Part shown: positions 1 through 64,000 of the stretch, piece by piece
Layout of the letters: every line of letters begins with the position of its first letter
How positions within the stretch are numbered: position 1 is the stretch's first letter
From: an uncultured archaeon
GTDB lineage: Archaea > Aenigmatarchaeota > Aenigmatarchaeia > QMZS01
Direction: 5' to 3'
DNA length: 64,000 nt
NCBI GenBank assembly: GCA_964547015.1
Contig: CAZJKT010000003.1
Location: 1,154-65,153 of the forward strand
Translations under genes and position numbers: made by a program
The notes under the pieces: model-generated
Told to the model about the DNA's origin: nothing
Seen by the model: the letters and a program-made list of their open reading frames with translations, nothing else
Database searches by the model: none

Positions 1-37
1 GCAAACAGGAAAACTTGATACTTCTGCTTTTGGAAAG

Positions 38-1045
38 GTGAGCGGGCTATTTTCCCTTGCCCATGCCTCCCCTAATATCGGCCCGGAAACTATAAAGATA
101 GCAACCTGGAATATTCAGAACTTTGGCAAAACAAAGGCTTCAAAGCAGGGAGTTATGGAAATAATAGCCCAAAACCTAAGGGATTATGATATTATTGCGA
201 TACAGGAAATCAGCAACCTGCATGAGATGCAGGACCCCGGCTGCCCGAGAAACGAAAATTCCTGCCCTGATAATATAACCGATGGCGCTAAACATCATGC
301 AAATTGCAACTTGATTGGAGGCGCCCTTGATTACTATCTTAATTCAGCATATAGTGTTAATTATGAATTTATCTTCTCCCCGCATATTAAGGATGAAAGA
401 TATCTGTTTGTATACAATCCGGATAAGGTAGAATTTCTATTCGCAGAAATAATGGATGACCCCAATGATTCTCAGCCTATCTGCGATGCCGCCCAGGAAA
501 ATACTGGCAGAATGCTCAGGCAGCCGTTTAAGGGAAATTTTAGGGCAGGGGAATTTGAGTTTACGCTTCTTACTGCGCACACAAGCCCTTCAAAAAATGC
601 AGAAGAACTGGAAGGGCTTGAGCTTTTTTTTAGGGATGCAGAATCAGAAGGCAACAAAAATATTATACTTTTGGGGGACTTTAATGCAGATTGCTCATAC
701 TTGAGGCCTTCAGACAACATAGCGCTTCGCGGCTCAAGATATATATGGGCCGTGGAGGATAGCGCAGACACAACCGTATCAAATACAGATTGCGCGTATG
801 ATAGGTTTATATTCACAAAAGAGGTTCAGGATTACTACACTGGTCAATGGGGGGTGGTAACCGATATTTCGCTTGATGTAAGCGACCATTACCTTGTCTG
901 GGCTGAGTTTTCTACCTCAAATATAAAAAGCCCCCCTACAGGAAACTTCGGACAGAATGAGGCAAAAGGCCTTTTGGATACAATCTGGGGCCTCCTCAAG
1001 CCCGCCTTTGACCTTATAGGCTCGCTTATTTCAGGAATATTTTAA
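38..1045 (+). CDS. Endonuclease/exonuclease/phosphatase (EEP, DNase I-like) family protein; the reading frame stays open to the window edge, so the true N-terminus (possibly a signal peptide) may lie upstream
   Basis: Motifs IATWNIQNFG, DIIAIQEI, LGDFNAD and SDHYLV match the conserved catalytic blocks of the EEP fold. No stop codon in frame between position 2 and 38. Confidence 0.6.
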   Translation: MSGLFSLAHASPNIGPETIKIATWNIQNFGKTKASKQGVMEIIAQNLRDYDIIAIQEISNLHEMQDPGCPRNENSCPDNITDGAKHHANCNLIGGALDYYLNSAYSVNYEFIFSPHIKDERYLFVYNPDKVEFLFAEIMDDPNDSQPICDAAQENTGRMLRQPFKGNFRAGEFEFTLLTAHTSPSKNAEELEGLELFFRDAESEGNKNIILLGDFNADCSYLRPSDNIALRGSRYIWAVEDSADTTVSNTDCAYDRFIFTKEVQDYYTGQWGVVTDISLDVSDHYLVWAEFSTSNIKSPPTGNFGQNEAKGLLDTIWGLLKPAFDLIGSLISGIF

Positions 1046-1113
1046 GCAGCCCTTTAATTTAAAATTGCTGTTCAGGGCCGCTATCACCGACAGGGATTAC
1101 TCTTACCCTGCGG

Positions 1114-2409
1114 CTATTTTATATTTACCTTAGTCCCGGTAACCTCCTCAACAAGCCGACCTAATGCAAAAATCCCCTCCTCGCAGGAATTTGAGGCTTC
1201 CAGACGGCATTCATCCAGCTCTTCGCTTATATTTTTCTGCCTTTCCTCAAACTCAGATATTTTTGTGTCAATCTCATTAAGGACCAGCACCGTATCCTTT
1301 TCTTTTATTTCCGATATTATCTCTGAAATGCGAATATCAATATCCCTGCCTCTTTTTGCAAGGGAATGCCCGCTCTCCAGCGCTAGGGCGAGGCTTTGCT
1401 TCATCTTGCCCTGCTTTTTTTTGTCAGGCTCGATTTTTTGCAGGCTTTTTTTGGCTCCATTTATTGCAGACTCAAAACCGGAAATATCTGATAGAGCCAA
1501 GAGAGGATCTTTTAGTATTTTTTCAATTTCCGCGGATTCAGCCTTTTTGAGGCCGGTTTGGGTATGCAGGTATTTTTTAAGGATTTTAGATATCCCAAAA
1601 ACTGTATTTGCAAAGTCTGACCTTAAGTCTTTTATTTCCCTTTCAAGCTCCTTTAGCTCGTCTTTGAGCCTTTCAGAATGCAGGTAGTCTTTTGACTTAA
1701 TTAGCCTGTCCTTTTGAGAAACTGCAATGTCGAGCTCTTTTAGGATATTTTTGTATTCTTTGTCAAGCTCACCCATCCTTTCAAGAGCCTTTGCATGAAT
1801 TTCCCTCTTCTCTATAAGGGACTTAGCCGAGTTTTTGGCAACTTCAATTTTTTTTACAGCCTCATAATCCCTGTCAAGAAACTCCCCAAATTCCTCAATA
1901 TTTTTGGAAAGCTCTTTTAAGGACAAAGAAATCTGCCTCATCTCATCCTTAAAGGCGGTAAGAAGAATCTGGGCCTGAACCGAAAGGCTGTTTAGCCTGT
2001 TGAAGGTATCGGTCAGCCTCTCATGAAGCTTTTCCGGGTCTTTTTCAAGCCTAAGGTGCACCAGCATATCTCCCAATAGTTTTTTGGATGATTGGGTGTA
2101 GTTTGAGCGGCTGGTCTTTATAATATCTGTAATGTCGCGCTTGTTCTCAAGAATTATGGGCTGGATTTCGCGCTCATCAATAAAGTCAAAACGGTCAATA
2201 AGCCTGTTAAAAAGGGCAATAAATCGTTTCCTTTGCGCCTCAAGCCCGCTATTGAACCCCTCAACCTGCAGGAGAGTCCTTTCGGACAGGTAGGCCTCAA
2301 CATCCTCAAGAGGAATCTTTTTTTGGGGGCAAAACTCCCGGCTTTTTTTAGGGGTCTCGGGCGCAGGCTTATTTTTGCCGCCCCCAAACAATTTTTTTAG
2401 AAAAGACAT
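1114..2409 (-). CDS. Long coiled-coil protein, K/E-rich, function unknown
   Basis: 431 aa with strongly heptad-like E/K/L-rich composition and no recognisable enzymatic motif. Confidence 0.4.
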   Translation of the reverse strand: MSFLKKLFGGGKNKPAPETPKKSREFCPQKKIPLEDVEAYLSERTLLQVEGFNSGLEAQRKRFIALFNRLIDRFDFIDEREIQPIILENKRDITDIIKTSRSNYTQSSKKLLGDMLVHLRLEKDPEKLHERLTDTFNRLNSLSVQAQILLTAFKDEMRQISLSLKELSKNIEEFGEFLDRDYEAVKKIEVAKNSAKSLIEKREIHAKALERMGELDKEYKNILKELDIAVSQKDRLIKSKDYLHSERLKDELKELEREIKDLRSDFANTVFGISKILKKYLHTQTGLKKAESAEIEKILKDPLLALSDISGFESAINGAKKSLQKIEPDKKKQGKMKQSLALALESGHSLAKRGRDIDIRISEIISEIKEKDTVLVLNEIDTKISEFEERQKNISEELDECRLEASNSCEEGIFALGRLVEEVTGTKVNIK

Positions 2410-2424
2410 AACTTATATGCAAAA

Positions 2425-2450
2425 AAACGCACTTATTTATTTTAATCTCC
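2425..2450 (+). promoter_or_regulatory. Candidate archaeal BRE/TATA promoter for the L21e-rpoF-DUF655 cluster
   Basis: An A/T-rich box (ttatttatttta) lies about 15-30 nt upstream of the L21e ATG, consistent with a short or leaderless transcript. Confidence 0.3.
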
Positions 2451-2457
2451 AAAGATT

Positions 2458-2748
2458 ATGGCGCGAAAAGGTCACGGTAAAATCAGCAAGTCAAGGAATA
2501 AGCTGATTCGGAGGTTTAGAAAAGAAGGCATTACAAAATACTTAAAAGAGCTTGAAATAGGCCAAAAAGCGGTTATTGACCTTGATTCCTCATCGCAAAA
2601 CTACCCTCACCCAAGGCACCAGGGCCTTATAGGAGAGGTTATAGAGAAAAGAGGGCGGGCCTTTGTGCTCAAAGTCAGAACAGGGGGCATGTATAAAAAG
2701 ATAATTGCCACCCCGGAACACATAAAATCGCTTCCCGAGCAGAAATAG
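2458..2748 (+). CDS. rpl21e: 50S ribosomal protein L21e
   Basis: Sequence MARKGHGKISKSRNKL...YPHPRHQGLIGEVIEKRGRAFVLKV...IIATPEHIK matches the L21e family signature (PHPRFHG...GRAY.V.V). Conserved synteny with rpoF and DUF655 downstream. Confidence 0.85.
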   Translation: MARKGHGKISKSRNKLIRRFRKEGITKYLKELEIGQKAVIDLDSSSQNYPHPRHQGLIGEVIEKRGRAFVLKVRTGGMYKKIIATPEHIKSLPEQK

Positions 2749-2864
2749 CTTCTTTATGCCTTATCCGCAGGCTGGATTCTTGCTGTTTTAAGCTTAATTT
2801 TGAGGTAAAATCAGGCAATTAATTCCGGACACGGCAAAAAGGCTCTAATTTAAATTTACCTACT

Positions 2865-3191
2865 ATGATTATGAAAATAAGCAGCAAAGCGGGAATTACC
2901 GATGCCGAAGCCTTAAGGATACTTTCAGACAAGATGAAAAAAAGAGAGCTTACCTTTGAGCAGCAGGCGGCGTATGACTTTCTAAAAAATGTAACTAAGA
3001 TTGACGAGGAGGATGCAAAAAAGCTTCTTGAAGAGCTTGCCCCACTCAACCTTGAGGACGGGCAGAAAATAAATATAATAAATGCGCTTCCTTCAGATGA
3101 AGCAACGCTAAAAGCAATTCTTAAGGATGAAAAGGAAATAAAAAAGGAAGACCTCACAAAAATCCTTGATATTGTAAGGAAGTACCTCTAA
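2865..3191 (+). CDS. rpoF: DNA-directed RNA polymerase subunit F (Rpo4/RpoF, Rpb4 homolog)
   Basis: Blocks EQ.A.D.L..F.K.D.E.AKKL.EEL..L, LP.D...L.AI and IL.IVRKY align well with the M. jannaschii RpoF I recall. The L21e-RpoF-DUF655 gene order is a conserved archaeal arrangement. Confidence 0.8.
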   Translation: MIMKISSKAGITDAEALRILSDKMKKRELTFEQQAAYDFLKNVTKIDEEDAKKLLEELAPLNLEDGQKINIINALPSDEATLKAILKDEKEIKKEDLTKILDIVRKYL

Positions 3192-3280
3192 TTCGCCAAA
3201 ATTCTCCGTTTCAGGAGGCAGAGGCTTTACTCTGATTAGGGATATATATAAAATCAGGCTAATTATTAAATGAGGCTATT

Positions 3281-3817
3281 ATGAGAGAGAGAAAAATACT
3301 TGTGCTGGACTACCTTCCAAACGGCTACCCCGGAATGAAAAAAATTGAGCCAATTATACAGGGCATCGGCCTTAACCATTTTGCCCTCCTTGAGCTTGTA
3401 TCCGGGGTAAAGGTATCGCCTGGAGATGAGGTTTTGCTTTCCGATGAGGAAACGGTCAAGGGCATAAGGCGAAAGCTTCAGGAAAAAGACCTTACAAACT
3501 TCGCAAAAAGCCACCTTGAAGACAGGCTTGCCGAGATTATAAAAAAAAGGGAACCTGAGTTTGTTAGCTTTTTTAATAGGGCGACAAGGCTTTCAATTCG
3601 GACTCACCAGCTTGAGCTTCTGCCCGGAATAGGAAAAAAGCACATTCAGGTAATCTTAAAAGAGCGAAAAAACCCTTTCACTTCATTTGAGGATATAAAA
3701 AAGCGGGTCGGCATGACTGTTGAGATAGAGAGGCTTATTGCAAAGCGGATTGTGCTTGAGCTTAGGGGGGAGGAGAAAAACAACCTGTTTATTGCGCAAA
3801 AGCCGAAAATACTCTAA
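3281..3817 (+). CDS. DUF655-family protein with helix-hairpin-helix nucleic-acid-binding motif
   Basis: LLPGIGKKHIQVILKERKN...FTSFEDIKKRVG is a typical HhH motif. The gene sits in the conserved position after rpl21e-rpoF. Confidence 0.75.
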   Translation: MRERKILVLDYLPNGYPGMKKIEPIIQGIGLNHFALLELVSGVKVSPGDEVLLSDEETVKGIRRKLQEKDLTNFAKSHLEDRLAEIIKKREPEFVSFFNRATRLSIRTHQLELLPGIGKKHIQVILKERKNPFTSFEDIKKRVGMTVEIERLIAKRIVLELRGEEKNNLFIAQKPKIL

Positions 3818-3902
3818 AGTCAAATACTATCCCTAGAGTCCCCATGTAATATATTTTATAAAAACGAAGAGTATTTATATAAGTATATACTATTATAGTT
3901 AG

Positions 3903-4337
3903 GTGGTTAATGTGGAATGCTATGTTGAAGAAATGAAGTTGGGCGAATTAAAAGACCTTGCTTACAATACGGCAGGTTGTGTGAAAGGGTATGCTAAAAA
4001 TATATATCCTCAAGCTAACCGTGCTATGGACAATGTGCTTGCCTATGGAGCGAGACATCCGATAATTCCTGTAACATTATTAGTGGCACCTTTATTTGTA
4101 GGTGGGGTTGGAGCTGAGGTGAATTTACAGGCAACACCCGGCGAGCCCAGCAGTATAATCATTGTAAATGATACCATTGCAACGGAGGCATTAAGGCATA
4201 GAGAAGAGGCAATAGAAGCATTGGAGCTTTTTTTGGCTGAGGATTTTGGTCCGGGACATGCTGGAAAATACTGTGCTATAGGGATGTATATATTTGGTGG
4301 TGCTTATCTTTTGCATAAAGGTATAATAAGACATTAG
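3903..4337 (+). CDS. Hypothetical protein
   Basis: 144-aa ORF preceded by a strongly AT-rich candidate promoter (3830-3900). No recognisable motif. Confidence 0.3.
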   Translation: MVNVECYVEEMKLGELKDLAYNTAGCVKGYAKNIYPQANRAMDNVLAYGARHPIIPVTLLVAPLFVGGVGAEVNLQATPGEPSSIIIVNDTIATEALRHREEAIEALELFLAEDFGPGHAGKYCAIGMYIFGGAYLLHKGIIRH

Positions 4338-4359
4338 AAATTCTCTGATTGATTGCTAT

Positions 4360-5967
4360 CTACTTCCCGACACCCGCGCCCCCTACGAGATATCCCACAA
4401 GCACCGCATAAAAGTCGCCGCCTACTGTCGCAAGGTAGGGTGTTGCAATACGGTCCGCAAAGTTATGCTCATAGTTTCCCCTCACTCTGGAGAGGGCAAA
4501 GCCAAACTCAAAGAGGTTATCTATGAGGGCCCATTTTTTATTGAGGGAGGAGCTTATGTTTGCAAGAGCCATACCTCCCTTTTTGCCTTCCACCTCCTTC
4601 TTTTCTTCCTTCCACTTAGCAATAAGGTCTTCTATGTGCTTTTTTGCGGATATGCCGCCCGATGAGCTAATCCCAAGAATCTGATCCACATAGTCCTCAA
4701 ACTCTTTTTGGAGGGCCTTTAGGTGCAAGAGCAGGACGAGGAGTGCATTTTGGCTGTAAAACCACATCTTAAGGGAGTAAGTTACATCCTCCATTTCCGT
4801 GCCGTCAGGAAGCTTGATTACAACGCGGTTATGCTTGGTCCTCATAAGCACATAGTACATTCCGTCAGGCTTAAGCCAACCGCCATCATCGCAGATTTCA
4901 TTAACTTTTTCCTGCACCCAGGCCTCATCAATCCAGGGGTGTATCTTTTTGAGGCCGTCTTTTTCGTCAAAAATAAGTTTTTTCTTTATAAAATCATCAT
5001 AGGGGTCTGTTGAGAACTTTGTGTTTTTCCTCTTCTTATCCTGATTTTTCCCAAATTCCATGCTCCCTGTGCGGCCTACAATCCCCACCATCCCCTGCCA
5101 TGACCACAGTTCAGTGTCGTTTGATGAGACTGCCTGACCCATGGAGTGAAAAGCGGAAGAATATCTTGACATCCGCGCCCCGGGGGAGGACAGGGTGTCT
5201 TCAAAAAGCTTAAACTTTGCAATAGTTGGCTTTAGCCAGTTTCGGTACTCATCTATGCTTTTTTCCCTTGCGTTTATGAGGCTCTGCAAATTTTCGCACC
5301 GCTTCTCAACTTCTGCCCCAAAAAGATCGTTTTTCCAGTTCAAGTAAAGCCTCTGCTTTGTTGAAAGGACTACTGCCTCCGCTCCGGATACTTTCAAGCT
5401 GTCTCTGATTTTGTCAACCTTTACTTCTGACTTTGTGTCATCGCGGTCCCCTAATTTGATAAAGTCAGAAATCATTGTCGGCCACCTCACGACCATCTGC
5501 TTAATTGAATTTGCCCCGGTCGAAATATCCACCTCATCAATAAATATTGCTCTTAGGGAATGCTCATCATCAGTCTTAATCATCTTCAAAAATTCCTTAT
5601 ATTTGCGGAAATCATGGTTAAGAAGCTCAAAATCCGCAATTGCCTGAGACACCGAACCCATTCCCTGCTTTATTTTTCCTTCCAATTCATCCTTTTGCCT
5701 TTGGGTGAGGTTGTAATATCCCTGGTCCACAGGGGAAACATCAATTGTTTCATAGACTTTTTGCACTTCGTAGCCTTTGTTTCCTAAAAAGCTTGGGTAT
5801 CCCATGAATAAATTTGTCCCCTGGCCTTTTGGGAGGGTGAAATTAAATTCTTCATCCTGGCCTAAAGGGGCTACAGCAATTAAATGCCCTATATGTTTCA
5901 TACCCACACCACCTAAGTCTTCCAGCAGCTTAAATAAACTGTCGGTGTCGGATTGGGTTGCGGCCAT
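4360..5967 (-). CDS. Large hypothetical protein (535 aa) with a glycine-rich hydrophobic C-terminus
   Basis: Long ORF with no internal stops and good coding composition. I recognise no family motif. Co-directional with the upstream small membrane protein 6003-6353. Confidence 0.45.
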   Translation of the reverse strand: MAATQSDTDSLFKLLEDLGGVGMKHIGHLIAVAPLGQDEEFNFTLPKGQGTNLFMGYPSFLGNKGYEVQKVYETIDVSPVDQGYYNLTQRQKDELEGKIKQGMGSVSQAIADFELLNHDFRKYKEFLKMIKTDDEHSLRAIFIDEVDISTGANSIKQMVVRWPTMISDFIKLGDRDDTKSEVKVDKIRDSLKVSGAEAVVLSTKQRLYLNWKNDLFGAEVEKRCENLQSLINAREKSIDEYRNWLKPTIAKFKLFEDTLSSPGARMSRYSSAFHSMGQAVSSNDTELWSWQGMVGIVGRTGSMEFGKNQDKKRKNTKFSTDPYDDFIKKKLIFDEKDGLKKIHPWIDEAWVQEKVNEICDDGGWLKPDGMYYVLMRTKHNRVVIKLPDGTEMEDVTYSLKMWFYSQNALLVLLLHLKALQKEFEDYVDQILGISSSGGISAKKHIEDLIAKWKEEKKEVEGKKGGMALANISSSLNKKWALIDNLFEFGFALSRVRGNYEHNFADRIATPYLATVGGDFYAVLVGYLVGGAGVGK

Positions 5968-6002
5968 AAGTATAGTAGTTTAGCCTAAAATAAAACAAGG
6001 GC

Positions 6003-6353
6003 TTAAAATAAAAGCCAGTAAAGTCCAAGGAAGGTGGAAAAAAGCCCCAAAAAAGCCCCAAGAAGGGTAAATCCTTTAGGCTGCCAGTCACTGCCCGCAG
6101 GAAACTTCGTAACCATGAAAATTCCAAATAAGAACAGGAAAAGCCCCAAGAGCTTTTTAATGATAGTTGCCCATCCGATAAAATGGACCAGAAGCCATAG
6201 TGAAAGGGCAATTACTGCAAACGCAAAAATCATGAGGCCCCAAGCATGCTGGTCGCCCTTGGTTTTGTGCGAAGGGTAGCCCTGCCCGAAAAATATTTTT
6301 AGCAGGACGAAAAACGCAACTGCGAGGAGAAGCGCAAAAAGGATTTCAATCAT
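6003..6353 (-). CDS. Small polytopic membrane protein
   Basis: 116 aa with about four hydrophobic helices. Confidence 0.35.
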   Translation of the reverse strand: MIEILFALLLAVAFFVLLKIFFGQGYPSHKTKGDQHAWGLMIFAFAVIALSLWLLVHFIGWATIIKKLLGLFLFLFGIFMVTKFPAGSDWQPKGFTLLGAFLGLFSTFLGLYWLLF

Positions 6354-6457
6354 AATTAAATAACTTTAGGGATAATATATCTGCATACCTGAGCAAAGCG
6401 CATAGGGTTACAAGCAGGGATATTGTGGCGGAGAGGAAATACTATAGGCTGGGCGAA

Positions 6458-7984
6458 TTAAACCCCTTTCAGCCTCTCAATAACCCTTTCTTTGCCCAGA
6501 AGCTTGACCAAAATGCCAAACCTCGGACCCCTTTCTTTATCTATTAGGATTTTGTACAAGAGCCCAAAAATCTCTTTTGGAGGAAATCCTGAGGATTTTA
6601 TCAAGCTATAGGTTTCATTCAAAATTTCTTCCTCGTCCTCAAGCCCGGAAATCTTCTCGGCGATTGACATCAAAAGCGGGCGGTATTCCTCGTCGATTTC
6701 AGCCGGCGCCTCGTTAAACGAGATTTTGACTTCATCGGGAGCATATTTTTCAAGCCACATTTTCACTTTTTCAACCCTCAACTTGGCAAGCTCAAAGTCC
6801 GTTTCGTTTGGATACCCGCTCTTCTTATCTAAAAGTTCCTTAATTTTGCCTTCAAGCTTCTCCGGGGCGACAGTTTGGATAACGGAAACCAACTCCGAAA
6901 AAGGCAGCCTTACCGGGCACTTTTCAAAAGGTGTAATTCTGCTAAGTTCGTACCGCCGAATTGTTTCCTCATCAGCCTTTGCCTCCCCGTAAAACGCTTT
7001 CTCAGCGGCGTCAAAGCTGTCATAAATTCCGTAAATGTCCGTGTCGAAGGGCACGAAAATCGCCTTTTTGAGGCGCTGGGTGTACATAAACCTAATGGCT
7101 TCCGGCTCGAAAATCTCGAGAAGGTCGCTTATTGTGGCGATGTTTCCTTTGGATGAGGACATCTTCTCGGTCTGGCCTTTCAAGTAGATAAACTCATACA
7201 TCGGCCCAACGGGCGGCTCGTAGCAGAAAATCTCCTTAGAAACAATAACCGAAGTATCCCATGAGCCGCCGCTTGCCTTGTGGTCTTTTCCTGAGCTCTC
7301 AAAATCCACCCCAAAAAAAGCCCACCTGCTCGGCCAGTCAACCCTCCACTTTAATTTTACAATACCTGTCTTTCTAAAGTCGATTTTGTTTGAAAAGCCG
7401 CAGTCGCAGGAATATTCTATTTCATAACCGCCAAGGTATTTTGTGTAGGTAGAGTCCCTTTTGCATTTCTCGCAGTATAATTCAATCGGGAGCCAATCCT
7501 CAGCCAAATCCTCCTTTCGCCGCCTGTTTAGGATTTCCTTGATTAGCTCGGTTTTTTCAAGTGCGAGCTTCACGTTTTCCGCAAAAGTGCATTTCTCGTA
7601 AAGCTCGGTCGCCGAAAGATACTCCATCTCAATGCCTAAAATCTTCATTTCCGCCTCCATTTTCGCCTTGAAGTGGTTGGCATATGAGCTGTGGCAACCG
7701 AATGGGTCGGGAACCTTTGAGACGGGCTTACCTATGTGCTCCTCAAAGCTTTTGTCCACTCCTTTTGGCACCTTTCGGAACCTGTCAAAATCATCCCATA
7801 TATACTGGAAGCGAGACTTTTTGCCGAGCTTTTGGAGGGAGAGGTGGACGAAAAGCTGGGTCATGACTTCCCTTGCGTTCCCTATGTGGACGACGCCTGA
7901 AGGGGTTATCCCGCTCTCTACAACAAATTCATCCTTCTTTCGGGTTTTAGCGATTTCCTTCGCAAAATTGTCCGCCCAGTGCAT
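6458..7984 (-). CDS. lysK: Lysyl-tRNA synthetase, class I (archaeal type)
   Basis: HIGH-region variant HIGNAREV near the N-terminus and KMSSSKG (KMSKS motif). Overall length and arrangement fit class I LysRS. Confidence 0.9.
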   Translation of the reverse strand: MHWADNFAKEIAKTRKKDEFVVESGITPSGVVHIGNAREVMTQLFVHLSLQKLGKKSRFQYIWDDFDRFRKVPKGVDKSFEEHIGKPVSKVPDPFGCHSSYANHFKAKMEAEMKILGIEMEYLSATELYEKCTFAENVKLALEKTELIKEILNRRRKEDLAEDWLPIELYCEKCKRDSTYTKYLGGYEIEYSCDCGFSNKIDFRKTGIVKLKWRVDWPSRWAFFGVDFESSGKDHKASGGSWDTSVIVSKEIFCYEPPVGPMYEFIYLKGQTEKMSSSKGNIATISDLLEIFEPEAIRFMYTQRLKKAIFVPFDTDIYGIYDSFDAAEKAFYGEAKADEETIRRYELSRITPFEKCPVRLPFSELVSVIQTVAPEKLEGKIKELLDKKSGYPNETDFELAKLRVEKVKMWLEKYAPDEVKISFNEAPAEIDEEYRPLLMSIAEKISGLEDEEEILNETYSLIKSSGFPPKEIFGLLYKILIDKERGPRFGILVKLLGKERVIERLKGV

Positions 7985-8028
7985 AATTTTAATGGAAATT
8001 TATGTAAAGGTATTTATATTCTTAATAG

Positions 8029-8559
8029 TTGATTATGGTGTTTCAACCAAAAGAATTCTTAGTGACAGCAAGCATAGCAGTAGTTCTGGCAATTTTCATA
8101 TTTCTGGGAACTTCCATTTTGCACGAGAAGCAATATCCCGCCTCTGGCTGCACCTGGCTTGATATATACGCCGTCCAAAACTCACAGACTCCCGAAGAGT
8201 GTAATCTGGCAGGAGGAGTTTGGATAGATAACCCCAGCAGAGGGTACTGCAGCGAAGATGATCTATGCGTAAGGCTTCAGCAACTTGAAGCAGAAGATTA
8301 CCAAAAGACAACCCGGCTTTTCCAGATAATCTTTGGGATTATCGCAATAGTAATCGCCAAGGCATTCGTGACCCCAACAACCCCCAAAAAAGGCATAATG
8401 TGGGGCGGAATATTGGCAATAGCAATTGCAATAGCAAACTTCGGGGCATTATTCCTGCTTCCTCTATTTATGTCCGGAACCCTCCTGATTGCCTTAATTT
8501 GGGGAGGGTACAGTCTAGATAAGGAGAAAAAGCCAAAAAGCCGCTGGAAAAAGAAATAA
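8029..8559 (+). CDS. Membrane protein, hypothetical
   Basis: An N-terminal helix, a Cys-containing extracytoplasmic segment, then two to three C-terminal helices and a basic tail. Confidence 0.4.
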   Translation: MIMVFQPKEFLVTASIAVVLAIFIFLGTSILHEKQYPASGCTWLDIYAVQNSQTPEECNLAGGVWIDNPSRGYCSEDDLCVRLQQLEAEDYQKTTRLFQIIFGIIAIVIAKAFVTPTTPKKGIMWGGILAIAIAIANFGALFLLPLFMSGTLLIALIWGGYSLDKEKKPKSRWKKK

Positions 8560-8604
8560 CCCGCAAAAGACATTCTATTTTAATTTTTTACAGTATAGTA
8601 GTTT

Positions 8605-8961
8605 ATGGAAGTGCAATCTAGTGTTAGTGGTATCCTGGTAACATACAGTCTTATCCGAAATCATGAGGAATATGATACCCATATATTATACCATGTGGAT
8701 TTGCTAATAGGGGCTGAAGATAAATTAGTGACCTATGCGCAAAACCTCGCAAGAGCAAGAGGCGACACAATGGAAATTCAGCTGAAGAAAGAAACCATTG
8801 TCCCTAAAGGCAGGGGCACGATTTGTTCAAACATGCCCTCAGAACAGGCAATTGTTATGAGTGTCAAGGGCGAACTTGAAAGATCCCTGGATTACCTCTG
8901 GGAAGCCGCAGGAATACTATATGGGTTGCCTATCGAGGTCCACCGAGTTGACGCTAAATAA
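8605..8961 (+). CDS. Hypothetical protein
   Basis: 118-aa ORF with no recognised motif. Confidence 0.3.
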   Translation: MEVQSSVSGILVTYSLIRNHEEYDTHILYHVDLLIGAEDKLVTYAQNLARARGDTMEIQLKKETIVPKGRGTICSNMPSEQAIVMSVKGELERSLDYLWEAAGILYGLPIEVHRVDAK

Positions 8962-8975
8962 GCCTTCCTTAAATT

Positions 8976-9422
8976 ATGGCACAAAATCCAAGGGTTGGCG
9001 TAGGTGTGCTGATTCTAAAGGGTGGAAAGGTTCTTTTGGGGCGACGACACGAGGATCCAAAGAAAGCCGACAGCGAGCTTCACGGGGAAGGCACGTGGAC
9101 CTTGCCTGGCGGAAAAGTCGAATTTGGCGAAAAACTGGCAGAAACCTGCGTTCGGGAGGTTTTTGAGGAAACAGGGCTTAAGATTACTGAAAACGCCCTT
9201 GAATTGATTAATGTGTCCGACGATATCCTTCCGGATGCCCATTTTGTGACGGCAGGGTTTCTTTGTAGGGATTTTGAGGGCGAGCCAAAAGTTCTTGAGC
9301 CGGACGAAATCACGGAATGGAAGTGGTTTTCGATTGAGCGGCTTCCAAAGCCACTTTTTGGCCCAAGCAGAAAGCTCCTTGAGGCGTTTATCTCAAGAAG
9401 GGACAAATCAGAGCTCGTGTGA
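8976..9422 (+). CDS. NUDIX hydrolase
   Basis: Nudix box GGKVEFGEKLAETCVREVFEETGL (GX5EX7REUXEEXGU). Confidence 0.8.
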   Translation: MAQNPRVGVGVLILKGGKVLLGRRHEDPKKADSELHGEGTWTLPGGKVEFGEKLAETCVREVFEETGLKITENALELINVSDDILPDAHFVTAGFLCRDFEGEPKVLEPDEITEWKWFSIERLPKPLFGPSRKLLEAFISRRDKSELV

Positions 9423-9455
9423 AGTATATATAATACTCACAACAAGTAGTAATTT

Positions 9456-9806
9456 ATGGCAGGGAGAAATAGTCCTCCGGTGGTAAATTTTAAAGAGGAA
9501 TCTGACGAGTTTGTAGACCCTTGGGGCATTCAAACCTATCTGGGTGTTACCTACCGCATCCGCTGTTCCTCAGAAGATTTGCCCTGTAGGGAAGTAGTTG
9601 GCACCTGCCTGGAGGTAAATTCTAAGACCTACCGAGAAGCATATGGATTGGCTTCAGACGCATATGACGTCGCCCTGAAAATGAGGGAAGAGATCCGGTT
9701 TGACATAAGGGCGTATGCAGCTAAGGAAACCAGAAAGAAGCTCTCCCCCGACCAGGTGGGTTTGGAACAATTCACTCCCCATACAGAAGGACAAGTTGCC
9801 CATTAA
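9456..9806 (+). CDS. Hypothetical protein
   Basis: 116-aa ORF with no recognised motif. Confidence 0.3.
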   Translation: MAGRNSPPVVNFKEESDEFVDPWGIQTYLGVTYRIRCSSEDLPCREVVGTCLEVNSKTYREAYGLASDAYDVALKMREEIRFDIRAYAAKETRKKLSPDQVGLEQFTPHTEGQVAH

Positions 9807-9827
9807 AATTAAGCGGTGTTCTATTAT

Positions 9828-17671: not shown

Positions 17672-18505
17672 ATGGCTGAAAGAAAAATTAAGGTGAAGGG
17701 TAAAAAAGCTGAGGCTGATAGCGGGGAAAAGCTCCAAAAAGAGCCAAAAAAGGCAATTAAGGCTAAGGAAATCAAAAATCCCGCAAAGGCAAAAAAATCC
17801 CCTAAAGAGCCGTCCAAAAAGAAAAAGATAGATATGCTTTTAGAAGAGATTGAGGAGGAAGAATCAGATAACTTTTCAAAAGAGGATGATTTGGACGAAG
17901 AAGATGAGGATAATGCGGGAGAATGCGAAACCTTTTATGAAAAGCCTGCATGGAAGAACGAAAAAAAAGTATATTTTGGCGAGCTCGTGGAAAGCAAGGT
18001 CTATGTGTGGGGCGCTCAGGAGTCTGAAGAGATTTATGACTTGGGGTGCTTTGGCAAAATCCGCGAAGACAAGAGAAATGAGCTTTCCCTTGAAGAGGCG
18101 CTCCTTCTCCTAAAAAGAAACAAGCTCAAAGTGAAATACCAAGAGGAAGAGTTTGATGAGAAAGGCTTTTTTGGGCATGCCTGCCGTCAGGATGCGGAAT
18201 TTCCCTGGAAATTTGCGGTTTATGAAGACCTTCGGGGCCGCGGGCTTCTCGTGCGAACAGGCTTCAAATTTGGAACGCATTTTAGGGTTTACGCACGCGG
18301 GGTGAAACTTAAAAGAGGGCCAAAGAATGTTAAGGAGCACACAAAGTGGATTGTCCATGCCATTCCCGAAAATTACACCTGCTCTTTTCCCGAGCTTTCC
18401 AGAGCCGTCCGTTTGGCGCATAATATCCGGGCGAAAATGCTCTGGGCTGTTGTTGACGAGGAAGGGGATGTGACTTATTACGAAGTTTTGAGGAAGACCC
18501 CTTAG
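17672..18505 (+). CDS. endA: tRNA-splicing endonuclease (EndA) with a Lys/Glu-rich N-terminal extension
   Basis: The C-terminal catalytic domain GFKFGTHFRVY ... HTKWIVHAI ... RLAHNIRAKMLWAVVD...VTYYE matches the conserved Tyr/His/Lys blocks of archaeal EndA. An N-terminal-type domain lies at residues about 70-150. The first 60 aa or so are a low-complexity K/E-rich tail. Confidence 0.8.
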   Translation: MAERKIKVKGKKAEADSGEKLQKEPKKAIKAKEIKNPAKAKKSPKEPSKKKKIDMLLEEIEEEESDNFSKEDDLDEEDEDNAGECETFYEKPAWKNEKKVYFGELVESKVYVWGAQESEEIYDLGCFGKIREDKRNELSLEEALLLLKRNKLKVKYQEEEFDEKGFFGHACRQDAEFPWKFAVYEDLRGRGLLVRTGFKFGTHFRVYARGVKLKRGPKNVKEHTKWIVHAIPENYTCSFPELSRAVRLAHNIRAKMLWAVVDEEGDVTYYEVLRKTP

Positions 18506-18530
18506 GTTAAATATAGGCTTTTCTAAAGTT

Positions 18531-19052
18531 ATGGACTTTTTTGAGTTAATCTCGCAAAGGCACTCCGTGCGGAATTTTGGGCAAAAAGAGGTTGAAAAAG
18601 AGAAGCTGAACAAAATTCTTGAGGCGGCTGATATGGCGCCTTCAGCCGGGAACCTTCAGGCCTATGAGATTGTTGTTGTGTCAGACTTATATCAAAAAAC
18701 TCGGCTTTGTGAGGCTTGCTTAAATCAGCAGTTTGTTGCCCAAGCCCCTGTTGTTCTTGTTTTTTGCGAGAATCGCCTAAAGTCTGAGGCCAAATATGGG
18801 CCGAGAGGGCATAAATTATATGCTCTTCAGGACGCCACAATCGCCTGCGCTTACGCCCAGCTTGCATGCGCGGCTCTGGGGCTCTCCTCCTGTTGGGTAG
18901 GGGCATTTAATGAGGAAATGGTCAAAAAGCTGATTGATGCGCCTGTCGGAGTGAAACCCATTGCAGTTCTTCCAATCGGCTACGCAAACGAGGAGCCGTA
19001 TTTGACCCCAAGGCGGGAAATTAAGGAGTTGGCTAAAAAAGAGAGGTTTTAA
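18531..19052 (+). CDS. Nitroreductase-family flavoprotein
   Basis: RHSVRNF and PSAGNLQ motifs; about 170 aa. Confidence 0.8.
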   Translation: MDFFELISQRHSVRNFGQKEVEKEKLNKILEAADMAPSAGNLQAYEIVVVSDLYQKTRLCEACLNQQFVAQAPVVLVFCENRLKSEAKYGPRGHKLYALQDATIACAYAQLACAALGLSSCWVGAFNEEMVKKLIDAPVGVKPIAVLPIGYANEEPYLTPRREIKELAKKERF

Positions 19053-19058
19053 ACCAGT

Positions 19059-19502
19059 TTAGCTCTTACATCTAAGGAAAAATGCAACCCACCACGGCCT
19101 TGAGGAATCTTTCTTGGTTGTTTTTGGGCGTTCTTCGGGGTATTTTGTTTCGTGCGGCCGCCCCCTCGAAATCAGCTCACCCCCAATCCGGGAATATTTG
19201 GCAAGCCCGTTTTCTTCAAGTATCATAAAATAGCGGTCTAAATCCTCAAACCGGACTTTTATATAAGGATAGTGCCGGTTGGTGAATTCCGGACTAACCT
19301 CGACAAACTCGACGTCGCCGTCTTTTAGAACTTCCAGTGCGGTCCCGTATTTTTTCCTTGTGTCCCTTGGAAGTTCCAGATAGGCCCCCGAATCAAAATA
19401 GAGTGTGTCTGTCCCGCCAGGGTTTAAACAATCCAACTTAGAAATATTGACACCATAGAGTTCTATTGCCTGAAGCAATCGTGATTGTGGATTTTCTATC
19501 AT
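19059..19502 (-). CDS. Hypothetical protein
   Basis: 147-aa ORF with no recognised motif. Confidence 0.35.
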   Translation of the reverse strand: MIENPQSRLLQAIELYGVNISKLDCLNPGGTDTLYFDSGAYLELPRDTRKKYGTALEVLKDGDVEFVEVSPEFTNRHYPYIKVRFEDLDRYFMILEENGLAKYSRIGGELISRGRPHETKYPEERPKTTKKDSSRPWWVAFFLRCKS

Positions 19503-19802
19503 AAATTCTTTCGCAAATTTATAAATACCATTTAGAAATTAATACTCACAAAAACGATTTGAATATTCCATAAGACAAGCCTTATGTAGATCACCCTCAT
19601 ATAGGTCAGTATCTGAATAATTGATGATTATATCTCTCTCAATTCCACCCCTTGCACAACCCTTATATTATACCCTTGCTTTTTAAAATACTTAATTGCC
19701 CTACCAAAGCTGGCCGCATCATCCATAAATGAAAGCACATCCCGTCTGGTTTCCGGAGCCATATTATTAAACGAAATTTTGAAATATAAATCCAATTAAC
19801 TT

Positions 19803-20573
19803 ATGCCCTCCGGACTCATTATTTTGGATAAGCCCTCCGGCCCGACAAGCTTTGACTGCGTCGAGCGGGTGGGAAAAATTTTCGGAGAGAAAAAGTGCGG
19901 CCACACCGGCACCCTTGACCCAAAGGTCACGGGCGTCCTCCTAGTTTTGGTCGGCGAGGCAAGAAAGCTTGCTCCGCTGTTTGAAGACGCTGACAAGACC
20001 TACACGGGCGTAATGCATATGCACGACAATACAACCACAGAGCAATTACGGGCGATTATCAACGATTTTACGGGCGAAATCACCCAGCTTCCGCCGCGGC
20101 GCTCAAGGGTCAAGAGAGTCGAGCGGCAGAGAACGGTTTTTGGGATGACAATCGACAAGGTTGAGGGGCAGGACATCACCATGACCATAAAGTGCGAGAG
20201 AGGGACATATATCCGAAAGCTCTTCCACGACATGGGCGAAAAATTAGGAACAGGCGCGCACATGAAATACCTGCGGCGAATCGAGGTAGAGGGGTTCACA
20301 GAAAAGGAGGCTGTTACCTTCGAGGAACTGGAAAAATCGCCTAATAATCACCTTCTGCCAAACGAGGAGATAATTCAGCGGCTGGGGATTGCAAAGCTCC
20401 TTTTGCCCCCGTCAATGGAGAAAATCGTCGCAAACGGGATGCCAATTAACCTAAATGAGCCTGAATCGTTCAAGGAGGGGGAAAAAGTCGGGGTCTTTAT
20501 TGAGGGGAGGCTTCGCGCAATAGGGACAAAAATTGAGGGAAAAGTCAAGATTGAGCGCGGGATTCTGCCTTAA
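19803..20573 (+). CDS. cbf5: tRNA/rRNA pseudouridine synthase Cbf5 (TruB family, H/ACA RNP catalytic subunit)
   Basis: Catalytic motif GHTGTLDP and a C-terminal PUA-like region. Confidence 0.85.
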   Translation: MPSGLIILDKPSGPTSFDCVERVGKIFGEKKCGHTGTLDPKVTGVLLVLVGEARKLAPLFEDADKTYTGVMHMHDNTTTEQLRAIINDFTGEITQLPPRRSRVKRVERQRTVFGMTIDKVEGQDITMTIKCERGTYIRKLFHDMGEKLGTGAHMKYLRRIEVEGFTEKEAVTFEELEKSPNNHLLPNEEIIQRLGIAKLLLPPSMEKIVANGMPINLNEPESFKEGEKVGVFIEGRLRAIGTKIEGKVKIERGILP

Positions 20574-20648
20574 TGGGAATATTTGAGGGCAAATGAAAAT
20601 CAAAGGCATAGGACTTAAACCAGATAATATGGGAGTTATTGGGTAAGT

Positions 20649-20804
20649 TTAGAGAAGAAACCGAACAGCAATTAATCCGATGCAAATAAGAAAGCCTACC
20701 GTCAGCACAACTTCGGGGCGAAAATTTATCCCCTGCTCAATCTCATCACTATAATTTATGAGCCCTGCCGTTGTCTGCGGCATCCTTCTTTTCTCCTTTG
20801 CCAT
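20649..20804 (-). CDS. Preprotein translocase subunit Sec61beta (SecG-archaeal)
   Basis: MPQTTAGLINYSDE...PEVVLTVGFLICIGLIAVRFLL resembles archaeal Sec61beta (PMSSAGL.RYY.E plus a C-terminal TM). I placed the start at the internal Met (ATG at 20804) to clear the tRNA 3' end. Confidence 0.6.
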   Translation of the reverse strand: MAKEKRRMPQTTAGLINYSDEIEQGINFRPEVVLTVGFLICIGLIAVRFLL

Positions 20805-20827
20805 ACTATATATTACTTTTAAAATAA

Positions 20828-21237
20828 TGCAGGAGGGCGGATTTTCGATTTTAGCCAAATTAGCTGTGATATCCCGCGAAGCGGAATGGTTTTTCTTTGG
20901 GGTGTCGGACTTTCTTTTTCTAAAAGAACGTCTGACTTCGAACCGCCGAACCCACTAAGAGACTGGATTGCTCATCTCCAAAAGATTTTCTTTTGGGGGT
21001 GTCGGACCTTTTCTTCTTAAGAAAAGGGCTGACCTTGAGTCCAGCGCCTTTCTCCAGTCTTGAGTTTGGCCCCTATGCAATATCCGCCCGTTCGCGAAGC
21101 GAACGTTGTATGCGAAAATTGTTTTCTTTTGGGGTTATTAGACCTCCATCATTTGCGAAGCAAATGGTGGCGCCGTTCCCTGTGAACGCGCGTTGCATCT
21201 CGCTGATGAAGAGATGACCAGACTTGGCTACTCCTGC
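20828..21237 (-). tRNA. tRNA-Leu (anticodon CAA) with three introns, on the minus strand. Exons 21237-21215, 21050-21034, 20968-20937 (plus the T at 20841) and 20840-20828; introns about 21214-21051 (D-loop), 21033-20969 (37/38) and 20936-20842 (T-loop).
   Basis: Manual fold of the reverse complement. Acceptor GCAGGAG/CTCCTGC with discriminator A; D-arm GCC-AAGTCTGGTCA[intron]AA-GGC identical in form to the Leu-UAG gene; anticodon stem CTGGA/TCCAG with loop CTCAAGA; variable arm T-CTC-TTAGT-GGG-TTC; T-stem GGCGG/CCGCC with loop TTCGAAT. Spliced length is about 86 nt. Confidence 0.65.
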
Positions 21238-21387
21238 ATAACCTAAATCGCCATAATTCTTAAAAATAGGATTCTGCATTTGCCGGATTCTAAAAGCCCT
21301 AATATAATTCTTAAGGCGCATTTAGAGCAACCCGACAAGAAAATAAATATTTTTATCCCCTAAAACAAGCTTATCATTTAGATAGAT

Positions 21388-21792
21388 CTACCTCTTGCTT
21401 CTCTGTTTGTGCCTTCGAGGGCCTTTTTTGGACCTTGACGGCTTGTGCGGCTCAGTTCTCCTAACATCCTGAACTATGAGGTGGCGATCGTACTCTAAAA
21501 AAGACTTTTTTAAGTCATCTCCTTTAAGCTTGACAAGCGCTTTTGCTATTCCCTGCGCCGAAGCTTCTGCCTGGGCCATAAACCCGCCCCCACTTGCATT
21601 AATCTTTATATCATACGCATCTTCGCCGGACACAATAAGAGGCTCTAAAACCTTTAGCTGCACAATCTTAGGATAAACCTCAAGCGGCTTTCCGTTAATA
21701 ATAATTCTCTTTTCTCCCGAGGTAAGCCTGACTCTTGAAACTGCCCTTTTTCGCTTTCCGGTGGTAAGCTTAATCTTATTGTCCATAATCAT
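21388..21792 (-). CDS. rps9: 30S ribosomal protein S9 (uS9)
   Basis: GKRKRAVSRV and the C-terminal basic tail ...RSKKGPRRHKQRSKR. Confidence 0.9.
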   Translation of the reverse strand: MIMDNKIKLTTGKRKRAVSRVRLTSGEKRIIINGKPLEVYPKIVQLKVLEPLIVSGEDAYDIKINASGGGFMAQAEASAQGIAKALVKLKGDDLKKSFLEYDRHLIVQDVRRTEPHKPSRSKKGPRRHKQRSKR

Positions 21793-22195
21793 ACCCCAAA
21801 TATTTACTTACTTCCCCTACAAAAATAAAGCCGCAGTTTGTGTCCTTTGCCTGTTTTCCTACCTTTTCTGCCTTTTTGCCCTGAAGGCTTTCCGGGACTC
21901 CGACATAGGTTTTAACCCTTTCAAATGCCGCTTTGCCTTCCGGGCTTTTATAGCCAACCATTCCTCTGACGGCCCTTCTTACAATCTTTTCGGGAGTTCT
22001 TGGGAAAAATGGGCCTTTAAAAGGATGGCCTCTCTGCCTTCTTTCAAGGTATCTCTTCAGCACAACCTCTCTTTTGCCGGTTATAATTGCCTTCTCGGAA
22101 TTGACCACAACGACTTCCTCGCCGTTTCTTGCGAGTTTTGCGACCTCCACAGCCATCCTTCCCAAAATGCAGCCTTCTGCATCCACAACTCTCAT
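21776..22195 (-). CDS. rpl13: 50S ribosomal protein L13 (uL13)
   Basis: VVDAEG.ILGR.A..VAK.L..G..V.VVN.EKA.ITG blocks. Overlaps rps9 by 17 nt, which is typical coupling. Confidence 0.9.
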   Translation of the reverse strand: MRVVDAEGCILGRMAVEVAKLARNGEEVVVVNSEKAIITGKREVVLKRYLERRQRGHPFKGPFFPRTPEKIVRRAVRGMVGYKSPEGKAAFERVKTYVGVPESLQGKKAEKVGKQAKDTNCGFIFVGEVSKYLGYDYGQ

Positions 22196-22327
22196 TTGTT
22201 AATATAGGGAAAAAGTTTTAATTTAACCCTCACTATTCTGCAAAGCAACAACTTCTGCCAAAAAAGCAGGTTATATTATTATTCAGCCCGAAAAAGCCGC
22301 ATTTAAAATATTTTAGCTAATGAATAT

Positions 22328-22522
22328 ATGATAATTCCAGTAAGATGCTTTACTTGCGGCAAAGTGATAGGACATCTTTGGGCAGAGTACCAAAAGAAAA
22401 TTGAGGCGGGAGAAGAGCCCGCAAAAGCTATGGATTCTCTCGGCATTACGAGATACTGTTGCAGGACGACTTTCCTTACTCATTCGGACAATATTAAGGA
22501 AATTGCCCGATTTAAAGTATAA
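22328..22522 (+). CDS. rpoN: DNA-directed RNA polymerase subunit N (Rpo10/RpoN)
   Basis: MIIPVRCFTCGKVIG..W..Y...GIT.RYCCRTTFLTH is the Rpb10 zinc-bundle signature. Confidence 0.85.
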   Translation: MIIPVRCFTCGKVIGHLWAEYQKKIEAGEEPAKAMDSLGITRYCCRTTFLTHSDNIKEIARFKV

Positions 22523-22833
22523 TGGTCAGGCAAATCTCAGATGAGGATTTTGGCGAATTTGTCAGTGAAGGGGTTGTGGCGGTGGACTGTTATGCTGAAT
22601 GGTGCCCTCCCTGCAAAATGCTGGCTCCCGTCCTAGAAAAGCTCTCAGAAGAGCTTACCGACATTAAATTCGGCAAAATAAATACTGATGAGAACCCAAA
22701 AACTGCAGAAAAGTTTGAAATCCGTTCAATTCCAAACATTCTGGTATTCAAGGACGGAAGAGTGGTTGAGCAAATCATAGGCTTTTACCCTGAAGAGGCT
22801 CTTAGGGCTAAATTTGAGGCTATTTTGGGGTAA
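22522..22833 (+). CDS. trx: Thioredoxin
   Basis: WCPPCK active site in a roughly 100-aa thioredoxin fold. Confidence 0.9.
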   Translation: MVRQISDEDFGEFVSEGVVAVDCYAEWCPPCKMLAPVLEKLSEELTDIKFGKINTDENPKTAEKFEIRSIPNILVFKDGRVVEQIIGFYPEEALRAKFEAILG

Positions 22834-23048
22834 GAGCCCCTACTAAGTCCGCTTAGTTAGCGGTAATGTTGCAGGCAATTACTTAGCTAAATATGCAAAA
22901 ACTCCTGATTTTTTGAAAAGTGTTTCTTTTGGTGGCGTCAAATCTTTCAGGGTACCGAGCCAACATCCCATAAGAAAAAGCGCCAGCCTTTTCGAAAAAT
23001 GGTTTTCTTTTTGGGTAGAGACTTTTTCTTTTTCAAAAGAAAAAGGTT

Positions 23049-24425
23049 CTATTCGAAGAATCTCCTTACCATAGGGTTCATATCCTCCATATATTGCTGG
23101 CCAATCCTCTCATAGAAGTTATAGAGTATCATTACCGTAAGAAGAATGCCTGTTCCTGTGCCTACGGCCCCGGTAAGGTCTGCTACAGCCGCCAAAAGCC
23201 CGACAGCAAGCCCGCCCATGATGGCCAGAGGATAGATATATTTGCTTAGCACCTTTACAAGAATTCTCTTATCTTTCCTAAAGCCCGGAATCTGCATCCC
23301 CACAGAAGATATCTGCTCTGCTACCGCCGCGGGGCCCATATTCGTAGTTTCCACCCAGAAATATGAGAATACTACACAAAGAAGCATTAAAAATACCGTG
23401 TAGGTTGTTGCCCTATAATACTCTGAAGTTACAACCTCCTCTCCGGAAAGAACCCTTGGCAAAAGATTATGAGGGGCTGAAAGATAGTAGGCCGCGCCGC
23501 TAAGTGGTTGTCCGTTCTCATCAAATGTCCCAAATACAGATATCCCGCGGGAATCCATGATTGAGCCCATCATTGTCACATTAATTAAAAGCGCGGCCGC
23601 AAGGATTACCGGCATGTTTGAAGTGTAGAAGAAATTCAAAGGCCACCTCCTGCCAAATCCCCTGACCTGAGAGAATGCCAGCGGGATTTCTACTTTAATT
23701 GACTGGGCAAAAATGCATATCGCAAACACAGCCAAAGTCGCTATAATTATTGTTAGGGAAAGTATCACAAGGCTTGCATTAGCGGAGAAAAACCCCTGAA
23801 ACACGCTTAGTACTGCCCCTGCGCACTGTCCGCCTCCGGTTATGCTGCAAAGCCCCCCGTCAGCGGACAAGGGTGAAAAAAGCCTTACAAAAATGGTTTT
23901 GGCAACGCCTGCGGCAATAAAGAGTGAAACGCCCGGGCCAAGCCCCCATTTTGTGCTGATTTCATCCAAAAACAAAATCATAAGGCCGCCAAGAGCAATC
24001 TGAAGGCCTACTAATGGGATTAAAGCTGAAGTCTCAGCCCTAACCGCCCCAAAAAGGACAAATGCAAAGCCCTCAACAAAACACAGGATTATTGCAAGGG
24101 TTTTTTGCGTCCCCTGAAATTTTATTCTTCCTTCCTTGGTGTTTAGGTTCCAGGATAGGATTTTAGCCCCTACAAGCACCTGAAGGAGAATGGAGGAGGT
24201 AACAATCGGGCCGATTCCTAAGGTCCCAAGTGTTCCGAATTCAGAGCCTAAAAGAACAGAAATATTGCGGAAATAATCAAAGCTTTGGGCGGCTATGCCG
24301 TAAATAGGGGTTTCGCCCATTGTGTAGAATAAAAGAAGGATTGCCACAGTCCATTTTAGCCTTTGCTTAAAGTCAAGCCTTGATTTGGGCTTAACAACGC
24401 CGGGCAGTTTTGAAAATAGGTTCAT
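23049..24425 (-). CDS. secY: Preprotein translocase subunit SecY
   Basis: 458 aa with ten TM segments. The overall pattern matches SecY and it lies adjacent to L15 as in the universal ribosomal/secY cluster. Confidence 0.9.
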   Translation of the reverse strand: MNLFSKLPGVVKPKSRLDFKQRLKWTVAILLLFYTMGETPIYGIAAQSFDYFRNISVLLGSEFGTLGTLGIGPIVTSSILLQVLVGAKILSWNLNTKEGRIKFQGTQKTLAIILCFVEGFAFVLFGAVRAETSALIPLVGLQIALGGLMILFLDEISTKWGLGPGVSLFIAAGVAKTIFVRLFSPLSADGGLCSITGGGQCAGAVLSVFQGFFSANASLVILSLTIIIATLAVFAICIFAQSIKVEIPLAFSQVRGFGRRWPLNFFYTSNMPVILAAALLINVTMMGSIMDSRGISVFGTFDENGQPLSGAAYYLSAPHNLLPRVLSGEEVVTSEYYRATTYTVFLMLLCVVFSYFWVETTNMGPAAVAEQISSVGMQIPGFRKDKRILVKVLSKYIYPLAIMGGLAVGLLAAVADLTGAVGTGTGILLTVMILYNFYERIGQQYMEDMNPMVRRFFE

Positions 24426-24549
24426 TAATTTAGTTCAATTAAAATAATAATTGTTGTCTCTGGATTTTAGCGCCAAGTATATATAGGTTTATAAGCTCTT
24501 CCCAAAATCCAAATAGAAATAAGGCAGTTAGATGCAAATTTCTGAATAA

Positions 24550-24939
24550 CTAAGCCTCAACCAACTCGCATCCTGCGGCTTTGAGCTTTTCCCCGGCCGA
24601 TTTGCTCCATTTTGAAACAGTAATTTTCGCCTTAAAATTTGCTTCCCCGTCCCCAAGAAGCTTATCTATGCCCATTTGGGAAAGGTTTACCTCCTTTTTT
24701 TTCTCTTTTTCAAGGATTGCCGCAAGCCCGCTGATATTTATGGAATTAAGGGTTTTCTTCTTCTTGAGCTTTGTGTGGTCAAAGTGGTCAGGGAAATACT
24801 TGAGTATCTTCTGCATTTTATGGCCCTTTGAGCCTGAGAAGCCTACACCTCCCCTTGAGCCCTTGCCTCTGTGCTTTTTTTTCATCCCCCATCCGTGGGT
24901 ATTTGAGCCCCGCATTTTCTTTGTGGTTGTCTTTCCCAT
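24550..24939 (-). CDS. rpl15: 50S ribosomal protein L15 (uL15)
   Basis: MGKTTTKKMRGSNTHGWGMKKKHRGKGSRGGVGFSGSKGHK matches the uL15 N-terminus. The start was moved to this internal Met (ATG at 24939) instead of the longer ORF starting at 25050. Confidence 0.85.
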   Translation of the reverse strand: MGKTTTKKMRGSNTHGWGMKKKHRGKGSRGGVGFSGSKGHKMQKILKYFPDHFDHTKLKKKKTLNSINISGLAAILEKEKKKEVNLSQMGIDKLLGDGEANFKAKITVSKWSKSAGEKLKAAGCELVEA

Positions 24940-25063
24940 AATAGGGCATGTAAGAAATAAATTTGGAGCCATACATATTGATTTCCCGCAAAGTGGGCGG
25001 GTATCCCTAAAAGAGGCAACTGCGGTTAACGGCAAGGCAAGAATTCCCAAAAAATGTCAAGAA

Positions 25064-26107
25064 CTACCTCAATTCCCCCCAAAACCGCCTTTTTTTAGGC
25101 TTCTGCCTCAAAGAATAGGCAATCGCCCCGTAACCGAGAATTACGCTTATAAGGACAGCCCAGCTCCCAAGCAAAGGAAGCCTGAATATAAGGTTGAGCA
25201 GGATAAATCCTGCGGTAAACAAGATTGCCCTGTGCGCTTCTATCCCCAGCATACCAAAAAGCCATTTCCCGGCGCTATATGATACAAATAAAACCGCCGC
25301 CATAAGCCCGATAACAAAGCTCACTGCAAGGATAAAAGCCACAGGAATCCCGATAATAGACAAGATAAAGAGCACAATAATGAACGGGGAAATAATCAGG
25401 GATACAAAACCCAAAAGAAAGCTCTTTATAGGCTTCTCTGATATTGCAATATCCACTTTGCGGTAGGCTGCGGGCCAGGCTAATGTCAGCAAAAGCCCGA
25501 TAATATAGAAGCTTATTATCAGAAGCGCGTTTAAGAGATTCATTGCGAGTTTGACTGCCGAAACATCCCTTGGCTGCTCAACAATCACCTCCCCCGAGAC
25601 GCCTTCGTCTATGAGATTTCCTGCCTTAATGTGGAGCGTGCCGTTGATTAATCCTTGGTGGGTGGTTGAAACTGCGCTTATTAGGGCATCCCGCCCGATA
25701 TATGCTTCGGGAAAGATGATTATTTTCCCACCTGCAAGGACAGCATTTGTCTCAACAGCAGAGCGCAGGTTAACCCTACCCCCAACAGCCACAATTTTGC
25801 CGTAAATATCTGAATTTATATTAACTTCTCCGCCGATTACCAGGAGGTCGCCGGCAATAGGCGCGTTAATATTCACGGTTCCCCCCGCAATTATCGCCCC
25901 CCCTACAGGCTCATTTACATTTATAATAGTGCCCGCGGCAAAAATATCATCATCCACCCGCTCGTCAATAGAAATATTTTTGCCTTCAAAAATCTCAAGC
26001 GCAAAAACCGCGCAGGGCAGGGATAATAATAGGACACTAAGCGCGAGAACTGCAAGCAAAAAAATCCTTGGGCTTAAGCCTCCTCCGCCTATGTTTTTAG
26101 AGAGCAT
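25064..26107 (-). CDS. Membrane-anchored bactofilin-like (polymer-forming cytoskeletal, DUF583-type beta-helix) protein with a polytopic C-terminal membrane domain
   Basis: An N-terminal signal/TM segment; then repeated G-x-I/V-x-G-x-V-N-I-N blocks (VGGAIIAGGTVNINAPIAGDLLVIGGEVNINSDIYGKIVAVGGRVNL), characteristic of bactofilin beta-helices; then about five C-terminal TM helices. Confidence 0.55.
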   Translation of the reverse strand: MLSKNIGGGGLSPRIFLLAVLALSVLLLSLPCAVFALEIFEGKNISIDERVDDDIFAAGTIINVNEPVGGAIIAGGTVNINAPIAGDLLVIGGEVNINSDIYGKIVAVGGRVNLRSAVETNAVLAGGKIIIFPEAYIGRDALISAVSTTHQGLINGTLHIKAGNLIDEGVSGEVIVEQPRDVSAVKLAMNLLNALLIISFYIIGLLLTLAWPAAYRKVDIAISEKPIKSFLLGFVSLIISPFIIVLFILSIIGIPVAFILAVSFVIGLMAAVLFVSYSAGKWLFGMLGIEAHRAILFTAGFILLNLIFRLPLLGSWAVLISVILGYGAIAYSLRQKPKKRRFWGELR

Positions 26108-26196
26108 AACTTATTTGCTCATATGGTATATATACTTTTTAGTAGGCTCTACTCGGTTATTTGCGTTTTATGCCTCTAGCTCAATTCTATACAAGC

Positions 26197-27369
26197 CTAG
26201 GATTTTATTTTTGAATGGTTGCCCAGCTTTTGGATTTCATGGTTTATCTCTTTTAGGTCATGCTTTATTCCCCGCTCAACCCCCCTCTCAGACCTTATAA
26301 AAAAGTCAATAAGCCTTTCTTTGAAGCCCTTCTTTTCCGCCAGGCTCTTTTTTGAAGCGTAATATATTGAGCCTGCACCTAAGCAAAGCGTCAGAAGGAC
26401 TAAAATTCCCCCTATATATGGCAGGCGAAATAGCAGGTTAAGCGCCAAAAGACCTAAGATAAACCCCCAAACCCCTCCGATATGGATTCCATGCAAATCC
26501 ATCATATAGTGCCCTATTGAGTAGGCAACAAAGAATAAGGCGGCCATCATAGATATCAAAAAGCTCACACCAAGTATGAAAGCTAAAGGAATACCTATAA
26601 GGGACATCAAAAAAAGCAGAATTACAAAGGGAGAGGCAAAAATCATCAAAAATCCTATTAAGGTAACCTTAAGGGGAGATTTTCTAATTTCCTTATCAGC
26701 GCCCCGGTAAGAAGAGGGGAAAATAAAAAGGAGAAATATGCCCAGTATCAGGAACCCGGACATAAGTAAAATGTTTATTGCATTTGAGAGCATATCAAGT
26801 CGCGCTGCCATTGCATTTTCCTGTATATCAAGCTCTCCAACATAGCCCTCATTTATAAGGTCTCCGCTGCTGAGGGTAAGGCTCCCTAAAATTGCGCCCT
26901 CATTTTTTACCGAGCCGCCTGCAACAAAAATATCCTTCCCAACGGTAGCATTCGGGTAGAAAAGAATGTTTGCCCCCACTATAAAGGCATTTTGGTCAAC
27001 ATGGCCCTTCACCATCACTTTGCCGCCGGCAACGGCAAGATTTCCGTAAATCTCTGAATTTACAATAACTTCCCCCGCAATTACCGAAACATCCCCGTAA
27101 ATCGGGGCATTTATATAGACCGAGCCTGCAGCAATAATCGCCCCGCGCACAGGGGCATTGATTTCTATAATCCCCGCGGAGCCAAAAATCATGTCATCAA
27201 CAGGCTCATTTATTAAAACCAAGTCTCCCGATATCATTTCAAAAGCGAAGGCGCCCTGAGGCAGAAAAATTGCAATAAGAAGGACTGCGGCAAGGGAATG
27301 CAAAAGAATCCTATTGGCGCCAAAATGCCTTTTTTTTTGTCTGCTATTTTCCAAATCCCGCATAATCAT
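26197..27369 (-). CDS. Paralog of 25064-26107: membrane-anchored bactofilin-like protein
   Basis: Same architecture and clear sequence similarity (INAPVRGAIIAAGSVYINAPIYGDVSVIAGEVIVNSEIYGNLAVAGGKV). It has an extra, charged C-terminal tail. Confidence 0.55.
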   Translation of the reverse strand: MIMRDLENSRQKKRHFGANRILLHSLAAVLLIAIFLPQGAFAFEMISGDLVLINEPVDDMIFGSAGIIEINAPVRGAIIAAGSVYINAPIYGDVSVIAGEVIVNSEIYGNLAVAGGKVMVKGHVDQNAFIVGANILFYPNATVGKDIFVAGGSVKNEGAILGSLTLSSGDLINEGYVGELDIQENAMAARLDMLSNAINILLMSGFLILGIFLLFIFPSSYRGADKEIRKSPLKVTLIGFLMIFASPFVILLFLMSLIGIPLAFILGVSFLISMMAALFFVAYSIGHYMMDLHGIHIGGVWGFILGLLALNLLFRLPYIGGILVLLTLCLGAGSIYYASKKSLAEKKGFKERLIDFFIRSERGVERGIKHDLKEINHEIQKLGNHSKIKS

Positions 27370-27450
27370 ATTCGGATAGGGATATATATCACCAAAGTTT
27401 TCCCGGCATAGCCCAAAACTATTCTTTCTCGCCTAAAAAACTTCTATTTT

Positions 27451-28014
27451 ATGCAATCAAAGACTTTAATGGAGGGCATAAATGATGAGCCGGTCTATGA
27501 GCCGCAGGAGGATTCTTATTTTTTGCTGGACTGCCTCAAAAAGGAGCTTGAGGGCAAAAAGATTGGGCGGGCGCTTGAAATCGGCACTGGCAGCGGGATT
27601 CTGGCGATTGAAGCCGCCAAATCGGCCAAAAAGGTCTTGGCTGTGGATATTAATCCTGATGCAATATCAGAGGCAAAACTTGCCGCAAAAAAAGCGGGGA
27701 CAAAAAATATTGAGTTTGTTGAGGGCGACCTTTTTGGAAATGTTTCAGGCAGGTTTGATTTGATTTTTTTCAATCCCCCCTATCTTCCCGGAAGGGGCGA
27801 GGCATGCCTTTGCGGGGGAAAACGCGGGCAGGAAGTTATTGAGCGGTTTTTGGGAGCGGTTGGAAGTCACCTGAAAGACGGAGGAAAGGCATTAATCCTG
27901 CTCTCATCTTTCAATGATGTTGAAAGCCTAAAAAAGAAATACGGATTTCGGATAGTTGCGGATAAAAAACTTTGGTTTGAGGCTCTTTTTTGCGCGGAAA
28001 TCAAGAAAAGCTAA
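27451..28014 (+). CDS. HemK/Mtq2-family protein (glutamine-N5) methyltransferase (release-factor methyltransferase-like)
   Basis: SAM motif LEIGTGSGILAIEAA and catalytic FNPPYLP (NPPY) in a roughly 190-aa protein. Confidence 0.65.
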   Translation: MQSKTLMEGINDEPVYEPQEDSYFLLDCLKKELEGKKIGRALEIGTGSGILAIEAAKSAKKVLAVDINPDAISEAKLAAKKAGTKNIEFVEGDLFGNVSGRFDLIFFNPPYLPGRGEACLCGGKRGQEVIERFLGAVGSHLKDGGKALILLSSFNDVESLKKKYGFRIVADKKLWFEALFCAEIKKS

Positions 28015-28033
28015 TTATTTGACAGTATTAATT

Positions 28034-28441
28034 ATGGTGAATAGCGCAAATCCAACGGAAAAAAATGCGGGCGAATGCGCGGATATGAATAAAAAAAGTA
28101 TAGGATTAATAGTTCTTCTAGAAACCGATGAGGTTCCTGTAGTATATCGGCTTGCGATTTTTGGCAGGAACCCTAACGAGCTTATCTGCCAAAAAAGCGG
28201 TTATACCGTTCAGGAAATTGCAGAGTATCTCTCAAATGCAGTTCCAAAGAGCTACGAAAAAGTCAAAGGCCTGCTAAAGTATTCCCTTAGTAGAGGAGAG
28301 ATGCCCTCCGGATTTGAAGAGTTGCAGGAAGTTGACGAAGAGACAAGGCGTTGTTTTGAAAGCGAATTATATATTCAGATAGAAAGACGGATAAATAGAG
28401 AGGGGGAAGAGATACTGGCCCAATATGGAATACTTGGTTAA
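28034..28441 (+). CDS. Hypothetical protein
   Basis: ORF track 27956-28441. Trimmed to an internal Met (about 28034) to avoid overlap with the methyltransferase. No motif recognised. Confidence 0.3.
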   Translation: MVNSANPTEKNAGECADMNKKSIGLIVLLETDEVPVVYRLAIFGRNPNELICQKSGYTVQEIAEYLSNAVPKSYEKVKGLLKYSLSRGEMPSGFEELQEVDEETRRCFESELYIQIERRINREGEEILAQYGILG

Positions 28442-28474
28442 GCCAACCCTAATTAATATTTTTGGAATAGGGTT

Positions 28475-29116
28475 ATGAAAGACGGAGATTTTGTCGAAAT
28501 TGAGTATGTCGGGCGGCTTAAGGACACAAATGAGATTTTTGACCTGACCGATGAGGAACTGGCAAAAAAAGAGGGCATATTTAATGAAAAAGCAAAATAC
28601 GGACCGATAAAAATCGTCCTTGGCGAAAAGCTCGTACTAGAAGGCCTTGAAGAAATAATCCGGGGCATGAATCCGGGCGAGGAAAAAACAGAGGCTTTGC
28701 CGCCGGAAAAAGCCTTTGGCGAAAGAAAGGCCGACCTTGTAAAGGTTGTGCCTGAAGCGGAACTTCGCCGACAGAAAATAAATCCTGTTCCGGGAATGAT
28801 TCTCGACATGGGCGAGTACAAAGCAAAAATTCAGTCCGTAAATTCCGGCAGAGTCAGGATTGACTTCAATAACCCACTGGCAGGGCGGGAGATTGAGTAT
28901 AAAATTAAGGTTAGCCGGGCGATTGAAGATACCAATGAGAAAGCCGCAATAATTGTTGAGTTTTTCTGCAGGGATGCGGCTGAGGTAAAGATTGATGGCA
29001 GCAAGGCAAAGATTGAGGCAAAAGCCCAATTGCCCGAGCAGGTAATGCAAAAGGTTTCTGAGCTTTTGAAAAAGCATCTCAGCGTAGAAAAGGTTGTGTT
29101 CAAGCGGGAATTCTAG
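28475..29116 (+). CDS. FKBP-type peptidyl-prolyl cis-trans isomerase (SlyD-like, with an insert domain)
   Basis: VEIEYVGRL.D...FD...P....LG.....GLEE.I.GM..GEE pattern plus a long C-terminal extension. Confidence 0.85.
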   Translation: MKDGDFVEIEYVGRLKDTNEIFDLTDEELAKKEGIFNEKAKYGPIKIVLGEKLVLEGLEEIIRGMNPGEEKTEALPPEKAFGERKADLVKVVPEAELRRQKINPVPGMILDMGEYKAKIQSVNSGRVRIDFNNPLAGREIEYKIKVSRAIEDTNEKAAIIVEFFCRDAAEVKIDGSKAKIEAKAQLPEQVMQKVSELLKKHLSVEKVVFKREF

Positions 29117-29162
29117 AATTCAGCACCTAACTCTCAGTTAGTTTATACATTGGAATTTTTTA

Positions 29163-29948
29163 TTGCAACATCCAAAATATTATTATATGGTGAATGGCTT
29201 TGATGTCCGAAACAACAGCGTTTATACTAAGGTGCTGGAGTATCGAAAAGACGGCTCTCCGGATGTAGTATTTATTTGCACAGCTCATATAGGGACAAGA
29301 ACATATTACAGAGAACTCGAACAGCGGGTAGATAGGATCAAGTATGGGATTTATGAGGGGGTTGGGATTCGTAGCAAGGAGGCTGACTTCTTCTATGAGA
29401 ATGTAGTATTCCCCCTCATTGCGGAAGAAGTTTACTGGCTGGGCTTGGTATATCAGTCAGACTTCCTGAAGGTAAATGAAACTTCGTGGATAAACCCTGA
29501 TGCTTATGTGGAAGATTCTACCGTTCCCGAGTGGCGGGCTAAAATGGAGGGCTTATTGAGGTTTGGAACCGAGCATAAGGTATTCAGCCGGCTTGCTCAC
29601 GGGTCGCGGGAAAAAATCATGGAGATGCACAGAAAGAATCTCCTATGGGAGCTTGAACTCTATTTCTTTGAGCCATCATTGATGCGGGGCTGGCAGGAGA
29701 ATACACCAACGCTCGACTACCGAAATGAATTACTAGCTTCATATTTGGAGGAGCTAATACAAAGTGGCGTATCCAGGAAAATTGGCGTTGTATACGGGGC
29801 GGGGCACCTCAAAGCAGTTCATCCTTTTCTGGAAGGGCTTGGCTACAGGCTGGGGAAGTGCGAGGAGATAAAGGCCTTTGGGCTTTATGACCCGATAGAG
29901 GGCGGGATTTCGCAAATTCGGAACCCTAAAAAACGGTATCAAAAATAA
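29163..29948 (+). CDS. Hypothetical protein, possibly TraB/GumN-family
   Basis: VVFICTAHIG resembles the GTAHV signature of TraB-family proteins. Weak evidence. Confidence 0.35.
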   Translation: MQHPKYYYMVNGFDVRNNSVYTKVLEYRKDGSPDVVFICTAHIGTRTYYRELEQRVDRIKYGIYEGVGIRSKEADFFYENVVFPLIAEEVYWLGLVYQSDFLKVNETSWINPDAYVEDSTVPEWRAKMEGLLRFGTEHKVFSRLAHGSREKIMEMHRKNLLWELELYFFEPSLMRGWQENTPTLDYRNELLASYLEELIQSGVSRKIGVVYGAGHLKAVHPFLEGLGYRLGKCEEIKAFGLYDPIEGGISQIRNPKKRYQK

Positions 29949-30084
29949 AGGCAAATAATCTGACCGGATAATGATGGCAAAAAGCATTTAGCTTCAGGGT
30001 AGCCTTCCAAGAAAGCATTTAGGCGTACGCCCCGCCTTTATTTAAGAAAACTTAACGAAATCAAAAAAAACATAAAACCGGTAT

Positions 30085-30261
30085 TTACAAATCGTAGCCT
30101 CTAAGTGTTTTTCTTCCGTTAGCCTTTGCCCTGTTGGCTGCTTCCTTGATGGCTTCTTCAACCTTCTTGGAAAGAACTTCGGCAAAGTCACCGGACATAT
30201 TTATGTCCATTTTTCTGGCTACTTCTTTGATTTTTGACTGAACTACTAACATTTCTGCCAT
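30085..30261 (-). CDS. Small histone-fold protein (archaeal histone-like). It is 58 aa, below the ORF-track cutoff.
   Basis: My translation is MAEMLVVQSKIKEVARKMDINMSGDFAEVLSKKVEEAIKEAANRAKANGRKTLRGYDL. The C-terminal half aligns with the archaeal histone HMfB region [41 protein letters not shown]. Confidence 0.5.
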   Translation of the reverse strand: MAEMLVVQSKIKEVARKMDINMSGDFAEVLSKKVEEAIKEAANRAKANGRKTLRGYDL

Positions 30262-30471
30262 AAACTTATTGCAATCGTATATTTAAAGCATTTTATAGGG
30301 GTCAGGACTACTTAAGGATTATAATTACTCCTCTGGCAAGGGCAGGACGCGTTCAGATAACTTCTGCAAATTCTCTGCCTGACATTATAAACCCCAAACA
30401 AGCATCTTCCCTAGGGTGTCTTTGCAAACCCCAAATATATCCGCTTATATGGATAAATATTTCTTATATAT

Positions 30472-31569
30472 ATGGCTTCACCGATTGATATTAAAAAAGG
30501 CAATATCATTAGCTTCCTTGAGGAAACAAAGCCCTTGGTTGACGAGGTAATCCTTAATTACCTTCCAAGAAAAGTAGGAAAAGAGTGGATGGAATGTGTT
30601 TTTGGAAAACCGAGGTATGAGTACAGCATTGATTCTGCCCAAAAGGCGCTTGTTGACCCAATGTGGGACCTTCTGGATCGAGGGGGGAAGAGGTGGCGCC
30701 CTGTTCTCTTCTTGCTGATAGTCGAAGCTGTCGGGGGCGATAAAGAGAAGGTGAAAGATATCGTGATAATACCCGAAATTGTGCATAACGGGACTCTGAT
30801 GGTTGATGATATTGAGGATATGGGTGAATTAAGGCGAGGCAAGCCCTGTATCCATAAGATATATGGTGTGGATGTGGCGATAAATGCCGGAAACTTCATG
30901 TATTTTTTCCCCCTGCTCGCCCTTGAGAAAAACAGGCATAAGTTCAAGCCGGAAACACTAAACAAGGCATACAAGATATATGTTCAGGAAATGCTAAATG
31001 TGAGTTTAGGCCAGGCAACAGATATTAACTGGCATAAAGGAAATGCGGATAATATAAGAGAAGAGGAGTACCTTCAGATGTGCGCCTATAAGACAGGGTG
31101 CCTCTCAAGGATGTCTGCAAAGCTTGCCGCCGCCCTCTCTGAATGCGATGATGAGCTCATAGAAAAGCTTGGGCGGGTTGCTGAAGCCATAGGAGTTGCA
31201 TTCCAGATTCAGGATGACATTTTAGATATATCATTAAGCGAAGAAGACAGGGCAGGATTTGGAAAGCCTTTTGGAAATGATATTAAGGAAGGCAAAAGGA
31301 CGCTCCTGGTTATCCAAACACTTAAGGAAGCAAATGAATCTGACAGAAATAGGCTTATTCAGATATTAGGAAAGCATACAGACGACCTTGAGGAGAGGCG
31401 TGAGGCAATCGAAATTATTGAGAAGTACGGGTCAATTGAATATGCCGCAAACAGGGCCCGCCAAATAGTAAAGGAGGCCTGGGAAGAAACCGATGATTTG
31501 CTTAAGGAAAGCCCCGCAAAAGACAAATTAAAAGAATTTGTGAGCTACCTGATTGAAAGGAAGGTTTAG
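30472..31569 (+). CDS. Geranylgeranyl diphosphate synthase (trans-isoprenyl diphosphate synthase) with an N-terminal extension of about 60 aa
   Basis: First Asp-rich motif LMVDDIEDM and second FQIQDDILD, with the overall polyprenyl synthase layout. Confidence 0.85.
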   Translation: MASPIDIKKGNIISFLEETKPLVDEVILNYLPRKVGKEWMECVFGKPRYEYSIDSAQKALVDPMWDLLDRGGKRWRPVLFLLIVEAVGGDKEKVKDIVIIPEIVHNGTLMVDDIEDMGELRRGKPCIHKIYGVDVAINAGNFMYFFPLLALEKNRHKFKPETLNKAYKIYVQEMLNVSLGQATDINWHKGNADNIREEEYLQMCAYKTGCLSRMSAKLAAALSECDDELIEKLGRVAEAIGVAFQIQDDILDISLSEEDRAGFGKPFGNDIKEGKRTLLVIQTLKEANESDRNRLIQILGKHTDDLEERREAIEIIEKYGSIEYAANRARQIVKEAWEETDDLLKESPAKDKLKEFVSYLIERKV

Positions 31570-31598
31570 CGTGATTGATGCCCCCGCGCGAAAGTAAA

Positions 31599-32864
31599 TT
31601 AATTGCCAAGCCGGCATTTAATCTCACAAACCGGAGGAATTTCCCTTTTGTGCCTATTCAGCGAGATTCTCTCAAAAATATAGTTCACTTTTTTTTTGGG
31701 CAGGAGCGTAAGCTCTGTAATTTCCCCTGAAGGAAAGCCCTGTTCTCGAAGCTTAAGAATAGTGTCAATTTGGCTATAATTTAGGCCAAGCTCGCCTTCA
31801 TCAGTCTGGCCTTCCCATAGCCCTGCGCTCGGCTCACTTTTAATTATCTCTTCAGGCAAATTCAGCCTTTTTGCCATCTCAATAATTTCGGTTTTGTAGA
31901 TACCCGCCAAAGGCTCCACATCCGCGCCGCCATCCCCGTATTTTGTAAAATAGCCAATCTCAAATTCGCTCTTATTTGTTGTCCCCAATACCAATAGGCC
32001 TTCCTTATTTGCGTAATAATAGAGCGCCGCCATCCGAAGCCTTGACTGCAGATTTCCCTTTGAGCGCTTATCTGCATCAGGCAGAGATTCCAGAAAGGAA
32101 CTATAGGCAGGACCGAGCGAAATTTTCTGCGCTTCGTGCCTATCTCTTATTTGCTTGAGGTTTGGGCTTTCATCAGACTCTACAGGCAAGCTTAAAAATA
32201 CGGCCCTCCTGCCAAGCGCCTTTTTTGCAAGCTCTGCCGCAACCGAAGAATCAATCCCTCCGCTTAGGCCCAATACCGCCCCCTTTGATTGGGTTTTGGA
32301 TACCGACTGCCGGATAAATTCAATTACCCTCTCCTCAGGCAATTTTCCGGATTCCTTTATTATCTCAAGACCCCGGTTTGCCTTAAGCCATGACTCCACC
32401 TTTTTAGGCACAAGCTTTTCCCACCTAAGGCCCTCTCTTATCCTCCCCCTGACTAGCGTGGAGGATACCTCTCCGTAAAGCTCATTTTCAATTGTTTGCG
32501 CCCCTATGGCATCCAGGCATTTTTTGGTCCAGGGGTTTCTTGTGTAGACGCAGATTTTCTTCTTTCCAAACAGCTCTTTAACTTTTTGCGCCCACTTAAT
32601 GTCGTCATAGAAATCAGGGACACCCTGTATTGCATAGCCCCATATCCCTTCAAAAGCCAAGGCTGACTCAATCATCTCCTTTCTCTGGGCAAAAGTGAAG
32701 GGATTTTTATCTGAGCAGAATTCCTGCATAGACCCTATAATTATTGTAAAGCTTCCTTTCTTAGAGATATCTTTTATAACATCCAGATGCCCTTTATGAA
32801 AAGGCTGGAAACGCCCAATAAAGACCGGATGCGCCCCTTCTTCTCTTTGTACTGCTTTGCCCAT
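31599..32864 (-). CDS. Bifunctional fusion: N-terminal archaeal nicotinamide-nucleotide adenylyltransferase (NadM) joined to a C-terminal NH3-dependent NAD+ synthetase (NadE)
   Basis: N-terminal GRFQPFHKGH, NPFT, SSTLVR and WEKLVP match archaeal NMNAT (MJ0541-like). The C-terminal PP-loop LGLSGGIDSS and LGTTNKSEFEIGYFTKYGDGGADVEPL match NadE. Confidence 0.8.
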   Translation of the reverse strand: MGKAVQREEGAHPVFIGRFQPFHKGHLDVIKDISKKGSFTIIIGSMQEFCSDKNPFTFAQRKEMIESALAFEGIWGYAIQGVPDFYDDIKWAQKVKELFGKKKICVYTRNPWTKKCLDAIGAQTIENELYGEVSSTLVRGRIREGLRWEKLVPKKVESWLKANRGLEIIKESGKLPEERVIEFIRQSVSKTQSKGAVLGLSGGIDSSVAAELAKKALGRRAVFLSLPVESDESPNLKQIRDRHEAQKISLGPAYSSFLESLPDADKRSKGNLQSRLRMAALYYYANKEGLLVLGTTNKSEFEIGYFTKYGDGGADVEPLAGIYKTEIIEMAKRLNLPEEIIKSEPSAGLWEGQTDEGELGLNYSQIDTILKLREQGFPSGEITELTLLPKKKVNYIFERISLNRHKREIPPVCEIKCRLGN

Positions 32865-32918
32865 AAATATATTATAACTTAATTTGGTTTCACAGCCTGT
32901 TTTTTGGGCTGATTAGCG

Positions 32919-32947
32919 GATAATGCCTATAATGCCTATAATGCCTA
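32919..32947. repeat. Short tandem repeat, three copies of ATAATGCCT
   Basis: ataatgcctataatgcctataatgcct sits in the divergent intergenic region between the nadM-nadE fusion and the rhomboid gene. Confidence 0.6.
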
Positions 32948-33081
32948 TTATAGAGACCCTATACACCTTTAAGCCGTCTAACCCTTAAATAGTGGATATA
33001 TGAACATATTCTGCAAAAACCCTCCCGGAATTTTAATCACACCTAGTTTAAGCGGGATAAGTATCCTCGAAGTAAATAATT

Positions 33082-33741
33082 ATGGCAAGGATATGCGCCA
33101 CGACCGTTATTGTAGCTCTATGCGTAATAATAAGCATAATCGGATGGGTGGGGGATACTGAGGATATATTCTCCGGATTTGGCTATTCAACAGAGAATAT
33201 GTTTTCAGGCAAGATTTATGTCCTTATTACCTCAGTTTTTCTTCATGCAAATGCCGCCCATCTTTTCTCAAATATATTTGTGCTCCTGATTTTTGGGCTT
33301 GTGCTTGAGCAGGAGATTAGGTGCAAAAAGTTTCTGATGCTTTTTTTCGGCGGGGCTTTTCTGGGCGCTTTGTTGTCCTCCCTTTTTTATTCATATTCCC
33401 AAATCGCAATCGGGGCATCAGGCGGAGTATTTGCAATAGTTGCCGCAACCATGCTCATTAAGCCTGTGCCGATGGATTATTATGTTCCGATACCTTTAGG
33501 GGTCATTGCAATCGGCTATATATTCTATGCAATAGCGGGCCTGATATTTAATTATCCGCCCCATGTCGCCCATATTGCGCATTTAGGCGGGGCTCTTGCA
33601 GGGCTTATTTTCGGATGCCGAAAGCAAGGGCTCAAAAGCACACTAAGGATTATAATGGCGGTAACTATTCTTCTTTTGTTTGTGCCGGTTATTTGGAATT
33701 TTTGGGCGCTTATAATGGACTTGCTTTTGGGCATTTTCTAA
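33082..33741 (+). CDS. Rhomboid-family intramembrane serine protease
   Basis: Catalytic GASGGVFA (GxSG) and the downstream AHLGG histidine, with six TM segments. Confidence 0.85.
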   Translation: MARICATTVIVALCVIISIIGWVGDTEDIFSGFGYSTENMFSGKIYVLITSVFLHANAAHLFSNIFVLLIFGLVLEQEIRCKKFLMLFFGGAFLGALLSSLFYSYSQIAIGASGGVFAIVAATMLIKPVPMDYYVPIPLGVIAIGYIFYAIAGLIFNYPPHVAHIAHLGGALAGLIFGCRKQGLKSTLRIIMAVTILLLFVPVIWNFWALIMDLLLGIF

Positions 33742-33832
33742 GAAGGCTGATGCCGGATTGCGGGTCCTTTTTAGCTAAATGACTCGCTTATTGAGGCCGC
33801 TAAGGGCAATTCTGTTAAAAGTTTGGTATTTA

Positions 33833-34612
33833 TTAGCCGGTCTGCATTTCCCGAAGATTTCTGCTTAACTCAGAAATATTCTCAAAAATATGGCTCGGTC
33901 CGCAGCTCTCTAAATGGCTTTTTAGGCCCATTCCTGAAAGAAGGGCGGCGGATATGCATCCCGCATTTCTGGCGGCAATAATATCCACTTGCGCATCTCC
34001 CGCATATATTGCTTCTTCTGCAGAAACGCCGATTTCAGATATAATTCTCTTCAGCCCTTCAGGCGAGGGCTTTGGCATTGAAACCTCAGACCCGGACAGA
34101 ATTATTGAAAAATTTTCCAGCCCTATTTCTTTTAGGTCGCGCATTATGGCGGGGCCCGAAGCATTTGAAAATATTGCAAGCTCATGTCCGCTATCTTTCA
34201 GGCATTTAATGGAGTTGCGCGCATTGGGAAGCAGTTTGGACATATAGCGCGCCAGGCTTGAATTGCAAAATTCCCTGCTTGTTTCAGTGATTCTTGCAAC
34301 CCGTCTTCTGTCCGCATCGTTTAGGGAGTTTTCAGTTAATGAGTCCAGATATCCTTCAGAATCCGCCAGGCTGAGCGCCTCTGACAGATCTTTTCCCTGA
34401 ATGCTTAGCGCATATATTGCCGCAACAGCATTTTCGCGCAGGTTATATTTTCCAATTCCCCTCAGCCGCCAAAGGTCATTTTTTAAGTATGGCTGGAAAA
34501 GCCCTACTTTCATAAATCCTCTTGCAAGGCCTTCATTGAATGCCGCAGAAGAATCCCTCAAAACACCGTCAACACCTAATATCACTAATTTAGGCTTTGC
34601 CATAATTATCAT
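33833..34612 (-). CDS. HAD-superfamily hydrolase
   Basis: Motif I ILGVDGVL, a KPSPEG-type motif and the C-terminal GDAQVDI Asp motif. Confidence 0.75.
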   Translation of the reverse strand: MIIMAKPKLVILGVDGVLRDSSAAFNEGLARGFMKVGLFQPYLKNDLWRLRGIGKYNLRENAVAAIYALSIQGKDLSEALSLADSEGYLDSLTENSLNDADRRRVARITETSREFCNSSLARYMSKLLPNARNSIKCLKDSGHELAIFSNASGPAIMRDLKEIGLENFSIILSGSEVSMPKPSPEGLKRIISEIGVSAEEAIYAGDAQVDIIAARNAGCISAALLSGMGLKSHLESCGPSHIFENISELSRNLREMQTG

Positions 34613-34670
34613 TCTTTTAATATATTGGGCAATATCCGGAAATTGATTTTGATTTGCCGCTTGCCCGAAA

Positions 34671-34979
34671 CTACTCTTCCTTTCGTTTCATAACTATAGC
34701 CTTCACGGGGCATTCGGCGGCGCATATTCCGCAGCCCTTGCAGTAGCTAAGGTCTGTTTCTTTTCTTTTGCCTTCCTTATCCGCAGGTATGGAGTTTTCA
34801 GGGCAGTATAGAGCGCAAAGCCCGCACTGGACACATTTTTTTTTGTCCCAAACAGGAACGGCCGAGCCCCAGCTTCCGGTCTTTTTCTCTTTTGACATGC
34901 AAGAAGAAATTACAGCGCCCTTTGGGATTTCCTTCCATCCAAGCTTCTGCCCTAACTGCTCTTTTTTTGGAAAAGCCAT
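34671..34979 (-). CDS. 2x[4Fe-4S] ferredoxin resembling the pyruvate:ferredoxin oxidoreductase delta subunit (PorD-like)
   Basis: GWKEIP.GAV...S.EKKTGSW....PVWDKKKCVQCGLCALYCPE ... DLSYCKGCGICAAECPVKAI follows the PorD pattern, including the two CxxCxxCxxxCP clusters. Confidence 0.7.
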   Translation of the reverse strand: MAFPKKEQLGQKLGWKEIPKGAVISSCMSKEKKTGSWGSAVPVWDKKKCVQCGLCALYCPENSIPADKEGKRKETDLSYCKGCGICAAECPVKAIVMKRKEE

Positions 34980-35069
34980 AATAATAGCAATTATGAATAA
35001 GTTAATTTTAAACTGCTGATTGGCGAATATTATTCCTGCGGCCTATTTAATTTTGCCCAAATAGGTCTT

Positions 35070-36032
35070 ATGAAGCTGCCTTTGCGCCGTATAGGAATTA
35101 TAGGAATTATTATTTTTATAATTTTGCTCTCCCAAATAGACCGAAGCGCCCTTTTGAGCCTGTTTCTTGGGATGGATGGTTTTTATGCTTTCATATGGAT
35201 TGCCCTAACCCTCCCTTCTGTTGCATTAAAATCCTGGAAATGGATGGCTCTTTTGGAAAAAGGGGAGCGGCCTTCATTTTTGCGCTCGGTTGAGGCATGG
35301 GTTTGCGGTTTTGGGGCGGGGATTGTTACTCCTGCAAAGGTAGGGGACTTTTTCAGGGCGGCTTTCCTTAAGGCTCCAAAAAGAAAGGCTTTTGTCTCGG
35401 TTCTTGTGGACCGCCTTATTGATATTCTTGCTCTTCTTGCTTTGGGAGGGCTTTCAGCAGTTTTGCTATTCTCAAGGCAAGACCCGCTTTTTTCTCTTTC
35501 ATACATATTCTTTTTCCTTTTGGCTGCCCTTTTCTTAGGCGGCGTTGCGGCAGGAAATAAGGGTTTTATGTGCAGGTATTTTGGCGGTTTCTACCTCAAG
35601 TTCATGCCCCAAAAAATAAAGCTTCACGCAGGCCCGGACTTGCCTTCCTTTTACAAGTCACTCGGCCACATTGGCAAAAAAAAGGCGGCGTTAAATATGG
35701 GGCTTACTTTTGCGGCATGGCTGATTTGTTTTGGCCAATACTGGATGCTCAGTAAAGCCCTTGGAATAGGCCTTTCCTACACCCAAATACTGATTGCTGC
35801 GCCGGTAATCATTCTCGCTCAGTTAATACCTGTCTCTGTATTGGGCCTTGGCACAAGAGAAGGCGCTTCAGTTCTTTTGCTTGCTTTTTTTGGGGTTTCC
35901 GCAGAAAAAGCCATTGCATTTTCCCTTGGAATCCTAATTCAAGACCTCCTTCTTGGTGGGGTGGGGCTGCTTTTGCTTTTGAGAAAAGGGATTAGGCCTA
36001 AAAAATCCCTTCAGAATGACCCGCCGCTTTAA
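35070..36032 (+). CDS. Polytopic membrane protein, UPF0104/lysylphosphatidylglycerol-synthase-TM-like (flippase-like) family
   Basis: About eight TM helices with Gly-rich amphipathic segments. This family is typically found next to GT2 glycosyltransferases. Weak assignment. Confidence 0.45.
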   Translation: MKLPLRRIGIIGIIIFIILLSQIDRSALLSLFLGMDGFYAFIWIALTLPSVALKSWKWMALLEKGERPSFLRSVEAWVCGFGAGIVTPAKVGDFFRAAFLKAPKRKAFVSVLVDRLIDILALLALGGLSAVLLFSRQDPLFSLSYIFFFLLAALFLGGVAAGNKGFMCRYFGGFYLKFMPQKIKLHAGPDLPSFYKSLGHIGKKKAALNMGLTFAAWLICFGQYWMLSKALGIGLSYTQILIAAPVIILAQLIPVSVLGLGTREGASVLLLAFFGVSAEKAIAFSLGILIQDLLLGGVGLLLLLRKGIRPKKSLQNDPPL

Positions 36033-36117
36033 TGATAATTAAGCGCATCCTGCCGAAGACCGCCGCCTTTTGTCGGGCTGGCAGAGAGCCAAAAGGCAAG
36101 CATTATAGCCAAATGCA

Positions 36118-36798
36118 TTATCGGCGACTAAATCTCCTCTTTATAAGAAAATAGATTATCCTAAACCCATCGCTTGACTTAAGTTTTTCTTTTCCAATCC
36201 TTTTTGGGTGCTCTATATCGATTTGCGTGTGGGCTAGCCCAAGGCGAGAAATTTCAGAGAATATGTCTGCTTCAAGCTCAAAACCCTTTGCGGTAAGCTC
36301 CATTTTTTTTAAGGCTTCCCCTCTAAATCCCCACATTCCCGTGCATATATCAGAATATTTTCCATAGAGGGCAAAACCGGTAAGGGAAATGATTTTATTT
36401 CCAAAGAAGTGGAGTATATTTCTTGGCTTTCTGACAACACCTTCCCTTTTCCCTGATACAACCTCATACTCCTCAAGCTTGGCCGCAAGTTCAGGCGCAT
36501 ACTTTGGGGGATAGCTCGCATCCGCATCAAGCATTATATAGGCCTTTTTTGGCGAAATCTTTTCGCTTTTTAAAAAAAGCCGGACGTCCGCGCCTTTTCC
36601 TTCACCATTGCCTTCAAAAACCCGAACCCCCTTAAGTTTTGCAATTTTGGCGGTCTTATCTTTGCTTTTTCCGTCAATGACCACAATCTCCCCCGCATAT
36701 TTTTTTAGCTCATCTATTACCTGCCCTATTGCCTCTTCTTCGTCTTTTGCCGGAAGAAGCGCAACTATATCTTTCTTTTTGAAAATGGGCTTATCCAT
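36118..36798 (-). CDS. GT2-family glycosyltransferase (dolichyl-phosphate sugar synthase-like)
   Basis: VALLPAKDEEEAIGQVID and YIMLDADASYPP (a DxD-type motif), which are typical of GT-A fold enzymes. Confidence 0.75.
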   Translation of the reverse strand: MDKPIFKKKDIVALLPAKDEEEAIGQVIDELKKYAGEIVVIDGKSKDKTAKIAKLKGVRVFEGNGEGKGADVRLFLKSEKISPKKAYIMLDADASYPPKYAPELAAKLEEYEVVSGKREGVVRKPRNILHFFGNKIISLTGFALYGKYSDICTGMWGFRGEALKKMELTAKGFELEADIFSEISRLGLAHTQIDIEHPKRIGKEKLKSSDGFRIIYFLIKRRFSRR

Positions 36799-36828
36799 AA
36801 AATACTTTTAAACGCCTAAATAACAGGC

Positions 36829-38298
36829 TCAAAGGAAAGGGAAAAACTTGCAGAGAACTCCAAGCTCAAGCGACCTGCAAGGGTTTGTTTCCATCTCTTC
36901 GCGGTGCAGTTTGAAGATGGTCTGGTTTAGCCGATACAGGTAAGTGGTGTCTCCCCTAAAATCTTTTCTGCATATGTCCTCGTATCCCGAGATAATATAT
37001 CCTTGGCCTTTTGCAATAATCGGATATTTTTCAAGGAAGGTGAAGTTATGCATGTATTCAGGCTCCCCTGAGCTAAAGCTTACTATGCGGTAGCCTTCTG
37101 AAAGGTAATCCTCGAATTCCCCAATCCTTGGGGGAGGCTCTGATTTGTAGCCCGCGTAATTTAAGTGAACCCACCCGTTTGAAGCAAGCGCGCAGCCCTT
37201 ATCTATTCCCAAATCGTAATTTCGTTCCCGGGGCATTGTCTCAATGCAGTAAATTGAGGTGAGGGCGACAAGAAGGATTGAGGCGGCAGGGACAATTTTT
37301 TTGCATTGGTATTTTGAAATTAATTTTGACTCCCTCAGCCAAACAGCCGAGAAATAAGCCAAAGGCAGGATTATGTTGAAAATATACCTTGAGGTCTTGT
37401 AAGGTGTCGTGGCATAAGCAAATATTGTTATTATAAATACCAGGGCCATTGCATAGTCCAGCTTCCCCCATTTTGATTTCCTAAGCCCTAAAATAGCAGG
37501 AATTATCAGTATATTTCCCGCAGCCAAAATATCCGAAAATGCAAAGGGGCCGACCATATACCCTCTATATTTGACATTTAGCGCCTGTGAGTCGGCAATG
37601 CTTGTAAGCATATGGCCTGTTTGGGAGTAATTAAAAAAAAGCCAGGGAAAGATAACGAGCGCCGCAAAAAAAGAGAATACGGCAATCTTTTTTATGTCTT
37701 TTGAGAGCAAGGCAATAATTCCGTAAGGAAGGCAGGTATATCTTGAAAGGCAGGAAAGCCCGTAAAAAATCCCTCCCCTTGCCGCCCCGCGCTTTTCTTT
37801 TGAAAAAATCTCTACAGTAAAAAGAGTGAGTAAAGACAGAGTTAAAATCTCGGTACCCACATCCATTCCAACCATTATCGCAAAGGGGTTGAGCATAAGC
37901 GCATAAAATATTGAAGGGTTTATCCGGGCGGCCCTTGAGAACCTAATGCTTGCATAAAGATAGAGTGTGGATATGAACAGAATCGCAATATATTCCGCCG
38001 CTCTGAAGGGGATTCCAAAAACGGTTGGAATCCCTATAATTATGCTTATCAGAGGCGCCCGGTACCATTCAAAATATTCTCCGTCAGAGAACAGGTACCC
38101 CGAGTTGAGGCTGTAGGACTTAAAGTCCCAGTCTGTAGCAATGCTATGCTGGGAGATAAAAAACACGGTGGAGAGAATATAAAGAACGGCAATTGCGGGA
38201 TTTTCCCTGAAGAATTCCAAAATTCTCTTCCCTAAATAACCTTTGGGATTATTTGCCATAATCAAATCAGGCCCTATCTTTTTAAGACGCCTTTGCAA
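36829..38298 (-). CDS. Large polytopic membrane protein, possible GT-C type glycosyltransferase (ArnT/PMT-like)
   Basis: A 489-aa protein with ten or more TM helices followed by a soluble C-terminal domain, located in a glycosylation gene neighbourhood. Weak assignment. Confidence 0.4.
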   Translation of the reverse strand: MQRRLKKIGPDLIMANNPKGYLGKRILEFFRENPAIAVLYILSTVFFISQHSIATDWDFKSYSLNSGYLFSDGEYFEWYRAPLISIIIGIPTVFGIPFRAAEYIAILFISTLYLYASIRFSRAARINPSIFYALMLNPFAIMVGMDVGTEILTLSLLTLFTVEIFSKEKRGAARGGIFYGLSCLSRYTCLPYGIIALLSKDIKKIAVFSFFAALVIFPWLFFNYSQTGHMLTSIADSQALNVKYRGYMVGPFAFSDILAAGNILIIPAILGLRKSKWGKLDYAMALVFIITIFAYATTPYKTSRYIFNIILPLAYFSAVWLRESKLISKYQCKKIVPAASILLVALTSIYCIETMPRERNYDLGIDKGCALASNGWVHLNYAGYKSEPPPRIGEFEDYLSEGYRIVSFSSGEPEYMHNFTFLEKYPIIAKGQGYIISGYEDICRKDFRGDTTYLYRLNQTIFKLHREEMETNPCRSLELGVLCKFFPFL

Positions 38299-38347
38299 TA
38301 TCCGGCAATTAGCCCTCTTCTAAAAATTTCTTTTAAATACACTAAAG

Positions 38348-39463
38348 CTAAGCAATAATCCCATAGGTAAAGCCGGCAAGTGCCGAATAGAATATTACTA
38401 AGGCTATATAAATTGCAGTTTTCTTTGAGCCGATAATTCCCCTTATTACAAGCATATTAGGCAAGCTCAATGAAGGTCCCGCTAAAAGCAGGGCAAGCGC
38501 GGGGCCTGAAGACATACCTTTTGCAATAAGAGCCTCAAGTATTGGGATTTCTGTCAGTGTTGAAAAATACATGAAGCCCCCGAACAAAGCGGCGGCAATA
38601 TTTCCGGAAATAGTATTCTCTCCGACAAATCCCTGAATTGCAGAATCCGGAATAAGAGGCATCACAAAACCGGCTACAAAAACACCTATAAAGAGAAGGG
38701 GCAGTATCTGCTTTGAGAGCGCCCATGTTTCTTCCAGCCACCCGTTTCTCAACTCCTTAGAGAACCTAAAGGCGGCTATACTTATTACGCCAAGGGAAAG
38801 TATGCCTATCAAAAGATATTTAAGGTTGTGGGCTATTGAAATTCCGTTTATTACAAGGATTCCAATCATAAGCGCAAAGAAGATAAGTATCAGCTTTCCC
38901 GAAACACTGCCTGTGTCAGGGCTGTGGTTAATGAATGTCCCGTTATGGAGGTCTTCCCTAAATATAATGCTCATTGTCATGCCTATAATAACCGACAAAA
39001 TTATTGCAGAAATTATCCTTGCAAGCCCTATTTCAAATCCGAGAACGCTCATTGTAAGGAATATTGCGGCAATGTTTATTGCGGGCCCGGCAAAAAGAAA
39101 TGTTGTTGCAGGCCCAAGCCCGGCCCCTCTTTTCCTTATCCCCGCAAACAAAGGAAGAATTGTGCATGAACATACAGCAAGAACCGTTCCTGAAACAGAA
39201 GCCACAGCATAAGATATGCTTCTTTTTGATTTTGGGCCGAGGTATTCAAGGACCTTATCCTTTTGGATTAGTGTTGCTATGGCCCCCGCAATAAAAAATG
39301 CGGGAACAAGGCAGGTAAGGATATGGAGCTTTGCGTAATCAATTAGCAGGTATACTCCGCCAAGCACAGATTCCTCAAGCCAAGAGCTTTCTAAAGGCGC
39401 TAGATAAAACATTAAAAATACCGCAATAAAACCCGCCAAAATTTTTATCTCTTTTCTATCCAT
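38348..39463 (-). CDS. DUF318-family permease (ArsP-like putative organoarsenical/thiol permease)
   Basis: Conserved LAVCSCTILP (the CSC...P signature of DUF318/ArsP) in a polytopic membrane protein. Confidence 0.7.
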   Translation of the reverse strand: MDRKEIKILAGFIAVFLMFYLAPLESSWLEESVLGGVYLLIDYAKLHILTCLVPAFFIAGAIATLIQKDKVLEYLGPKSKRSISYAVASVSGTVLAVCSCTILPLFAGIRKRGAGLGPATTFLFAGPAINIAAIFLTMSVLGFEIGLARIISAIILSVIIGMTMSIIFREDLHNGTFINHSPDTGSVSGKLILIFFALMIGILVINGISIAHNLKYLLIGILSLGVISIAAFRFSKELRNGWLEETWALSKQILPLLFIGVFVAGFVMPLIPDSAIQGFVGENTISGNIAAALFGGFMYFSTLTEIPILEALIAKGMSSGPALALLLAGPSLSLPNMLVIRGIIGSKKTAIYIALVIFYSALAGFTYGIIA

Positions 39464-39464
39464 T

Positions 39465-40178
39465 TTAAATCACCAGCAAAGCAATATAATATATTCCAAG
39501 GGCTATAAAAACTCCGGATACAATCTTTCGCATCCATTCATCAAAGGCCTGTATCTTATTCATTGCGCTCCCCAGCCTGGATGCGCTATATGCAAGCATT
39601 AAGGAAAATATAATTACAGGTAAGCCTGTCGATACGGCAAATACCGCGGGTATAATTATTCCGTCTCCTGCGCTTAGCGCAAGGGGGATGAGCATCCCAA
39701 AAAAAAGCACGGCGCTAAACGGGCAGAACGCAAGGGCAAAAACTATTCCAAGCCCAAAAGCCCCGGCATAACCTTTTTCGGCCAGCTTTTCTTTGAGGGG
39801 GCCAAATCTTGAGCCGCAAGAAATTTGGGGAAGGCCTATTTTTCCAAGCATCACAAGCCCGGCAATTAAAAGGAAGGGCCCAAGCAAAAACTCTCCGTAT
39901 TTCTGAAGGAAAATGGCGGCGCTTTGCATATTTATCCCGGCATAGACTATCAGAGAAGCAAGAGCCACATAAGTGAGCGCCCGCCCCAGTGTATATGCAA
40001 CCCCCGCCCTTACAGTGTGTTTATTATTGCCTATTTTTTTTGAAACATAGCCTATTGCCGCAATATTTGTAGCCATTGGGCAGGGGCTTATTGCCATCAT
40101 TATGCCTATAAAAAAGGCCGCTACAAGCGCAATTTCACTTGAGCCCAAAGATTCCAATATAGGCATTAAATTTATCAT
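39465..40178 (-). CDS. CcdA/DsbD-family transmembrane thiol-disulfide transporter
   Basis: Cysteines in the TM helices (ISPCPM and AFCPFS) and six TM segments. Confidence 0.55.
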   Translation of the reverse strand: MINLMPILESLGSSEIALVAAFFIGIMMAISPCPMATNIAAIGYVSKKIGNNKHTVRAGVAYTLGRALTYVALASLIVYAGINMQSAAIFLQKYGEFLLGPFLLIAGLVMLGKIGLPQISCGSRFGPLKEKLAEKGYAGAFGLGIVFALAFCPFSAVLFFGMLIPLALSAGDGIIIPAVFAVSTGLPVIIFSLMLAYSASRLGSAMNKIQAFDEWMRKIVSGVFIALGIYYIALLVI

Positions 40179-40651
40179 GCTCCAACAAACTTTCTGTTTA
40201 TAAGTTCTCCAAGATAGCTCTTATAATCTTCGGGATCCCCTATTTTATACCAAACCTGAATATTTTCCTCTTTCTTAAAAGCGCCATCTCCATAGTAGGT
40301 TCCGATATATAATGAAGAGCCTCTTGCCCCGTATCTGCCAACTATTTCCCTGTTATCCTCCAAGTCTATGTTAATATGGCCAAATACAATCTTACCCGAT
40401 TCCAGCTCTTTGGGAAAATAAGCCTTGACTGTTTCTTCTGCAAGTTCCCCCAGCCTTATGCAGGAATAGCATTGCCGGGAAGAATGGAAGTGATATACTT
40501 CAATTTTAGACACACCCTGAAAATCTGAGGGGGGGATTAATTCTTCCTGAGACCTTACAAATTGCCCCGTTTGGTCTGATTCACTGAGGCAGCCAGAAAA
40601 TGCAATTATGGCAAAAAGGATAGTAAGGCAGAGAGCAAGGCGGTATTTCAT
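40175..40651 (-). CDS. Lipoprotein with a CxxC motif (thiol-redox, extracytoplasmic)
   Basis: Signal peptide with a lipobox-like FSGC, and a CYSC motif. Overlaps ccdA by 4 nt. Confidence 0.4.
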   Translation of the reverse strand: MKYRLALCLTILFAIIAFSGCLSESDQTGQFVRSQEELIPPSDFQGVSKIEVYHFHSSRQCYSCIRLGELAEETVKAYFPKELESGKIVFGHINIDLEDNREIVGRYGARGSSLYIGTYYGDGAFKKEENIQVWYKIGDPEDYKSYLGELINRKFVGA

Positions 40652-40652
40652 A

Positions 40653-40883
40653 TTACCGGAGCCACCCCAAAATTTCTTTGGCCTCAGGAATCCTGCCTGA
40701 AGCCTTTACTTCTCCATCTATAACGATTGCCGGCGTTGACATCACACCAAAGCTGATTATTTCGTTGATATCCGTCACTTTTTCTATCTGAGCTTTTGCG
40801 CCCGCTTCTTCAACTGCTTTTTTTGCATTCTCCATAAGCTTTTCGCATTTTTGGCAACCCGTTCCAAGTATCTCAATAATCAT
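40653..40883 (-). CDS. Small thioredoxin-like protein (redox-active disulfide protein 2 type)
   Basis: [13 protein letters not shown]...[15 protein letters not shown] is a roughly 76-aa family that commonly partners with DUF318 permeases. Confidence 0.7.
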
Positions 40884-41653
40884 ATTTTAGAATCTTTTTT
40901 GGAGGCGATTAATTTCAGGCTCTCAACAGGAAAACCTCCATATTGTCTGTCGCTGATATCCTTATCCTCAGAGAGCACCTTTACTTCAAATCCCGCATCC
41001 TCCATAAGTTTGAGGTATCGCTCTTTCAATATCGCCCCACCTATACAGCTTGCTATTAGATTACTGTCTTTCCTCCGGCTTTCAGACAATTCTGATAAAA
41101 GCGCCATATCGGAAATAAACATTTTCCCATCGGGTTTAAGTACCCTATAGGCCTCCTGAAACACCCTTGACTTATTGGGCGAGAGGTTTATCACGCAATT
41201 GCTCATAATTACATCCACTGAATCATCTTCAATGGGAAGATTCTCTATTTCACCCTGCCGGAATTCAACATTCTTGTAACCATACTTTTTTGCGTTTTCT
41301 TTTGCCAGTTTCACCATCTCATCGGTCATATCTACCCCAAGAACTTTGCCTGTGTTGCCAACTTTTTTTGCTGCAAGAAAGCAGTCAAAACCGGCCCCGG
41401 AGCCAAGGTCCAAAACAGCCATTCCCTCCCGGATTTCGCCAAATGCAGTTGGATTTCCGCACCCAAGCCCAAGATTGGCCTCCGGCACATTAGTTATTTC
41501 TTCCTCAGAATAGCCAAGAGATTTTGCTAAAGTTTCGGCATCTGCTTGGCCGCAATTGCACGAACAGCCACAGCCTTCCAGCGCCACTTTAGCATAACTT
41601 TTTCTTACAATTTCCTTAATGAACTTTCCTTTGCTGTTTGAATTAACTTCCAT
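40880..41653 (-). CDS. arsM: Arsenite S-adenosylmethionine methyltransferase (ArsM-like)
   Basis: N-terminal Cys cluster [21 protein letters not shown] motif [16 protein letters not shown] and SNCVINLS. Confidence 0.75.
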
Positions 41654-41702
41654 ATATATTGATAGCCATAAATATTTATATAATCATAGATATTTATAAG
41701 CC

Positions 41703-42353
41703 TTAAAGCTCAATCTCGGAAATTTTGGGATTTAGGGAGTACAGGTGAGGGGCGCGAAATTTCTTGGATTTAGCTAAGCCTTCCATTGGTATAATCAGCT
41801 GGTATGTGGGCTTAAAATCCTTCCAGTCAACTAATAGAGCCTCATTGAGTCCCGCAGATTCGGCTTCTTCGAGAGTTTGGTGATATACCAGATTTTTAGC
41901 TTCGGGAATAAAATCGCTTGCAATATTATATTCAATCGCTGTGTGTATATTCATAGAAGCTATTTCTGAGATATCAACAAGCCTTTTTTGATCCCCTGCC
42001 AGGGTCAGGCCTTCTCCGATTCGCCTCTCATATGAATCTAAAGCTTCGCAGGGATAGGCTTTCCTTCCTATGAGGGCTATCTCTATTTCGGAATTTTCCA
42101 GCTTTCCGAGAACTTCGTTTGCGTAACGGTATTCAACAATTGAAATGCCTTCATTTTTCTTGGCAATATTTTCAGCCTCCGCTCTCATCGTGGGGCAATA
42201 GCCAAGCAATATCTGAGGCTTTTCAGGCTCTTTCATATCCGCGCTTTTGTTATTTAGGGGGTTATCCTGAGGCTCTGAATTTGAGAGGGCGCTCAACGCA
42301 AAAGATACTATTAGCAAAGCGGATACGGCCAGAGCTAAAAAAGCGGCTTTCAT
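41703..42353 (-). CDS. Secreted or anchored hypothetical protein
   Basis: N-terminal signal or TM segment. No motif recognised. Confidence 0.35.
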   Translation of the reverse strand: MKAAFLALAVSALLIVSFALSALSNSEPQDNPLNNKSADMKEPEKPQILLGYCPTMRAEAENIAKKNEGISIVEYRYANEVLGKLENSEIEIALIGRKAYPCEALDSYERRIGEGLTLAGDQKRLVDISEIASMNIHTAIEYNIASDFIPEAKNLVYHQTLEEAESAGLNEALLVDWKDFKPTYQLIIPMEGLAKSKKFRAPHLYSLNPKISEIEL

Positions 42354-42374
42354 AATAGATGCCTGCCAGGGTTT

Positions 42375-43382
42375 TTAATGATTCGGGCGTTGAGAGCAAA
42401 AAAGATATGTATGGTACGCTGCTCTCACCCCATCAGCGGCGGCGGTTATTGCCTGCTTTGGGGAGTTATCCGTAACATCGCCCGCCGCAAAAAATCCGGG
42501 AAGGCTTGCGGCGCAGTTTTTGTCAACAACTACTTCCCCTTTAGAGTTTACTTTTACTCCGGCTTTTTTCGCAAGGCTGCTTTTTGGATCCCTGCCTACA
42601 TATATAAAAAGGCCATCGACATCAAGCCTGTTTTGCCCCTTATAGGGATTTTTGAGGATTATTTTTTCAAGCCTTTCGTTACCTTCCAACTTGACAGCCT
42701 CATTATCGCTTATTATTTCAACCTTTCCGCAGGATACAAGCGGCTCAATTTTTTTTAGGTTAGTAGCTTCCGCCCTAAAAGACCTGTCCCTGTTTATAAT
42801 GCAGATCTTTTTTGCATGCTCCGAAAGCAAAATAGCCTCTTTTATGGCGCTGTCCCCGCCCCCGGCAACCGCCGCAACCTTGCCTTTAACTTGGTTGAGG
42901 TCGCAGAGCGCGCAATAGCTCACCCCTTTTCCAAAAAATTCATCTTCGCCCGGAATATTGAGCTTTCTTACTTTTGCCCCTGTTGCAAAAATTACTGACT
43001 TTGAAAAAAATTTGCTCTCCCCCGATACAACAGTAAATTCTTCTTTCTTCCTGTCAAAAGAAATATCCTCAGCAATATCAGTCAGGAAATCTGAATGGTA
43101 ATCCCTTGCGTGGCTTTCAAGAAGAGATGCAAGCCTGCCGCCATTAATTGACACAAATCCGGGATAATTCTCAATCTCGCTTGTAAGCCCCACCGTCCCT
43201 CCGGGAACTTCGCCGATGCAAAGGACACTCAGGCCCAGCCTGCCACAGTACATTGTAGCCGCATAGCCGGCCATTCCCGCTCCAACTACAATAACATCAT
43301 ATTTCTTATTAGAATTTGGAACGCCCGGATATTTTTGCCTCGGCTCAAAAATTATCCCCTCGCAAACAGGGCATTCCTTCAT
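42375..43382 (-). CDS. trxB: Thioredoxin-disulfide reductase (TrxR-like FAD/NAD(P) oxidoreductase)
   Basis: FAD-binding VIVVGAGMAGYAA, redox-active SYCALCD and the C-terminal GDV motif. An N-terminal CxxC extension (MKECPVCEG) is present. Confidence 0.75.
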   Translation of the reverse strand: MKECPVCEGIIFEPRQKYPGVPNSNKKYDVIVVGAGMAGYAATMYCGRLGLSVLCIGEVPGGTVGLTSEIENYPGFVSINGGRLASLLESHARDYHSDFLTDIAEDISFDRKKEEFTVVSGESKFFSKSVIFATGAKVRKLNIPGEDEFFGKGVSYCALCDLNQVKGKVAAVAGGGDSAIKEAILLSEHAKKICIINRDRSFRAEATNLKKIEPLVSCGKVEIISDNEAVKLEGNERLEKIILKNPYKGQNRLDVDGLFIYVGRDPKSSLAKKAGVKVNSKGEVVVDKNCAASLPGFFAAGDVTDNSPKQAITAAADGVRAAYHTYLFCSQRPNH

Positions 43383-43386
43383 AGTA

Positions 43387-44733
43387 TTACCTCAAAAGAT
43401 GCGGGAAAAATAGCATCACAATACCCACAATAAACATTACAACCCCTCCTATCAGCTTGCAGGCTTTGGCATACTTTTGGATATGGGGGCTCCCTATGGC
43501 TAGCGCGGCCATACCGAATATAATTATTTGGTCGAGCATAAAGAAAAATACATAAGCCGCTATGTAGAGATAATAATGCATACCGCTAAGCCCGCTTAAT
43601 GCAAGCACTTGCGTATATACCACTGGAAGGGCCGCAGAGCAGACAAACTCAACCGAATTTACTATAAATGCGAGCGCAACAATGGAGAAAAATACCGGGA
43701 TGGACAGGGGCCTTGCAACAATATTTTGCACCCGGTCCATTGTTTTCTGATGGCTTTTTTCATCGCCGACTTTGCAGGTGAGGTCCCCCTTAGTTGTAAA
43801 ATATTCCTTAAGGCTCAGTATTCCGCCGGCAAGCGCAATAAGGCCTATAAAAATTGAGACTATTCTTATATAACCGATTATTAAAAATAGATTTAACCAT
43901 GCGGCCATCAGAAGGAAATAGATAGCACCTGAGGCAAAAACAAAAGTCCCCACAATAAGCCATATTTTTTTCCTGTCGTTTAGCCCGATTATCAGGCTTA
44001 TTAGGAATATAAGGACCCATAGCGCGCACGGATTAAATCCGTCAACAAGCCCGAGAACAACAGTAAGAACCGGCAGGGAATAAGCAGTGAGATCACGCTC
44101 ACCAATAAAAGGTATATTAAAATTCCTTACATCATAACTTAAGCCCTGAGCCCTTTCTGAATGTTGGGCTTCCCCCTTGCATTTTGCTAGGCACTCCTCA
44201 ATAGCTGAACTAATCTGCTCTTTGCTATGAAATCCTACCAAAACCGTTTCTTTAATAAATATTGTTGGCACCCCAAGCCGGCCGGGATCAAGCCCCGCTT
44301 CTTCTGCTAACTGCCTGAAAAATGCCGAACCTTGCATAGTTGAAGCATCATGTTCATAAAGCGCAATCTCAGGGTAGTTTTCCATTACCCCATATAATAT
44401 GGGCTTTTGCTGGGCGCAGTAAGGGCATGAAGGTGTATAGAAAAGATGAACTGCATGCTCTTCAGGGTCATATACGGGCGGGCCGTCGTCTACCCCAAAC
44501 CAAGCTATAAAGCCTAAAATAACCAACAGTAAAAAGAGCCCGCAATTGAATCTTGAACTAAAAAATCCCCTGATTGCAGAAACGGTCCCGGATATTTTAT
44601 TTTTCGGCTTTTGGGCGCATTCTTCTCCGCTTCCCTTTTCTTTGGCATCTCCTTCGGTATTTTCTGCGCTATCTTCTTCCTTTAACAGGGCATTTTCCTT
44701 TTTCCCTAAATCCCTCCTTCTTTTCTTAGGCAT
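43387..44733 (-). CDS. Fusion protein: N-terminal glutaredoxin/thioredoxin-like CPYC domain joined to a polytopic DsbD/CcdA-like membrane domain
   Basis: TPSCPYCAQQK in the soluble domain, and GFNPCALW plus FVCSAALP in the TM region. Basic N-terminal tail. Confidence 0.5.
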   Translation of the reverse strand: MPKKRRRDLGKKENALLKEEDSAENTEGDAKEKGSGEECAQKPKNKISGTVSAIRGFFSSRFNCGLFLLLVILGFIAWFGVDDGPPVYDPEEHAVHLFYTPSCPYCAQQKPILYGVMENYPEIALYEHDASTMQGSAFFRQLAEEAGLDPGRLGVPTIFIKETVLVGFHSKEQISSAIEECLAKCKGEAQHSERAQGLSYDVRNFNIPFIGERDLTAYSLPVLTVVLGLVDGFNPCALWVLIFLISLIIGLNDRKKIWLIVGTFVFASGAIYFLLMAAWLNLFLIIGYIRIVSIFIGLIALAGGILSLKEYFTTKGDLTCKVGDEKSHQKTMDRVQNIVARPLSIPVFFSIVALAFIVNSVEFVCSAALPVVYTQVLALSGLSGMHYYLYIAAYVFFFMLDQIIIFGMAALAIGSPHIQKYAKACKLIGGVVMFIVGIVMLFFPHLLR

Positions 44734-44772
44734 ATTCTTTTCCGGGGCAGTCGCCCAAATAAAATTCTTTGG

Positions 44773-45012
44773 TCATTTTATATCTAAAGCCTCTTTCATT
44801 TTTTTGATGTCATAACCTACAATCATCTTTCCGCTAATCTCAATTACAGGAACATTAGATTGCCCGCTTTTTTTTTCCATATAGGATTTTGCCTTTTTAT
44901 CTTTAGATATATCTACCTCCTTTACTTCAATACCCTTTTGGATAAGGAAATTTTTTGCAAAAAGGCAGTAGGGGCAGACCGGCGCAGTATATAATATCGC
45001 TTTTTGTTTCAT
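44773..45012 (-). CDS. grx: Glutaredoxin
   Basis: CPYC active site in a 79-aa protein. Confidence 0.85.
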   Translation of the reverse strand: MKQKAILYTAPVCPYCLFAKNFLIQKGIEVKEVDISKDKKAKSYMEKKSGQSNVPVIEISGKMIVGYDIKKMKEALDIK

Positions 45013-45314
45013 AATTCATGCACCTCTAATAATACTTCACCTTTTTTTCCTTTTAATGCCCCTATACCTAAAACATCAAATATCCCGTAAACCTTTGGGT
45101 TTTTTATGCCATATATTATCCTGCGGCCCTCCCTTCTTGATGCAAGTATTCCTGCGGCCTCAAGACGAAGCAAATGGGCCGAAACTGTTGACTGCTCTCT
45201 TCCTGCGTGAGGGATTATTTCGCAGACGCATTTCTCTCCGTCAAGAAGGAACCTTATTATTTTGAATCGGGTTTCATCCGAGAGCGCCTTTAGAAGCATA
45301 AGCTCGTTTTCCAT
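45009..45314 (-). CDS. arsR: ArsR/SmtB-family metalloregulatory transcriptional repressor
   Basis: LSDETRFKIIRFL (HTH) and the metal site EKCVCEI. Confidence 0.85.
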   Translation of the reverse strand: MENELMLLKALSDETRFKIIRFLLDGEKCVCEIIPHAGREQSTVSAHLLRLEAAGILASRREGRRIIYGIKNPKVYGIFDVLGIGALKGKKGEVLLEVHEL

Positions 45315-45376
45315 AGATATATTATATTGATAACTATAAATATGTTGGGGAAGTTTTAGCGTGTAGAAATTTAATT

Positions 45377-45682
45377 GTGTATTGGTTTATGAGGATTGCC
45401 TGCAAAGTATTTTTCGGCCCGCAGATTTTGCTTGCCGCATGCGACGAGAATTTGCTTGGAAGAACGCTTAGGTTTGGGGAGGCGGAATTTGAGGTAAAAG
45501 AGAGCTTCTACTTTGAGAGGTTTGCGCAAGAAGAAGAGTTTGAAGGCCTGATCCCAAAAGCCCATATAGTCAACCTTTTGGGCGAGCATACAATAGGGGC
45601 TTTGGCAAAAAGAAACCTACTAAATACAGATAATGTTAAACTTATAGATGGGGTCCCCCACATCCAGATTTATAGGATTTAA
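45377..45682 (+). CDS. Hypothetical small protein, doubtful
   Basis: 101-aa ORF upstream of, and overlapping, the surface-protein start. Confidence 0.2.
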   Translation: MYWFMRIACKVFFGPQILLAACDENLLGRTLRFGEAEFEVKESFYFERFAQEEEFEGLIPKAHIVNLLGEHTIGALAKRNLLNTDNVKLIDGVPHIQIYRI

Positions 45683-47564
45683 AAATTCCTTTTCGGCCAC
45701 CCTGAGAGGCAAAAAATTCCATAAAGGCCAGTGGTATATTGTGGCGGCAGTGCTTTTCTCCTACTCTCTTCTCACTTTTTTTGACATATTTGACAGTTAT
45801 ACTCAGATAGATTATACCTCTATAATAAAAAGCGACGAGGATATGCTCTACCTTGATGCAATGAGAGATATACAATATATTACTTCAAAGGCGACAGATA
45901 TCTCAAATATGGAGGGTGATGTTGCAGAATATCTTGAGATGGTTAACGGAAACCTGCTTGGCAAAGGGATGCTTGTGGAATATTCTTTTTCCTCTTCAGG
46001 GGGCATAATGAGCCTCTCTGAGCTTAAGTTTGCCGGAAAAAACCTTAGAGTGGAATTGCCTACAGAATCGGAATATTGTATTCCTGAAGACAATAATCAA
46101 TTTTGTTACAGACACGGGAAAAATTGCGGCACATTCACTTCCACTGACAATTGCGGGGAGCCAAGGACTGCCAATTGCGGCACCTGTACTTCGCCAAATA
46201 CCTGCGGAGGCGGAGGCGTTCCTAATATCTGCGGATGCTCACCTTCCACATGCGGCTCTCTTGGCAAAAACTGCGATACCTGGCCTGACGGCTGCGGAGG
46301 GACACTGAACTGCGGAAGCTGTTCTTTTGGATATAGCTGTATTGAGGGCATCTGTGAATATACCTGCGTCCCTGAAAACGATACCGAATTCTGTTCGAGA
46401 TACGGGAAAAATTGCGGCACATTCACTTCCACTGACAATTGCGGGGAGCCAAGGACTGCCAATTGCGGCACCTGTACTTCGCCAAATACCTGCGGAGGCG
46501 GAGGCGTTCCTAATATCTGCGGATGCTCACCTTCCACATGCGGCTCTCTTGGCAAAAACTGCGATACCTGGCCTGACGGCTGCGGAGGGACACTGAACTG
46601 CGGAAGCTGTTCTGCAGGATACAATTGCATAAATGGAGTATGCACCGTGGGCTGGTGTTATAGAATGCCTATTACACTTACAAATGGGGGAGGGCCACTT
46701 ACAAGCTATGCCATAAAAATAGATGTCGCATATGTTCCCGGAAAAATGAAGGCCGACTTCTCTGACATAAGGTTTACTTTGGCTGATGGGACCACTCAGC
46801 TTTCGCACTGGAGAGAATCCTATGTTGCAAGCTCTTCTGCGGTTTTCTGGGTTAAAGTAAACTCAATACCGTCGGGAAGCTCAACGATATATGTGCACTA
46901 TGGAAATAGCGCGGCAAGTTCGGCAAGCAATGGAGATAACACCTTTTTGTTTTTTGATGATTTTGCGGGAACTTCTCTAAATACAGCTAAATGGATTCCA
47001 CAAACATCCGGGGCAGGCACAATAACCGTAAATAATGGAATTACGCTTAATAACCCTAACTTAAATTCAGATACCGCCCTTATCTCCCTTAGGAATTCGG
47101 GGGCACATTGTGTTGTAAGGGGCGCAAACATAATAGAATTTTATGGCCGACTTATCCCTAACCCAAATAGTGGGTTTGGTTTTGCCCTTTTTGTTGCGGA
47201 TTATTCAGCACCTGTAAGATATATATCAATATCCCAACTTAGCGTCAGCAATACTATGAGAATAACAAACCAGGCGGGTCCTGGCTCTTACAGCTCAAGC
47301 ACACTAGGAAGTTTTACCTCTGATATGGCCAGATGGAAATTTTATGGTGACGGCTCTTCCACCCATGTTTATATTAACGACAACCACCAGTCTTTTTCCT
47401 CTGTCTATCCTACAGGTATGGTTTGCCAGACCGAAATAAGTGTGGGGCCGAGAACAAGCGGAGGGAGAAATCCGAGACAGGTTTATTTATCCTGGTTTGT
47501 AATCAGAAAATTTTCAAATCCAGAGCCCACCGCCACTATCGGAGCTGAACAGAATGTATGCTAA
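45648..47564 (+). CDS. Surface/secreted protein with an N-terminal TM anchor, two identical Cys-rich 96-aa repeats, and a C-terminal DUF2341 plus LamG/concanavalin-like domain
   Basis: Repeats of NCGTFTSTDNCGEPRTANCGTCTSPNTCGGGGVPNICGCSPSTCGSLGKNCDTWPDGCGGTLNCGSC. The DUF2341-like start WCYRMPITLTNGGG...YAIKIDV. A hydrophobic helix at residues about 28-46. Confidence 0.6.
   Translation: MGSPTSRFIGFKNSFSATLRGKKFHKGQWYIVAAVLFSYSLLTFFDIFDSYTQIDYTSIIKSDEDMLYLDAMRDIQYITSKATDISNMEGDVAEYLEMVNGNLLGKGMLVEYSFSSSGGIMSLSELKFAGKNLRVELPTESEYCIPEDNNQFCYRHGKNCGTFTSTDNCGEPRTANCGTCTSPNTCGGGGVPNICGCSPSTCGSLGKNCDTWPDGCGGTLNCGSCSFGYSCIEGICEYTCVPENDTEFCSRYGKNCGTFTSTDNCGEPRTANCGTCTSPNTCGGGGVPNICGCSPSTCGSLGKNCDTWPDGCGGTLNCGSCSAGYNCINGVCTVGWCYRMPITLTNGGGPLTSYAIKIDVAYVPGKMKADFSDIRFTLADGTTQLSHWRESYVASSSAVFWVKVNSIPSGSSTIYVHYGNSAASSASNGDNTFLFFDDFAGTSLNTAKWIPQTSGAGTITVNNGITLNNPNLNSDTALISLRNSGAHCVVRGANIIEFYGRLIPNPNSGFGFALFVADYSAPVRYISISQLSVSNTMRITNQAGPGSYSSSTLGSFTSDMARWKFYGDGSSTHVYINDNHQSFSSVYPTGMVCQTEISVGPRTSGGRNPRQVYLSWFVIRKFSNPEPTATIGAEQNVC
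46114..46613 (+). repeat. Perfect tandem direct repeat, period 288 bp; the two copies are identical over about 212 bp
   Basis: Block 46114-46325 is repeated exactly at 46402-46613, inside the surface-protein gene. Confidence 0.85.
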
Positions 47565-47619
47565 CTTTAGCCCAAACCAACTTAATTAACCTTAATTATC
47601 CTATTCCAAATCTACTTGC

Positions 47620-49956
47620 TCAGACTCGCCCACAAACAGCCAACTCCCCCTCCCCGAACTCCACGGCCTTCGCCCGGGAAATCATTTTTAAGTCCACTTC
47701 CATTGCTTTTATTTTTTCAAACTCATCTTTTGGAATGGTAATTTCAAGCTTTTCAACTTCTTTACCCAGCGACAGCTGGTTTGAGATTTTCCATTTCCTA
47801 ACCTCACTTATGACCTTTTTGAGAACTTCGCCCGCTTCAATAGCATGTTCATCAATCACATATTCTTCCGGGAAATCCTCAAAGTGTATGCTTTCCTTTC
47901 CTTCAACTTTTGCGAACAGCTCATCATAAAGCGTATCCGTTGCATATGGGAAATAGGGCGCAAACATTCGGCAAAGGTCAAAAAGGCACTTGTAGAGCAT
48001 CGCCTTTGCCCCTTCTGCGTCAATATCTTGGTAAATCCTGTACTTCACAAATTCCATATAATAGTCGCAGAATTCCCCTACAAAGAACTGCTCGGTCTCC
48101 TGCATAGCCTTTGAAATCTCGCAGTTGTCCAAATAATCTTTTGCCTTCTTTGCGGTTTCGCTCAAGCGGCTCAAAATCCACTTGTCAACAACAGTCAGTT
48201 TTGGATTCTCGATTTTCTCCATAAACTGTGAGCAGAATCTTGCCGAGTTCCAGAGCTTTGTAAGAAGATATTCCCCCCTCTTTATCTGGTCTTCGGAAAA
48301 TATTATGTTTGAGCCGGGTGTCGCAAGATAGGTCCAATACCTTATAGCATCGACAGGGTATTTTTCGACCAATTCCTTGGCTGTGACAAAATTTCCAAGA
48401 GATTTTGACATTTTTTTCCCTCCCGTTCCCTGTACCATTCCGTTAATGAGGCAGTTTTCATAAGGCTTTTTGCCAAGCCACATAAGGTGTCGCAGCATAA
48501 GGTAGTAATCCCAAGTCCGGATAATGTCGCTTCCGTTCGGCTGGAGGTCTGCAGGGTAGTTGTCCTCAAATTTTCCCTTGAGCCCGCAGATATATGCGAT
48601 TGTGATTGATGAGTCCATCCAGGTATCTAATGTGTTTACCTCCCCGGCCATTTCTTCGCCGCATTTGCAGGTTCGCTGGATAGTGTCAATTGCGGGGTCG
48701 ACCGGAAGTTCACTCTCTTCAGGCGCGAAAACCTCGCCGCATTTTGGGCACTGCCAGACAGGAATCGGAGTCCCGTAAACCTTTTTTCTTGAGATGCACC
48801 AGTCCCAGTTCATGTTATTTGTCCAGTCAATCTGGCGGTGCTTCATATAATCGGGAATCCAGTTTACCTCTTTTGTTTCATCAATCACCCTTTCTCTGTA
48901 TTTTGTAGCGGCTACAAACCACTGCTCTCTATTTAGAATCTCAATCGGCTTGTGGCACCTCCAGCAGGTTCCGACTTTTTGCTCCAACGCCTCAATTTTT
49001 GTCACAAGGTCTTGGCTCTTGAGATCTTCAACAATCTTCTTTTTAGCCTCCTCGCAGGTCATCCCTGTATAGGGCTCAATTGTCATTTTTCCTTCCTCAT
49101 CAATGCTCTCGATTACAGGCAGGCTGTTTGACAAAATCCAGTCAACATCCTGCTTGTCTCCAAACGCGCAAATCATAACCACTCCCGTCCCAAAGGTCGG
49201 GTCTACCTCTTTTGACGCCAAAACCTCAACAGAACGCCCAAAAATTGGCACTTTCATCTTCTTTCCCACCATCTCCGGCTTATCCTCGGGGTTTACGGCG
49301 ACAGCGACACAGCTTGCCATAAGCTCCGGCCTTGTTGTCGCAATCTCAACTTTTTGCCCGTCTTCAAGCTCAAAGAGAATATAATTAAGGGAGGTCTGCC
49401 TTTCGGCGTACTCGACCTCAGCGTCAGAGATTGCTGTATTGCAGGTTGTGCAGAAATTGACCGGATGCTTTGCCCGGTAAATCAGCCCCTTTCTGAAAAG
49501 GTCGATAAATGACTTCTGTACAAGTTTCATGTAATTTTGGTCGGAGGTGCGAAATTCGCTTGACCAGTCTATTGACGAGCCAAGCGCCACAATCATTTCC
49601 CTCATGCTTTTGATGTGCTTATCTGACCATTCCTCGCACATCCTAACCCACTCACTCCGCTCAAATTCATGGCATTTTTTCCCGGTGGCTTTTTCTACCT
49701 TGGTCTCGGTTGGCATACCGTGCACATCCCAGCCCTGAGGAAAGAAAACGTCAAACCCCGCCATTCTCCGAAATCTCGCAATTGCATCCATCCAGGTCCA
49801 GTTAAGGGCATTTCCCAAATGAAGGTCGCCCGAGGGGTATGGGGGCGGGGTGTCAATGATATATTTCTTCTTTTTGCCGTCGGCCTTAAATGTTGAGATT
49901 CCCAGGGAATTCCATTTTCTTAGTAAATCCTTATTTTCTGAATATCTCTTGTCCAT
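47620..49956 (-). CDS. Class Ia aminoacyl-tRNA synthetase, most consistent with valyl-tRNA synthetase (compact, 778 aa)
   Basis: N-terminal PPPYPSGDLHLGNALN (a HIGH-region variant), TTRPELMASCVAVAVNPED (the editing-domain TTRPE block of ValRS/IleRS), DWCISRKKVYGTPIP and KMSKSLGN. No C-terminal zinc-knuckle region, which argues against IleRS. Confidence 0.65.
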   Translation of the reverse strand: MDKRYSENKDLLRKWNSLGISTFKADGKKKKYIIDTPPPYPSGDLHLGNALNWTWMDAIARFRRMAGFDVFFPQGWDVHGMPTETKVEKATGKKCHEFERSEWVRMCEEWSDKHIKSMREMIVALGSSIDWSSEFRTSDQNYMKLVQKSFIDLFRKGLIYRAKHPVNFCTTCNTAISDAEVEYAERQTSLNYILFELEDGQKVEIATTRPELMASCVAVAVNPEDKPEMVGKKMKVPIFGRSVEVLASKEVDPTFGTGVVMICAFGDKQDVDWILSNSLPVIESIDEEGKMTIEPYTGMTCEEAKKKIVEDLKSQDLVTKIEALEQKVGTCWRCHKPIEILNREQWFVAATKYRERVIDETKEVNWIPDYMKHRQIDWTNNMNWDWCISRKKVYGTPIPVWQCPKCGEVFAPEESELPVDPAIDTIQRTCKCGEEMAGEVNTLDTWMDSSITIAYICGLKGKFEDNYPADLQPNGSDIIRTWDYYLMLRHLMWLGKKPYENCLINGMVQGTGGKKMSKSLGNFVTAKELVEKYPVDAIRYWTYLATPGSNIIFSEDQIKRGEYLLTKLWNSARFCSQFMEKIENPKLTVVDKWILSRLSETAKKAKDYLDNCEISKAMQETEQFFVGEFCDYYMEFVKYRIYQDIDAEGAKAMLYKCLFDLCRMFAPYFPYATDTLYDELFAKVEGKESIHFEDFPEEYVIDEHAIEAGEVLKKVISEVRKWKISNQLSLGKEVEKLEITIPKDEFEKIKAMEVDLKMISRAKAVEFGEGELAVCGRV

Positions 49957-50019
49957 AATTAGCCCTTCAATCTTTTTTTATCTGCAAAATCCGCCCTAAC
50001 GGCATATTCGCATAACTTT

Positions 50020-50874
50020 TCAGAAGCCCAAAACATCATCTCTTGGCCCTTTATGCTCTTTTTGAGGCTCTTTTTCCTCGCCGGTTTTTGTCGGCTCTTC
50101 AGGCTTATTTTTGGGGATTTCTCGGCTCTCTTGAGGGATTTTTTGGAATTCGGTGGAGGAGGCACTCTCTAATTTTTTGGGCAGCCGCTCATCTATTGGA
50201 GTATCTATATCAGCCTTTTCTTGCGAACCCATTTTTTGGCTTTCTCCTGTCATGACGGACCCCTGATTATTATTTCTCAGTTCTTCCTGAGTTTCTCCCT
50301 TTGGCTCTTCCCCCAAGTCTTCCCTTATAATCTCCCTTGGCTCTTCTTTCACACCCTTACTTGGCTCTTCCATTACACTATCTCTTACTTCTTCCCTTGG
50401 TTTCCCCTCCATATCTTCCTCTTCCTCTTCTTTTTCTAATTCCCTCCTCTCGGGCCTTTTTATCCCCACACCAGTCCTTTCACTCGAAAAGGGCAAATGG
50501 ACTTCTTTTCCCGAAATGCTCAGCATTGTTTCTCCACTTTCCCCTTTTTTTGAGAGGATCCTAATTTTTCCAAAAACCCTGAGATTTAATATAAGGCTGT
50601 TTGCTACAAAGTTTTTTATTCGGCTTGCCCTTCCGTTCATATAGCAGTATATTTCGACGGCAGGCCTGCCTTCAAATTCCGAGATTATGCCCTGAAGCAG
50701 AGCATCTCCCCCGTCAAGAATCTGCTCTGAAGTCTCAACAGCTTTTATTTGCCCAAAACCATGAATCATGCCCGAATTTATCCCATAAGCTTCAAGAAGG
50801 CTTTGCAGGTCATTGGAGTTTTCATTGTCGGAAAGCTTAAGAAAAATGTGGTCGCCCTCTCGCGCGGATATCAT
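50020..50874 (-). CDS. Hypothetical protein with a highly acidic E/K-rich low-complexity C-terminal half
   Basis: A structured N-terminal domain of about 140 aa, followed by EEPxxE-type repeats. Confidence 0.4.
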   Translation of the reverse strand: MISAREGDHIFLKLSDNENSNDLQSLLEAYGINSGMIHGFGQIKAVETSEQILDGGDALLQGIISEFEGRPAVEIYCYMNGRASRIKNFVANSLILNLRVFGKIRILSKKGESGETMLSISGKEVHLPFSSERTGVGIKRPERRELEKEEEEEDMEGKPREEVRDSVMEEPSKGVKEEPREIIREDLGEEPKGETQEELRNNNQGSVMTGESQKMGSQEKADIDTPIDERLPKKLESASSTEFQKIPQESREIPKNKPEEPTKTGEEKEPQKEHKGPRDDVLGF

Positions 50875-50917
50875 AACTAATAGAACTTATAAAATACCTA
50901 TAATCTGCATCACTATT

Positions 50918-51325
50918 ATGGAAGACCTAAGCCCTATACGAAAGGCAGGGGCCTTAATTTTCTCGGACAAAAAGATGCTTGTTGTCCGCCCCAAAGGAAA
51001 GCCCTTTTTCCTAAGCCCCGGCGGAAAGTATGAGGATGGCGAAGATGCTGAAATGTGCCTTAAAAGGGAGCTTTTTGAAGAGCTTTGCGTGGAGCTGAAG
51101 TCATTTCAGCGCTATAAGGTATTTGAAATAAAAAAGGCGGCGACAAGCAACCGACCGCTCCTCCTTGAGCTATACTTTGCAGAAATTTCCGGAGAGCTCA
51201 AGCCCTCGTCTGAAATAGAAGACCTTGCCTGGATTTCAAGGCAGGATTTTGAGTCTGAAAAATTCATCCTTGCGCCGTCTTTTTATGAAGTGATTCCCTG
51301 CCTTATTGAGGAGGGGCTGATTTAA
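50918..51325 (+). CDS. NUDIX hydrolase
   Basis: Nudix box GGKYEDGEDAEMCLKRELFEELCV. Start taken at the internal Met MEDLSPIRK (ATG at 50918). Confidence 0.8.
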   Translation: MEDLSPIRKAGALIFSDKKMLVVRPKGKPFFLSPGGKYEDGEDAEMCLKRELFEELCVELKSFQRYKVFEIKKAATSNRPLLLELYFAEISGELKPSSEIEDLAWISRQDFESEKFILAPSFYEVIPCLIEEGLI

Positions 51326-51334
51326 TTCTCCCGG

Positions 51335-51616
51335 TCAGGCAAAGGATGCGGCCACAACCAGTATAAAAAACAGAATTAAGCCGACCGTAAGTATGGTTTT
51401 TAGGTTTCCTGTAAAAAATTTTGATATAATCCAGATTGAAGGGACAAGTATGATTATTGCTATAAGAAGCCCCAGAGGCCCGGCAACAGAAATTATGTAG
51501 GCAACTGAATTTATAAGCTCCACAAAAAGGTTGAAGATGTCGATTGTTGTCTGTACTGTATTTGAGAAAACCAGATGCACCATTTTGAATATAACCAATA
51601 ACGGCGCATCAACCAT
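51335..51616 (-). CDS. Small membrane protein
   Basis: 93 aa with two to three TM segments. Confidence 0.3.
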   Translation of the reverse strand: MVDAPLLVIFKMVHLVFSNTVQTTIDIFNLFVELINSVAYIISVAGPLGLLIAIIILVPSIWIISKFFTGNLKTILTVGLILFFILVVAASFA

Positions 51617-51619
51617 AAC

Positions 51620-52480
51620 TTATATGTCCCTCAGGTTAATAATTGGCTTTTTGAAGGGGCTGTCAAGAATCCTTGGGCAGGCAGTGTTTATGAAACAATC
51701 AAAATCAAGACCCATGAGCTTTTCATCGGTTATTTCGTTTAGGGCAATTATTTGGGCTTCTTTTCCTCCCCCTTCAAGCCGGGCTTTAAGCTCTCCATAA
51801 TCTTTGTAATACTGCCCGGGCTTTGTTGAGAGGAGGATCCCGACTTTTTTTGCATCTTTTAGCTTTTCTAATCGGGCAAACCTCTTCATTTCTTCTCTTT
51901 TTATTTCACAGGTAAGGTCATAAATTTCCCCCCTTTCAATGTCAATTTGGAGGACATTTCCGCTTAGGGCTTTGGGGTGGAATTTTCCCGACCCTATGAA
52001 AATATTCAGCTCGGCTTCTGATTTGATTTCAGAGCATCCAAGAATTATCTGCTTTTGGTTAATCTCTTTTCCCTGTTTTTTTAGGGCGGCTTCAAGGCTG
52101 TCGAGGGCTTTTTTGAACTGAACCGATGAAAAGATTGCAACCGTTTTTTGCGGAAGGGCTTTTAGCTGTTCAATAACATTATCCGGAATTTCAATATTAT
52201 ACTCAAGAGGGAAATAGATTACAGGAATATCTGAGCTTACGCCAAAATCCGTGTGCCCGAGGTGGACAATCAGGTCGGATTTTGCGGAGCGCGCCGCCTC
52301 AAAAGGCAAGTCGCAGGCCCCATAACAGGGCTCACCTGAAATGATGACTTCTGCCCCGGTTTTATTCTCAATTTCCTTTGCGATTTCAGCTATTTTTAAT
52401 TTAATTCCTTCGGGGGCCTGGAGAAGGATTTTATTAGGCTTTTTTTGGATAATCTGCCCAAAATCAATATTTATTTCCAT
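51620..52480 (-). CDS. dph2: Diphthamide biosynthesis enzyme Dph2 (2-(3-amino-3-carboxypropyl)histidine synthase)
   Basis: LLQAPEGIK, CYGACD, VHLGH, FIGSGKFHP and NTACPR correspond to conserved blocks of archaeal Dph2 (PH1105-like). Confidence 0.8.
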   Translation of the reverse strand: MEINIDFGQIIQKKPNKILLQAPEGIKLKIAEIAKEIENKTGAEVIISGEPCYGACDLPFEAARSAKSDLIVHLGHTDFGVSSDIPVIYFPLEYNIEIPDNVIEQLKALPQKTVAIFSSVQFKKALDSLEAALKKQGKEINQKQIILGCSEIKSEAELNIFIGSGKFHPKALSGNVLQIDIERGEIYDLTCEIKREEMKRFARLEKLKDAKKVGILLSTKPGQYYKDYGELKARLEGGGKEAQIIALNEITDEKLMGLDFDCFINTACPRILDSPFKKPIINLRDI

Positions 52481-52518
52481 AAATTGATTAAAAATCTCCT
52501 TTAAGCTTGGGCTTTTTC

Positions 52519-52917
52519 CTATTCGGCGTATATTTTAGACTTTAATTCACTAAATATACTTATAAGCTCTTGGGCGTTTGAATGTCTAAATCCAATACTA
52601 TTGGGCCGGGTATCAAGGCTATGATTCTCAATATAAAAACAGCTGCCGTCATCCCAACCATACCCTATTGTTACTTCTTCTCCGAATCTTGTTCGAAAGG
52701 TATTCTCAAACGATTTTAATGCATCCTCTATTCCCTTAATATAGCAGTCTATATCTTCAGGGTGTATCCTGAAATAAGGTTTCATTTCACTATTGATAAT
52801 CCCAAGAACCCCTTCTCTTTCTTTAAAGTCATATGTTACAATAATATTGCCATCTCCCGAATAATCTCGTTCGGATATTATATTGAGGTACTCGTCGGAA
52901 GTTCCATGATTTTCCAT
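52519..52917 (-). CDS. Hypothetical protein
   Basis: 132-aa ORF with no recognised motif. Confidence 0.35.
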   Translation of the reverse strand: MENHGTSDEYLNIISERDYSGDGNIIVTYDFKEREGVLGIINSEMKPYFRIHPEDIDCYIKGIEDALKSFENTFRTRFGEEVTIGYGWDDGSCFYIENHSLDTRPNSIGFRHSNAQELISIFSELKSKIYAE

Positions 52918-53070
52918 TAAAGTAATTTATACCGGTAAAATATATAGGAGAGTATTACGAAGTATTACCAAACTACCCAAAAGTATTAACTTGAACCAAG
53001 TAACCACTAAAAATTAAGCTAGGGGCAAGCCCCCTTATAGCAAAAATCCAATACAAAAAATAAAATCAGG

Positions 53071-53610
53071 CTATTTGTCGTCGCTTTTGCCCATCACAAA
53101 ATACCACATCGCCGCAACCACAAGAACGATTAGGGCTAGAGCCATTGTGTCCGAGCCAAACCTTGAGTAAAAGCTTACGCCTCCGCCAAGCCAGCCTCCG
53201 ATAAGGAACCATGCGAATACCACCAAAAGGATGAGAAATATCCAAGCCCGAGGTCCCTTCTTGTTCCTAACATCCCCAAGCGCGCTGTTGTTTGCAAGGG
53301 CCATTACAAGCAAAATTCCCAACATCACTATCAGGAACATTGCCATAGTCCCGGCTGACTGAGTGAAGAAAGCCCCCATTGTTGCCCCAAACGGAGTGAA
53401 TGCCGCAACGAAGAAGCCGAGGGTTAAAGCAACTATTCCGTTAATTTTGTCGCCATCTCCATCTCCAAAGGGCTTTACAATGTTGAGCAGCCCGTAAATC
53501 ACCGCAAAGGACAAAATCCACGGAAAGATTACTTCATAGAGCATTCCGCAAAGGTTCCCTGAAATCCCTAAGTAACTGCAAATCGGTGCATTTCCTATGC
53601 CATACGCCAT
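53071..53610 (-). CDS. Polytopic membrane protein, copy A of a tandem duplicate pair
   Basis: Shares almost identical N-terminal and core sequence with 53723-54316 (MAYGIGNAPICSYLGISGNLCGMLYEVIFPWILSFAVIYGLL ... AMFLIVMLGILLVMALANNSALGDVRNKKGPRAWIFLILLVVFAWFLIGGWLGGGVSFYSRFGSDTMALALIVLVVAAMWYFVMGK). Confidence 0.5.
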   Translation of the reverse strand: MAYGIGNAPICSYLGISGNLCGMLYEVIFPWILSFAVIYGLLNIVKPFGDGDGDKINGIVALTLGFFVAAFTPFGATMGAFFTQSAGTMAMFLIVMLGILLVMALANNSALGDVRNKKGPRAWIFLILLVVFAWFLIGGWLGGGVSFYSRFGSDTMALALIVLVVAAMWYFVMGKSDDK

Positions 53611-53722
53611 AATAAGATACCCTTTATAATATATTAGCTTTTAGCTGTTCATTGTGGGGCTAATCAAAGCACTAATCGTGCATTACATAAAAGCTAAAAT
53701 TAAAATAGATGGGGGGTTTATA

Positions 53723-54316
53723 TTATCCGGGCACAGCTTCTTTTGGTTTCTGCGGTGAAGCGCCCTCGTTTTTGCCCATCACAAAATACCACATCGCCGC
53801 AACCACAAGAACGATTAGGGCTAAAGCCATTGTGTCCGAGCCAAACCTTGAGTAAAAGCTTACGCCTCCGCCAAGCCAGCCTCCGATAAGGAACCATGCG
53901 AATACCACCAAAAGGATGAGAAATATCCAAGCCCGAGGTCCCTTCTTGTTCCTAACATCCCCAAGCGCGCTGTTGTTTGCAAGGGCCATTACAAGCAAAA
54001 TTCCCAACATCACTATCAGGAACATTGCCATAGTCCCGGCTGACTGAGTGAAGAAAGCCCCCATTGTCGCCCCAAACGGAGTGAATGCCGCAACGAAGAA
54101 ACCAAGGGTTAAAGCAACTATCCCCGAAATCTTTTTGCCTTTTTTGTCCTTATCGTCTTTATCGAAAGGCTTGACTAACAAAAGAAGGCCGTAAATCACC
54201 GCAAAGGACAAAATCCACGGAAAGATTACTTCATAAAGCATTCCGCAAAGGTTCCCTGAAATCCCTAAGTAACTGCAAATCGGTGCATTTCCTATGCCAT
54301 ACGCCATAATTAACAT
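53723..54316 (-). CDS. Polytopic membrane protein, copy B of the tandem duplicate pair
   Basis: As above. It differs in a charged loop (KPFDKDDKDKKGKKISGI versus KPFGDGDGDKINGI) and in the C-terminal tail. Confidence 0.5.
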   Translation of the reverse strand: MLIMAYGIGNAPICSYLGISGNLCGMLYEVIFPWILSFAVIYGLLLLVKPFDKDDKDKKGKKISGIVALTLGFFVAAFTPFGATMGAFFTQSAGTMAMFLIVMLGILLVMALANNSALGDVRNKKGPRAWIFLILLVVFAWFLIGGWLGGGVSFYSRFGSDTMALALIVLVVAAMWYFVMGKNEGASPQKPKEAVPG

Positions 54317-54404
54317 TTCCTATATATAAAGGGTTAAATATGGCCTATTAGGGGAGGTGCCCGAATGCTCAACACGAATTTAAGTGTTAGCCCGCCCAAT
54401 AGTT

Positions 54405-55070
54405 ATGATTGAAGCGGCGATATTTGACATGGACGGAATTTTGGTTGATTCTGAGCCTTTCTGGATGGAAGCTGAATTTCAGGCTTTCAGAAAGGTAGGG
54501 ATAAATCTTACAGAGAGCCACTACCTTGAGACTCAAGGCTTGAGAATGGACGAGATTGTAAATATAAGGTATGAAGAATCTCCTTGGTCGGGGCCTTCCA
54601 AGGAAGATATTAAAAAGGGTGTGGAGCAGACGGTAAAAAAACTTATAGCTTTGCAGGGCCGACCCCTGCCCGGGTGCATTGAAGCTATTAAATTTTTTAA
54701 GGAGAAGGGGCTAAAAATCGGGCTTTGCTCATCCTCAAGCCCGGAAATCATTGAGGCGGTTCTTGAAAAGCTGAATATAAAAAGCCAATTTGCGGTTATC
54801 CACTCAGCTGAAAATGAGGAATTCGGAAAGCCTCATCCGGCGGCTTACCTGAGCGCGGCCAAATTGATGAGGTTAAATCCCCAAAACTGCCTTGCAATTG
54901 AGGATTCCGTAACGGGGCTGAATTCCGCAATTTCTGCGGGAATGAAAACTTTGGCTGTCCCAAATGCCTACTCCAAAAATAACCCGGGCTTTTTGGCGGC
55001 AGACTGCGTCCTTGAGTCACTCACCCTCCTTGATGAAAATGTTTTTAGAAAAATTCAGGGGCTGCAATAA
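54405..55070 (+). CDS. HAD-superfamily hydrolase, beta-phosphoglucomutase-like subfamily
   Basis: AAIFDMDGILVDSEP (DxDGxLxDS motif I) and LAIEDSVTGLNSAISAGM (motif III/IV). Start at ATG 54405; the ORF track starts at an upstream GTG. Confidence 0.8.
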   Translation: MIEAAIFDMDGILVDSEPFWMEAEFQAFRKVGINLTESHYLETQGLRMDEIVNIRYEESPWSGPSKEDIKKGVEQTVKKLIALQGRPLPGCIEAIKFFKEKGLKIGLCSSSSPEIIEAVLEKLNIKSQFAVIHSAENEEFGKPHPAAYLSAAKLMRLNPQNCLAIEDSVTGLNSAISAGMKTLAVPNAYSKNNPGFLAADCVLESLTLLDENVFRKIQGLQ

Positions 55071-55112
55071 TGGTCTGACTAAGATATTTTAAGCTAAAAA
55101 GGTAACTATACT

Positions 55113-56570
55113 ATGGCAGAAAAACTGATTAAGGATAACCTCAAAAAAACCGCTGATTATGAATACATAATAGATAAGTCACTGCGGGAAGGGGCAAGGG
55201 TAAATTCTAAAGTTATAGCAACTGAGAGGATAATCGAGGCGGCAGAAGAGGAGGCTTTGGCGCAGCTCACAAATGTTGCCTGCCTTCCGGGGGTTGTTGA
55301 GCCGGTCTGCGGAATGCCTGATATTCACTGGGGATACGGGCTTCCAATGGGCGCTGTCGGGGCGTTTGACTCAAAAGAGGGAATAATCTCCTGCGGCTGC
55401 ACAGGGTTTGATATCAACTGCGGGATCCGAATGATTAAGACCAATCTGACTTATGATGAGGTCAAGCCAAAATTAAGATTGCTTATTGACACTTTATTCA
55501 AAAATGTTCCTTCAGGGGTCGGGGCGAAAGGAAAGCTTCGGTTGAGCAGGGACCAGTTGGAGGAGGTTCTTGTAAAGGGGGCCAAATGGGCGGTCAAGGA
55601 AGGATATGCACCTGAAAAAGACTTAATGCACATGGAGGAGTACGGATGCATGGTAGGCGGGGACACTGAAATGGTTTCGAGCATGGCGATGAAAAGGGGA
55701 CTACCTCAGCTTGGGACTCTTGGCGCCGGAAACCATTTTTTGGAAGTGCAAAAGGTCGGAGAGATTTTTGACAAAAAAATTGCCGAAACTTTCGGCGTGA
55801 CTGACCCGAACCAGATTATAATTATGCTTCACTGCGGAAGTCGGGGCTTGGGGCATCAGGTGGCAACGGATTATTTGAAGATTCATGACAAGGCCGCAAA
55901 AAAGTACGGGATAAAACTTCCTGATCCTCAGCTTGTTTGCGCGCCGGTGACCTCAGACGAAGGGCAGGCTTATTATTCTGCCATGAAGTGCGCTGTCAAT
56001 TACGCGTTCACAAACAGGACCGTGATGACTTCGTGGGTTCGGGAATCGTTTGAGGGCGTTTTCCAAAAAAAGCAGGAAGAAATGGAAATGGACCTGATTT
56101 ATGATGTATGCCACAATATCTGCAAGCTCGAGGAGCATGTTGTTAATGGGGAGAAAAAGCAGCTGTATGTGCACAGGAAAGGGTCGACTCGAAGCCTTCC
56201 TGCCGGCCACGAGCTGATTCCTGAGACTTACCGAAAAGTCGGACAGCCGGTTTTGATTGCGGGCTCGATGGGAACGGCGAGTTATATTTTGGTCGGAGGC
56301 GAGAACGCGGCAAGCACATTTTATTCAAGCTGCCACGGAGCAGGCCGTGTTATGAGCCGAAACGAGGCGATAAGGCGGTACCGGGGCAGGCAGGTGCAGG
56401 ATGAGCTTTTGAAGGAGGGAATTGTGGCGAAGTCTACAAGTCCAATCGTTTTGGCTGAGGAGTCGCCAAACGCCTACAAGGACGTTGATGAGGTCATACG
56501 CGCGGTTGATATGGCGGGAATCTCAAGGAAGGTCGTTCGGGTCGTTCCTGTTGGGGTTGTTAAGGGATGA
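55113..56570 (+). CDS. rtcB: RNA-splicing ligase RtcB (tRNA exon ligase)
   Basis: CGMPDIHWGYGLPMGAV, GCTGFDINCGIRM, GAGNHFLEVQ, HCGSRGLGHQV and SSCHGAGR are the conserved metal-binding and catalytic blocks of RtcB. Confidence 0.9.
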   Translation: MAEKLIKDNLKKTADYEYIIDKSLREGARVNSKVIATERIIEAAEEEALAQLTNVACLPGVVEPVCGMPDIHWGYGLPMGAVGAFDSKEGIISCGCTGFDINCGIRMIKTNLTYDEVKPKLRLLIDTLFKNVPSGVGAKGKLRLSRDQLEEVLVKGAKWAVKEGYAPEKDLMHMEEYGCMVGGDTEMVSSMAMKRGLPQLGTLGAGNHFLEVQKVGEIFDKKIAETFGVTDPNQIIIMLHCGSRGLGHQVATDYLKIHDKAAKKYGIKLPDPQLVCAPVTSDEGQAYYSAMKCAVNYAFTNRTVMTSWVRESFEGVFQKKQEEMEMDLIYDVCHNICKLEEHVVNGEKKQLYVHRKGSTRSLPAGHELIPETYRKVGQPVLIAGSMGTASYILVGGENAASTFYSSCHGAGRVMSRNEAIRRYRGRQVQDELLKEGIVAKSTSPIVLAEESPNAYKDVDEVIRAVDMAGISRKVVRVVPVGVVKG

Positions 56571-56596
56571 TTATGCCGATATCTTGCTAAAAGAAG

Positions 56597-59500
56597 TTAG
56601 CTTACTCCAACTTTCTCAAACAAACGAGATAGGTAATCCCTATCGCTGGTCAAATAGATTCCCCGACTCTCCGGGTCATTTAGAATATCTTGACTTAATT
56701 GCTCCTTGGGTGTTTGAGAGACAATAAAGGAGTATAGCTCAAAAGCCTCATCTGGATGCTTCTCCCTTAGATTACGCTCAATTGCCTTGACATATTTGTG
56801 GAAATTAATTTTTTCCCAATCCACATGGTTAAGACCCTTGGGATCAATAAAAATAATCTTTTGTTTCGTGTCTTCCAGTATCCACAAAATGAAGTCCGGG
56901 TAGAAGAGTTCAGTCTCAAGATAATAACCATAGCCGATTCCCTCATGATTTCTGAGAAGAACCACCTTTCGACCACCAATATCCTTTCTTTCCAGAAATA
57001 TCCTCAAGGCATCAATAAACGATTTTTCGCCGTCATTTAGTCCAGCAGGATGAAAGGTGTAGCTTGCAGTCCCCCCCTCCTGTGCCACAAGAAGAGGATA
57101 ATAAGCGTGCTTGTCAAATCTGACACAAAGCTTATTCAGAGCATTTTTAGAGCCAGGCGTATCCTCCAAAACGGTCTGAATATCGTCAAAATCTATTATT
57201 CTGGACTTGGTTTTGAGAACTGCCTCCAAAACACCTCTTATTCGTTCATCTACGCTTCCTTTAATCGCGCCTTTCTCGTCGGTAAATATCTTCATCTGAC
57301 AGGTAGTTGGGACTTTGGACTCAGAAAGCTTTGCAAGAGACATTCTCTTCTCATAGTATCGCCGCAAGGCAAGAGAGTAATTTTTGTTCATTGCTTTCGT
57401 TATGACCTCAAGGTATGCTCTCTCCAATAGGGTCCTGGCAACAGAAATATCTTTTCTAGCATTAAGATATGCCATATCCCCATAGACAGATACCATTGCG
57501 TCGTTCGAAACCAAGTAGTTTTTTAGTTCTTCGGCGGAGCAAAGAGAAAGATTTTGATAGTTCTTGACACGTTTGTGTCGCCTCAACTCGGTGAGAAGTC
57601 TTTCCCAGTCAACTAAATCCAAATATTCTTCAGTAAAGATTGGGCAGGATTCGGGGCGGGTTTTTGGAATGTCCTTAGAATCAGAAGTCTTGCTATTCAT
57701 CGCAGTTATGTGGGGATTAAGATCCAGCCTTATTTCTGTCGCAAATGGGAGCATAGATACCAATTCCGTTCGTCGGAAACTGCCCTCCACATCCCTCTCA
57801 CGCTCAATACAAAGTAGGTCACTAAACTTAACCGAATCAGGCATTCTCAGGTGGATATTTATCTCCTTTTCAACGTAGAATTCAATGTCTTCTGCAAGCT
57901 CCTCTCTAAATGCCTCCATATAGCTGGCATCTATCCCAAAAACATTAAGGGTTTCAAGAAGGGGGAGGTATTTTTTCAGCTCCCCACTAATCGGGCGGAG
58001 GTCTTTTGAACTGCGCTTCATGCTGTTCTTGTAGCCGTGGATGCGAACGCCTCGCCCAAACAGCTGTATGGCCGAAACTCCCCGGGTTTTCGCAAAATTC
58101 ATCAAAAGCATAGAAGAAATTCGGTAATTGTCCCAGCCCTCTATGAATTTCTTTGCACCGATAAGGACATTCACGGGTTGCTCTTTGGGTGTACTCAGTG
58201 CCTTAAATTGTGACTTTGAAATAGAATTTGTGCGTTGCCGTACAGTATTCAGTTCTTTGTTTGCAGTCTCCTTCGCTTTCTTTAGGATTTTCTTGTCATT
58301 TCCCTTTCCTACATAAATCAGCCCAAAATAGGTAGCATCCGAGTCCCCATATTTAAGCCCGATTTCGCCGTCAGAATCATGAATGTCTTCCATCACAAGA
58401 AGCGAGTCATTGTAACCGGAGTAAAAGACCGTTTTGAACAAATCATCAAAAAGCGCTTTGGTGTCGTTCTTAAAGGTATTTTGAAGAAGTTCTCTCAAAT
58501 AGGGGAAATGATCCTGGAAGAGCGGGTTTCCCCGCTCATCCTTAAGAGGCAAATTTCCAGAAACCAAAAAATTCTCAATCGCCTTGAGGTAATGCTCCTT
58601 TTTCAGCTTCAGGCGGTTAAGGAATACCACAAATTTGAAGATGTCTGAGCTTATTTTTTCGTCCAGATTGTCCTTATCACTCTCCACTACTCTCGACCCC
58701 ACAAGAATCCAGAGCGGGTTTTCGATAAGGTGGGTAGTTTCTGCTTCCCTGCGATTTTCGAGGAAAAGCTTTTTTTGCTGATAAAATGAGAGTAGATTGC
58801 CGAGCATTATGTTTTTCTCGTACTCGTCTTGCTTGCCCACATTTGAGATGAAATAATCCTTGCCATAGCCCTCCTTGTGGTAATATTTGTAGGAATAGTC
58901 AAAAAGGATGGTTTTCTTGTAATCTTTGGCTTCCTTTTTTTTCCCCACATCCCTGAATGTAGCGCTGTACTCCATCGTAAAGCCTTCCTTTGCAACCTTA
59001 GAGCGCATTTTAAGCCAGGCGTTTCCGCTTGCGCCCCTATGTCCCTCATCCACCAAAATCAGGTTTTTATCGCCAAAGGCGCGATAACTGATCGTTTTGT
59101 CCTTTGTAGTTTCGGACAGCTTGTTAATGTCAATAATTTTTATCGCCTTTCTGACAAAATTGTCCTTTTTTGCCATTATTGCCCTAAAACCCGACTTTTC
59201 AAATTCCTTTAGGTGCTGGCGTGACAAATCTTCGTTAGGGGTTATTAGGATAATGTTGTTTATCTCCTGGCGGTATTTCTCGGCGTAGTGCAGGTATTGG
59301 TGGATGTTTATATGCATCACAAGGGTTTTTCCTGAACCCGTTGCCATCCAGTAGCACAGTTTTTCTAGGTCGTCCTGGAGGTAATCATCAATATCTGTGT
59401 ATTTTTCCGGGATGTTGTTTTTTCCCTGATTCAGAAATTCGATAAACTCCCCAAGCTCCTGCTCTTCCTTCTTTTGGAAGTACAAATCGAGGTAAATTTC

Positions 59501-59833
59501 GGTTATAAGGAGAGCGGCATACTGAAACACCTTAAACACGATTTCCCTCTTGCCGTTGATTTTGTCGATATGGTCTTTGATATTGAGGTCATATTCCCTC
59601 AGTTTTGCTTCATCAAGGATATTATAGGGGTAAGGCACATTTATCGCCCCAAAATAGTCCAAAATCGCCTTCATGAAGTTGCTCTGGTCGGACTCGAATT
59701 TGTACTCAAAATCCGCCTTTTCCTTTAGAAAGTCGATAAATTTGCAGGTATCGTCAAAACCCAGGCACCTTGGCAGAATCTTTGGAAGGACCAAAGACGC
59801 GCTCAAATTCTCATTAATCTCCTTTTTTACCAT
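56597..59833 (-). CDS. Res-like restriction enzyme subunit: SF2 helicase/ATPase with a putative C-terminal PD-(D/E)xK nuclease (Type III Res-like), 1078 aa
   Basis: Helicase motif I WMATGSGKTLVMH, motif II ILVDEGHRGASG and motif VI QLFGRGVRIHG. The C-terminal FYPDFILWI...KIIFIDPKG is consistent with a PD...(D/E)xK nuclease. The start overlaps the upstream methyltransferase stop by 7 nt. Confidence 0.7.
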   Translation of the reverse strand: MVKKEINENLSASLVLPKILPRCLGFDDTCKFIDFLKEKADFEYKFESDQSNFMKAILDYFGAINVPYPYNILDEAKLREYDLNIKDHIDKINGKREIVFKVFQYAALLITEIYLDLYFQKKEEQELGEFIEFLNQGKNNIPEKYTDIDDYLQDDLEKLCYWMATGSGKTLVMHINIHQYLHYAEKYRQEINNIILITPNEDLSRQHLKEFEKSGFRAIMAKKDNFVRKAIKIIDINKLSETTKDKTISYRAFGDKNLILVDEGHRGASGNAWLKMRSKVAKEGFTMEYSATFRDVGKKKEAKDYKKTILFDYSYKYYHKEGYGKDYFISNVGKQDEYEKNIMLGNLLSFYQQKKLFLENRREAETTHLIENPLWILVGSRVVESDKDNLDEKISSDIFKFVVFLNRLKLKKEHYLKAIENFLVSGNLPLKDERGNPLFQDHFPYLRELLQNTFKNDTKALFDDLFKTVFYSGYNDSLLVMEDIHDSDGEIGLKYGDSDATYFGLIYVGKGNDKKILKKAKETANKELNTVRQRTNSISKSQFKALSTPKEQPVNVLIGAKKFIEGWDNYRISSMLLMNFAKTRGVSAIQLFGRGVRIHGYKNSMKRSSKDLRPISGELKKYLPLLETLNVFGIDASYMEAFREELAEDIEFYVEKEINIHLRMPDSVKFSDLLCIERERDVEGSFRRTELVSMLPFATEIRLDLNPHITAMNSKTSDSKDIPKTRPESCPIFTEEYLDLVDWERLLTELRRHKRVKNYQNLSLCSAEELKNYLVSNDAMVSVYGDMAYLNARKDISVARTLLERAYLEVITKAMNKNYSLALRRYYEKRMSLAKLSESKVPTTCQMKIFTDEKGAIKGSVDERIRGVLEAVLKTKSRIIDFDDIQTVLEDTPGSKNALNKLCVRFDKHAYYPLLVAQEGGTASYTFHPAGLNDGEKSFIDALRIFLERKDIGGRKVVLLRNHEGIGYGYYLETELFYPDFILWILEDTKQKIIFIDPKGLNHVDWEKINFHKYVKAIERNLREKHPDEAFELYSFIVSQTPKEQLSQDILNDPESRGIYLTSDRDYLSRLFEKVGVS

Positions 59834-62796
59834 AAGCGCTTCCTCATTTCATCATAGATGTTACGGTAATTTTGTGAAACGAGACTGTCGCAGCTTATGA
59901 AAACTTCCTTGTATTTATCTTCCAGGAGCTTGTCCATGAATTTGCCGGCGGCTTTCTTTTCCTCGTCGTCCCTGCACGGAGGTCTCCAGATCGCTATGGC
60001 TTTTTCGCCTTTGTACCTGCCCTTTACGACAAAATATTCAGCGCCGTTGTCCTCCAGTTTCTCCATTTTGTCCACATCAAGCCCCATCAGGTAAATAAAT
60101 GTCTCGATTAAGTCCACGGTTTTTTCTGTTGTGGCACCGTCAATTTTCAGGTCAGAACCGCCCGACTCGTTCAAAACCTTGATTTTTAAATCAAGGTGCT
60201 TGTCCTCAGTGTCCACTCCAAGGAAATTCCCGGATTTGCCCTTGTCTATGCCATTTTGGAGCATGTATTTCAAAACATCGCCCTTTTGGTCGTAGAATCG
60301 GTTCAAATCCATCTGTTTGAAGACCACATTTTCAAGGGCGTCCTCGTACTGTTCCATTTCGTGGTACTTGAAAAAGCCGCCAATTGAATCCATATCCTGC
60401 GGCTTGCCGTCCTTCCAGTTTAGGGAGTAGAGCACTTTCTTTATCCTTGGATTGAGGACGGTATGAAAATAATCGCCCATTTCGACAAGGATGAATTTTC
60501 TCTTTCCTTTGTCCTCCTTGTTTAGAGAGATTACTGCATGTCCGGTTGTTCCTGAACCTGCGAAGAAATCCAGATTCACAGAGGCATCATTCATTGTCGC
60601 ACCAATCAATTGCTCATACAACGAAACGGGATGGCAATATGGAAAAAATAAATCCATACCATCTAAAAAATATTTACCACTTTTTGCATCTTTAATCACA
60701 GACGAAAGTTGTCGCTTTGAGTCAGAATCAAGATATACTTTTTTTTGTGGCTGAGTAGAATGATCTTCACCCCACAGGATTTCATCGTCATCTATCATCT
60801 TTTTCAGAGTTTCGGGTGTGCGAGACCAGCCATTGGTTGGGATAGGACAAGGTTTTTTTGTTTTGGGATGTATCAAAGGTATGTGGAATTTTGGGTCGGA
60901 CCTATATTCGGGGGCACCCATAGCAACTCCACGAAAAACTCTGCCATCATCTTCAAGAAGTCTATATGCTTTCTCACCTCCCGTGAGATCTGTTTGAGAA
61001 ATTATCCACCTTGAAAATTCTCTCCGTGAATCATCATTAACTCCACCCGAAAGCTCGATAAACCGCTTTGCATGCTCAATAATACTCAATACGGCACTAT
61101 TACGCATATAGACAGGTCCACTAAATTTGGAACGCCAAAGAATGTACTCGTGTTGCGTAGCGATTCCTTGTCTACCTAACATGGGATTCTTTTTATCCCA
61201 AATTATTGTTCCTCTACTAGGTAAACCAAATCTATCCAACATTACAAATAAAACCTCATATTCATTTTCATCGATATGACATTGAAAGACACCCTCCAAT
61301 GATAAAACCTTGGCAGACGATTCTACACACTGAGACATAAGAGATAGCCAACTTGAATGCCTGTAGTTGTTTTTATAAAGAAAACCACTAGTTTCAGTAT
61401 TATATGGAGGATCAATGTGTATGCAAGTTACCCTTTCTCTGTACTTCTCCTGCAAGAGATTGAGCGCCTGCCAGTTCTCGGAATGAATCAAAATCCCGTC
61501 AAGTTTCTCGTCAAGCCCCTCGATTTGCCCCAAAATCCTCCATTTGAAGCTATTTGAGAAGTTTTTAGTGTCAAGGGGCAGTTTTCTCCACTTGCCGTTT
61601 ATTTTAAGGTCGTCTTTGCCCTTGACCTCAATCCCAAAAAGGGCTTTCCACTCGGAAATCTGGGTCTTATTTGACAAGATTTCCGGAACAATTTCCTCCA
61701 AGAAATTTTCCCCGCAAAACTCTGAAATCTTGTCCAGAGTGATTACATAGTGGCTCTCCAAAATGAATTTCTTCTTCTCCCAGACTTTTTTCTTGAGATT
61801 CTCCAAAGCGTCGAGCTTCTCGATTATATTCTTCGAGACATCCTTGAAGACTTTTGCGACGATTTTGCGGTTCTCGCTAAAATTGCCCTTATCGTCAATA
61901 TAATCGTCCACATGCACGACTTCCTGATTTAAGTAAAAATTGAGTTGCCCTCTCAAAAACCCGCCCAGATTCTTGTGGATAAAATAATCCTCCTTGTACT
62001 TTCTCTGGAATTTGTTCAAAATGCCCTCCAGGCCCTCAATTTCGCCAACGGTCTCCAAAATCTTTGAAATCGCCTGCAAATTGAGGGCTTTTTGAATTTC
62101 TGCCTGATTCTTGCCAAGCTCCTTAAGCTCGTCTGTGACAAAAACCCGCTCAAAATTCACCTTAAGTTCGCCGTCATCCTCAATCGGGTTCTCCTCAGAA
62201 AGCATAAAACAGGTCATTCCTCCCTTCTGGTTTCCCTTTTTCTCCTCGACCTTGACCACCCGCAAAAGCACCGTGCGCCCGTTTGCCTCGAAACTGAAGC
62301 GGGAGTATCGCTCAGAAGTCTTAATATAATACATATCCTTTGTCACCCAGTGCAAATCTACCTCAGAGCCGTCATAAGGGATGAGATAAGTGCCCTCTTT
62401 GAAATAAAACTGCGAGATAAAATCGCCGTCCTGATAATACCTTGAAAAGAAATTTACAAGGTGCTTGTAAATCTCATCAGTAATATCGCCAATTGTGCCA
62501 ATTTCTTTCTTCTTTGCCAGCAAATCCTGGTATTTTTTAGAGTCCTCCAAAGAAACGCCGGCTTCGGTAAGGGTTTTTCTAAGCTCAGAAAGCTCTTTTT
62601 CAATGTCCTCGCCAAACTCCTTCCTGATATTGAGAATCCCGGTTTTCACAAGCACGGAAAGCTCCTTTTCGACAAATGCGTCGATTTCCTCATTTTTCTG
62701 CTTCATCAGGCGATAGACCCCAAAATCAAGGTCTTTATCGTCAGACCGAAACATTTCTCTTAACTGCTTTTTCAAACGGTTAAATGATTCATCCAT
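59827..62796 (-). CDS. Beta-class N6-adenine DNA methyltransferase (Type III Mod-like) with an N-terminal domain of about 450 aa of unknown function
   Basis: Motif IV CIHIDPPYNTE precedes motif I DFFAGSGTTGHAV (beta-class permutation). The ORF track starts at 62892. I prefer the internal Met (MDESFNRLKK, about 62796), which abuts the stop of the upstream gene. Confidence 0.7.
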   Translation of the reverse strand: MDESFNRLKKQLREMFRSDDKDLDFGVYRLMKQKNEEIDAFVEKELSVLVKTGILNIRKEFGEDIEKELSELRKTLTEAGVSLEDSKKYQDLLAKKKEIGTIGDITDEIYKHLVNFFSRYYQDGDFISQFYFKEGTYLIPYDGSEVDLHWVTKDMYYIKTSERYSRFSFEANGRTVLLRVVKVEEKKGNQKGGMTCFMLSEENPIEDDGELKVNFERVFVTDELKELGKNQAEIQKALNLQAISKILETVGEIEGLEGILNKFQRKYKEDYFIHKNLGGFLRGQLNFYLNQEVVHVDDYIDDKGNFSENRKIVAKVFKDVSKNIIEKLDALENLKKKVWEKKKFILESHYVITLDKISEFCGENFLEEIVPEILSNKTQISEWKALFGIEVKGKDDLKINGKWRKLPLDTKNFSNSFKWRILGQIEGLDEKLDGILIHSENWQALNLLQEKYRERVTCIHIDPPYNTETSGFLYKNNYRHSSWLSLMSQCVESSAKVLSLEGVFQCHIDENEYEVLFVMLDRFGLPSRGTIIWDKKNPMLGRQGIATQHEYILWRSKFSGPVYMRNSAVLSIIEHAKRFIELSGGVNDDSRREFSRWIISQTDLTGGEKAYRLLEDDGRVFRGVAMGAPEYRSDPKFHIPLIHPKTKKPCPIPTNGWSRTPETLKKMIDDDEILWGEDHSTQPQKKVYLDSDSKRQLSSVIKDAKSGKYFLDGMDLFFPYCHPVSLYEQLIGATMNDASVNLDFFAGSGTTGHAVISLNKEDKGKRKFILVEMGDYFHTVLNPRIKKVLYSLNWKDGKPQDMDSIGGFFKYHEMEQYEDALENVVFKQMDLNRFYDQKGDVLKYMLQNGIDKGKSGNFLGVDTEDKHLDLKIKVLNESGGSDLKIDGATTEKTVDLIETFIYLMGLDVDKMEKLEDNGAEYFVVKGRYKGEKAIAIWRPPCRDDEEKKAAGKFMDKLLEDKYKEVFISCDSLVSQNYRNIYDEMRKRLW

Positions 62797-62797
62797 T

Positions 62798-64000
62798 CTA
62801 AATTGCCCTCTTGAAGTGCTTGCACATAAATCTATATGGGCAATTTTTACAAAAAAGCTTTCCTTTTCCGGTTCCGCAATATTTTTCGCCAATTACCGCC
62901 TCAGAAAACTCATTCAGGACCCTCTTTGCTTCAGAACCGTCTTCAACAGGAAATTCTGCGTCCGAAAGCCGGAATTTTTCCTCCTCAATTGGATAGGCCA
63001 CAGCCCGATCCACCTTTTGCCCGTCCTTTCGCAGGGCGTTGGCATAGAACTTAAGCTGAAGGTCCACATGGGTCTCAGATATGGCTTTGAGCTTTCTTGC
63101 CTTGAAATCCATCAAAACTACCTCGCCGGCCTTATTCTCAAAGAGAAAGTCAGTCCGACCCCGAATCCTTATTCCTTCCATCATCACACTTACTGGGGAC
63201 TCAATCGAAATCACGTGCCCAAGCTCCTTTCCCATGAAATCATTATACCTATCCAGGCTTCTTCGGATTTTGTGGCGAAAAATCTCATTATTCTTGCCAA
63301 GATCCACCCAGGATTCATCCAGAATTGCCTCCAGTCTCTGACCGTCAACACAAGAACCTCTACCCATATCCACATTTAGCTTGGCTAAAGCGTTATGGTA
63401 TATTCTGCCAACTTTTTGCTGGAAAATCTCCTCCGCTTTGAAACCATACACATAGTTTATCTTGAAACGCTCTGGGCAGTCAACAAAAGTCGAAATAGCC
63501 GAAAAATCGACCAGCTTTATCCCCGGCTTTTCTTCGGGTTTCGGGCTGATTTCCACATTCGCCAATCTATCCTCGCTAAAGTCTGAAATGTGCCCGTCAA
63601 AATCAGAGATAAATTCTGAGGGGTTTGAAGTTTTCCCGCTATCATAAGCATCAAAATGGGTTAAAAAGAGTGCATCCCTGGCTCTGGTAATCGCAACATA
63701 AAAAAGGTTCTCCTCCTCTTTTAGGGGTGAATATTTCTCATAGAGATAAAACTTCTCAGGTATATTTATCAATTCAGAAGGGAGTTTCGATTTCGGTATA
63801 CGCCTCTTAGTAAGAGAGGGAACAATTACTACCGGAAATTCAAGCCCTTTTGCCTGATGAATATTCATCAAGTACAGTGAATGATTGTCCAGAACCTCAA
63901 AGCCGTCCGCCTTTTTATTAATATTGAGGTTTTCTGGAAAAGCACTCAAAAGCCTCAAAAACATCAAAAAATCGCCATTGCCATACACGAAGACAAAATC
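62798..64000 (-). CDS. C-terminal part of an SF1 UvrD/PcrA-like helicase fused to a Cas4/AddB-type Fe-S PD-(D/E)xK nuclease domain. The N-terminus lies beyond the window end.
   Basis: UvrD C-terminal motifs IHQAKGLEFPVVIVPSL and VAITRARDAL. The nuclease motif GRTDFLFENKAGEVVLMDFK. A four-Cys cluster, DCPERF ... CGTGKGKLFCKNCPYRFMC, typical of the RecB-family Fe-S nucleases. The frame stays open to position 64000. Confidence 0.7.
   Translation of the reverse strand, partial: DFVFVYGNGDFLMFLRLLSAFPENLNINKKADGFEVLDNHSLYLMNIHQAKGLEFPVVIVPSLTKRRIPKSKLPSELINIPEKFYLYEKYSPLKEEENLFYVAITRARDALFLTHFDAYDSGKTSNPSEFISDFDGHISDFSEDRLANVEISPKPEEKPGIKLVDFSAISTFVDCPERFKINYVYGFKAEEIFQQKVGRIYHNALAKLNVDMGRGSCVDGQRLEAILDESWVDLGKNNEIFRHKIRRSLDRYNDFMGKELGHVISIESPVSVMMEGIRIRGRTDFLFENKAGEVVLMDFKARKLKAISETHVDLQLKFYANALRKDGQKVDRAVAYPIEEEKFRLSDAEFPVEDGSEAKRVLNEFSEAVIGEKYCGTGKGKLFCKNCPYRFMCKHFKRAI

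Follow-up and report, generated by a model that had tools for sequence, protein, structure and literature searches.

In the Thermoproteales, tRNA genes with multiple introns and a large-scale 'intron transposition' have been described (Sugahara 2008; Fujishima 2010; both after the summary in PMC4090602). The tRNA-Leu(CAA) gene reported here lies on the minus strand of a 64-kb window, by which we mean the whole stretch of DNA that was analysed. Together with its neighbours, it shares with the Thermoproteales, as these are presented in PMC4090602, the presence of introns of closely related sequence in non-orthologous tRNAs at differing positions, a proposed spread at the DNA level, and relaxed BHB motifs of the kind cut by an EndA of broad specificity. 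It differs in belonging to another superphylum (DPANN, Aenigmatarchaeota) and apparently to an organism that is no hyperthermophile, as judged from its A/U-containing stems. The introns also differ, being much longer (65-164 nt), modular and multi-hairpin, with one module found in both orientations, and the tRNA-Leu(UAG) gene of the same window has four of them.

In the Asgard archaea Atabeyarchaeia and Freyarchaeia, introns occur in 92-95% of the tRNA genes; they are often non-canonical and multiple, and some are missed by tRNAscan-SE (PMC11291895). This is a different lineage, and the available part of that report gives counts and positions but describes no conserved modular family and no composite introns. 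Within the DPANN, disrupted tRNA genes are more common where EndA carries inserted loops (PMC5829648; PMC3239211), and gaps in tRNA sets have been taken to mean that disrupted genes escaped detection (PMC5829648). The tRNA-Leu(CAA) gene is one such undetected disrupted gene.

Elements within introns are known from other systems. In Euglena plastid twintrons (PMC4090602), a discrete element resides within an intron, as it does here, and is equipped there with splice signals of its own. Twintrons are group II/III ribozyme introns which require ordered splicing, whereas excision of the inner element would be optional here and is a candidate only. The archaeal tRNA-Trp intron harbors a box C/D sRNA (PMC4090602) and is similar in carrying an element inside an intron, but the C/D boxes are missing here. 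Because no exact C box (RUGAUGA) and no CUGA occur in any of the three introns of tRNA-Leu(CAA), an intron-encoded box C/D guide RNA of the tRNA-Trp type was ruled out. A eukaryotic nuclear tRNA gene with introns in three arms resembles our gene in intron distribution and BHB-dependent recognition, but its introns are short and do not share an intron family.

The tRNA-Leu(CAA) gene and its splice junctions

An earlier note, made from the letters of the DNA, had proposed a minus-strand tRNA-Leu(CAA) gene with three introns. This proposal holds. The four exon strings quoted there are present once each on the minus strand and in order (21237 to 20828), the introns measure 164, 65 and 95 nt as stated, and ARAGORN calls tRNA-Leu(caa) from the joined exons, as the class II tRNA on which the note had staked its proposal. 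Exon 1 (21237-21216) provides the 5' strands of the acceptor stem and D-stem and the D-loop up to UGGUC, and ends in a unique BHB register. Exon 2 (21051-21034) carries the D-loop end, the 3' strand of the D-stem, the 5' strand of the anticodon stem and the loop through G37, with the anticodon CAA. Exon 3 (20968-20937) extends from A38 over the 3' strand of the anticodon stem, the long variable arm and the 5' strand of the T-stem to A59 in the T-loop. Exon 4 (20841-20828) comprises U60, the 3' strands of the T-stem and acceptor stem, and A73; CCA is not encoded. The predicted joins, UGGUC-AAAGG, CUCAAG-AUCCAG and UUCGAA-UCCGCC, result in an 86-nt tRNA in which U8, A14, G18G19, U33, the T-loop UUCGAAU and A73 are intact. 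It has a 7-bp acceptor stem (7/7 pairs intact), a 3-bp class II D-stem, the anticodon loop CUCAAGA and a long variable arm.

In the raw 64-kb window, no tRNA is called by ARAGORN, with or without the canonical-intron mode, and none by Rfam at gathering thresholds; ARAGORN detects tRNA-Leu(CAA) only after intron removal. The precursor folds far better than its shuffles (z = -5.9). An A/T-rich, TATA-like box (TATTTTTAA; 21268-21260, minus strand) can be read in the sequence 23-31 nt upstream of G1. Boxes of this kind are also found ahead of the Leu(UAG) and Arg(UCG) genes, and we consider the box a putative promoter of the tRNA-Leu(CAA) gene.

For the splice junctions, every candidate pair of splice sites was scored for its central, outer and inner helix. 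The central helix is formed by a four-nucleotide stretch of exon whose end lies 2 nt before the 5' cut and a four-nucleotide stretch of intron whose end lies 2 nt before the 3' cut, and this 4-bp helix must be flanked by an outer and an inner helix. Each of the three junction pairs has a unique register with a 4/4 central helix. Intron 2 (21033-20969, minus strand; 65 nt) is at the canonical position 37/38 and has a strict hBHBh' motif with central helix CUCA/UGAG (4, 6, 2 for central, outer and inner helix). Intron 3 (20936-20842, minus strand; 95 nt) is in the T-loop at 59/60 and has a relaxed HBh motif, UUCG/CGAA (4, 5, 0), the outer helix of 5 being the T-stem itself. Its site and its 3' tail are common to the T-loop introns of Leu(UAG) and Arg(UCG). 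Intron 1 (21215-21052, minus strand; 164 nt), a composite family intron, is located in the D-loop at about 20a/20b. Its BHB (4, 1, 3) is weak: the central helix CUGG/CUGG consists of two Watson-Crick and two G-U pairs, the outer helix of a single pair, and the inner helix is UCU/AGA.

The D-loop cut had been placed immediately after UGGUCA. The site is confirmed but not the exact base, as the BHB geometry puts the cut after UGGUC, with the 3' exon starting AAAGGCG. The A at this boundary is ambiguous, so that neither the mature sequence nor the length of 164 nt is changed. The near-identity of the D-arm to that of Leu(UAG) is also confirmed (they differ by one base), and both genes are indeed interrupted at the identical D-loop point, with identical BHB geometry. 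Two other ways of parsing this region were rejected. A pair of adjacent introns separated by a micro-exon is ruled out by the single register that has a 4/4 central helix and flanking pairs and that matches the Leu(UAG) paralogue; a join through AGAAA instead of UCAAA falls outside that register.

A loose BHB scan of the window returned 74 matches, compared to about 51 in shuffles, and is unspecific by itself. For this reason, four further genes of like build were parsed alongside tRNA-Leu(CAA): Arg(UCG) (9828-10090), Leu(UAG) (16622-17057), and Arg(UCU) and Thr(UGU) from the metagenome contig L055. The joined products of all five genes are called by ARAGORN. A 4/4 central helix in exact register is present at 13/13 junction pairs, compared to 2.8% off-register, a background taken from pairs around those 13 junctions (binomial P about 7e-21). 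This geometry suggests that the three introns of tRNA-Leu(CAA) are excised as BHB introns. As far as can be judged from the DNA, the locus is a real, functional-looking gene with three introns of the EndA type.

Public ORF calls of 66-82 aa without a Pfam match occur at 21073-21321 of the window (minus strand), at 1966-2214 of L057, and at 3514-3720 and 3835-4035 of L001.

With gene callers placing hypothetical ORFs without a Pfam match at this locus and tRNA finders detecting nothing in the raw DNA, one might take it for a decayed tRNA pseudogene or for a small protein-coding gene (an 82-aa ORF extends over exon 1 and intron 1). Such ORFs, which in the public calls cover exon 1, intron 1 and adjoining parts of the locus, lack any family match, however. 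Also speaking against this reading are the conserved tRNA positions and the seven acceptor pairs, all intact after joining, the BHB geometry kept at all junctions, and the neighbouring Leu(UAG) and Arg(UCG) genes, which share the build. We regard a pseudogene or protein-coding gene as highly improbable, and the hypothetical ORFs are probably artefacts of an undetected tRNA gene.

The intron family and its members

The tRNA-Leu(UAG) gene (16622-17057, plus strand) has four BHB-bounded introns, located in the D-loop (113 nt), at 37/38 (47 nt), in the variable loop (96 nt) and at 59/60 (95 nt); the joined exons yield an 86-nt class II tRNA. To our knowledge, three introns were the maximum reported per archaeal tRNA gene in the older literature. 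The tRNA-Arg(UCG) gene (9828-10090, plus strand) carries family introns at 37/38 (93 nt, strict BHB) and at 59/60 (95 nt), and in raw DNA it is missed by both ARAGORN and Rfam.

The introns of the family are built on a common plan. The 5' part starts with the tag [U/G]NAAG[A/C]C, which is followed by a long pyrimidine/purine hairpin and by UCCNNAAC..CAAAGAAAA. The 3' part consists of a hairpin with a GCUUCGC apex, the sequence AUAUC, and a junction-specific 3' tail which pairs with the 5' exon. Compensatory changes are seen in the first hairpin in an alignment of 14 sequences. The 5' module is present in introns 2 and 3 of Leu(CAA), introns 1, 3 and 4 of Leu(UAG), introns 1 and 2 of Arg(UCG), and introns from L055 and L056; the sites occupied are the D-loop, 37/38, the variable loop and 59/60. 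A second module was recognised in the L055 introns. It consists of a hairpin (CCUUCAAUUUGC-loop-GCAAAUUGGAGG), the sequence GGCGCC, and a bulged helix (CGCCGUUC...GAACGAGCG). GGCGCC is present in every copy of this module; its 12 sites in the window, compared to about 7 expected, are unremarkable by themselves. The heptamer GCTTCGC occurs 11 times in the window, 7 of these inside tRNA introns.

A strict pattern of the family motif has 3 matches in the window where 0 are expected. A covariance model of the 5' module scores 13 copies at 39-64 bits (55.9 and 61.1 bits for introns 2 and 3 of Leu(CAA)); these copies are its training set and thus match by construction. Elsewhere in the window the model detected none, and about 130 kb of other Aenigmatarchaeota/DPANN loci, among which few tRNA genes of relatives are sampled, gave no convincing match. 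In a metagenome collection, the strict pattern was found at only 2 further loci, both of which have more multi-intron tRNA genes. Viral contigs scanned for both modules contained neither, Rfam at a permissive threshold gave no meaningful match to the family introns, and we found no description of such an intron family in Aenigmatarchaeota in the literature consulted.

The sequence similarity of introns across non-orthologous tRNAs and positions is the feature expected of a transposed or paralogous intron family, and it is found here. An IS200/IS605-like insertion beside a fixed target is disfavoured, as the flanks, judged by eye, differ between sites and BHB pairing accounts for the terminal TCGAA similarity of the T-loop introns.

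Two family copies were encountered outside recognisable tRNA genes, just past the SecY stop codon (23049-23051), each with a BHB-like bracket. The first (23051-22989, minus strand; 63 nt; c4, o1, i4) starts exactly at the stop codon, after TTCGAA. The second (22980-22903, minus strand) has 78 nt (c4, o5, i5), and the two are separated by 8 nt (GGCTGGCG). They could be EndA substrates in the 3' end of an mRNA, orphan intron genes, or remains of a tRNA gene. An mRNA intron needed for the SecY reading frame was ruled out, because the ORF ends naturally at ...MNPMVRRFFE*.

The composite D-loop intron

Intron 1 of tRNA-Leu(CAA) had been suspected to be composite, and this is borne out: nt 38-76 show homology to another family intron when that intron is read as its reverse complement, and the rest is built on the family plan. 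The plan is followed from nt 74 on (UCUAAUAACCCCAAAAGAAAA, CAAUUUUCGCAUA as in intron 3 of Leu(UAG), the GCUUCGC hairpin, AUAUU), with the family motif TCTAATAACCCCAAAAGAAAA in forward orientation at 21142-21122 (minus strand); the 5' 73 nt depart from it. The description of the intron as about twice the family length was overstated. Other family introns have 65-137 nt, mostly 93-113 nt, which corresponds to a ratio of about 1.5-1.7.

The homologous block (21178-21140, minus strand), identified by local alignment and BLAST, corresponds, in reverse complement, to the hairpin-GGCGCC-helix module in intron 2 of the L055 tRNA-Arg(UCU) gene (L055_ArgUCU_i2). The local score is 53 (z = 18; reached by 0/500 shuffles), compared to 20 for the same module in forward orientation, and BLAST aligns 27/29 positions on the opposite strand. 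As read from the sequence, the bulged nucleotide of the GUUC/GAAC helix is on the opposite strand when compared to the forward module, and the helix is positioned 5' of the hairpin rather than 3'. Both switches are as expected for an inversion. Palindromic hairpins match in either orientation, so that part of the homology says nothing about direction; the direction is read from the GGCGCC/GUUC flank, from the side on which the helix is bulged, and from the loop.

The two GCTTCGC hairpins noted earlier in intron 1 do exist and are predicted in the MFE fold of the precursor. Hairpin 1 (CATTTGC-TTC-GCAAATG; 21166-21150, minus strand) is the apex of the inverted module, as follows from the inverted homology; in forward copies, the apex is GCGAAGC in L055_ArgUCU_i2 and GCAGAGC in the first intron of tRNA-Thr(UGU) (L055_ThrUGU_i1). 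Hairpin 2 (CGTTCGC-TTC-GCGAACG; 21105-21089, minus strand) is the regular second hairpin of the family. By this sequence comparison, the two hairpins are not tandem copies of one unit. A profile-HMM deletion scan of intron 1 did not show that deletion of the extra block restores the family hairpin, since only the CCCCAAAAGAAAA motif scores.

On L055 (6754-7044, plus strand), the T-loop intron of tRNA-Thr(UGU) has 137 nt and carries the second module in forward orientation after hairpin 2. Over-long composite introns thus recur in the family. Reverse splicing at the RNA level is unlikely to invert a module, and we therefore infer that the inversion in intron 1 arose by a DNA-level rearrangement among palindromic intron modules. 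No orthologous copy of the tRNA-Leu(CAA) gene or of its intron 1 was found among the loci of relatives that were compared, so that intron 1 has no covariation support.

The earlier note had also asked whether the 164-nt intron can be split into two BHB-bounded units, which would imply stepwise splicing. The split stands as a matter of form: a 45-nt inner unit (21197-21153, minus strand; intron nt 19-63) is enclosed by a BHB-like bracket, and the outer register is present. The bracket consists of a 9-bp helix (UCUUCAUCA/UGAUGGAGG), a 3-nt bulge (AAA), a 4-5-bp helix GCGA/UCGC, a 2-3-nt bulge, and a 4-bp helix GCAA/UUGC with a 1-nt slip. Its strength (17 bp) is reached by 0/300 dinucleotide shuffles, family introns of normal length have no comparable bracket, and the fold with the inner BHB is the MFE of the isolated 164-nt intron. 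In the modelled fold, the unit is thus bounded by its own complete splice motif, as in a twintron. The implication of stepwise splicing does not follow, because the outer BHB forms independently of inner removal, the inner fold is isoenergetic with a rival fold, and the forward modules are unbracketed. Nor is there homology to free-standing introns, as might be expected for a twintron-like arrangement: the only homologues are internal modules, in opposite orientation and without a BHB bracket, and the 47-nt intron 2 of Leu(UAG) has no significant similarity to the unit.

We lean towards intron 1 being a single composite intron. The extra block would then be a structural expansion that arose when palindromic modules were inverted or recombined at the DNA level, and the palindromes would have produced the BHB-like inner motif incidentally. 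This is supported by the inverted homology of the block, by alternative insert limits (nt 11-49, inserted into the 5' arm of a hairpin extended to 14 bp) which fit equally well, and by the over-long second intron of L055 tRNA-Thr(UGU) (L055_ThrUGU_i2, 137 nt), where the sole BHB-like motif around the forward module is weak and competes with hairpin 2. Against it speaks that the inner motif is stronger than that of any shuffle and shares the loop geometry of genuine junctions. In the rival reading, the 45-nt unit would be an independent BHB intron, inserted in the 7-nt loop of the first hairpin of a host intron. It would be excised separately by EndA, with stepwise or alternative splicing and with circles of 45 and 119 nt. 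Its cut would fall between nucleotides 6 and 7 of the 7-nt loop, which is the geometry of the 37/38 and 59/60 introns. After its removal, a 9-bp hairpin closed by a 7-nt loop would precede the family motif in an intron of 119 nt, near the 113 nt of the paralogous D-loop intron of Leu(UAG); the inner BHB is also the predicted fold of the segment when the cloverleaf and the outer BHBs are enforced. Under that constraint, however, it has -130.6 kcal/mol compared to -130.3 kcal/mol for the fold with local hairpins, and the unconstrained MFE of the precursor prefers the local hairpins. The inner helix requires the slip, the homologous block extends to nt 76 and thus past the 3' boundary of the unit at nt 63, and maturation can do without a separate excision. 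With no free-standing homologue found and no bracket around the forward module in L055 introns, we consider a nested intron rather unlikely. If the 45-nt unit is excised at all, this would be an optional event in tRNA-Leu(CAA) maturation.

Host lineage, splicing enzymes and proposed processing

The genes near tRNA-Leu(CAA) are archaeal (Sec61-type SecY; ribosomal proteins L4, L13 and S9). In reference genomes and a large protein collection, the closest relatives of S9 are from Aenigmatarchaeota (DPANN), with 65-77% identity; the synteny from S9 to tRNA-Leu is absent from relatives at this level of identity. These S9 relatives led us to reject an Asgard origin, which PMC11291895 had brought to mind. 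The contig recurs in several public metagenome assemblies. A contig of the same species from another study is 100% identical and offers no strain variation.

Both archaeal tRNA-splicing enzymes are encoded in the window. The gene for the tRNA-splicing endonuclease EndA (17672-18505, plus strand; 277 aa; Pfam tRNA_int_endo and tRNA_int_endo_N) is located directly downstream of another split tRNA gene and 3 kb from tRNA-Leu(CAA). The protein aligns to the catalytic units of EndAs with solved structures. A single alpha-like catalytic unit spans residues about 100-272, after an N-terminal region of ~100 residues without match, and a Lys-rich insert of six residues (KLKRGP) directly precedes the catalytic His. 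In this combination of length, a single catalytic unit, N-terminal extension and Lys-rich insert, the protein differs from the DPANN EndA variants of PMC5829648 and PMC3239211. Its NCBIfam match is to models of the alpha'2 type and is limited to the C-terminal unit of these models; the alpha'2 type is reported to be missing in DPANN (PMC5829648). The L1 and L2 loops which broaden the substrate range of EndA sit near the catalytic His (PMC5829648), and the KLKRGP insert may likewise act as a specificity loop. The tRNA-splicing ligase RtcB is encoded at 55113-56570 (plus strand; Pfam RtcB, E = 3.5e-169).

Adjoining large genes at 56597-62892 (minus strand) code for a ResIII/SNF2-type helicase (1078 aa) and a protein with an N6/N4 DNA methylase domain (1021 aa); this pair beside RtcB is possibly a restriction-modification or defence locus. 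Large direct repeats are found at 53081-54310 (plus strand; 300 nt with 99% identity and 685-nt spacing, plus 169 nt with 88%), and these are unrelated to the tRNA introns. Another repeat pair (260 nt, 94%) lies within a DUF2341 ORF at 46083-46630.

We are confident in the following overall reading, which draws on sequence comparison: the locus encodes a functional tRNA-Leu(CAA) with three introns that would be spliced by EndA and RtcB and that belong to a modular family, and intron 1 carries an inverted module. A precursor of roughly 410 nt would be transcribed from the gene's own A/T-rich promoter. EndA would recognise the BHB or relaxed helix-bulge-helix motifs in the D-loop, at 37/38 and at 59/60, cutting in the 3-nt bulges. 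RtcB would then ligate the exons to the 86-nt class II tRNA and would probably also circularise the excised introns. The introns appear to represent a lineage-restricted family, long, structured and modular, which may have spread to different sites in different tRNA genes. The 164-nt intron would be the Leu-specific D-loop intron, its position being common with Leu(UAG), in which the usual first hairpin has probably been replaced or expanded by the inverted second module (hairpin, GGCGCC and bulged GUUC/GAAC helix).

A more far-reaching idea, which we put forward as speculation and consider doubtful, is that the BHB introns of this lineage are built from palindromic modules that are mobile at the DNA level in either orientation and land preferentially between nucleotides 6 and 7 of 7-nt hairpin loops, including the loops of other introns, where they would create true nested introns, and also outside tRNA genes. 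If true, this would allow the gain of protein-spliced introns in archaea to be viewed directly for a first time. The question of how these introns spread is one on which both the candidate nested BHB and the family copies with a BHB bracket past SecY bear.

Archaeal tRNA genes with several introns, and families of paralogous introns, were already known; what is new is the lineage in which they occur, how long and modular the introns are, and the inverted module. As standard tRNA finders miss tRNA-Leu(CAA) and its neighbours, genomes of this lineage will seem to lack essential tRNAs. The inverted module is rare sequence-level evidence for a DNA-level reshaping, and perhaps gain, of archaeal tRNA introns.

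Follow-up and report, generated by a model that had tools for sequence, protein, structure and literature searches.

A rare fusion of NadM and NadE domains in Aenigmatarchaeota and CPR-like bacteria, predicted to catalyze the last two steps of NAD synthesis

We describe a protein of 421 residues, encoded in a 64-kb stretch of archaeal DNA (the whole stretch analysed is hereafter the window), in which a NadM-type adenylyltransferase domain and a NadE-type NAD synthetase domain are joined in one polypeptide. NAD synthesis is an essential process in which separate proteins normally perform the last two steps; the fusions known in the pathway are NadM-Nudix, NadR and NadE-glutaminase. The fusion of NadM to NadE had been claimed from an inspection of the sequence and is confirmed as genuine: both PF01467 and PF02540 are recovered within a single ORF, and every motif quoted in the original prediction is present in its translation. 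Sequence comparisons make it quite probable that the protein is truly bifunctional, an enzyme of a DPANN archaeon (Aenigmatarchaeota) which would convert NaMN via NaAD to NAD on one polypeptide. Taken together, we regard it as a real, rare and conserved fusion of two ordinary, well-known enzymes, with a predictable function, that is undescribed in the literature searched.

The gene, its setting and the domain junction

The fusion is encoded by a single uninterrupted reading frame from ATG to stop in the ORF listing of the window (Table 1). It is flanked by a convergent GGPP synthase gene (30472-31569, plus strand) and a divergent rhomboid protease gene (33082-33741, plus strand); because its downstream neighbor is convergent, it looks monocistronic. 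The presumed promoter is the intergenic region common to the fusion and rhomboid genes, which holds an A/T-rich TATA-like sequence at most about 25 nt from the fusion ATG, as well as a tandem repeat of 9 bp at 32920-32948. Scans of the window for tRNAs and Rfam elements found neither, and hence no riboswitch upstream of the gene. The window encodes several archaeal genes (RpoN, Rpb4, L21e, tRNA-intron endonuclease, diphthamide synthase, Pus10 and class-I LysRS), and the SecY encoded there shares 66-70% identity with proteins named Candidatus Aenigmarchaeota/Aenigmatarchaeota. In an Aenigmarchaeota relative with a 70% identical SecY the surrounding gene order is kept, and the block comprising the rhomboid, fusion and GGPP synthase genes is absent at that position. 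A recent foreign insertion, judged by composition, was rejected: the GC content of the fusion gene (42-48%) against that of the neighboring genes (38-47%) carries no signal of import.

Table 1. Features of the fusion gene and its upstream region (positions in the window)
Feature	Position	Strand	Evidence
nadM-nadE fusion gene, complete	31599..32864	-	ORF listing; both domains by Pfam/NCBIfam; identical protein on 24 contigs
NadM domain, archaeal-type NMN/NaMN adenylyltransferase, aa ~12-172	32349..32831	-	TIGR01527, 1f9a, Foldseek 4yp5
HxGH nucleotidyltransferase motif, H23-K-G-H26, with R18 slightly upstream	32787..32798	-	Alignment to M. thermoautotrophicum NMNAT (H16/H19; R18 = R11)
SxTxxR motif, S134-S-T-L-V-R139	32448..32465	-	Alignment; R139 = R136 of M. 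thermoautotrophicum NMNAT
Domain junction, aa 165-191	32292..32372	-	AF2 model and family alignment
NadE domain, NH3-dependent NAD synthetase, aa ~177-416	31617..32336	-	PF02540, NF010587, 2e18
PP-loop ATP pyrophosphatase motif, S201-G-G-I-D-S206	32247..32264	-	Read off the sequence; family alignment
Divergent intergenic region, 217 bp, upstream of the fusion gene and common with the rhomboid gene	32865..33081	.	Sequence inspection

No conserved neighborhood of NAD-pathway genes could be recognized, either in the window or in the five homologue contexts, and the neighbors differ at every locus. In the Pfam annotation, which covers most of the 64-kb window, no NAD-pathway gene other than the fusion is present, and no gene for a source of NaMN (nadA, nadB, nadC or pncB) is encoded within the window. 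The look-up for positions 53071-53610 of the window returned no record.

The window is probably derived from a metagenome, as its proteins recur on metagenome contigs, and such an origin raises the concern that two neighboring genes only seem to be one, through a sequencing frameshift or an assembly chimera. The search for a frameshift splitting the gene found none: the ORF is continuous, and the identical 421-residue protein is read on 24 contigs originating from NCBI, JGI, ENA and Logan, being indexed in 32 blocks of the sequence collection. The same architecture recurs in 47 divergent clusters, 41 of which have a junction stretch (aa 160-195) of exactly equal length. Furthermore, the junction is itself conserved in sequence, with E177 and I180 present in over 90% of the 47 members and F183 invariant, it is modelled as a confident helix, and its DNA has no homopolymer longer than 4 nt. 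An artefactual joining is thus effectively refuted, its probability being negligible.

The structure of the fusion was predicted with AF2 using the 47-member alignment (mean pLDDT 90.7, pTM 0.88), and the junction was modelled as two helices, at aa 165-172 and 176-191, with pLDDT of 93-97. The alignment to MJ0541 stops at aa 170 and that to the P. horikoshii NadE starts at aa 178, thereby leaving only about seven residues between the two domains and, accordingly, no flexible linker; in the model the last helix of the NMNAT domain passes almost directly into the first helix of the NadE domain. Foldseek searches returned no PDB chain spanning both halves, the best query TM-score being 0.53 with at most about half of the model covered.

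Domain identity, active sites and the predicted reaction order

The C-terminal half is a NadE domain with a PP-loop, as had been claimed, and passes the cut-offs of all three pertinent models: PF02540 (aa 179-410, profile positions 4-242 of 242, E = 1.1e-71, 241 against a cut-off of 21), the NAD+ synthase equivalog NF010587 (aa 177-416, 261.9 bits against 255) and TIGR00552 (234.4 bits against 63.65). Its best match of solved structure is the P. horikoshii NadE 2e18 (E = 2.2e-53 to 8e-53, 184 bits, 45% identity), while the Methanocaldococcus NadE is 43% identical over the whole domain, end to end and including the C-terminal HKR motif. In Foldseek comparisons of this half of the model with solved NadE structures the target TM-scores were 0.83-0.87. 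A glutamine-dependent NadE was rejected: no CN-hydrolase/glutaminase domain is detected by Pfam, where only PF01467 and PF02540 pass while PF02568 and PF00733 remain below their cut-offs, and the models for glutamine-dependent enzymes, NF010588 and NF002730, score far under theirs.

The translation of this half contains the motifs SGGIDSS (aa 201-207), GTTNKSE (294-300) and YGDGGAD (309-315). None of the 47 family members departs from the PP-loop residues S201, G202, G203, D205 and S206 or from R275, Y282, E300, T307, K308 and K324, and D311 (46/47), H405 (44/47) and K406 (46/47) are nearly invariant. The residues that we take to constitute the Mg/ATP and NaAD sites of the B. subtilis NadE (D50, N133, R137, Y144, E162, F167-F168-T169-K170, D173, K186 and H257-K258) correspond in the alignment to 1ee1 to D205, N271, R275, Y282, E300, Y305-F306-T307-K308, D311, K324 and H405-K406 of the fusion, respectively, and all of these positions are at least 91% conserved, most being invariant, across the 47 members.

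The N-terminal half contains PF01467 (E = 1.3e-12) and had been described as a very close match to the archaeal NMNAT family. The family assignment stands, being clear and full-length, but the closeness does not: this half shares 38% identity with MJ0541 and 32-33% with the M. thermoautotrophicum (Mth) enzyme, and it remains below both NCBIfam cut-offs, with 88.4 bits against 181.2 for TIGR01527 (archaeal NMNAT, aa 14-171) and 95.1 bits against 127 for NF002243. Hence, we file it as a divergent member, a NadM-type domain, and not as an equivalog. The best match of solved structure is the M. jannaschii NMNAT 1f9a (E = 1.6e-19 to 4.6e-20, reaching aa 15-171 at most), which is also recovered by the profile of the fusion family (E = 2.6e-35). 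Residues 15-170 of the fusion align to 5-161 of 1f9a and residues 14-171 to 7-168 of 1ej2, and the Mth NMNAT matches this half over essentially its whole length (E = 5e-15); the corresponding part of the model superimposes on 4yp5 with a target TM-score of 0.87 and an rmsd of 2.0. Models for PPAT, FAD synthetase, NadD and NadR either covered the first ~60 residues only or scored 20-38 bits; as the NMNAT models were the only ones to align full-length, the other cytidylyltransferase-like enzymes were rejected for this half.

Its motifs are GRFQPFHKGH (aa 17-26), NPFT (54-57), SSTLVR (134-139) and WEKLVP (148-153). The first (G17-R18-F-Q-P-F-H23-K-G-H26) aligns to G10-R11...H16-R-G-H19 of the Mth enzyme and the third to its S131-G-T-E-V-R136. 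Seven residues, R18, H23, H26, S45, D84, W91 and R139, equivalent to Mth R11, H16, H19, S39, D80, W87 and R136, do not vary in any of the 47 family members, and the PDB mutant entries 1m8f, 1m8g, 1m8j and 1m8k target some of those Mth catalytic residues; T136 of the SxTxxR motif is kept in 44 members. Of the pocket residues, D84 and W91 are thus kept, but N84 of the nicotinamide pocket of the Mth NMNAT is replaced by Asp (D88) in 42 of the 47, and this replacement might shift the preference between NMN and NaMN.

These patterns bear on the possibility that one of the halves is non-catalytic and has been retained as a ligand-sensing, regulatory or scaffold domain, for example as an NAD- or ATP-binding NMNAT fold that regulates the NAD synthetase. 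Such a role would be compatible with the scores of the NMNAT half under the curated family cut-offs, and a relative with a much-weakened NadE half (P0154, 51 bits) indicates that decay does occur in the family. Against it, every tested catalytic residue is invariant in both halves even though the 47 members are only 42-51% identical, which points to selection for catalysis and not merely for binding; we therefore hold a non-catalytic half to be very improbable.

Given two catalytic halves, we consider the canonical order of reactions, with NaAD amidated after adenylylation, to be the probable one. The NadM domain would combine NaMN with ATP to yield NaAD, and probably also convert NMN directly to NAD, as in archaeal NadM enzymes. 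In the NadE domain the PP-loop is predicted to use a second ATP to activate (adenylate) the nicotinate carboxylate of NaAD, and the activated intermediate would then be amidated by free ammonia to give NAD. The rigid joining of the halves would guarantee, within a very small genome, that they are expressed 1:1, and their presence on one polypeptide may keep the NaAD intermediate local. Purely from the rigid junction of the model, we infer that NaAD might even be channelled between the halves.

The same pair of families can also operate in the opposite order, with the NadE half acting first, to form NMN from NaMN by amidation, and the NadM half then adenylylating NMN to NAD. A precedent is presented by F. 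tularensis, where a NadE homologue amidates NaMN to NMN, which is then used by NadM (De Ingeniis et al. 2012, PMC3376133), and NadM-type enzymes use NMN well. Moreover, among solved structures that of the F. tularensis enzyme, 3fiu, ranks second or third for the NadE half (145 bits, E = 2.6e-41), and D88 of the NadM pocket, which is Asn in canonical archaeal NMNATs, would plausibly favor a carboxamide over a carboxylate. However, the NadE half lies nearer to the archaeal NadEs, namely that of P. horikoshii (184 bits, 45% identity) and, over its full length, that of Methanocaldococcus (43%), and it is this proximity that leads us to favor the canonical order. By experiment, the M. jannaschii NadE MJ1352 is a strict NH3-dependent NaAD amidase without NMN synthetase activity, and the archaeal NadM is reported to be bifunctional, for NMN and NaMN (PMC3376133). 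Further, the alignment to 3fiu ends at residue 218 of 249, while the C-terminal HK motif of the fusion aligns with the archaeal enzymes. The specificity of the Francisella NMN synthetase presumably stems from the bulky residues Y27, Q133 and R236, which close the adenylate pocket. The fusion has T191 and N286 at the sites of Y27 and Q133, with A/S/T and N found there across the family, and the Methanocaldococcus NadE has the likewise not bulky Ala and Asn; the R236 position falls beyond the end of the 3fiu alignment at residue 218. On this balance a reversed, Francisella-like order appears improbable, if less so than a non-catalytic half, and the canonical order is retained in what follows.

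Phyletic distribution, origin and significance

A large protein search recovered 47 full-length clusters (188 member sequences of 407-438 aa) with the PF01467+PF02540 layout, all 42-51% identical to the protein from the window. The expectation that the fusion is not common is borne out by the same search, in which these roughly 47 clusters stand against more than 7,700 single-domain NadE matches; only about three fusion representatives are left at 50% clustering, and a contig scan with the single fusion protein as query recovered one further fusion locus. Partial members of the family are also among the matches (including P0011, P0036 and P0049). The first of these, labelled Aenigmatarchaeota, is closer to the fusion protein than any other (57% identity), and spans the junction despite being truncated at its N-terminus. 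A stand-alone NadE of 240 aa likewise exists in Aenigmatarchaeota (P0055).

Across pairs of family members, the identity of the N-terminal half varies together with that of the C-terminal half (Pearson r = 0.75). In a neighbor-joining tree with the 68 closest single-domain NadEs, the NadE halves of the 47 fusions group in one clade, the sole outsider within it being a sequence labelled 'partial' by its source. The corresponding tree of the NMNAT halves, which like the former carries no support values, has a clade of 54 that includes seven short sequences; these may be fragments or close stand-alone relatives. The co-variation of the halves, together with their grouping in the trees, suggests that a single fusion event likely lies behind the family. 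In the midpoint-rooted tree, the protein from the window branches off most deeply within the fusion clade.

Four of the fusion loci sit in unmistakably bacterial contexts: L009 (P0050) with a bacterial 16S rRNA and a two-component system; L007 (P0025) with a sigma-70 factor and MacB/FtsX; L010 (P0007) with ParAB, NAD-dependent LigA, HU, RNase Y and MraY; and L011 (P0010) with MreB, GatCA, LepA and Fmt. Among the source labels of fusion members are two lineages of the CPR/Patescibacteria, Paceibacterota and Minisyncoccales. The fusion is thereby common to archaea of the Aenigmatarchaeota (DPANN) and ultrasmall CPR-like bacteria. One source label, 'Pacearchaeota', is at odds with the bacterial 16S rRNA on L009.

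It is conceivable, though we consider it unlikely, that the fusion constitutes a dedicated one-gene module for the conversion of NaMN to NAD, of single origin and passed between CPR-like bacteria and DPANN archaea, in which the rigid junction would build a defined assembly of higher order that hands on NaAD directly between the active sites, e.g. with hexameric NMNAT cores linked by NadE dimers. Irrespective of this proposal, the bacterial and archaeal occurrence makes the fusion a further gene that CPR-like bacteria and DPANN archaea may have shared, and a marker of how genome-reduced symbionts retain cofactor synthesis.

We also checked whether the architecture is already known and widespread. 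There was no PDB chain for it, no NCBIfam model that spans NadM and NadE, and no description in the full-text literature searched. The source databases name the fusion proteins only 'NAD(+) synthase', as a consequence of which metabolic reconstructions of these lineages may record the adenylyltransferase step as lacking. The interest of the fusion is modest and lies mainly in this annotation gap and in the DPANN/CPR-like distribution. Beyond these, a natural single-chain NadM-NadE offers a compact part for engineering of the NAD/NMN pathway and a natural test case for the channelling of NaAD.

Comparison with known NAD-pathway enzymes

The N-terminal half resembles the archaeal NadM enzymes (MJ0541, 1f9a; Mth NMNAT, 1ej2/1hyb) in its fold, in its full-length alignment and in its HxGH and SxTxxR motifs. 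It differs from them in its identity of only 32-38%, in its scores under the NCBIfam cut-offs, in the replacement of N84 by Asp and in the variability of the R47 position. Whereas those enzymes are stand-alone proteins of ~170 aa, the C-terminal helix of the NMNAT domain of the fusion runs on into NadE. The C-terminal half in turn shares with the archaeal single-domain NadEs (PH0182, 2e18; MJ1352) an identity of 43-45%, the PP-loop, the FTKYGDGG block and the C-terminal HK; neither has a glutaminase domain, and the fusion alone bears an N-terminal NMNAT of ~175 aa. The known fusions of NadE are with a nitrilase-like glutaminase (type F) and not with the preceding enzyme of the pathway (PMC3376133).

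In architectural terms the closest parallel is presented by the NadM-Nudix proteins (Synechocystis 2qjo, F. tularensis 2qjt), which likewise combine an N-terminal NadM with a second NAD-related domain, and whose NadM halves are homologous to that of the fusion (E = 1e-12 to 2e-8). Their partner domain, however, is a Nudix hydrolase implicated in NAD turnover or salvage, while here it is a PP-loop amidotransferase: Pfam finds no Nudix domain (PF00293) in the fusion protein, and the PRK05379 (NadM-Nudix) models match aa ~13-98 only, with 36-58 bits against cut-offs of 354-449. In biochemical terms the counterpart is the F. tularensis pair of NadE* (3fiu; 145 bits, 36% identity) and NadM, in which the same two families lead from NaMN to NAD. 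There they are encoded by two separate genes and act in the reversed order, whereas in the fusion they share one chain and the NadE half is more like the archaeal enzymes specific for NaAD.

Genomic setting of the fusion gene

The Aenigmarchaeota contig L012 (GCA_016932615.1, JAFGCN010000027.1), whose SecY is 70% identical to that of the window, shares with the window the gene order FKBP - methyltransferase - DUF8173 - L15 - SecY - thioredoxin - RpoN - L13 - S9, and the pair of HAD and ferredoxin genes is likewise kept in it; the block of rhomboid, NadM-NadE and GGPP synthase genes is missing from the corresponding position in L012. Within the window, two NUDIX hydrolase genes are the only further possibly NAD-related genes seen. 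A Pfam search with the 261-aa ORF returned no match, and the gene call of the contig at this site gives a product of 253 aa as against 261. The tandem repeat of ATAATGCCT lies about 55-85 nt from the ATG of the fusion gene, on its upstream side, and is a candidate regulator-binding site.

In window 56597-63988, the genes adjoining the RtcB region can be compared with those of the related contig L006, which encodes an identical 286-aa diphthamide-synthase protein and has the same flanking genes. There, a different set of genes replaces the helicase, methylase and nuclease of the window, and the two segments (window 56597-63988 and L006 3654-5958) look like a restriction-modification island that varies between strains.

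Features of the window and of comparison contigs
Feature	Location	Strand	Remarks
NUDIX hydrolase gene	window 8976-9422	+	small, stand-alone; E 2.6e-25
NUDIX hydrolase gene	window 50813-51325	+	small, stand-alone; E 1.2e-12
261-aa ORF	window 29163-29948	+	two genes downstream of fusion gene
D88 codon of fusion gene	window 32601-32603	-	
ATAATGCCT x 3.2 copies	window 32920-32948		perfect 9-bp tandem repeat; 217-bp divergent fusion-gene/rhomboid intergenic region
ResIII/SNF2 helicase	within window 56597-63988	-	1078 aa; adjoins RtcB region
N6/N4 DNA methylase	within window 56597-63988	-	1021 aa; adjoins RtcB region
UvrD_C + PD-(D/E)XK/Cas4-like nuclease	within window 56597-63988	-	adjoins RtcB region
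NgoPII-type restriction enzyme + C5 methylase + Vsr	L006 3654-5958		
16S rRNA	L009 5332-6895		bacterial, full-length; 1291 bits

Distant architectures and a doubtful label

Several distant relatives show other NadM-type architectures: P0154 is a fusion with a much weakened NadE half (51 bits), P0207 has a Nudix domain N-terminal to NadM, in P0227 NadM is followed by a DHH phosphoesterase domain, and P0163 and P0177 contain cytidylyltransferase-like domains in tandem. Proteins of the P0050 cluster carry the NCBI label 'Candidatus Pacearchaeota archaeon', other members being labelled Paceibacterota or Minisyncoccales, and the P0050 contig (L009) encodes a bacterial 16S rRNA. 'Pacearchaeota' is probably an erroneous taxonomic assignment here.

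The nicotinamide pocket

In alignment A1 of full-length NadM-NadE representatives, the nicotinamide-pocket position equivalent to Asn84 of the M. thermoautotrophicum NMNAT (D88 in the window protein) is Asp in 42 of the 47 members, and that equivalent to R47 is variable (E/D/N/K). This may affect whether NMN or NaMN is preferred. The M. jannaschii enzyme MJ0541 likewise has Asn at the Asn84 position, whereas most of the fusion proteins have Asp.

Follow-up and report, generated by a model that had tools for sequence, protein, structure and literature searches.

In this DPANN archaeon, which is Aenigmatarchaeota-like, the ten genes between positions 38348 and 45314 are likely to form a regulon that responds to arsenic, laid out as two adjacent five-gene units that share a repressor site. 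The window, that is the whole stretch of DNA analysed, is 64,000 nt long. An ORF check of the window recovered ten open reading frames at these coordinates, all on the minus strand, as the initial annotation had claimed. Its gene identities were also essentially right: family profile searches confirmed ArsR, Grx-like, TrxR-like, ArsM and ArsP_1 proteins. All features described below lie on the minus strand.

The genes stand close together: three pairs overlap by 4 nt, and the gaps measure 1 to 49 nt. Beyond the block, two unrelated genes follow downstream on the same strand, one for a membrane protein of 489 aa and one for a GT2 glycosyltransferase. The G+C content of the block (0.41-0.45) is like that of the remaining window, so recent import has no compositional sign. 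The identical locus is present in other assemblies, where its proteins were found on 14 contigs (e.g. ENA ERZ27252285 k141_56899).

ArsR and the operator-like palindromes

The first gene (45009..45314) encodes an ArsR/SmtB repressor of 101 aa. It matched HTH_5 (4.9e-13) and NF033788 (83.6 bits against a cut-off of 55), and its best solved relatives are ArsR-family regulators. R773-type ArsR repressors bind As(III) at a CVC site in helix alpha-3. The motif EKCVCEI places C29-V-C31 at the alpha-3 position, which bears out the CVC-type site first assigned to this protein, and the CxC was kept in 12-13 of 14 homologues.

The region upstream of position 45314 contained an operator-like palindrome, O1 (45324..45343, ATATTTATAGTTATCAATAT), which overlaps the TATA-like TTTATA and ends 9 nt 5' of the arsR ATG. 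A second copy, O2 (41656..41675, ATATTTATGGCTATCAATAT), is preceded by TTATATAAATA and ends 2 nt 5' of the arsM ATG. The whole 64-kb window was searched with the 20-bp pattern ATATTGA-N6-TCAATAT, allowing one mismatch. Exactly two matches were obtained where 0.01 were expected, and none of 100 shuffles reached two; the matches sit just 5' of arsR and arsM. There are only two promoter-sized gaps within the block, and each holds one copy. The presence of these predicted sites upstream of both arsR and arsM points to one repressor that governs two units of five genes each. The identical palindrome precedes arsR homologues at loci L004, L013 and L098, and an everted variant precedes those at L003, L082, L099 and L100. 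L095 has an analogous second operator-like site 5' of arsE.

The palindromes bear on a reading in which the two units are unrelated neighbours, a housekeeping envelope thiol-redox operon beside an ordinary arsenic operon with no functional wiring, and the two cysteines of the ArsR-family regulator serve to sense redox or disulfide stress. Some members of that family, BigR among them, do respond to non-metal signals, as the names of NCBIfam models show, but here one rare palindrome precedes both units. Moreover, the second unit lacks its own regulator; each of the ArsE/ArsP cassettes examined elsewhere, by contrast, follows a regulator gene, usually of the ArsR family. We regard this reading, including its redox-sensing regulator, as unlikely.

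Redox and envelope proteins of the first unit

The first unit would comprise arsR-grx-trxTM-trxR-sec216, supplying the repressor, a cytoplasmic flavoprotein disulfide reductase with a Grx partner, a membrane protein with thioredoxin on its outer face and an anchored protein of binding-protein fold. The small cytoplasmic glutaredoxin-like protein (44773..45012, 79 aa, C13-P-Y-C16) matched PF00462 (7e-17); its score for the YruB-type model TIGR02196 was 75.6 bits, below the cut-off of 88.55. The CxxC was kept in 10 of 10 homologues, and grx in DPANN relatives is invariably immediately 5' of the 448-aa trxTM gene.

TrxTM (43387..44733, 448 aa) is a membrane thioredoxin fusion. A charged N-terminus and a single anchor helix precede the external Trx domain (C103-P-Y-C106, plus C181/C185), after which come six helices with invariant C236 (DGFNPCA, first helix) and C365 (EFVCSAALP, fourth helix). 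An external Trx domain and six helices with an invariant cysteine in the first and fourth recall the CcdA/DsbD/ScsB systems. The six-helix domain found no match in a Pfam search and matched no DsbD model. The protein had been called DsbD-like in the initial annotation, but the thioredoxin domain is the sole part demonstrated; we infer the DsbD-like character, and the membrane domain at most works alike. The low-Mr thioredoxin-reductase-like flavoprotein (42375..43382, 335 aa, C157-A-L-C160) matched Pyr_redox_2 (5.9e-45) and scored 279 bits with TIGR01292, below the cut-off of 343. Among solved structures, Sulfolobus TrxB-3 (3f8p, 7e-58) is its best relative. It lacks the HRRxxxR NADPH motif and has NRDRSFR in its place. 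In alignments of homologues, the redox cysteines of the block proteins are all conserved.

The unit ends with Sec216 (41703..42353, 216 aa), listed earlier as a secreted protein. It is extracytoplasmic, but anchored, and its periplasmic binding protein (PBP) fold had been overlooked. One cysteine is invariant, Cys53 in GYCPTM. At L082 a homologue lies immediately 5' of ArsR-ArsE-ArsP, with that ArsP 63% identical. SaoB and SaoX are cysteine- or selenocysteine-bearing substrate-binding proteins with a proposed role in extracellular metal or organometal binding (Haft, bioRxiv 10.1101/2022.07.06.499078). Sec216 has in common with them the type II binding-protein fold and thiol(ate) ligands in the cleft, but is about 165 aa long past its anchor, with one invariant Cys. 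No sequence relationship to SaoB/SaoX was detectable, and no ABC transporter is nearby. Both TrxTM and Sec216 are uncharacterised.

ArsM and the ArsE-ArsF-ArsG-permease cassette

The second unit would comprise arsM-arsE-arsF-arsG-arsP, an arsenite methyltransferase followed by a widespread cassette. ArsM (40880..41653, 257 aa) is an As(III) S-adenosylmethionine methyltransferase of the short prokaryotic form. It passed NF008823 (315.4 bits against a cut-off of 263) and contains the SAM motif VLDLGSGAG. C65/C153/C203 align with C72/C174/C224 of CmArsM from Cyanidioschyzon merolae (PDB 4fr0/4kw7; also 4fs8), with which the SAM fold is shared. ArsM is thus not a UbiE-type enzyme devoid of As-binding cysteines. 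It differs from the algal enzyme in its length, in having no C-terminal domain and in its four N-terminal cysteines (CGCSCNC) in place of the single C44 equivalent. This cluster is of the bacterial type seen in prokaryotic PRK11873-type ArsM, and C28/30/32/34 together with C65/C153/C203 were conserved across 17 homologues. ArsM turnover requires a thiol reductant, either Trx/TrxR or GSH.

ArsE (40653..40883, 76 aa, C10-Q-K-C13) is a small thioredoxin-like protein of the MTH895 type (TIGR00412, 109 bits against a cut-off of 62; PF13192, 1.7e-28; 1ilo, 1.8e-15), with its CxxC kept in 10 of 10. The ArsF-family lipoprotein (40175..40651, 158 aa) has the lipobox FSGC (C21) and C61-Y-S-C64, all three cysteines being kept in 3 of 3 homologues. 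It passed NF040494 (103.9 bits; cut-off 60) and is weakly similar to thioredoxin (E 0.037), whose active site lines up with the CxxC of ArsF. ArsG (39465..40178, 237 aa) is a CcdA/DsbD_2-type membrane protein (NF040495, 280.4 bits against 200; DsbD_2, 1.5e-20) in which C33 (SPC) and C152 (FCP) were both kept in 5 of 5. These three had been described as Trx-like protein, CxxC lipoprotein and CcdA, which was essentially right, although the named ArsE, ArsF and ArsG families had gone unrecognised.

The cassette has already been annotated on bacterial plasmids. The order E-F-G-permease is identical to that in Fulvitalea axinellae pFA1 (ArsR-ArsE-ArsF-ArsG-permease), and the same five-gene cassette occurs with ArsC and ACR3 on a Prevotella nigrescens plasmid. 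The cassette described here shares these families, with all curated cut-offs passed for ArsE, ArsF and ArsG, but it lacks its own regulator, has arsM at its head behind a second operator and is linked with the Grx/TrxTM/TrxR unit in a DPANN archaeal host. In Shewanella putrefaciens, ArsEFG reportedly reduces the nitro group of aromatic arsenicals and serves their efflux.

If that role applied, ArsE and ArsF would nitro-reduce trivalent roxarsone or nitarsone, ArsG would export the amino product, and the block would mainly give resistance to aromatic arsenicals. The three proteins pass the models bearing those names, and Chen, Zhang and Rosen 2019 is cited for efflux by ArsG and resistance by ArsE and ArsF. 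The anatomy fits this role poorly: ArsE, ArsG and ArsF mirror the three-part relay from Trx through CcdA/DsbD to a periplasmic Trx-like protein, with all redox cysteines conserved. Among uncultured DPANN, Micrarchaeota and Dehalococcoidia of natural samples the cassette is also widespread, and synthetic nitroaromatic feed additives are improbable native substrates there. ArsE occurs with the permease but without ArsF/ArsG in six loci (L013, L022, L046, L072, L082 and L093), so the permease seems to be its primary partner. We therefore consider an aromatic-arsenical function quite improbable.

The last gene (38348..39463) encodes a 371-aa ArsP_1-family permease (PF03773, 252.6 bits against a cut-off of 32.3). 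It carries C98-S-C100 in VCSCTILP, the CSC being the hallmark motif of the family, and its CxC was kept in 12 of 12; the assignment as an ArsP relative is thereby upheld. No equivalog-level NCBIfam model was passed; the best scores, SaoE (128 bits) and SO_0444 (116 bits), were far below their cut-offs. ArsP of C. jejuni is an exporter of MAs(III) and of trivalent roxarsone (see the summary in PMC6205960), and it shares with the permease here, as do the TCDB organo-arsenical exporters including SaoE and SO_0444, PF03773 and a CSC in a membrane helix. Methylarsenite is the export substrate suggested by family membership.

The permease might instead export other thiophilic species (Cu, Zn, Cd, Hg or an organometal) sensed by the CVC repressor, with ArsM as an add-on to a regulon for soft metals or thiol stress in general. 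The nearest models, SO_0444 (Cu/Zn efflux) and SaoE (putative metal efflux), have the CSC motif in common, homologues of Sec216 occur under ArsR-like regulators together with CDF, SBF-family and TehA/SLAC1-type transporters, and the cluster at L098 contains a P-type ATPase. That ATPase, however, scores as a proton-type and not a heavy-metal pump. ArsM, above its curated cut-off and with all As-binding cysteines, is the first gene behind O2, a CVC in alpha-3 is where As(III)/Sb(III) classically binds, a true ACR3 occurs in the homologous L099 cluster, and the Prevotella cassette is accompanied by ArsC and ACR3. A soft-metal regulon appears improbable to us.

Recurrence in DPANN archaea and proposed working

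At least three further DPANN-type contigs also combine the redox and arsenic genes, and one of them has a bona fide ACR3. L099 reads operator-ArsR-Grx-TrxTM-TrxR-Fer4-ACR3-ArsM-ArsE-ArsP-ArsF-ArsG, its ACR3 scoring 458.7 bits against a cut-off of 282.8. L100 reads operator-ArsR-Grx-TrxTM-TrxR-ArsM-ArsE, with arsM starting 3 nt past the trxR stop, and L098 reads operator-ArsR-Grx-TrxTM-ArsP-Fer4-ATPase-ArsM-ArsE. At L095 the operator and arsE follow the redox genes. The proposal that the arsenic genes are wired to a thiol-reducing system dedicated to them has thereby gained evidence, from the shared palindrome and from this recurrence. The combination had been thought unusual for a reduced-genome archaeon, a view that the comparison does not support: it is conserved as a whole, and DPANN MAGs commonly contain ArsM homologues of 65-76% identity.

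The single-operon forms at L099 and L100 argue against two unrelated neighbours, as do the clusters at L098 and L095. In favour of that reading, ArsR-Grx-TrxTM-TrxR stands alone in L094 and in L003/L095-type contigs, at L094 (Aenigmatarchaeota, the closest relative with an informative flank) followed by PheRS genes, and L096 has Grx-TrxTM-TrxR without ArsR. The TrxTM family is also very large, and most of 80 sampled loci have no ars gene. In favour of linkage, 7 of the 80 genome loci (Micrarchaeota, Aenigmatarchaeota, Woesearchaeota and Dehalococcoidia) had a TrxTM homologue by or near an ArsR/ArsE/ArsP(/ArsF/ArsG) cassette, and in at least nine loci across phyla TrxTM homologues adjoined TrxR-like genes. 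The arrangements at L094 and L096 indicate that the redox module is also an independent operon, which may have a general envelope role.

For the arsenic-responsive regulon, a working can be proposed from sequence, family membership and gene context. ArsR would occupy the 7-6-7 palindromes overlapping both TATA-like boxes and would come off once C29/C31 had bound As(III) or a trivalent organoarsenical. As(III) would be methylated by ArsM, and the disulfide of its catalytic cycle would be re-reduced by the reductase/Grx pair, because archaea of this kind lack glutathione. The trivalent product would leave through the CSC site of the permease; ArsE, its constant neighbour, may keep this site reduced or pass the arsenical on. 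Two relays would cross the membrane, one from ArsE through the CcdA-type ArsG to the ArsF lipoprotein, the other from the reductase through Grx and the membrane cysteines of TrxTM to its external CPYC domain. ArsG, unlike TrxTM, is a DsbD_2 member. Envelope thiols, perhaps Cys53 of Sec216, would be held in a state for handling or resisting external arsenicals. Extracellular reduction is not obviously protective; trivalent arsenicals attack reduced dithiols. The ArsE-ArsG-ArsF relay proposed here is different from the published ArsEFG role.

Ars operons with thioredoxin-system genes exist, e.g. with arsT (thioredoxin reductase) or arsX (thioredoxin), as in arsRBOCT of Streptomyces pHZ227, and in these the reductant serves cytoplasmic ArsC. 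As in those operons, a flavoprotein of the TrxR type and a small thiol-disulfide oxidoreductase are here predicted to be transcribed together with ars genes under ArsR. Unlike them, it has no ArsC, its likely cytoplasmic client is ArsM, and it extends to membrane and extracytoplasmic thiol proteins.

Its components are mostly of known kinds, and their pairing recurs in related archaea. What is new here are the paired palindromes, the recurrence in DPANN, the architecture of TrxTM and the PBP fold of Sec216. The ten-gene block probably joins arsenic sensing, methylation and export to a thiol-reducing machinery of its own under one arsenic-type repressor.

Gene order and putative operators

All ten open reading frames claimed for the arsenic and thiol-redox island were found on the minus strand at 38348-45314. 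In order of transcription, as read with Pfam and NCBIfam, they encode ArsR, a 79-aa glutaredoxin-like protein (Grx79), a 448-aa membrane thioredoxin fusion (TrxTM), a thioredoxin reductase-like flavoprotein (TrxR), a 216-aa anchored protein (Sec216), ArsM, ArsE, ArsF, ArsG and an ArsP_1 permease. The gene identities given in the initial annotation were largely right. Its trio of thioredoxin-like protein, CxxC lipoprotein and CcdA carries the names ArsE, ArsF and ArsG, since all three proteins passed the curated models of these families. The motifs quoted there were also located ([25 protein letters not shown] and VCSCTILP). Three gene pairs overlap by 4 nt (arsR/grx, arsM/arsE and arsF/arsG), the other gaps measure 1-49 nt, and the G+C content of the block (0.41-0.45) equals that of the rest of the window.

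ArsR matched HTH_5 (PF01022, 4.9e-13) and the curated family NF033788 (83.6 bits, cut-off 55). Its CxC motif, EKC29-V-C31EI, is located at the alpha-3 position, and 12-13 of 14 homologues retain it. By comparison with R773 ArsR, C29 and C31 would occupy the alpha-3 site (ELCVCDL-type). Among homologues in the fetched genome and metagenome loci (L numbers) L094, L088 and L003, one alpha-3 cysteine is gone in some (YAC in L094, AVC in L088), and a C-terminal CC or CCC is present instead. This cysteine pattern suggests that the metalloid site may have shifted inside this ArsR clade.

Regions upstream of arsR homologues were compared, and a 7-6-7 palindrome was found, ATATTGA-N6-TCAATAT, which is everted in some loci (ATATCAA-N6-TTGATAT). 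A generic inverted-repeat scan upstream of arsR required arms of at least 8 nt, so the 7-nt arms went unreported. With up to one mismatch, the direct palindrome occurs exactly twice in the 64-kb window against 0.01 expected, a count not reached in any of 100 shuffles. The first copy, O1 (45324-45343), lies 9 nt 5' of the arsR start codon, in the region upstream of 45314 where a search for operators had been suggested. The second, O2 (41656-41675), lies 2 nt 5' of the arsM start codon, inside the 49-nt gap after the Sec216 gene. Both copies sit on or against a TATA-like box whose centre is some 24-25 nt 5' of the start codon, a spacing that would suit archaeal transcription without a leader and repression through a block of initiation. 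Scans for sigma-70 promoters and intrinsic terminators found no more than chance would give, which is expected in an archaeon, and neither Rfam nor tRNA searches over the full window gave a match.

The direct (type-1) palindrome is rare, with just 7 matches in 1.38 Mb of fetched loci. Two of these are in L001, the copy of this locus, and others include sites directly 5' of arsR in L004 and L013. In L095 a type-1 site precedes arsE, downstream of ArsR-Grx-TrxTM-TrxR. Perfect copies, direct or everted, were located 5' of arsR in L098, L099, L100, L003 and L082. The genes from arsM onwards include no regulator gene of their own. Because the palindrome stands before both arsR and arsM, the block is best read as two five-gene units, arsR-grx-trxTM-trxR-sec216 and arsM-arsE-arsF-arsG-arsP, governed by one ArsR through two putative operators.

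The presence of RtcB and a diphthamide synthesis gene marks the window as archaeal, and its valyl-tRNA synthetase falls in the same 90%-identity cluster as a protein of a Candidatus Aenigmatarchaeota MAG. We infer that the host is a DPANN archaeon, and its reduced genome is taken from that membership. The identical locus is present on other records (e.g. ENA contig ERZ27252285 k141_56899). The ArsM product had no record in an exact look-up, although records exist for other products of the locus.

Several other genes of the window were recorded. A DUF424-family ORF (45377-45682, plus strand; start codons uncertain) is divergent from arsR and overlaps by 35 nt, in another frame, the start of a gene for a 638-aa secreted protein (45648-47564, plus strand), which adjoins the island on the opposite strand. 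This protein comprises two cysteine-rich modules of about 95 aa followed by a DUF2341 domain. Its gene contains a direct repeat of 260 nt (46083-46342 and 46371-46630, 94% identity, 288-nt spacing); Tandem Repeats Finder missed this 288-nt duplication, and another repeat search picked it up. That a cysteine-rich surface protein is encoded next to an envelope thiol system could be coincidental or meaningful. Farther along, two overlapping minus-strand genes (56597-59833 and 59827-62892) encode a 1078-aa ResIII/SWI2-SNF2-type helicase and a 1021-aa N6/N4 DNA methylase, a pair suggestive of restriction-modification or defence.

ArsM, ArsE, ArsF, ArsG and the permease

ArsM passed its curated model (NF008823, 315.4 bits, cut-off 263) and contains the SAM motif VLDLGSGAG. 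In alignments to solved ArsM structures, C65, C153 and C203 corresponded residue by residue to C72, C174 and C224 of CmArsM. The presence of these three As-binding cysteines, the point on which the initial assignment was to stand or fall, rules out a generic UbiE-type enzyme. The three residues are invariant in 17 close homologues, together with C32 and C34, and C28 and C30 are nearly so. The C28/C30/C32/C34 cluster lies 31-37 residues N-terminal of C65; an equivalent of CmArsM C44, the fourth cysteine that forms the catalytic disulfide, was sought here, and the local alignments with solved ArsM proteins stop short of the cluster. ArsM homologues with 65-76% identity are plentiful in MAGs named Woesearchaeota, Nanoarchaeia, Micrarchaeota and Diapherotrites. 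With such abundance, and with the gene combination recurring elsewhere, the view that it is unusual for a reduced-genome archaeon was not supported.

The products of the three genes downstream of arsM were assigned to ArsE (TIGR00412, the MTH895/ArsE model, 109 bits, cut-off 62; match to 1ilo, 1.8e-15), ArsF (NF040494, 103.9 bits, cut-off 60) and ArsG (NF040495, 280.4 bits, cut-off 200, with a DsbD_2 match too). ArsF has a lipobox cysteine, and its CYSC aligns weakly on the thioredoxin active site. The permease matched PF03773 (ArsP_1) over its full length (residues 35-368, 252.6 bits, cut-off 32.3). Its CSC motif, C98-S-C100, is kept in all 12 homologues and has been described as a hallmark of this transporter family. 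The proposed ArsP relationship thus holds at the family level. The subfamily equivalog models SaoE (128 bits, cut-off 325) and SO_0444 (116 bits, cut-off 300) were both missed, and the profile library has no ArsP equivalog model. By family membership, export of arsenicals or MAs(III) is a putative function.

ArsR-ArsE-ArsF-ArsG-permease is an existing cassette found on annotated plasmids. Fulvitalea pFA1 carries it with the order of ArsE, ArsF, ArsG and permease identical to that of the window, and on a Prevotella plasmid the same families occur as ArsF-ArsG-Trx-permease, followed by ArsC and ACR3. ArsE, ArsF and ArsG also cluster with an ArsP_1 permease in L060, L064 and L099. In six loci (L013, L022, L046, L072, L082 and L093) ArsE adjoins the permease with neither ArsF nor ArsG. 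From this pairing, the main partner of ArsE is probably the permease, for which it would act as reductant or chaperone. ArsEFG reportedly carry out nitro-group reduction and efflux of aromatic arsenicals, according to a single study with synthetic aromatic arsenicals. Such an activity on nitroaromatic arsenicals fits poorly with the anatomy of these clusters and with their natural hosts.

The thiol-redox genes and their neighbourhoods

Grx79 has a CPYC site and matched PF00462 at 7e-17. The reductase (42375-43382, minus strand) matched Pyr_redox_2 at 5.9e-45, and its best solved relative is Sulfolobus TrxB-3 (7e-58), with whose CSVC the residues C157-A-L-C160 aligned. This site is kept in 7 of 7 sequences, and the protein is a two-dinucleotide-fold flavoprotein with a CxxC redox centre. 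The score against the equivalog model TIGR01292 was below the cut-off (279 vs 343.45 bits). The NADPH-binding motif HRRxxxR of the E. coli reference was absent, with NRDRSFR at its place in the window protein and NNEKExHPE in most clade members. An additional redox or zinc site at the N-terminal CPVC (C4, C7) was rejected, as these cysteines are unconserved and occur in the window protein only. Residues 1-27 belong to an N-terminal extension of about 25 residues with a conserved I(I/L)xEPRxKY, which is common to the DPANN reductase clade. Small 2x[4Fe-4S] ferredoxins are encoded in two homologous clusters, after TrxR in L099 (8515-8880) and after ArsP in L098 (7175-7531). Both have HgcB as their best, sub-threshold NCBIfam match. 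They are candidate donors for a reductase clade without the NADPH motif.

The only recognisable domain of TrxTM is a thioredoxin/glutaredoxin fold at residues ~90-185. It is preceded by a charged N-terminus and one anchor helix and followed by six helices, modelled with AF2 at 219-251, 254-286, 290-314, 345-379, 384-412 and 417-442 (pLDDT 66, moderate confidence). Invariant cysteines are C103/C106 (CPxC), C181/C185, C236 (DGFNPCA), C320, C365 (EFVCSAALP) and C425. In the model, helices 1 and 4 of the six are broken at C236 and C365. Judged by the positively charged loops, the thioredoxin domain would face the cell exterior. The layout is that of DsbD/CcdA-type electron conduits, but the searches did not show membership of that family, and of the initial DsbD-like fusion only the thioredoxin domain was borne out. 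Pfam searches, run at E up to 10 with 20 close and 10 distant members, gave nothing but DsbD_2 in one (E 0.93) and MntP in five (E 0.007 or weaker). With hhalign, probabilities of 0.3-5% were obtained when a TrxTM alignment was compared with the window ArsG and when an alignment of 71 membrane-domain sequences was set against one of 6 ArsG sequences. In a global hhalign alignment C236 and C365 fell on C33 and C152 of ArsG, which was not significant (P 0.002). Foldseek against PDB and a PDB profile search returned thioredoxin-domain matches or non-significant scores only, and no internal 3+3 repeat was detectable by hhalign. The family comprises at least 2277 matching proteins, and relatives are encoded in at least 588 of 600 candidate stretches checked in species-representative genomes. 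Its range covers DPANN archaea, Dehalococcoidia, Desulfobulbaceae and some alphaproteobacteria.

Sec216 matched no Pfam or NCBIfam family. It has a two-lobed alpha/beta fold of type II periplasmic binding proteins, matching solved binding proteins. A word-indexed search had found 2 homologues, and the resulting impression of an orphan was corrected by exhaustive HMMER searching, which gave 188 representative clusters. A metagenome scan with a narrow alignment of the family recovered 7 loci only. Members have an N-terminal anchor or lipobox and an invariant Cys53 in GYCPTM; R97, E103, H137/T138, W177 and R200 are invariant or near-invariant. A homologue is encoded directly before ArsR-ArsE-ArsP in L082, and others occur in ArsR-family operons with SBF-, CDF- or TehA-type transporters.

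Two of these neighbourhoods contain further genes. In L088 (1030-8522) the ArsR-type palindrome with 1 mismatch lies just 5' of the gene for a 1423-aa protein with two acyl-CoA dehydratase activase-type modules. Genes for ArsR, a DGC-domain protein, an SBF-family transporter, an OsmC-like protein, the Sec216 homologue and a CDF transporter follow. Assignment of the SBF-family transporter to ACR3 was rejected (49.7 bits vs cut-off 282.8). L082 (2488-10281; JGI sample 3300001336, contig ML7_10003331) encodes a distant 527-aa TrxTM relative with two thioredoxin-like regions, then GcvH, a Grx-like protein, a dimeric Pyr_redox_2 flavoprotein, lipoyl synthase, lipoate ligase and Sec216-ArsR-ArsE-ArsP. 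This gene order suggests that a lipoyl-protein-based reductant may replace TrxR there.

Grx-TrxTM-TrxR forms a fixed trio in close DPANN relatives, and ArsR often leads it (L003, L094 and L095). The trio also stands alone, followed by PheRS genes in L094 and without ArsR in L096. At least nine loci from different phyla have a TrxR-like gene next to TrxTM. Among 80 genome loci fetched for TrxTM alone, 7 have ArsE or ArsP within 5 kb, in Micrarchaeota, Aenigmatarchaeota, Woesearchaeota and Dehalococcoidia. ArsE/ArsP genes abut the TrxTM gene in L002, L013 and L060. Full ArsR-ArsE-ArsP-ArsF-ArsG cassettes are present in L060 and L064, that of L064 being divergent and 190 nt off. L100 has the order operator-ArsR-Grx-TrxTM-TrxR-ArsM-ArsE, with the arsM start 3 nt past the trxR stop. 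L099 has the same order up to TrxR and continues with a ferredoxin, ACR3 (458.7 bits, cut-off 282.8) and ArsM-ArsE-ArsP-ArsF-ArsG; L098 has ArsR-Grx-TrxTM-ArsP-ferredoxin-P-type ATPase-ArsM-ArsE. The fact that redox and arsenic genes are combined repeatedly in L098, L099 and L100 supports the proposed wiring of the arsenic genes to a dedicated thiol-reducing system. A housekeeping redox operon could have come to lie beside an arsenic operon by chance, which is unlikely given the shared putative operator and the recurrent synteny. It is also unlikely that the system serves a soft metal other than arsenic, as ArsM is encoded here, ACR3 in L099 and ArsC with ACR3 on the Prevotella plasmid.

Proposed route of reducing equivalents

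The island is real, and the initial reading of it was largely right. Its components are of known kinds save two uncharacterised families, TrxTM and Sec216. In the proposed mechanism, ArsR would keep both promoters silent until its CVC site takes up a trivalent arsenical. ArsM would then methylate As(III). ArsM needs a thiol reductant, which the reductase and Grx79 would supply, and the permease would export the trivalent product. Reducing equivalents may be passed outwards by two relays, from ArsE through ArsG to ArsF and from the reductase through Grx to TrxTM. The external thiol proteins would keep up cysteines of the envelope or of arsenical handling, among them perhaps Cys53 of Sec216. Their target is the weakest step of the mechanism, and maintenance of envelope cysteines is favoured.

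A farther-reaching reading is tentative, and we consider it rather improbable as a whole. TrxTM would be an unrecognised class of transmembrane thiol-electron conduit that in DPANN, together with the ArsE/ArsG/ArsF relay, is dedicated to handling arsenicals on the outside of the membrane. The Sec216 family would be a new extracytoplasmic, cysteine-based arsenical binder and a client or partner of these relays, and the native role of ArsEFG would be envelope thiol chemistry in arsenic resistance, not nitroreduction of synthetic arsenicals.

DPANN archaea have minimal genomes and, to our knowledge, lack glutathione. Many of them carry ArsM, and the locus suggests where arsenic methylation could draw its reductant, with a supply that would be controlled jointly with the methylation and export genes. 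With its defined, putative operator sequence, its two promoters and its ten small genes, the locus offers a genetic handle on the ArsE-permease pair, which is very widespread, and on the ArsF/ArsG pair. The locus also points to a large family of membrane-thioredoxin fusions and a small family of cysteine-bearing binding proteins, both tied by their neighbourhoods to arsenic or metalloid handling. The current view of arsenic resistance is not overturned by these results, which extend it to the cell envelope and to a little-studied archaeal group.

Follow-up and report, generated by a model that had tools for sequence, protein, structure and literature searches.

A divergent archaeal Cas4-UvrD-RM operon with long-form Type III-like Mod and Res proteins and a predicted role in restriction

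Type III restriction-modification (R-M) enzymes are a textbook two-protein machine, by which DNA methylation is read and foreign DNA is cut. At one end of the stretch of DNA analysed here (64,000 nucleotides, referred to as the window), a Mod-like and a Res-like gene are encoded together with a third protein, a helicase fused to a nuclease. The locus thus raises the question of which kind of system this is, and of what a helicase-nuclease would contribute to it.

The open reading frames of the window were checked, which gave three intact ORFs, all on the minus strand and packed end to end. A sequence-only reading had described stops that overlap or abut the next start, and the junctions proved to be a gap of 1 nt and an overlap of 7 nt. 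Gene 1, which it had taken to be cut by the window edge, is open to that edge, and the full gene (959 aa) was found at L001:7120-9999, where L001 denotes the locus of the window itself. As each of the three proteins has over 5,000 homologues at E<1e-10, these are not chance ORFs. Pfam matches of the window proteins were UvrD_C and PDDEXK_1/Cas4 (gene 1), N6_N4_Mtase (gene 2) and ResIII (gene 3). The domain calls made earlier for all three proteins agree with these matches, with those of PADLOC and with the motifs located in the window, as follows:

62798..64000, minus strand: gene 1, last 400 aa of a UvrD/PcrA-type SF1 helicase with Cas4-like nuclease (959 aa in full), open to the window edge
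63680..63859, minus strand: late helicase motifs of gene 1, HQAKGLEF and VAITRA (region of SF1 motifs V/VI), by motif location
62822..63478, minus strand: predicted nuclease core and Fe-S ligands of gene 1, CPERF (63464-63478), GRTD (63149-63160), DFK (63101-63109), QLKFY (63044-63058) and CxxCx5C (62822-62851, CKNCPYRFMC)
62794..62800, minus strand: junction of genes 1 and 2, TAG-a-ATG, with the TAG stop (62800-62798), one base, and the ATG at 62796
59827..62796, minus strand: gene 2, long-form Type III-like Mod, ATG start, 989 aa
61402..61413, minus strand: Mod catalytic motif IV, DPPY (aa 462-465)
60643..61125, minus strand: Mod aa ~558-718, probable target-recognition domain
60550..60564, minus strand: Mod SAM-binding motif I, FAGSG (aa 745-749)
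59827..59833, minus strand: junction of genes 2 and 3, ATGGTAA, a 7-nt overlap of the gene 2 stop with the gene 3 start
56597..59833, minus strand: gene 3, long-form Res-like protein, 1078 aa
58043..59338, minus strand: Res ATPase motifs GSGKT (59324-59338), DEGH (59039-59050), SAT (58958-58966), EGWD (58130-58141) and QLFGRGVR (58043-58066)
56834..56902, minus strand: predicted Res nuclease motif YPD980F...ID997-P-K999-G followed by K1008, by motif location and alignment

The operon is surrounded by RtcB and housekeeping genes; STT3, diphthamide synthase and RtcB in the window and L001 mark the host as an archaeon. A small ORF (152 aa) lies upstream of gene 1 in L001. It was dropped as a candidate fourth component, since the other three-gene loci have no conserved counterpart. 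An Rfam scan of the 64-kb window gave no match.

The full gene 1 protein matched Pfam UvrD-helicase (9e-66), UvrD_C (3e-36), PDDEXK_1 (3.6e-23) and Cas_Cas4 (1.8e-07). Against the PDB, its profile matched PcrA (8.5e-129), AddA (2.5e-62) and RecB (1.9e-36), as well as structures of Cas4 (4ic1), AdnAB and GajB. The part inside the window matched Cas4 models of Pfam (PF01930, 6.7e-08) and PADLOC (1.6e-13), and such matches were below family cut-offs (49 bits for TIGR00372, with a cut-off of 65). Residues were compared in an alignment of 18 homologues with 27–54% identity. Helicase residues H607, Q608, A609, K610, G611 and R665 were invariant, as were nuclease residues D843, D857, K859, Q874 and Y878 and cysteines C734 (in CPERF), C943 and C952; C946 was conserved in at least 90%. 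The conserved pattern, C...CxxCx5C, is that of Cas4 and AddB. A four-cysteine cluster of this type had been proposed earlier, and the pattern stands; the first cysteine of the proposed string (C934) is not conserved, and the first conserved one is C734.

Gene 2 is predicted to encode a beta-class N6-adenine methyltransferase. DPPY (aa 462) lies upstream of FAGSG (aa 745), which is the beta-class order and the one given in the sequence-only reading; D462, P463 and P464 of the former and F745, G747 and S748 of the latter were invariant in the Mod alignment. The protein matched PADLOC MTase_III (PDLC03646, 1.6e-194). Its best solved relative by sequence was EcoP15I Mod (4zcf_A, 2e-33), and the same structure came top in a fold search with Foldseek (4zcf, 5e-24), ahead of 6k0w and 7dsu, which are both Type III Mods. 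By these comparisons, homology between the Mod core and EcoP15I Mod is clear. Alignment to a 566-aa Type III Mod with hhalign covered aa 373-814, and the standard core is thus flanked by extensions of ~370 aa (N-terminal) and 170 aa (C-terminal). The length of ~990 aa had been regarded as unusual, which is not supported: over 7,800 family members have about 1000-1050 aa, and the PADLOC MTase_III model has 1057 positions. At many loci gene 2 was found by tblastn in two pieces (q1-557 and q719-950; q3-575 and q678-989 at L087). The segment that fails to align in many relatives, aa ~558-718, is a probable target-recognition domain, placed between motifs IV and I as in Type III Mods.

For gene 3, an SF2 helicase-like ATPase with a C-terminal PD-(D/E)xK nuclease is predicted. 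The protein matched Pfam ResIII and SWI2_SNF2 and PADLOC REase_III (PDLC03654, 2e-115). Helicase motifs I, II and VI and a C-terminal PD...(D/E)xK-like segment had been noted before, and all were located and found to be conserved. The ATPase motifs GSGKT (aa 166-170), DEGH (aa 262-265), SAT, EGWD and QLFGRGVR (aa 590-597), corresponding to motifs I, II, III, V and VI, were invariant in 61 sequences. In the nuclease segment (YPDF, aa 978-981; IDPKG, aa 996-1000), D980 and K1008 were present in 61/61 sequences and position 997 was D or E in 61/61, while position 999 was K in 28/61 and H in 33/61. An AF2 model was obtained (pLDDT 80.8), with which a fold search returned generic SF2 matches. PDB searches with the protein sequence and its profile found no relative. 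Only the region of helicase motifs II-III was in common with EcoP1I Res, and homology to canonical Res proteins (EcoP1I/EcoP15I) was not found beyond generic helicase motifs. The relationship of gene 3 to canonical Type III Res is thus remote.

The operon therefore shares some features of Type III R-M systems such as EcoP15I and EcoP1I and differs in others. Shared are the order mod then res with overlapping ends, the beta-class N6-adenine Mod with homology to EcoP15I by sequence and fold, and a Res composed of an SF2 ATPase and a C-terminal PD-(D/E)xK nuclease. In contrast to these two-gene mod/res systems, Mod carries the extra N- and C-terminal domains, Res is alike only in the motif II-III region, and a third gene is conserved upstream in the clade described below. 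Gene 1 in turn resembles RecBCD, AddAB and AdnAB in pairing an SF1 UvrD-like motor with a RecB-family nuclease that carries a four-Cys cluster of the AddB/Cas4 type. Unlike these, it is a single polypeptide without partner subunit, it is encoded in an R-M operon, and its helicase is much closer to PcrA/UvrD than to AddA or RecB.

Known defence systems were compared with the three proteins. With PADLOC, gene 1 matched only generic GajB-helicase and Cas4 profiles and genes 2 and 3 matched Type III profiles, in line with the earlier view that this is not BREX, DISARM or Gabija. The helicase of gene 1 matches GajB profiles and structures, as any UvrD-family helicase would, and these matches are confined to the generic UvrD C-terminal region; no PADLOC match to GajA, the OLD-family nuclease of Gabija, was obtained in the three proteins, and GajB has no fused Cas4-like nuclease. 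DISARM (DrmA, DrmB with DUF1998, and a methylase) was rejected because the three proteins gave no DrmA or DrmB match and no Pfam DUF1998. BREX (gamma-class PglX, PglZ, BrxC) was rejected because Mod is a beta-class N6_N4_Mtase and no BREX profile matched the three proteins. MANTIS/Gao_RL is described as a four-gene system of an AAA+ ATPase (MtsA), MtsB, a methyltransferase (MtsC) and a helicase-nuclease (MtsD); there was no PADLOC match to it and no AAA+ gene in the operon. The PglX-like and YprA-like proteins of ARMADA are absent here.

A novel or composite system had been suggested for this operon, yet the combination of UvrD-Cas4 with Type III Mod and Res was already reported by Hudaiberdiev et al. 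2017 (BMC Evol Biol 17:232, PMC5704561), who found this to be the commonest neighbourhood of UvrD-Cas4 fusions. In the supplementary tree of that paper, Methanosarcina mazei proteins are tagged 'Cas4-UvrD-RM', and an ancillary defence role of UvrD-Cas4 was predicted from genome context. Gene 1 has the single-protein architecture (a UvrD SF1 helicase with a Cas4-like PF12705 nuclease), the Fe-S cysteines and nuclease residues, and the adjacent Mod and Res of this kind, which occurs in mesophilic archaea including Methanosarcina. The operon is thus a divergent member of Cas4-UvrD-RM, a kind catalogued by computer in 2017 and known from genome context alone; its identity to any sequence found is at most 55% for gene 1 and about 50% for Res. 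Long-form and short-form Mod/Res partners are not separated in the text of the 2017 paper (PMC5704561). No experimental study of any member, biochemical or genetic, was found by literature search.

The order UvrD-Cas4, Mod, Res was found in 11 loci. Named triples are L001 (the own locus), L087, L089, L171, L172, L173, L075, L092 and L177, plus L175, in which Mod is split by an IS. Flanks and archaeal hosts differ among these loci and include Woesearchaeota, Methanosarcina and Methanosalsum zhilinae. The layout in Methanosarcina sp. 1.H.A.2.2 (L177) is identical, with long Mod and Res; in L171, a Csa3/CARF-like gene lies directly upstream of the triple. A Res tree was built from 90 loci, in which UvrD-linked loci fell into a single clade (all but one). 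All triples placed in the tree belong to this clade, and every member of it with enough upstream DNA had the helicase-nuclease. Identities of gene 1 and of gene 3, compared pair by pair over 9 loci, were tightly correlated (r = 0.98). These patterns indicate that the trio is inherited as a unit, and the coupling of Mod/Res to an additional helicase-nuclease seen in the window is a feature of its relatives as well. An ordinary Type III pair beside an unrelated repair helicase, whose arrangement relatives would lack, had been held out as the contrary case; Type III profiles do match genes 2 and 3, but the arrangement is kept in relatives, so gene 1 is not an unrelated repair helicase.

Metagenomes were scanned with the gene 1 alignment by way of generic UvrD peptide patterns. 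The matches listed were mostly ordinary UvrD helicases, and among them only L092 was a new triple, while L101, L113, L148 and L162 contributed short-form Type III neighbours. In L101, L113 and L162, a related UvrD-Cas4 stands ahead of a short Type III pair of unrelated type, which speaks for a general role as an ancillary to Type III-like systems. Stand-alone UvrD-Cas4 genes in housekeeping surroundings were found in L176 (Methanothermobacter tenebrarum) and L091.

Upstream partners were counted in the 68 long-form Mod/Res loci with enough upstream DNA. A third helicase gene (~950 aa) occupied the same position in 43, of which 34 encoded SNF2 and 9 UvrD proteins; the remaining 25 had no partner. 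Since most of these loci have no UvrD-Cas4, the family in general does not require the helicase-nuclease. In bacterial relatives, an SNF2 (DrmD-like) helicase sits where UvrD-Cas4 is found in archaeal loci. The type of partner tracks Res phylogeny, with the SNF2 loci grouped in a clade of their own. They share with the present operon the long Mod/Res families, the gene order and an upstream helicase of ~950-970 aa, and differ in that this helicase belongs to the SNF2 ATPases of SF2 and is not an SF1 helicase-nuclease. No nuclease domain was recognised in the SNF2 partner by Pfam, so Res must be the nuclease in those loci. The partner matches the DrmD profile; DISARM was nevertheless rejected for these loci, as no conserved DrmA or DrmB neighbour was seen when ORFs were clustered. 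A three-gene system of SNF2 with Type III-like proteins was not found described in the literature searched.

In bacteria, cleaved foreign DNA is degraded by RecBCD or AddAB. We consider it probable that the three genes constitute an R-M module of the Cas4-UvrD-RM kind that brings its own enzyme for this job: Mod would mark self, Res would cut, and UvrD-Cas4 would degrade the cleaved DNA. By its homology to EcoP15I Mod, Mod would recognise a short asymmetric site and N6-methylate one adenine on one strand, thereby marking host DNA. Judged by domain content, the Res-like protein would work with Mod as an ATP-driven SF2 motor with a PD-(D/E)xK nuclease, communicate along DNA from unmethylated sites and cut invading DNA. 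In the least certain step, UvrD-Cas4, predicted to combine a 3'-5' SF1 helicase and a RecB/Cas4-type Fe-S nuclease, would load where Res has nicked or broken the DNA and unwind and degrade the foreign DNA, which would make restriction irreversible. We infer this last role, and several others would agree with these data.

UvrD-Cas4 might instead be an obligate subunit or the main effector nuclease of a three-component machine, recruited or activated by Mod and Res upon finding unmethylated sites, so that without it no restriction would occur. Tight co-divergence of genes 1 and 3, the distance of Res from EcoP15I Res, the histidine in place of the classical nuclease lysine in half of the Res family, and a third helicase gene whose type follows Res phylogeny are in keeping with this. 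We regard it as unlikely, as 25 loci have ample upstream DNA and no partner, Res must be the nuclease beside SNF2, and Res keeps D980, D/E997 and K1008 without exception. Slightly less doubtful, and tentatively put, is the general form of this idea: long-form Mod/Res may be a separate methylation-based defence class, in which restriction would require an exchangeable third motor (UvrD-Cas4 in the archaeal clade, an SNF2/DrmD-like ATPase in a large bacterial clade) and Res would work by a mechanism unlike EcoP15I sliding.

Protection of the host is an improbable role, in which the helicase-nuclease would process chromosome breaks made by restriction (e.g. after replication or acquisition of the system) and allow recombinational repair as RecBCD and AddAB do. 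The architecture parallels RecB and AddB, and a role analogous to these, promoting recombination, was proposed by Hudaiberdiev et al. 2017 (PMC5704561); the sequence does not tell this role from one in attack, however, and no linked recombination partner genes were seen in any locus examined. It is highly improbable that gene 1 encodes an ordinary repair helicase-nuclease merely beside an independent two-gene R-M system. Such an enzyme would account for the stand-alone copies, which were also recorded by Hudaiberdiev et al. 2017 (PMC5704561), but not for the 1-nt gap to Mod, the same order in 11 loci with unrelated flanks, or the single Res clade and lockstep divergence of linked loci. Just as far-fetched is a link of innate to adaptive immunity, whereby the Cas4-like nuclease would trim restriction fragments to pre-spacers and feed CRISPR adaptation. 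The Cas4 profile matches and the Csa3/CARF-like gene of L171 would suit it, but these matches stay below family cut-offs, and neither cas1/cas2 nor a CRISPR array adjoins the operon in the window or lies beside it in related loci.

If UvrD-Cas4 finishes off cleaved DNA, as is proposed here for the R-M module, this would show how restriction becomes irreversible in organisms without RecBCD or AddAB, and the largest branch of Cas4-like nucleases outside CRISPR loci would gain a function. Throughout one clade, the R-M operon includes a dedicated helicase-nuclease that is passed on in step with the restriction subunit, and the parallel SNF2-partnered bacterial clade suggests as a general rule that long-form systems recruit an extra motor. 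Genetics are established in the genus Methanosarcina, and with the module present in Methanosarcina sp. 1.H.A.2.2 its function is open to experiment.

The operon is made up of three minus-strand genes with tightly coupled ends:

62798 to beyond 64000, minus strand: gene 1, UvrD-Cas4 helicase-nuclease; frame open up to base 64000
59827-62796, minus strand: gene 2, long Mod (989 aa); ATG one base past the gene 1 stop (TAG-a-ATG)
56597-59833, minus strand: gene 3, long Res-like protein (1078 aa); own ATG overlapping the gene 2 stop (ATGGTAA)

The three-gene operon described in the sequence-only reading was confirmed. Its GC content (0.41-0.45) does not depart from that of the remaining window, and downstream it is followed by a convergent RtcB gene on the plus strand. 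By exact-sequence look-up of gene 2, the same locus was found on 21 metagenome contigs. The complete gene 1 (959 aa, to which the gene 1 residue numbers refer) is carried by contig L001, which holds the window's own locus. Contigs L002-L006, from several independent samples, have their position 1 at L001 6816-6830, approximately 290-305 bp upstream of gene 1 and outside the window; this shared start point hints at variation between strains, or at a repeat, where the operon begins on its left side. Elsewhere in the window, two tandem minus-strand genes (53071-53610 and 53723-54316) encode small multi-pass membrane proteins that are 93% identical; the main differences between them lie in the C-terminal tail and in one short, charged loop. 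The minus-strand gene at 50020-50874 encodes a 284-aa protein whose C-terminal half is a long, highly acidic, low-complexity, E/K/P-rich segment.

For gene 1, Pfam domains UvrD-helicase, UvrD_C, PDDEXK_1 and Cas_Cas4 were detected in the full protein. Solved structures were searched with a profile built from 18 homologues. The helicase region matched PcrA (8.5e-129) and UvrD (2e-109), with weaker matches to AddA and RecB structures, and the C-terminus matched the nuclease of AdnAB and Cas4 (4ic1). Among homologues of 27-54% identity, the Walker A residues (G31, G33, G35, K36), the DExQD motif (259-263), the nuclease residues D843, D857, K859, Q874 and Y878, and cysteines C734, C943, C946 and C952 were invariant or nearly so. 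The four-cysteine Fe-S cluster proposed earlier was therefore right in kind, but the remote C734 is its fourth ligand, in place of the first cysteine of the string then quoted.

Gene 2 shows the beta-class motif order, with DPPY (aa 462-465) preceding FAGSG (aa 745-749), and matched the PADLOC MTase_III model PDLC03646 (1057 positions) at 1.6e-194. Its closest solved relative by sequence was EcoP15I Mod (2e-33). When an AlphaFold model (pLDDT 77.7) was used as query, the top fold matches were three solved Type III Mod subunits, in the order 4zcf (5e-24), 6k0w and 7dsu. In hhalign, aa 373-814 covered nearly the full length of a 566-aa Type III Mod; the protein is therefore a Type III Mod core with extensions of ~370 aa (N-terminal) and ~170 aa (C-terminal). 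The size of the protein had been taken as unusual; it is ordinary for its family, in which an E<1e-10 cut-off gathers >7,800 proteins, most of them 1000-1050 aa long.

Gene 3 belongs to a family of >7,200 proteins and matched the PADLOC REase_III model PDLC03654 at 2e-115. The SF2 motifs GSGKT, DEGH, SAT, EGWD and QxFGRGVR were all present and invariant in 61 sequences. The C-terminal nuclease motif reads PD980 ... (D/E)997-P-(K/H)999 ... K1008, position 999 being K in the clade of the window; roughly half of the family has H there. No match among PDB sequences was obtained, also with a profile query, and hhalign against EcoP1I Res aligned only 39 columns around motifs II-III with 45% probability. 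Gene 3 is termed Res-like by architecture and is not counted among the close relatives within the EcoP15I family; by sequence, a kinship to canonical Type III Res is thinly indicated.

UvrD-Cas4 fusions have been described as the largest branch, of single origin, of the PF12705 Cas4-like family, with Type III Mod and Res as their commonest neighbours, Dcm plus Vsr as a second context, and a predicted ancillary role in defence; Methanosarcina mazei proteins are tagged 'Cas4-UvrD-RM' in the supplementary tree of that study (Hudaiberdiev et al. 2017, PMC5704561). In the literature searched, the term 'UvrD-Cas4' was found in no other paper, and experimental work on UvrD-Cas4 with Mod/Res was not found. 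UvrD, Cas4 and SNF2 partners are not mentioned in a 2025 restriction-modification review. The sequence-only reading was right about the parts and their coupling, but not in taking the layout for a new one: it belongs to a kind recognised from genome context alone, of which the present locus is a divergent, metagenomic representative.

Conservation was assessed in 80 genome loci with gene 3 relatives, the contig look-up loci, and locus L092 from a metagenome scan. In almost every locus with upstream DNA, the gene immediately preceding the long Res encodes the long Mod. The order UvrD-Cas4, Mod, Res was found at the window's own locus (L001), in L087, L089 and L173 (Res 46-50% identical), in L172 and L092, in a Woesearchaeota MAG (L171), a Methanosarcinales MAG (L075) and Methanosarcina sp. 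1.H.A.2.2 (L177), and, with Mod split by an IS element, in Methanosalsum zhilinae DSM 4017 (L175; CP002101.1). Flanks vary by locus and include transposases, AbiEii, a DrmA-like/DUF87 island and integrase fragments. When 90 Res proteins were compared in a neighbour-joining tree, a rough method that nonetheless gave a clear result, all UvrD-linked loci except L063 formed one clade, and the helicase-nuclease was present in every member with enough upstream sequence. Over nine triples, pairwise identities of gene 1 and gene 3 correlated with r = 0.98 (gene 1 and gene 2, 0.88; gene 2 and gene 3, 0.90), the pairs being non-independent, so that p-values are not literal. Taken together, the recurrence of gene order amid differing flanks, the single Res clade and the tracking of identities show that UvrD-Cas4/Mod/Res is a module inherited as a unit. 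Stand-alone relatives of gene 1 occur in housekeeping surroundings in Methanothermobacter tenebrarum (L176) and in L091.

Several of these loci show local peculiarities. At L175:10780-14856, UvrD-Cas4 and Res are intact, the IS in Mod encodes a DDE_Tnp_1 transposase, and integrase fragments flank the locus. L172 carries tandem UvrD-PDDEXK genes (L172:1-1730 and L172:2296-5148) upstream of a single Mod/Res pair. In the Woesearchaeota locus, a 200-aa protein with Csa3_N/CARF-like Pfam matches (L171:1614-2216), which may be a regulator, is encoded 17 nt upstream of UvrD-Cas4. Four members of the UvrD-linked clade carry a convergent RadC-like (JAB/UPF0758) gene directly after Res (L089:10266-10928, L090:5687-6361, L171:11242-11949 and L174:3228-3890), at the place of RtcB in the window. 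In an Anaerolineae MAG, a plain UvrD of 660 aa without nuclease domain (L063:3118-5100) precedes a long Mod/Res pair whose Res was placed outside the UvrD-Cas4 clade.

The operon is best read as a Type III-like restriction-modification module to which an end-processing enzyme has been added. Judged by homology and domain content, Mod would mark self DNA, and Res would link ATP-driven sensing of unmethylated sites to cleavage; UvrD-Cas4 may then load at the break or nick and degrade the invader. A second type of triple (L101:4262-10860, L113:1657-8263 and L162:9923-16703) is relevant to this last step. Here, UvrD-Cas4 proteins of 895-917 aa, ~25% identical to gene 1, are followed by standard short Type III Mods (566-625 aa; the 566-aa Mod matched PDLC03642 at ~1e-145) and Res-like proteins of 735-746 aa whose sole similarity to the long Res is in helicase motifs V-VI. 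Since UvrD-Cas4 thus occurs with two unrelated Res families and homologous Mods, the pattern is more in line with a downstream role of a general kind, or with an interaction by way of Mod, than with tailoring to a single Res. What the helicase-nuclease does is a testable question; Methanosarcina sp. 1.H.A.2.2 carries the module, and genetic methods are established for that genus.

In 34 bacterial loci of many phyla, the UvrD-Cas4 slot directly upstream of long Mod/Res is taken by a SNF2 helicase of 950-970 aa (e.g. L009:3815-6709, L014:3898-6771 and L085:3535-6414; 31 more among L007-L086). These proteins carry SNF2-rel_dom and Helicase_C (Pfam) and matched the PADLOC DrmD model PDLC02619 at ~1e-205. 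DISARM was rejected for these loci because no conserved DrmA or DrmB neighbours were found near them; their Res proteins form a separate clade of the tree. A published description of the SNF2 arrangement was not found; literature coverage was incomplete, so its novelty is not proven. Of the 68 loci whose sequence was long enough for a call, 43 had a third motor gene and 25 had no partner gene. Exchangeable motor partners are a pattern across the long-form family that deserves a census. In several bacterial loci, unrelated genes lie beside the long Mod, in the Mod-Res gap or just upstream of Mod (L012:4438-5622, L056:8768-9805, L035:4629-6319, L015:7448-9472 and L042:6977-9814). They include Fic, a YhcG/DUF1016 PD-(D/E)xK protein, an AAA_21 ATPase with DUF4276, a GNAT protein and a PHP/SMC-like ATPase, and look like defence genes lodged in the operon.
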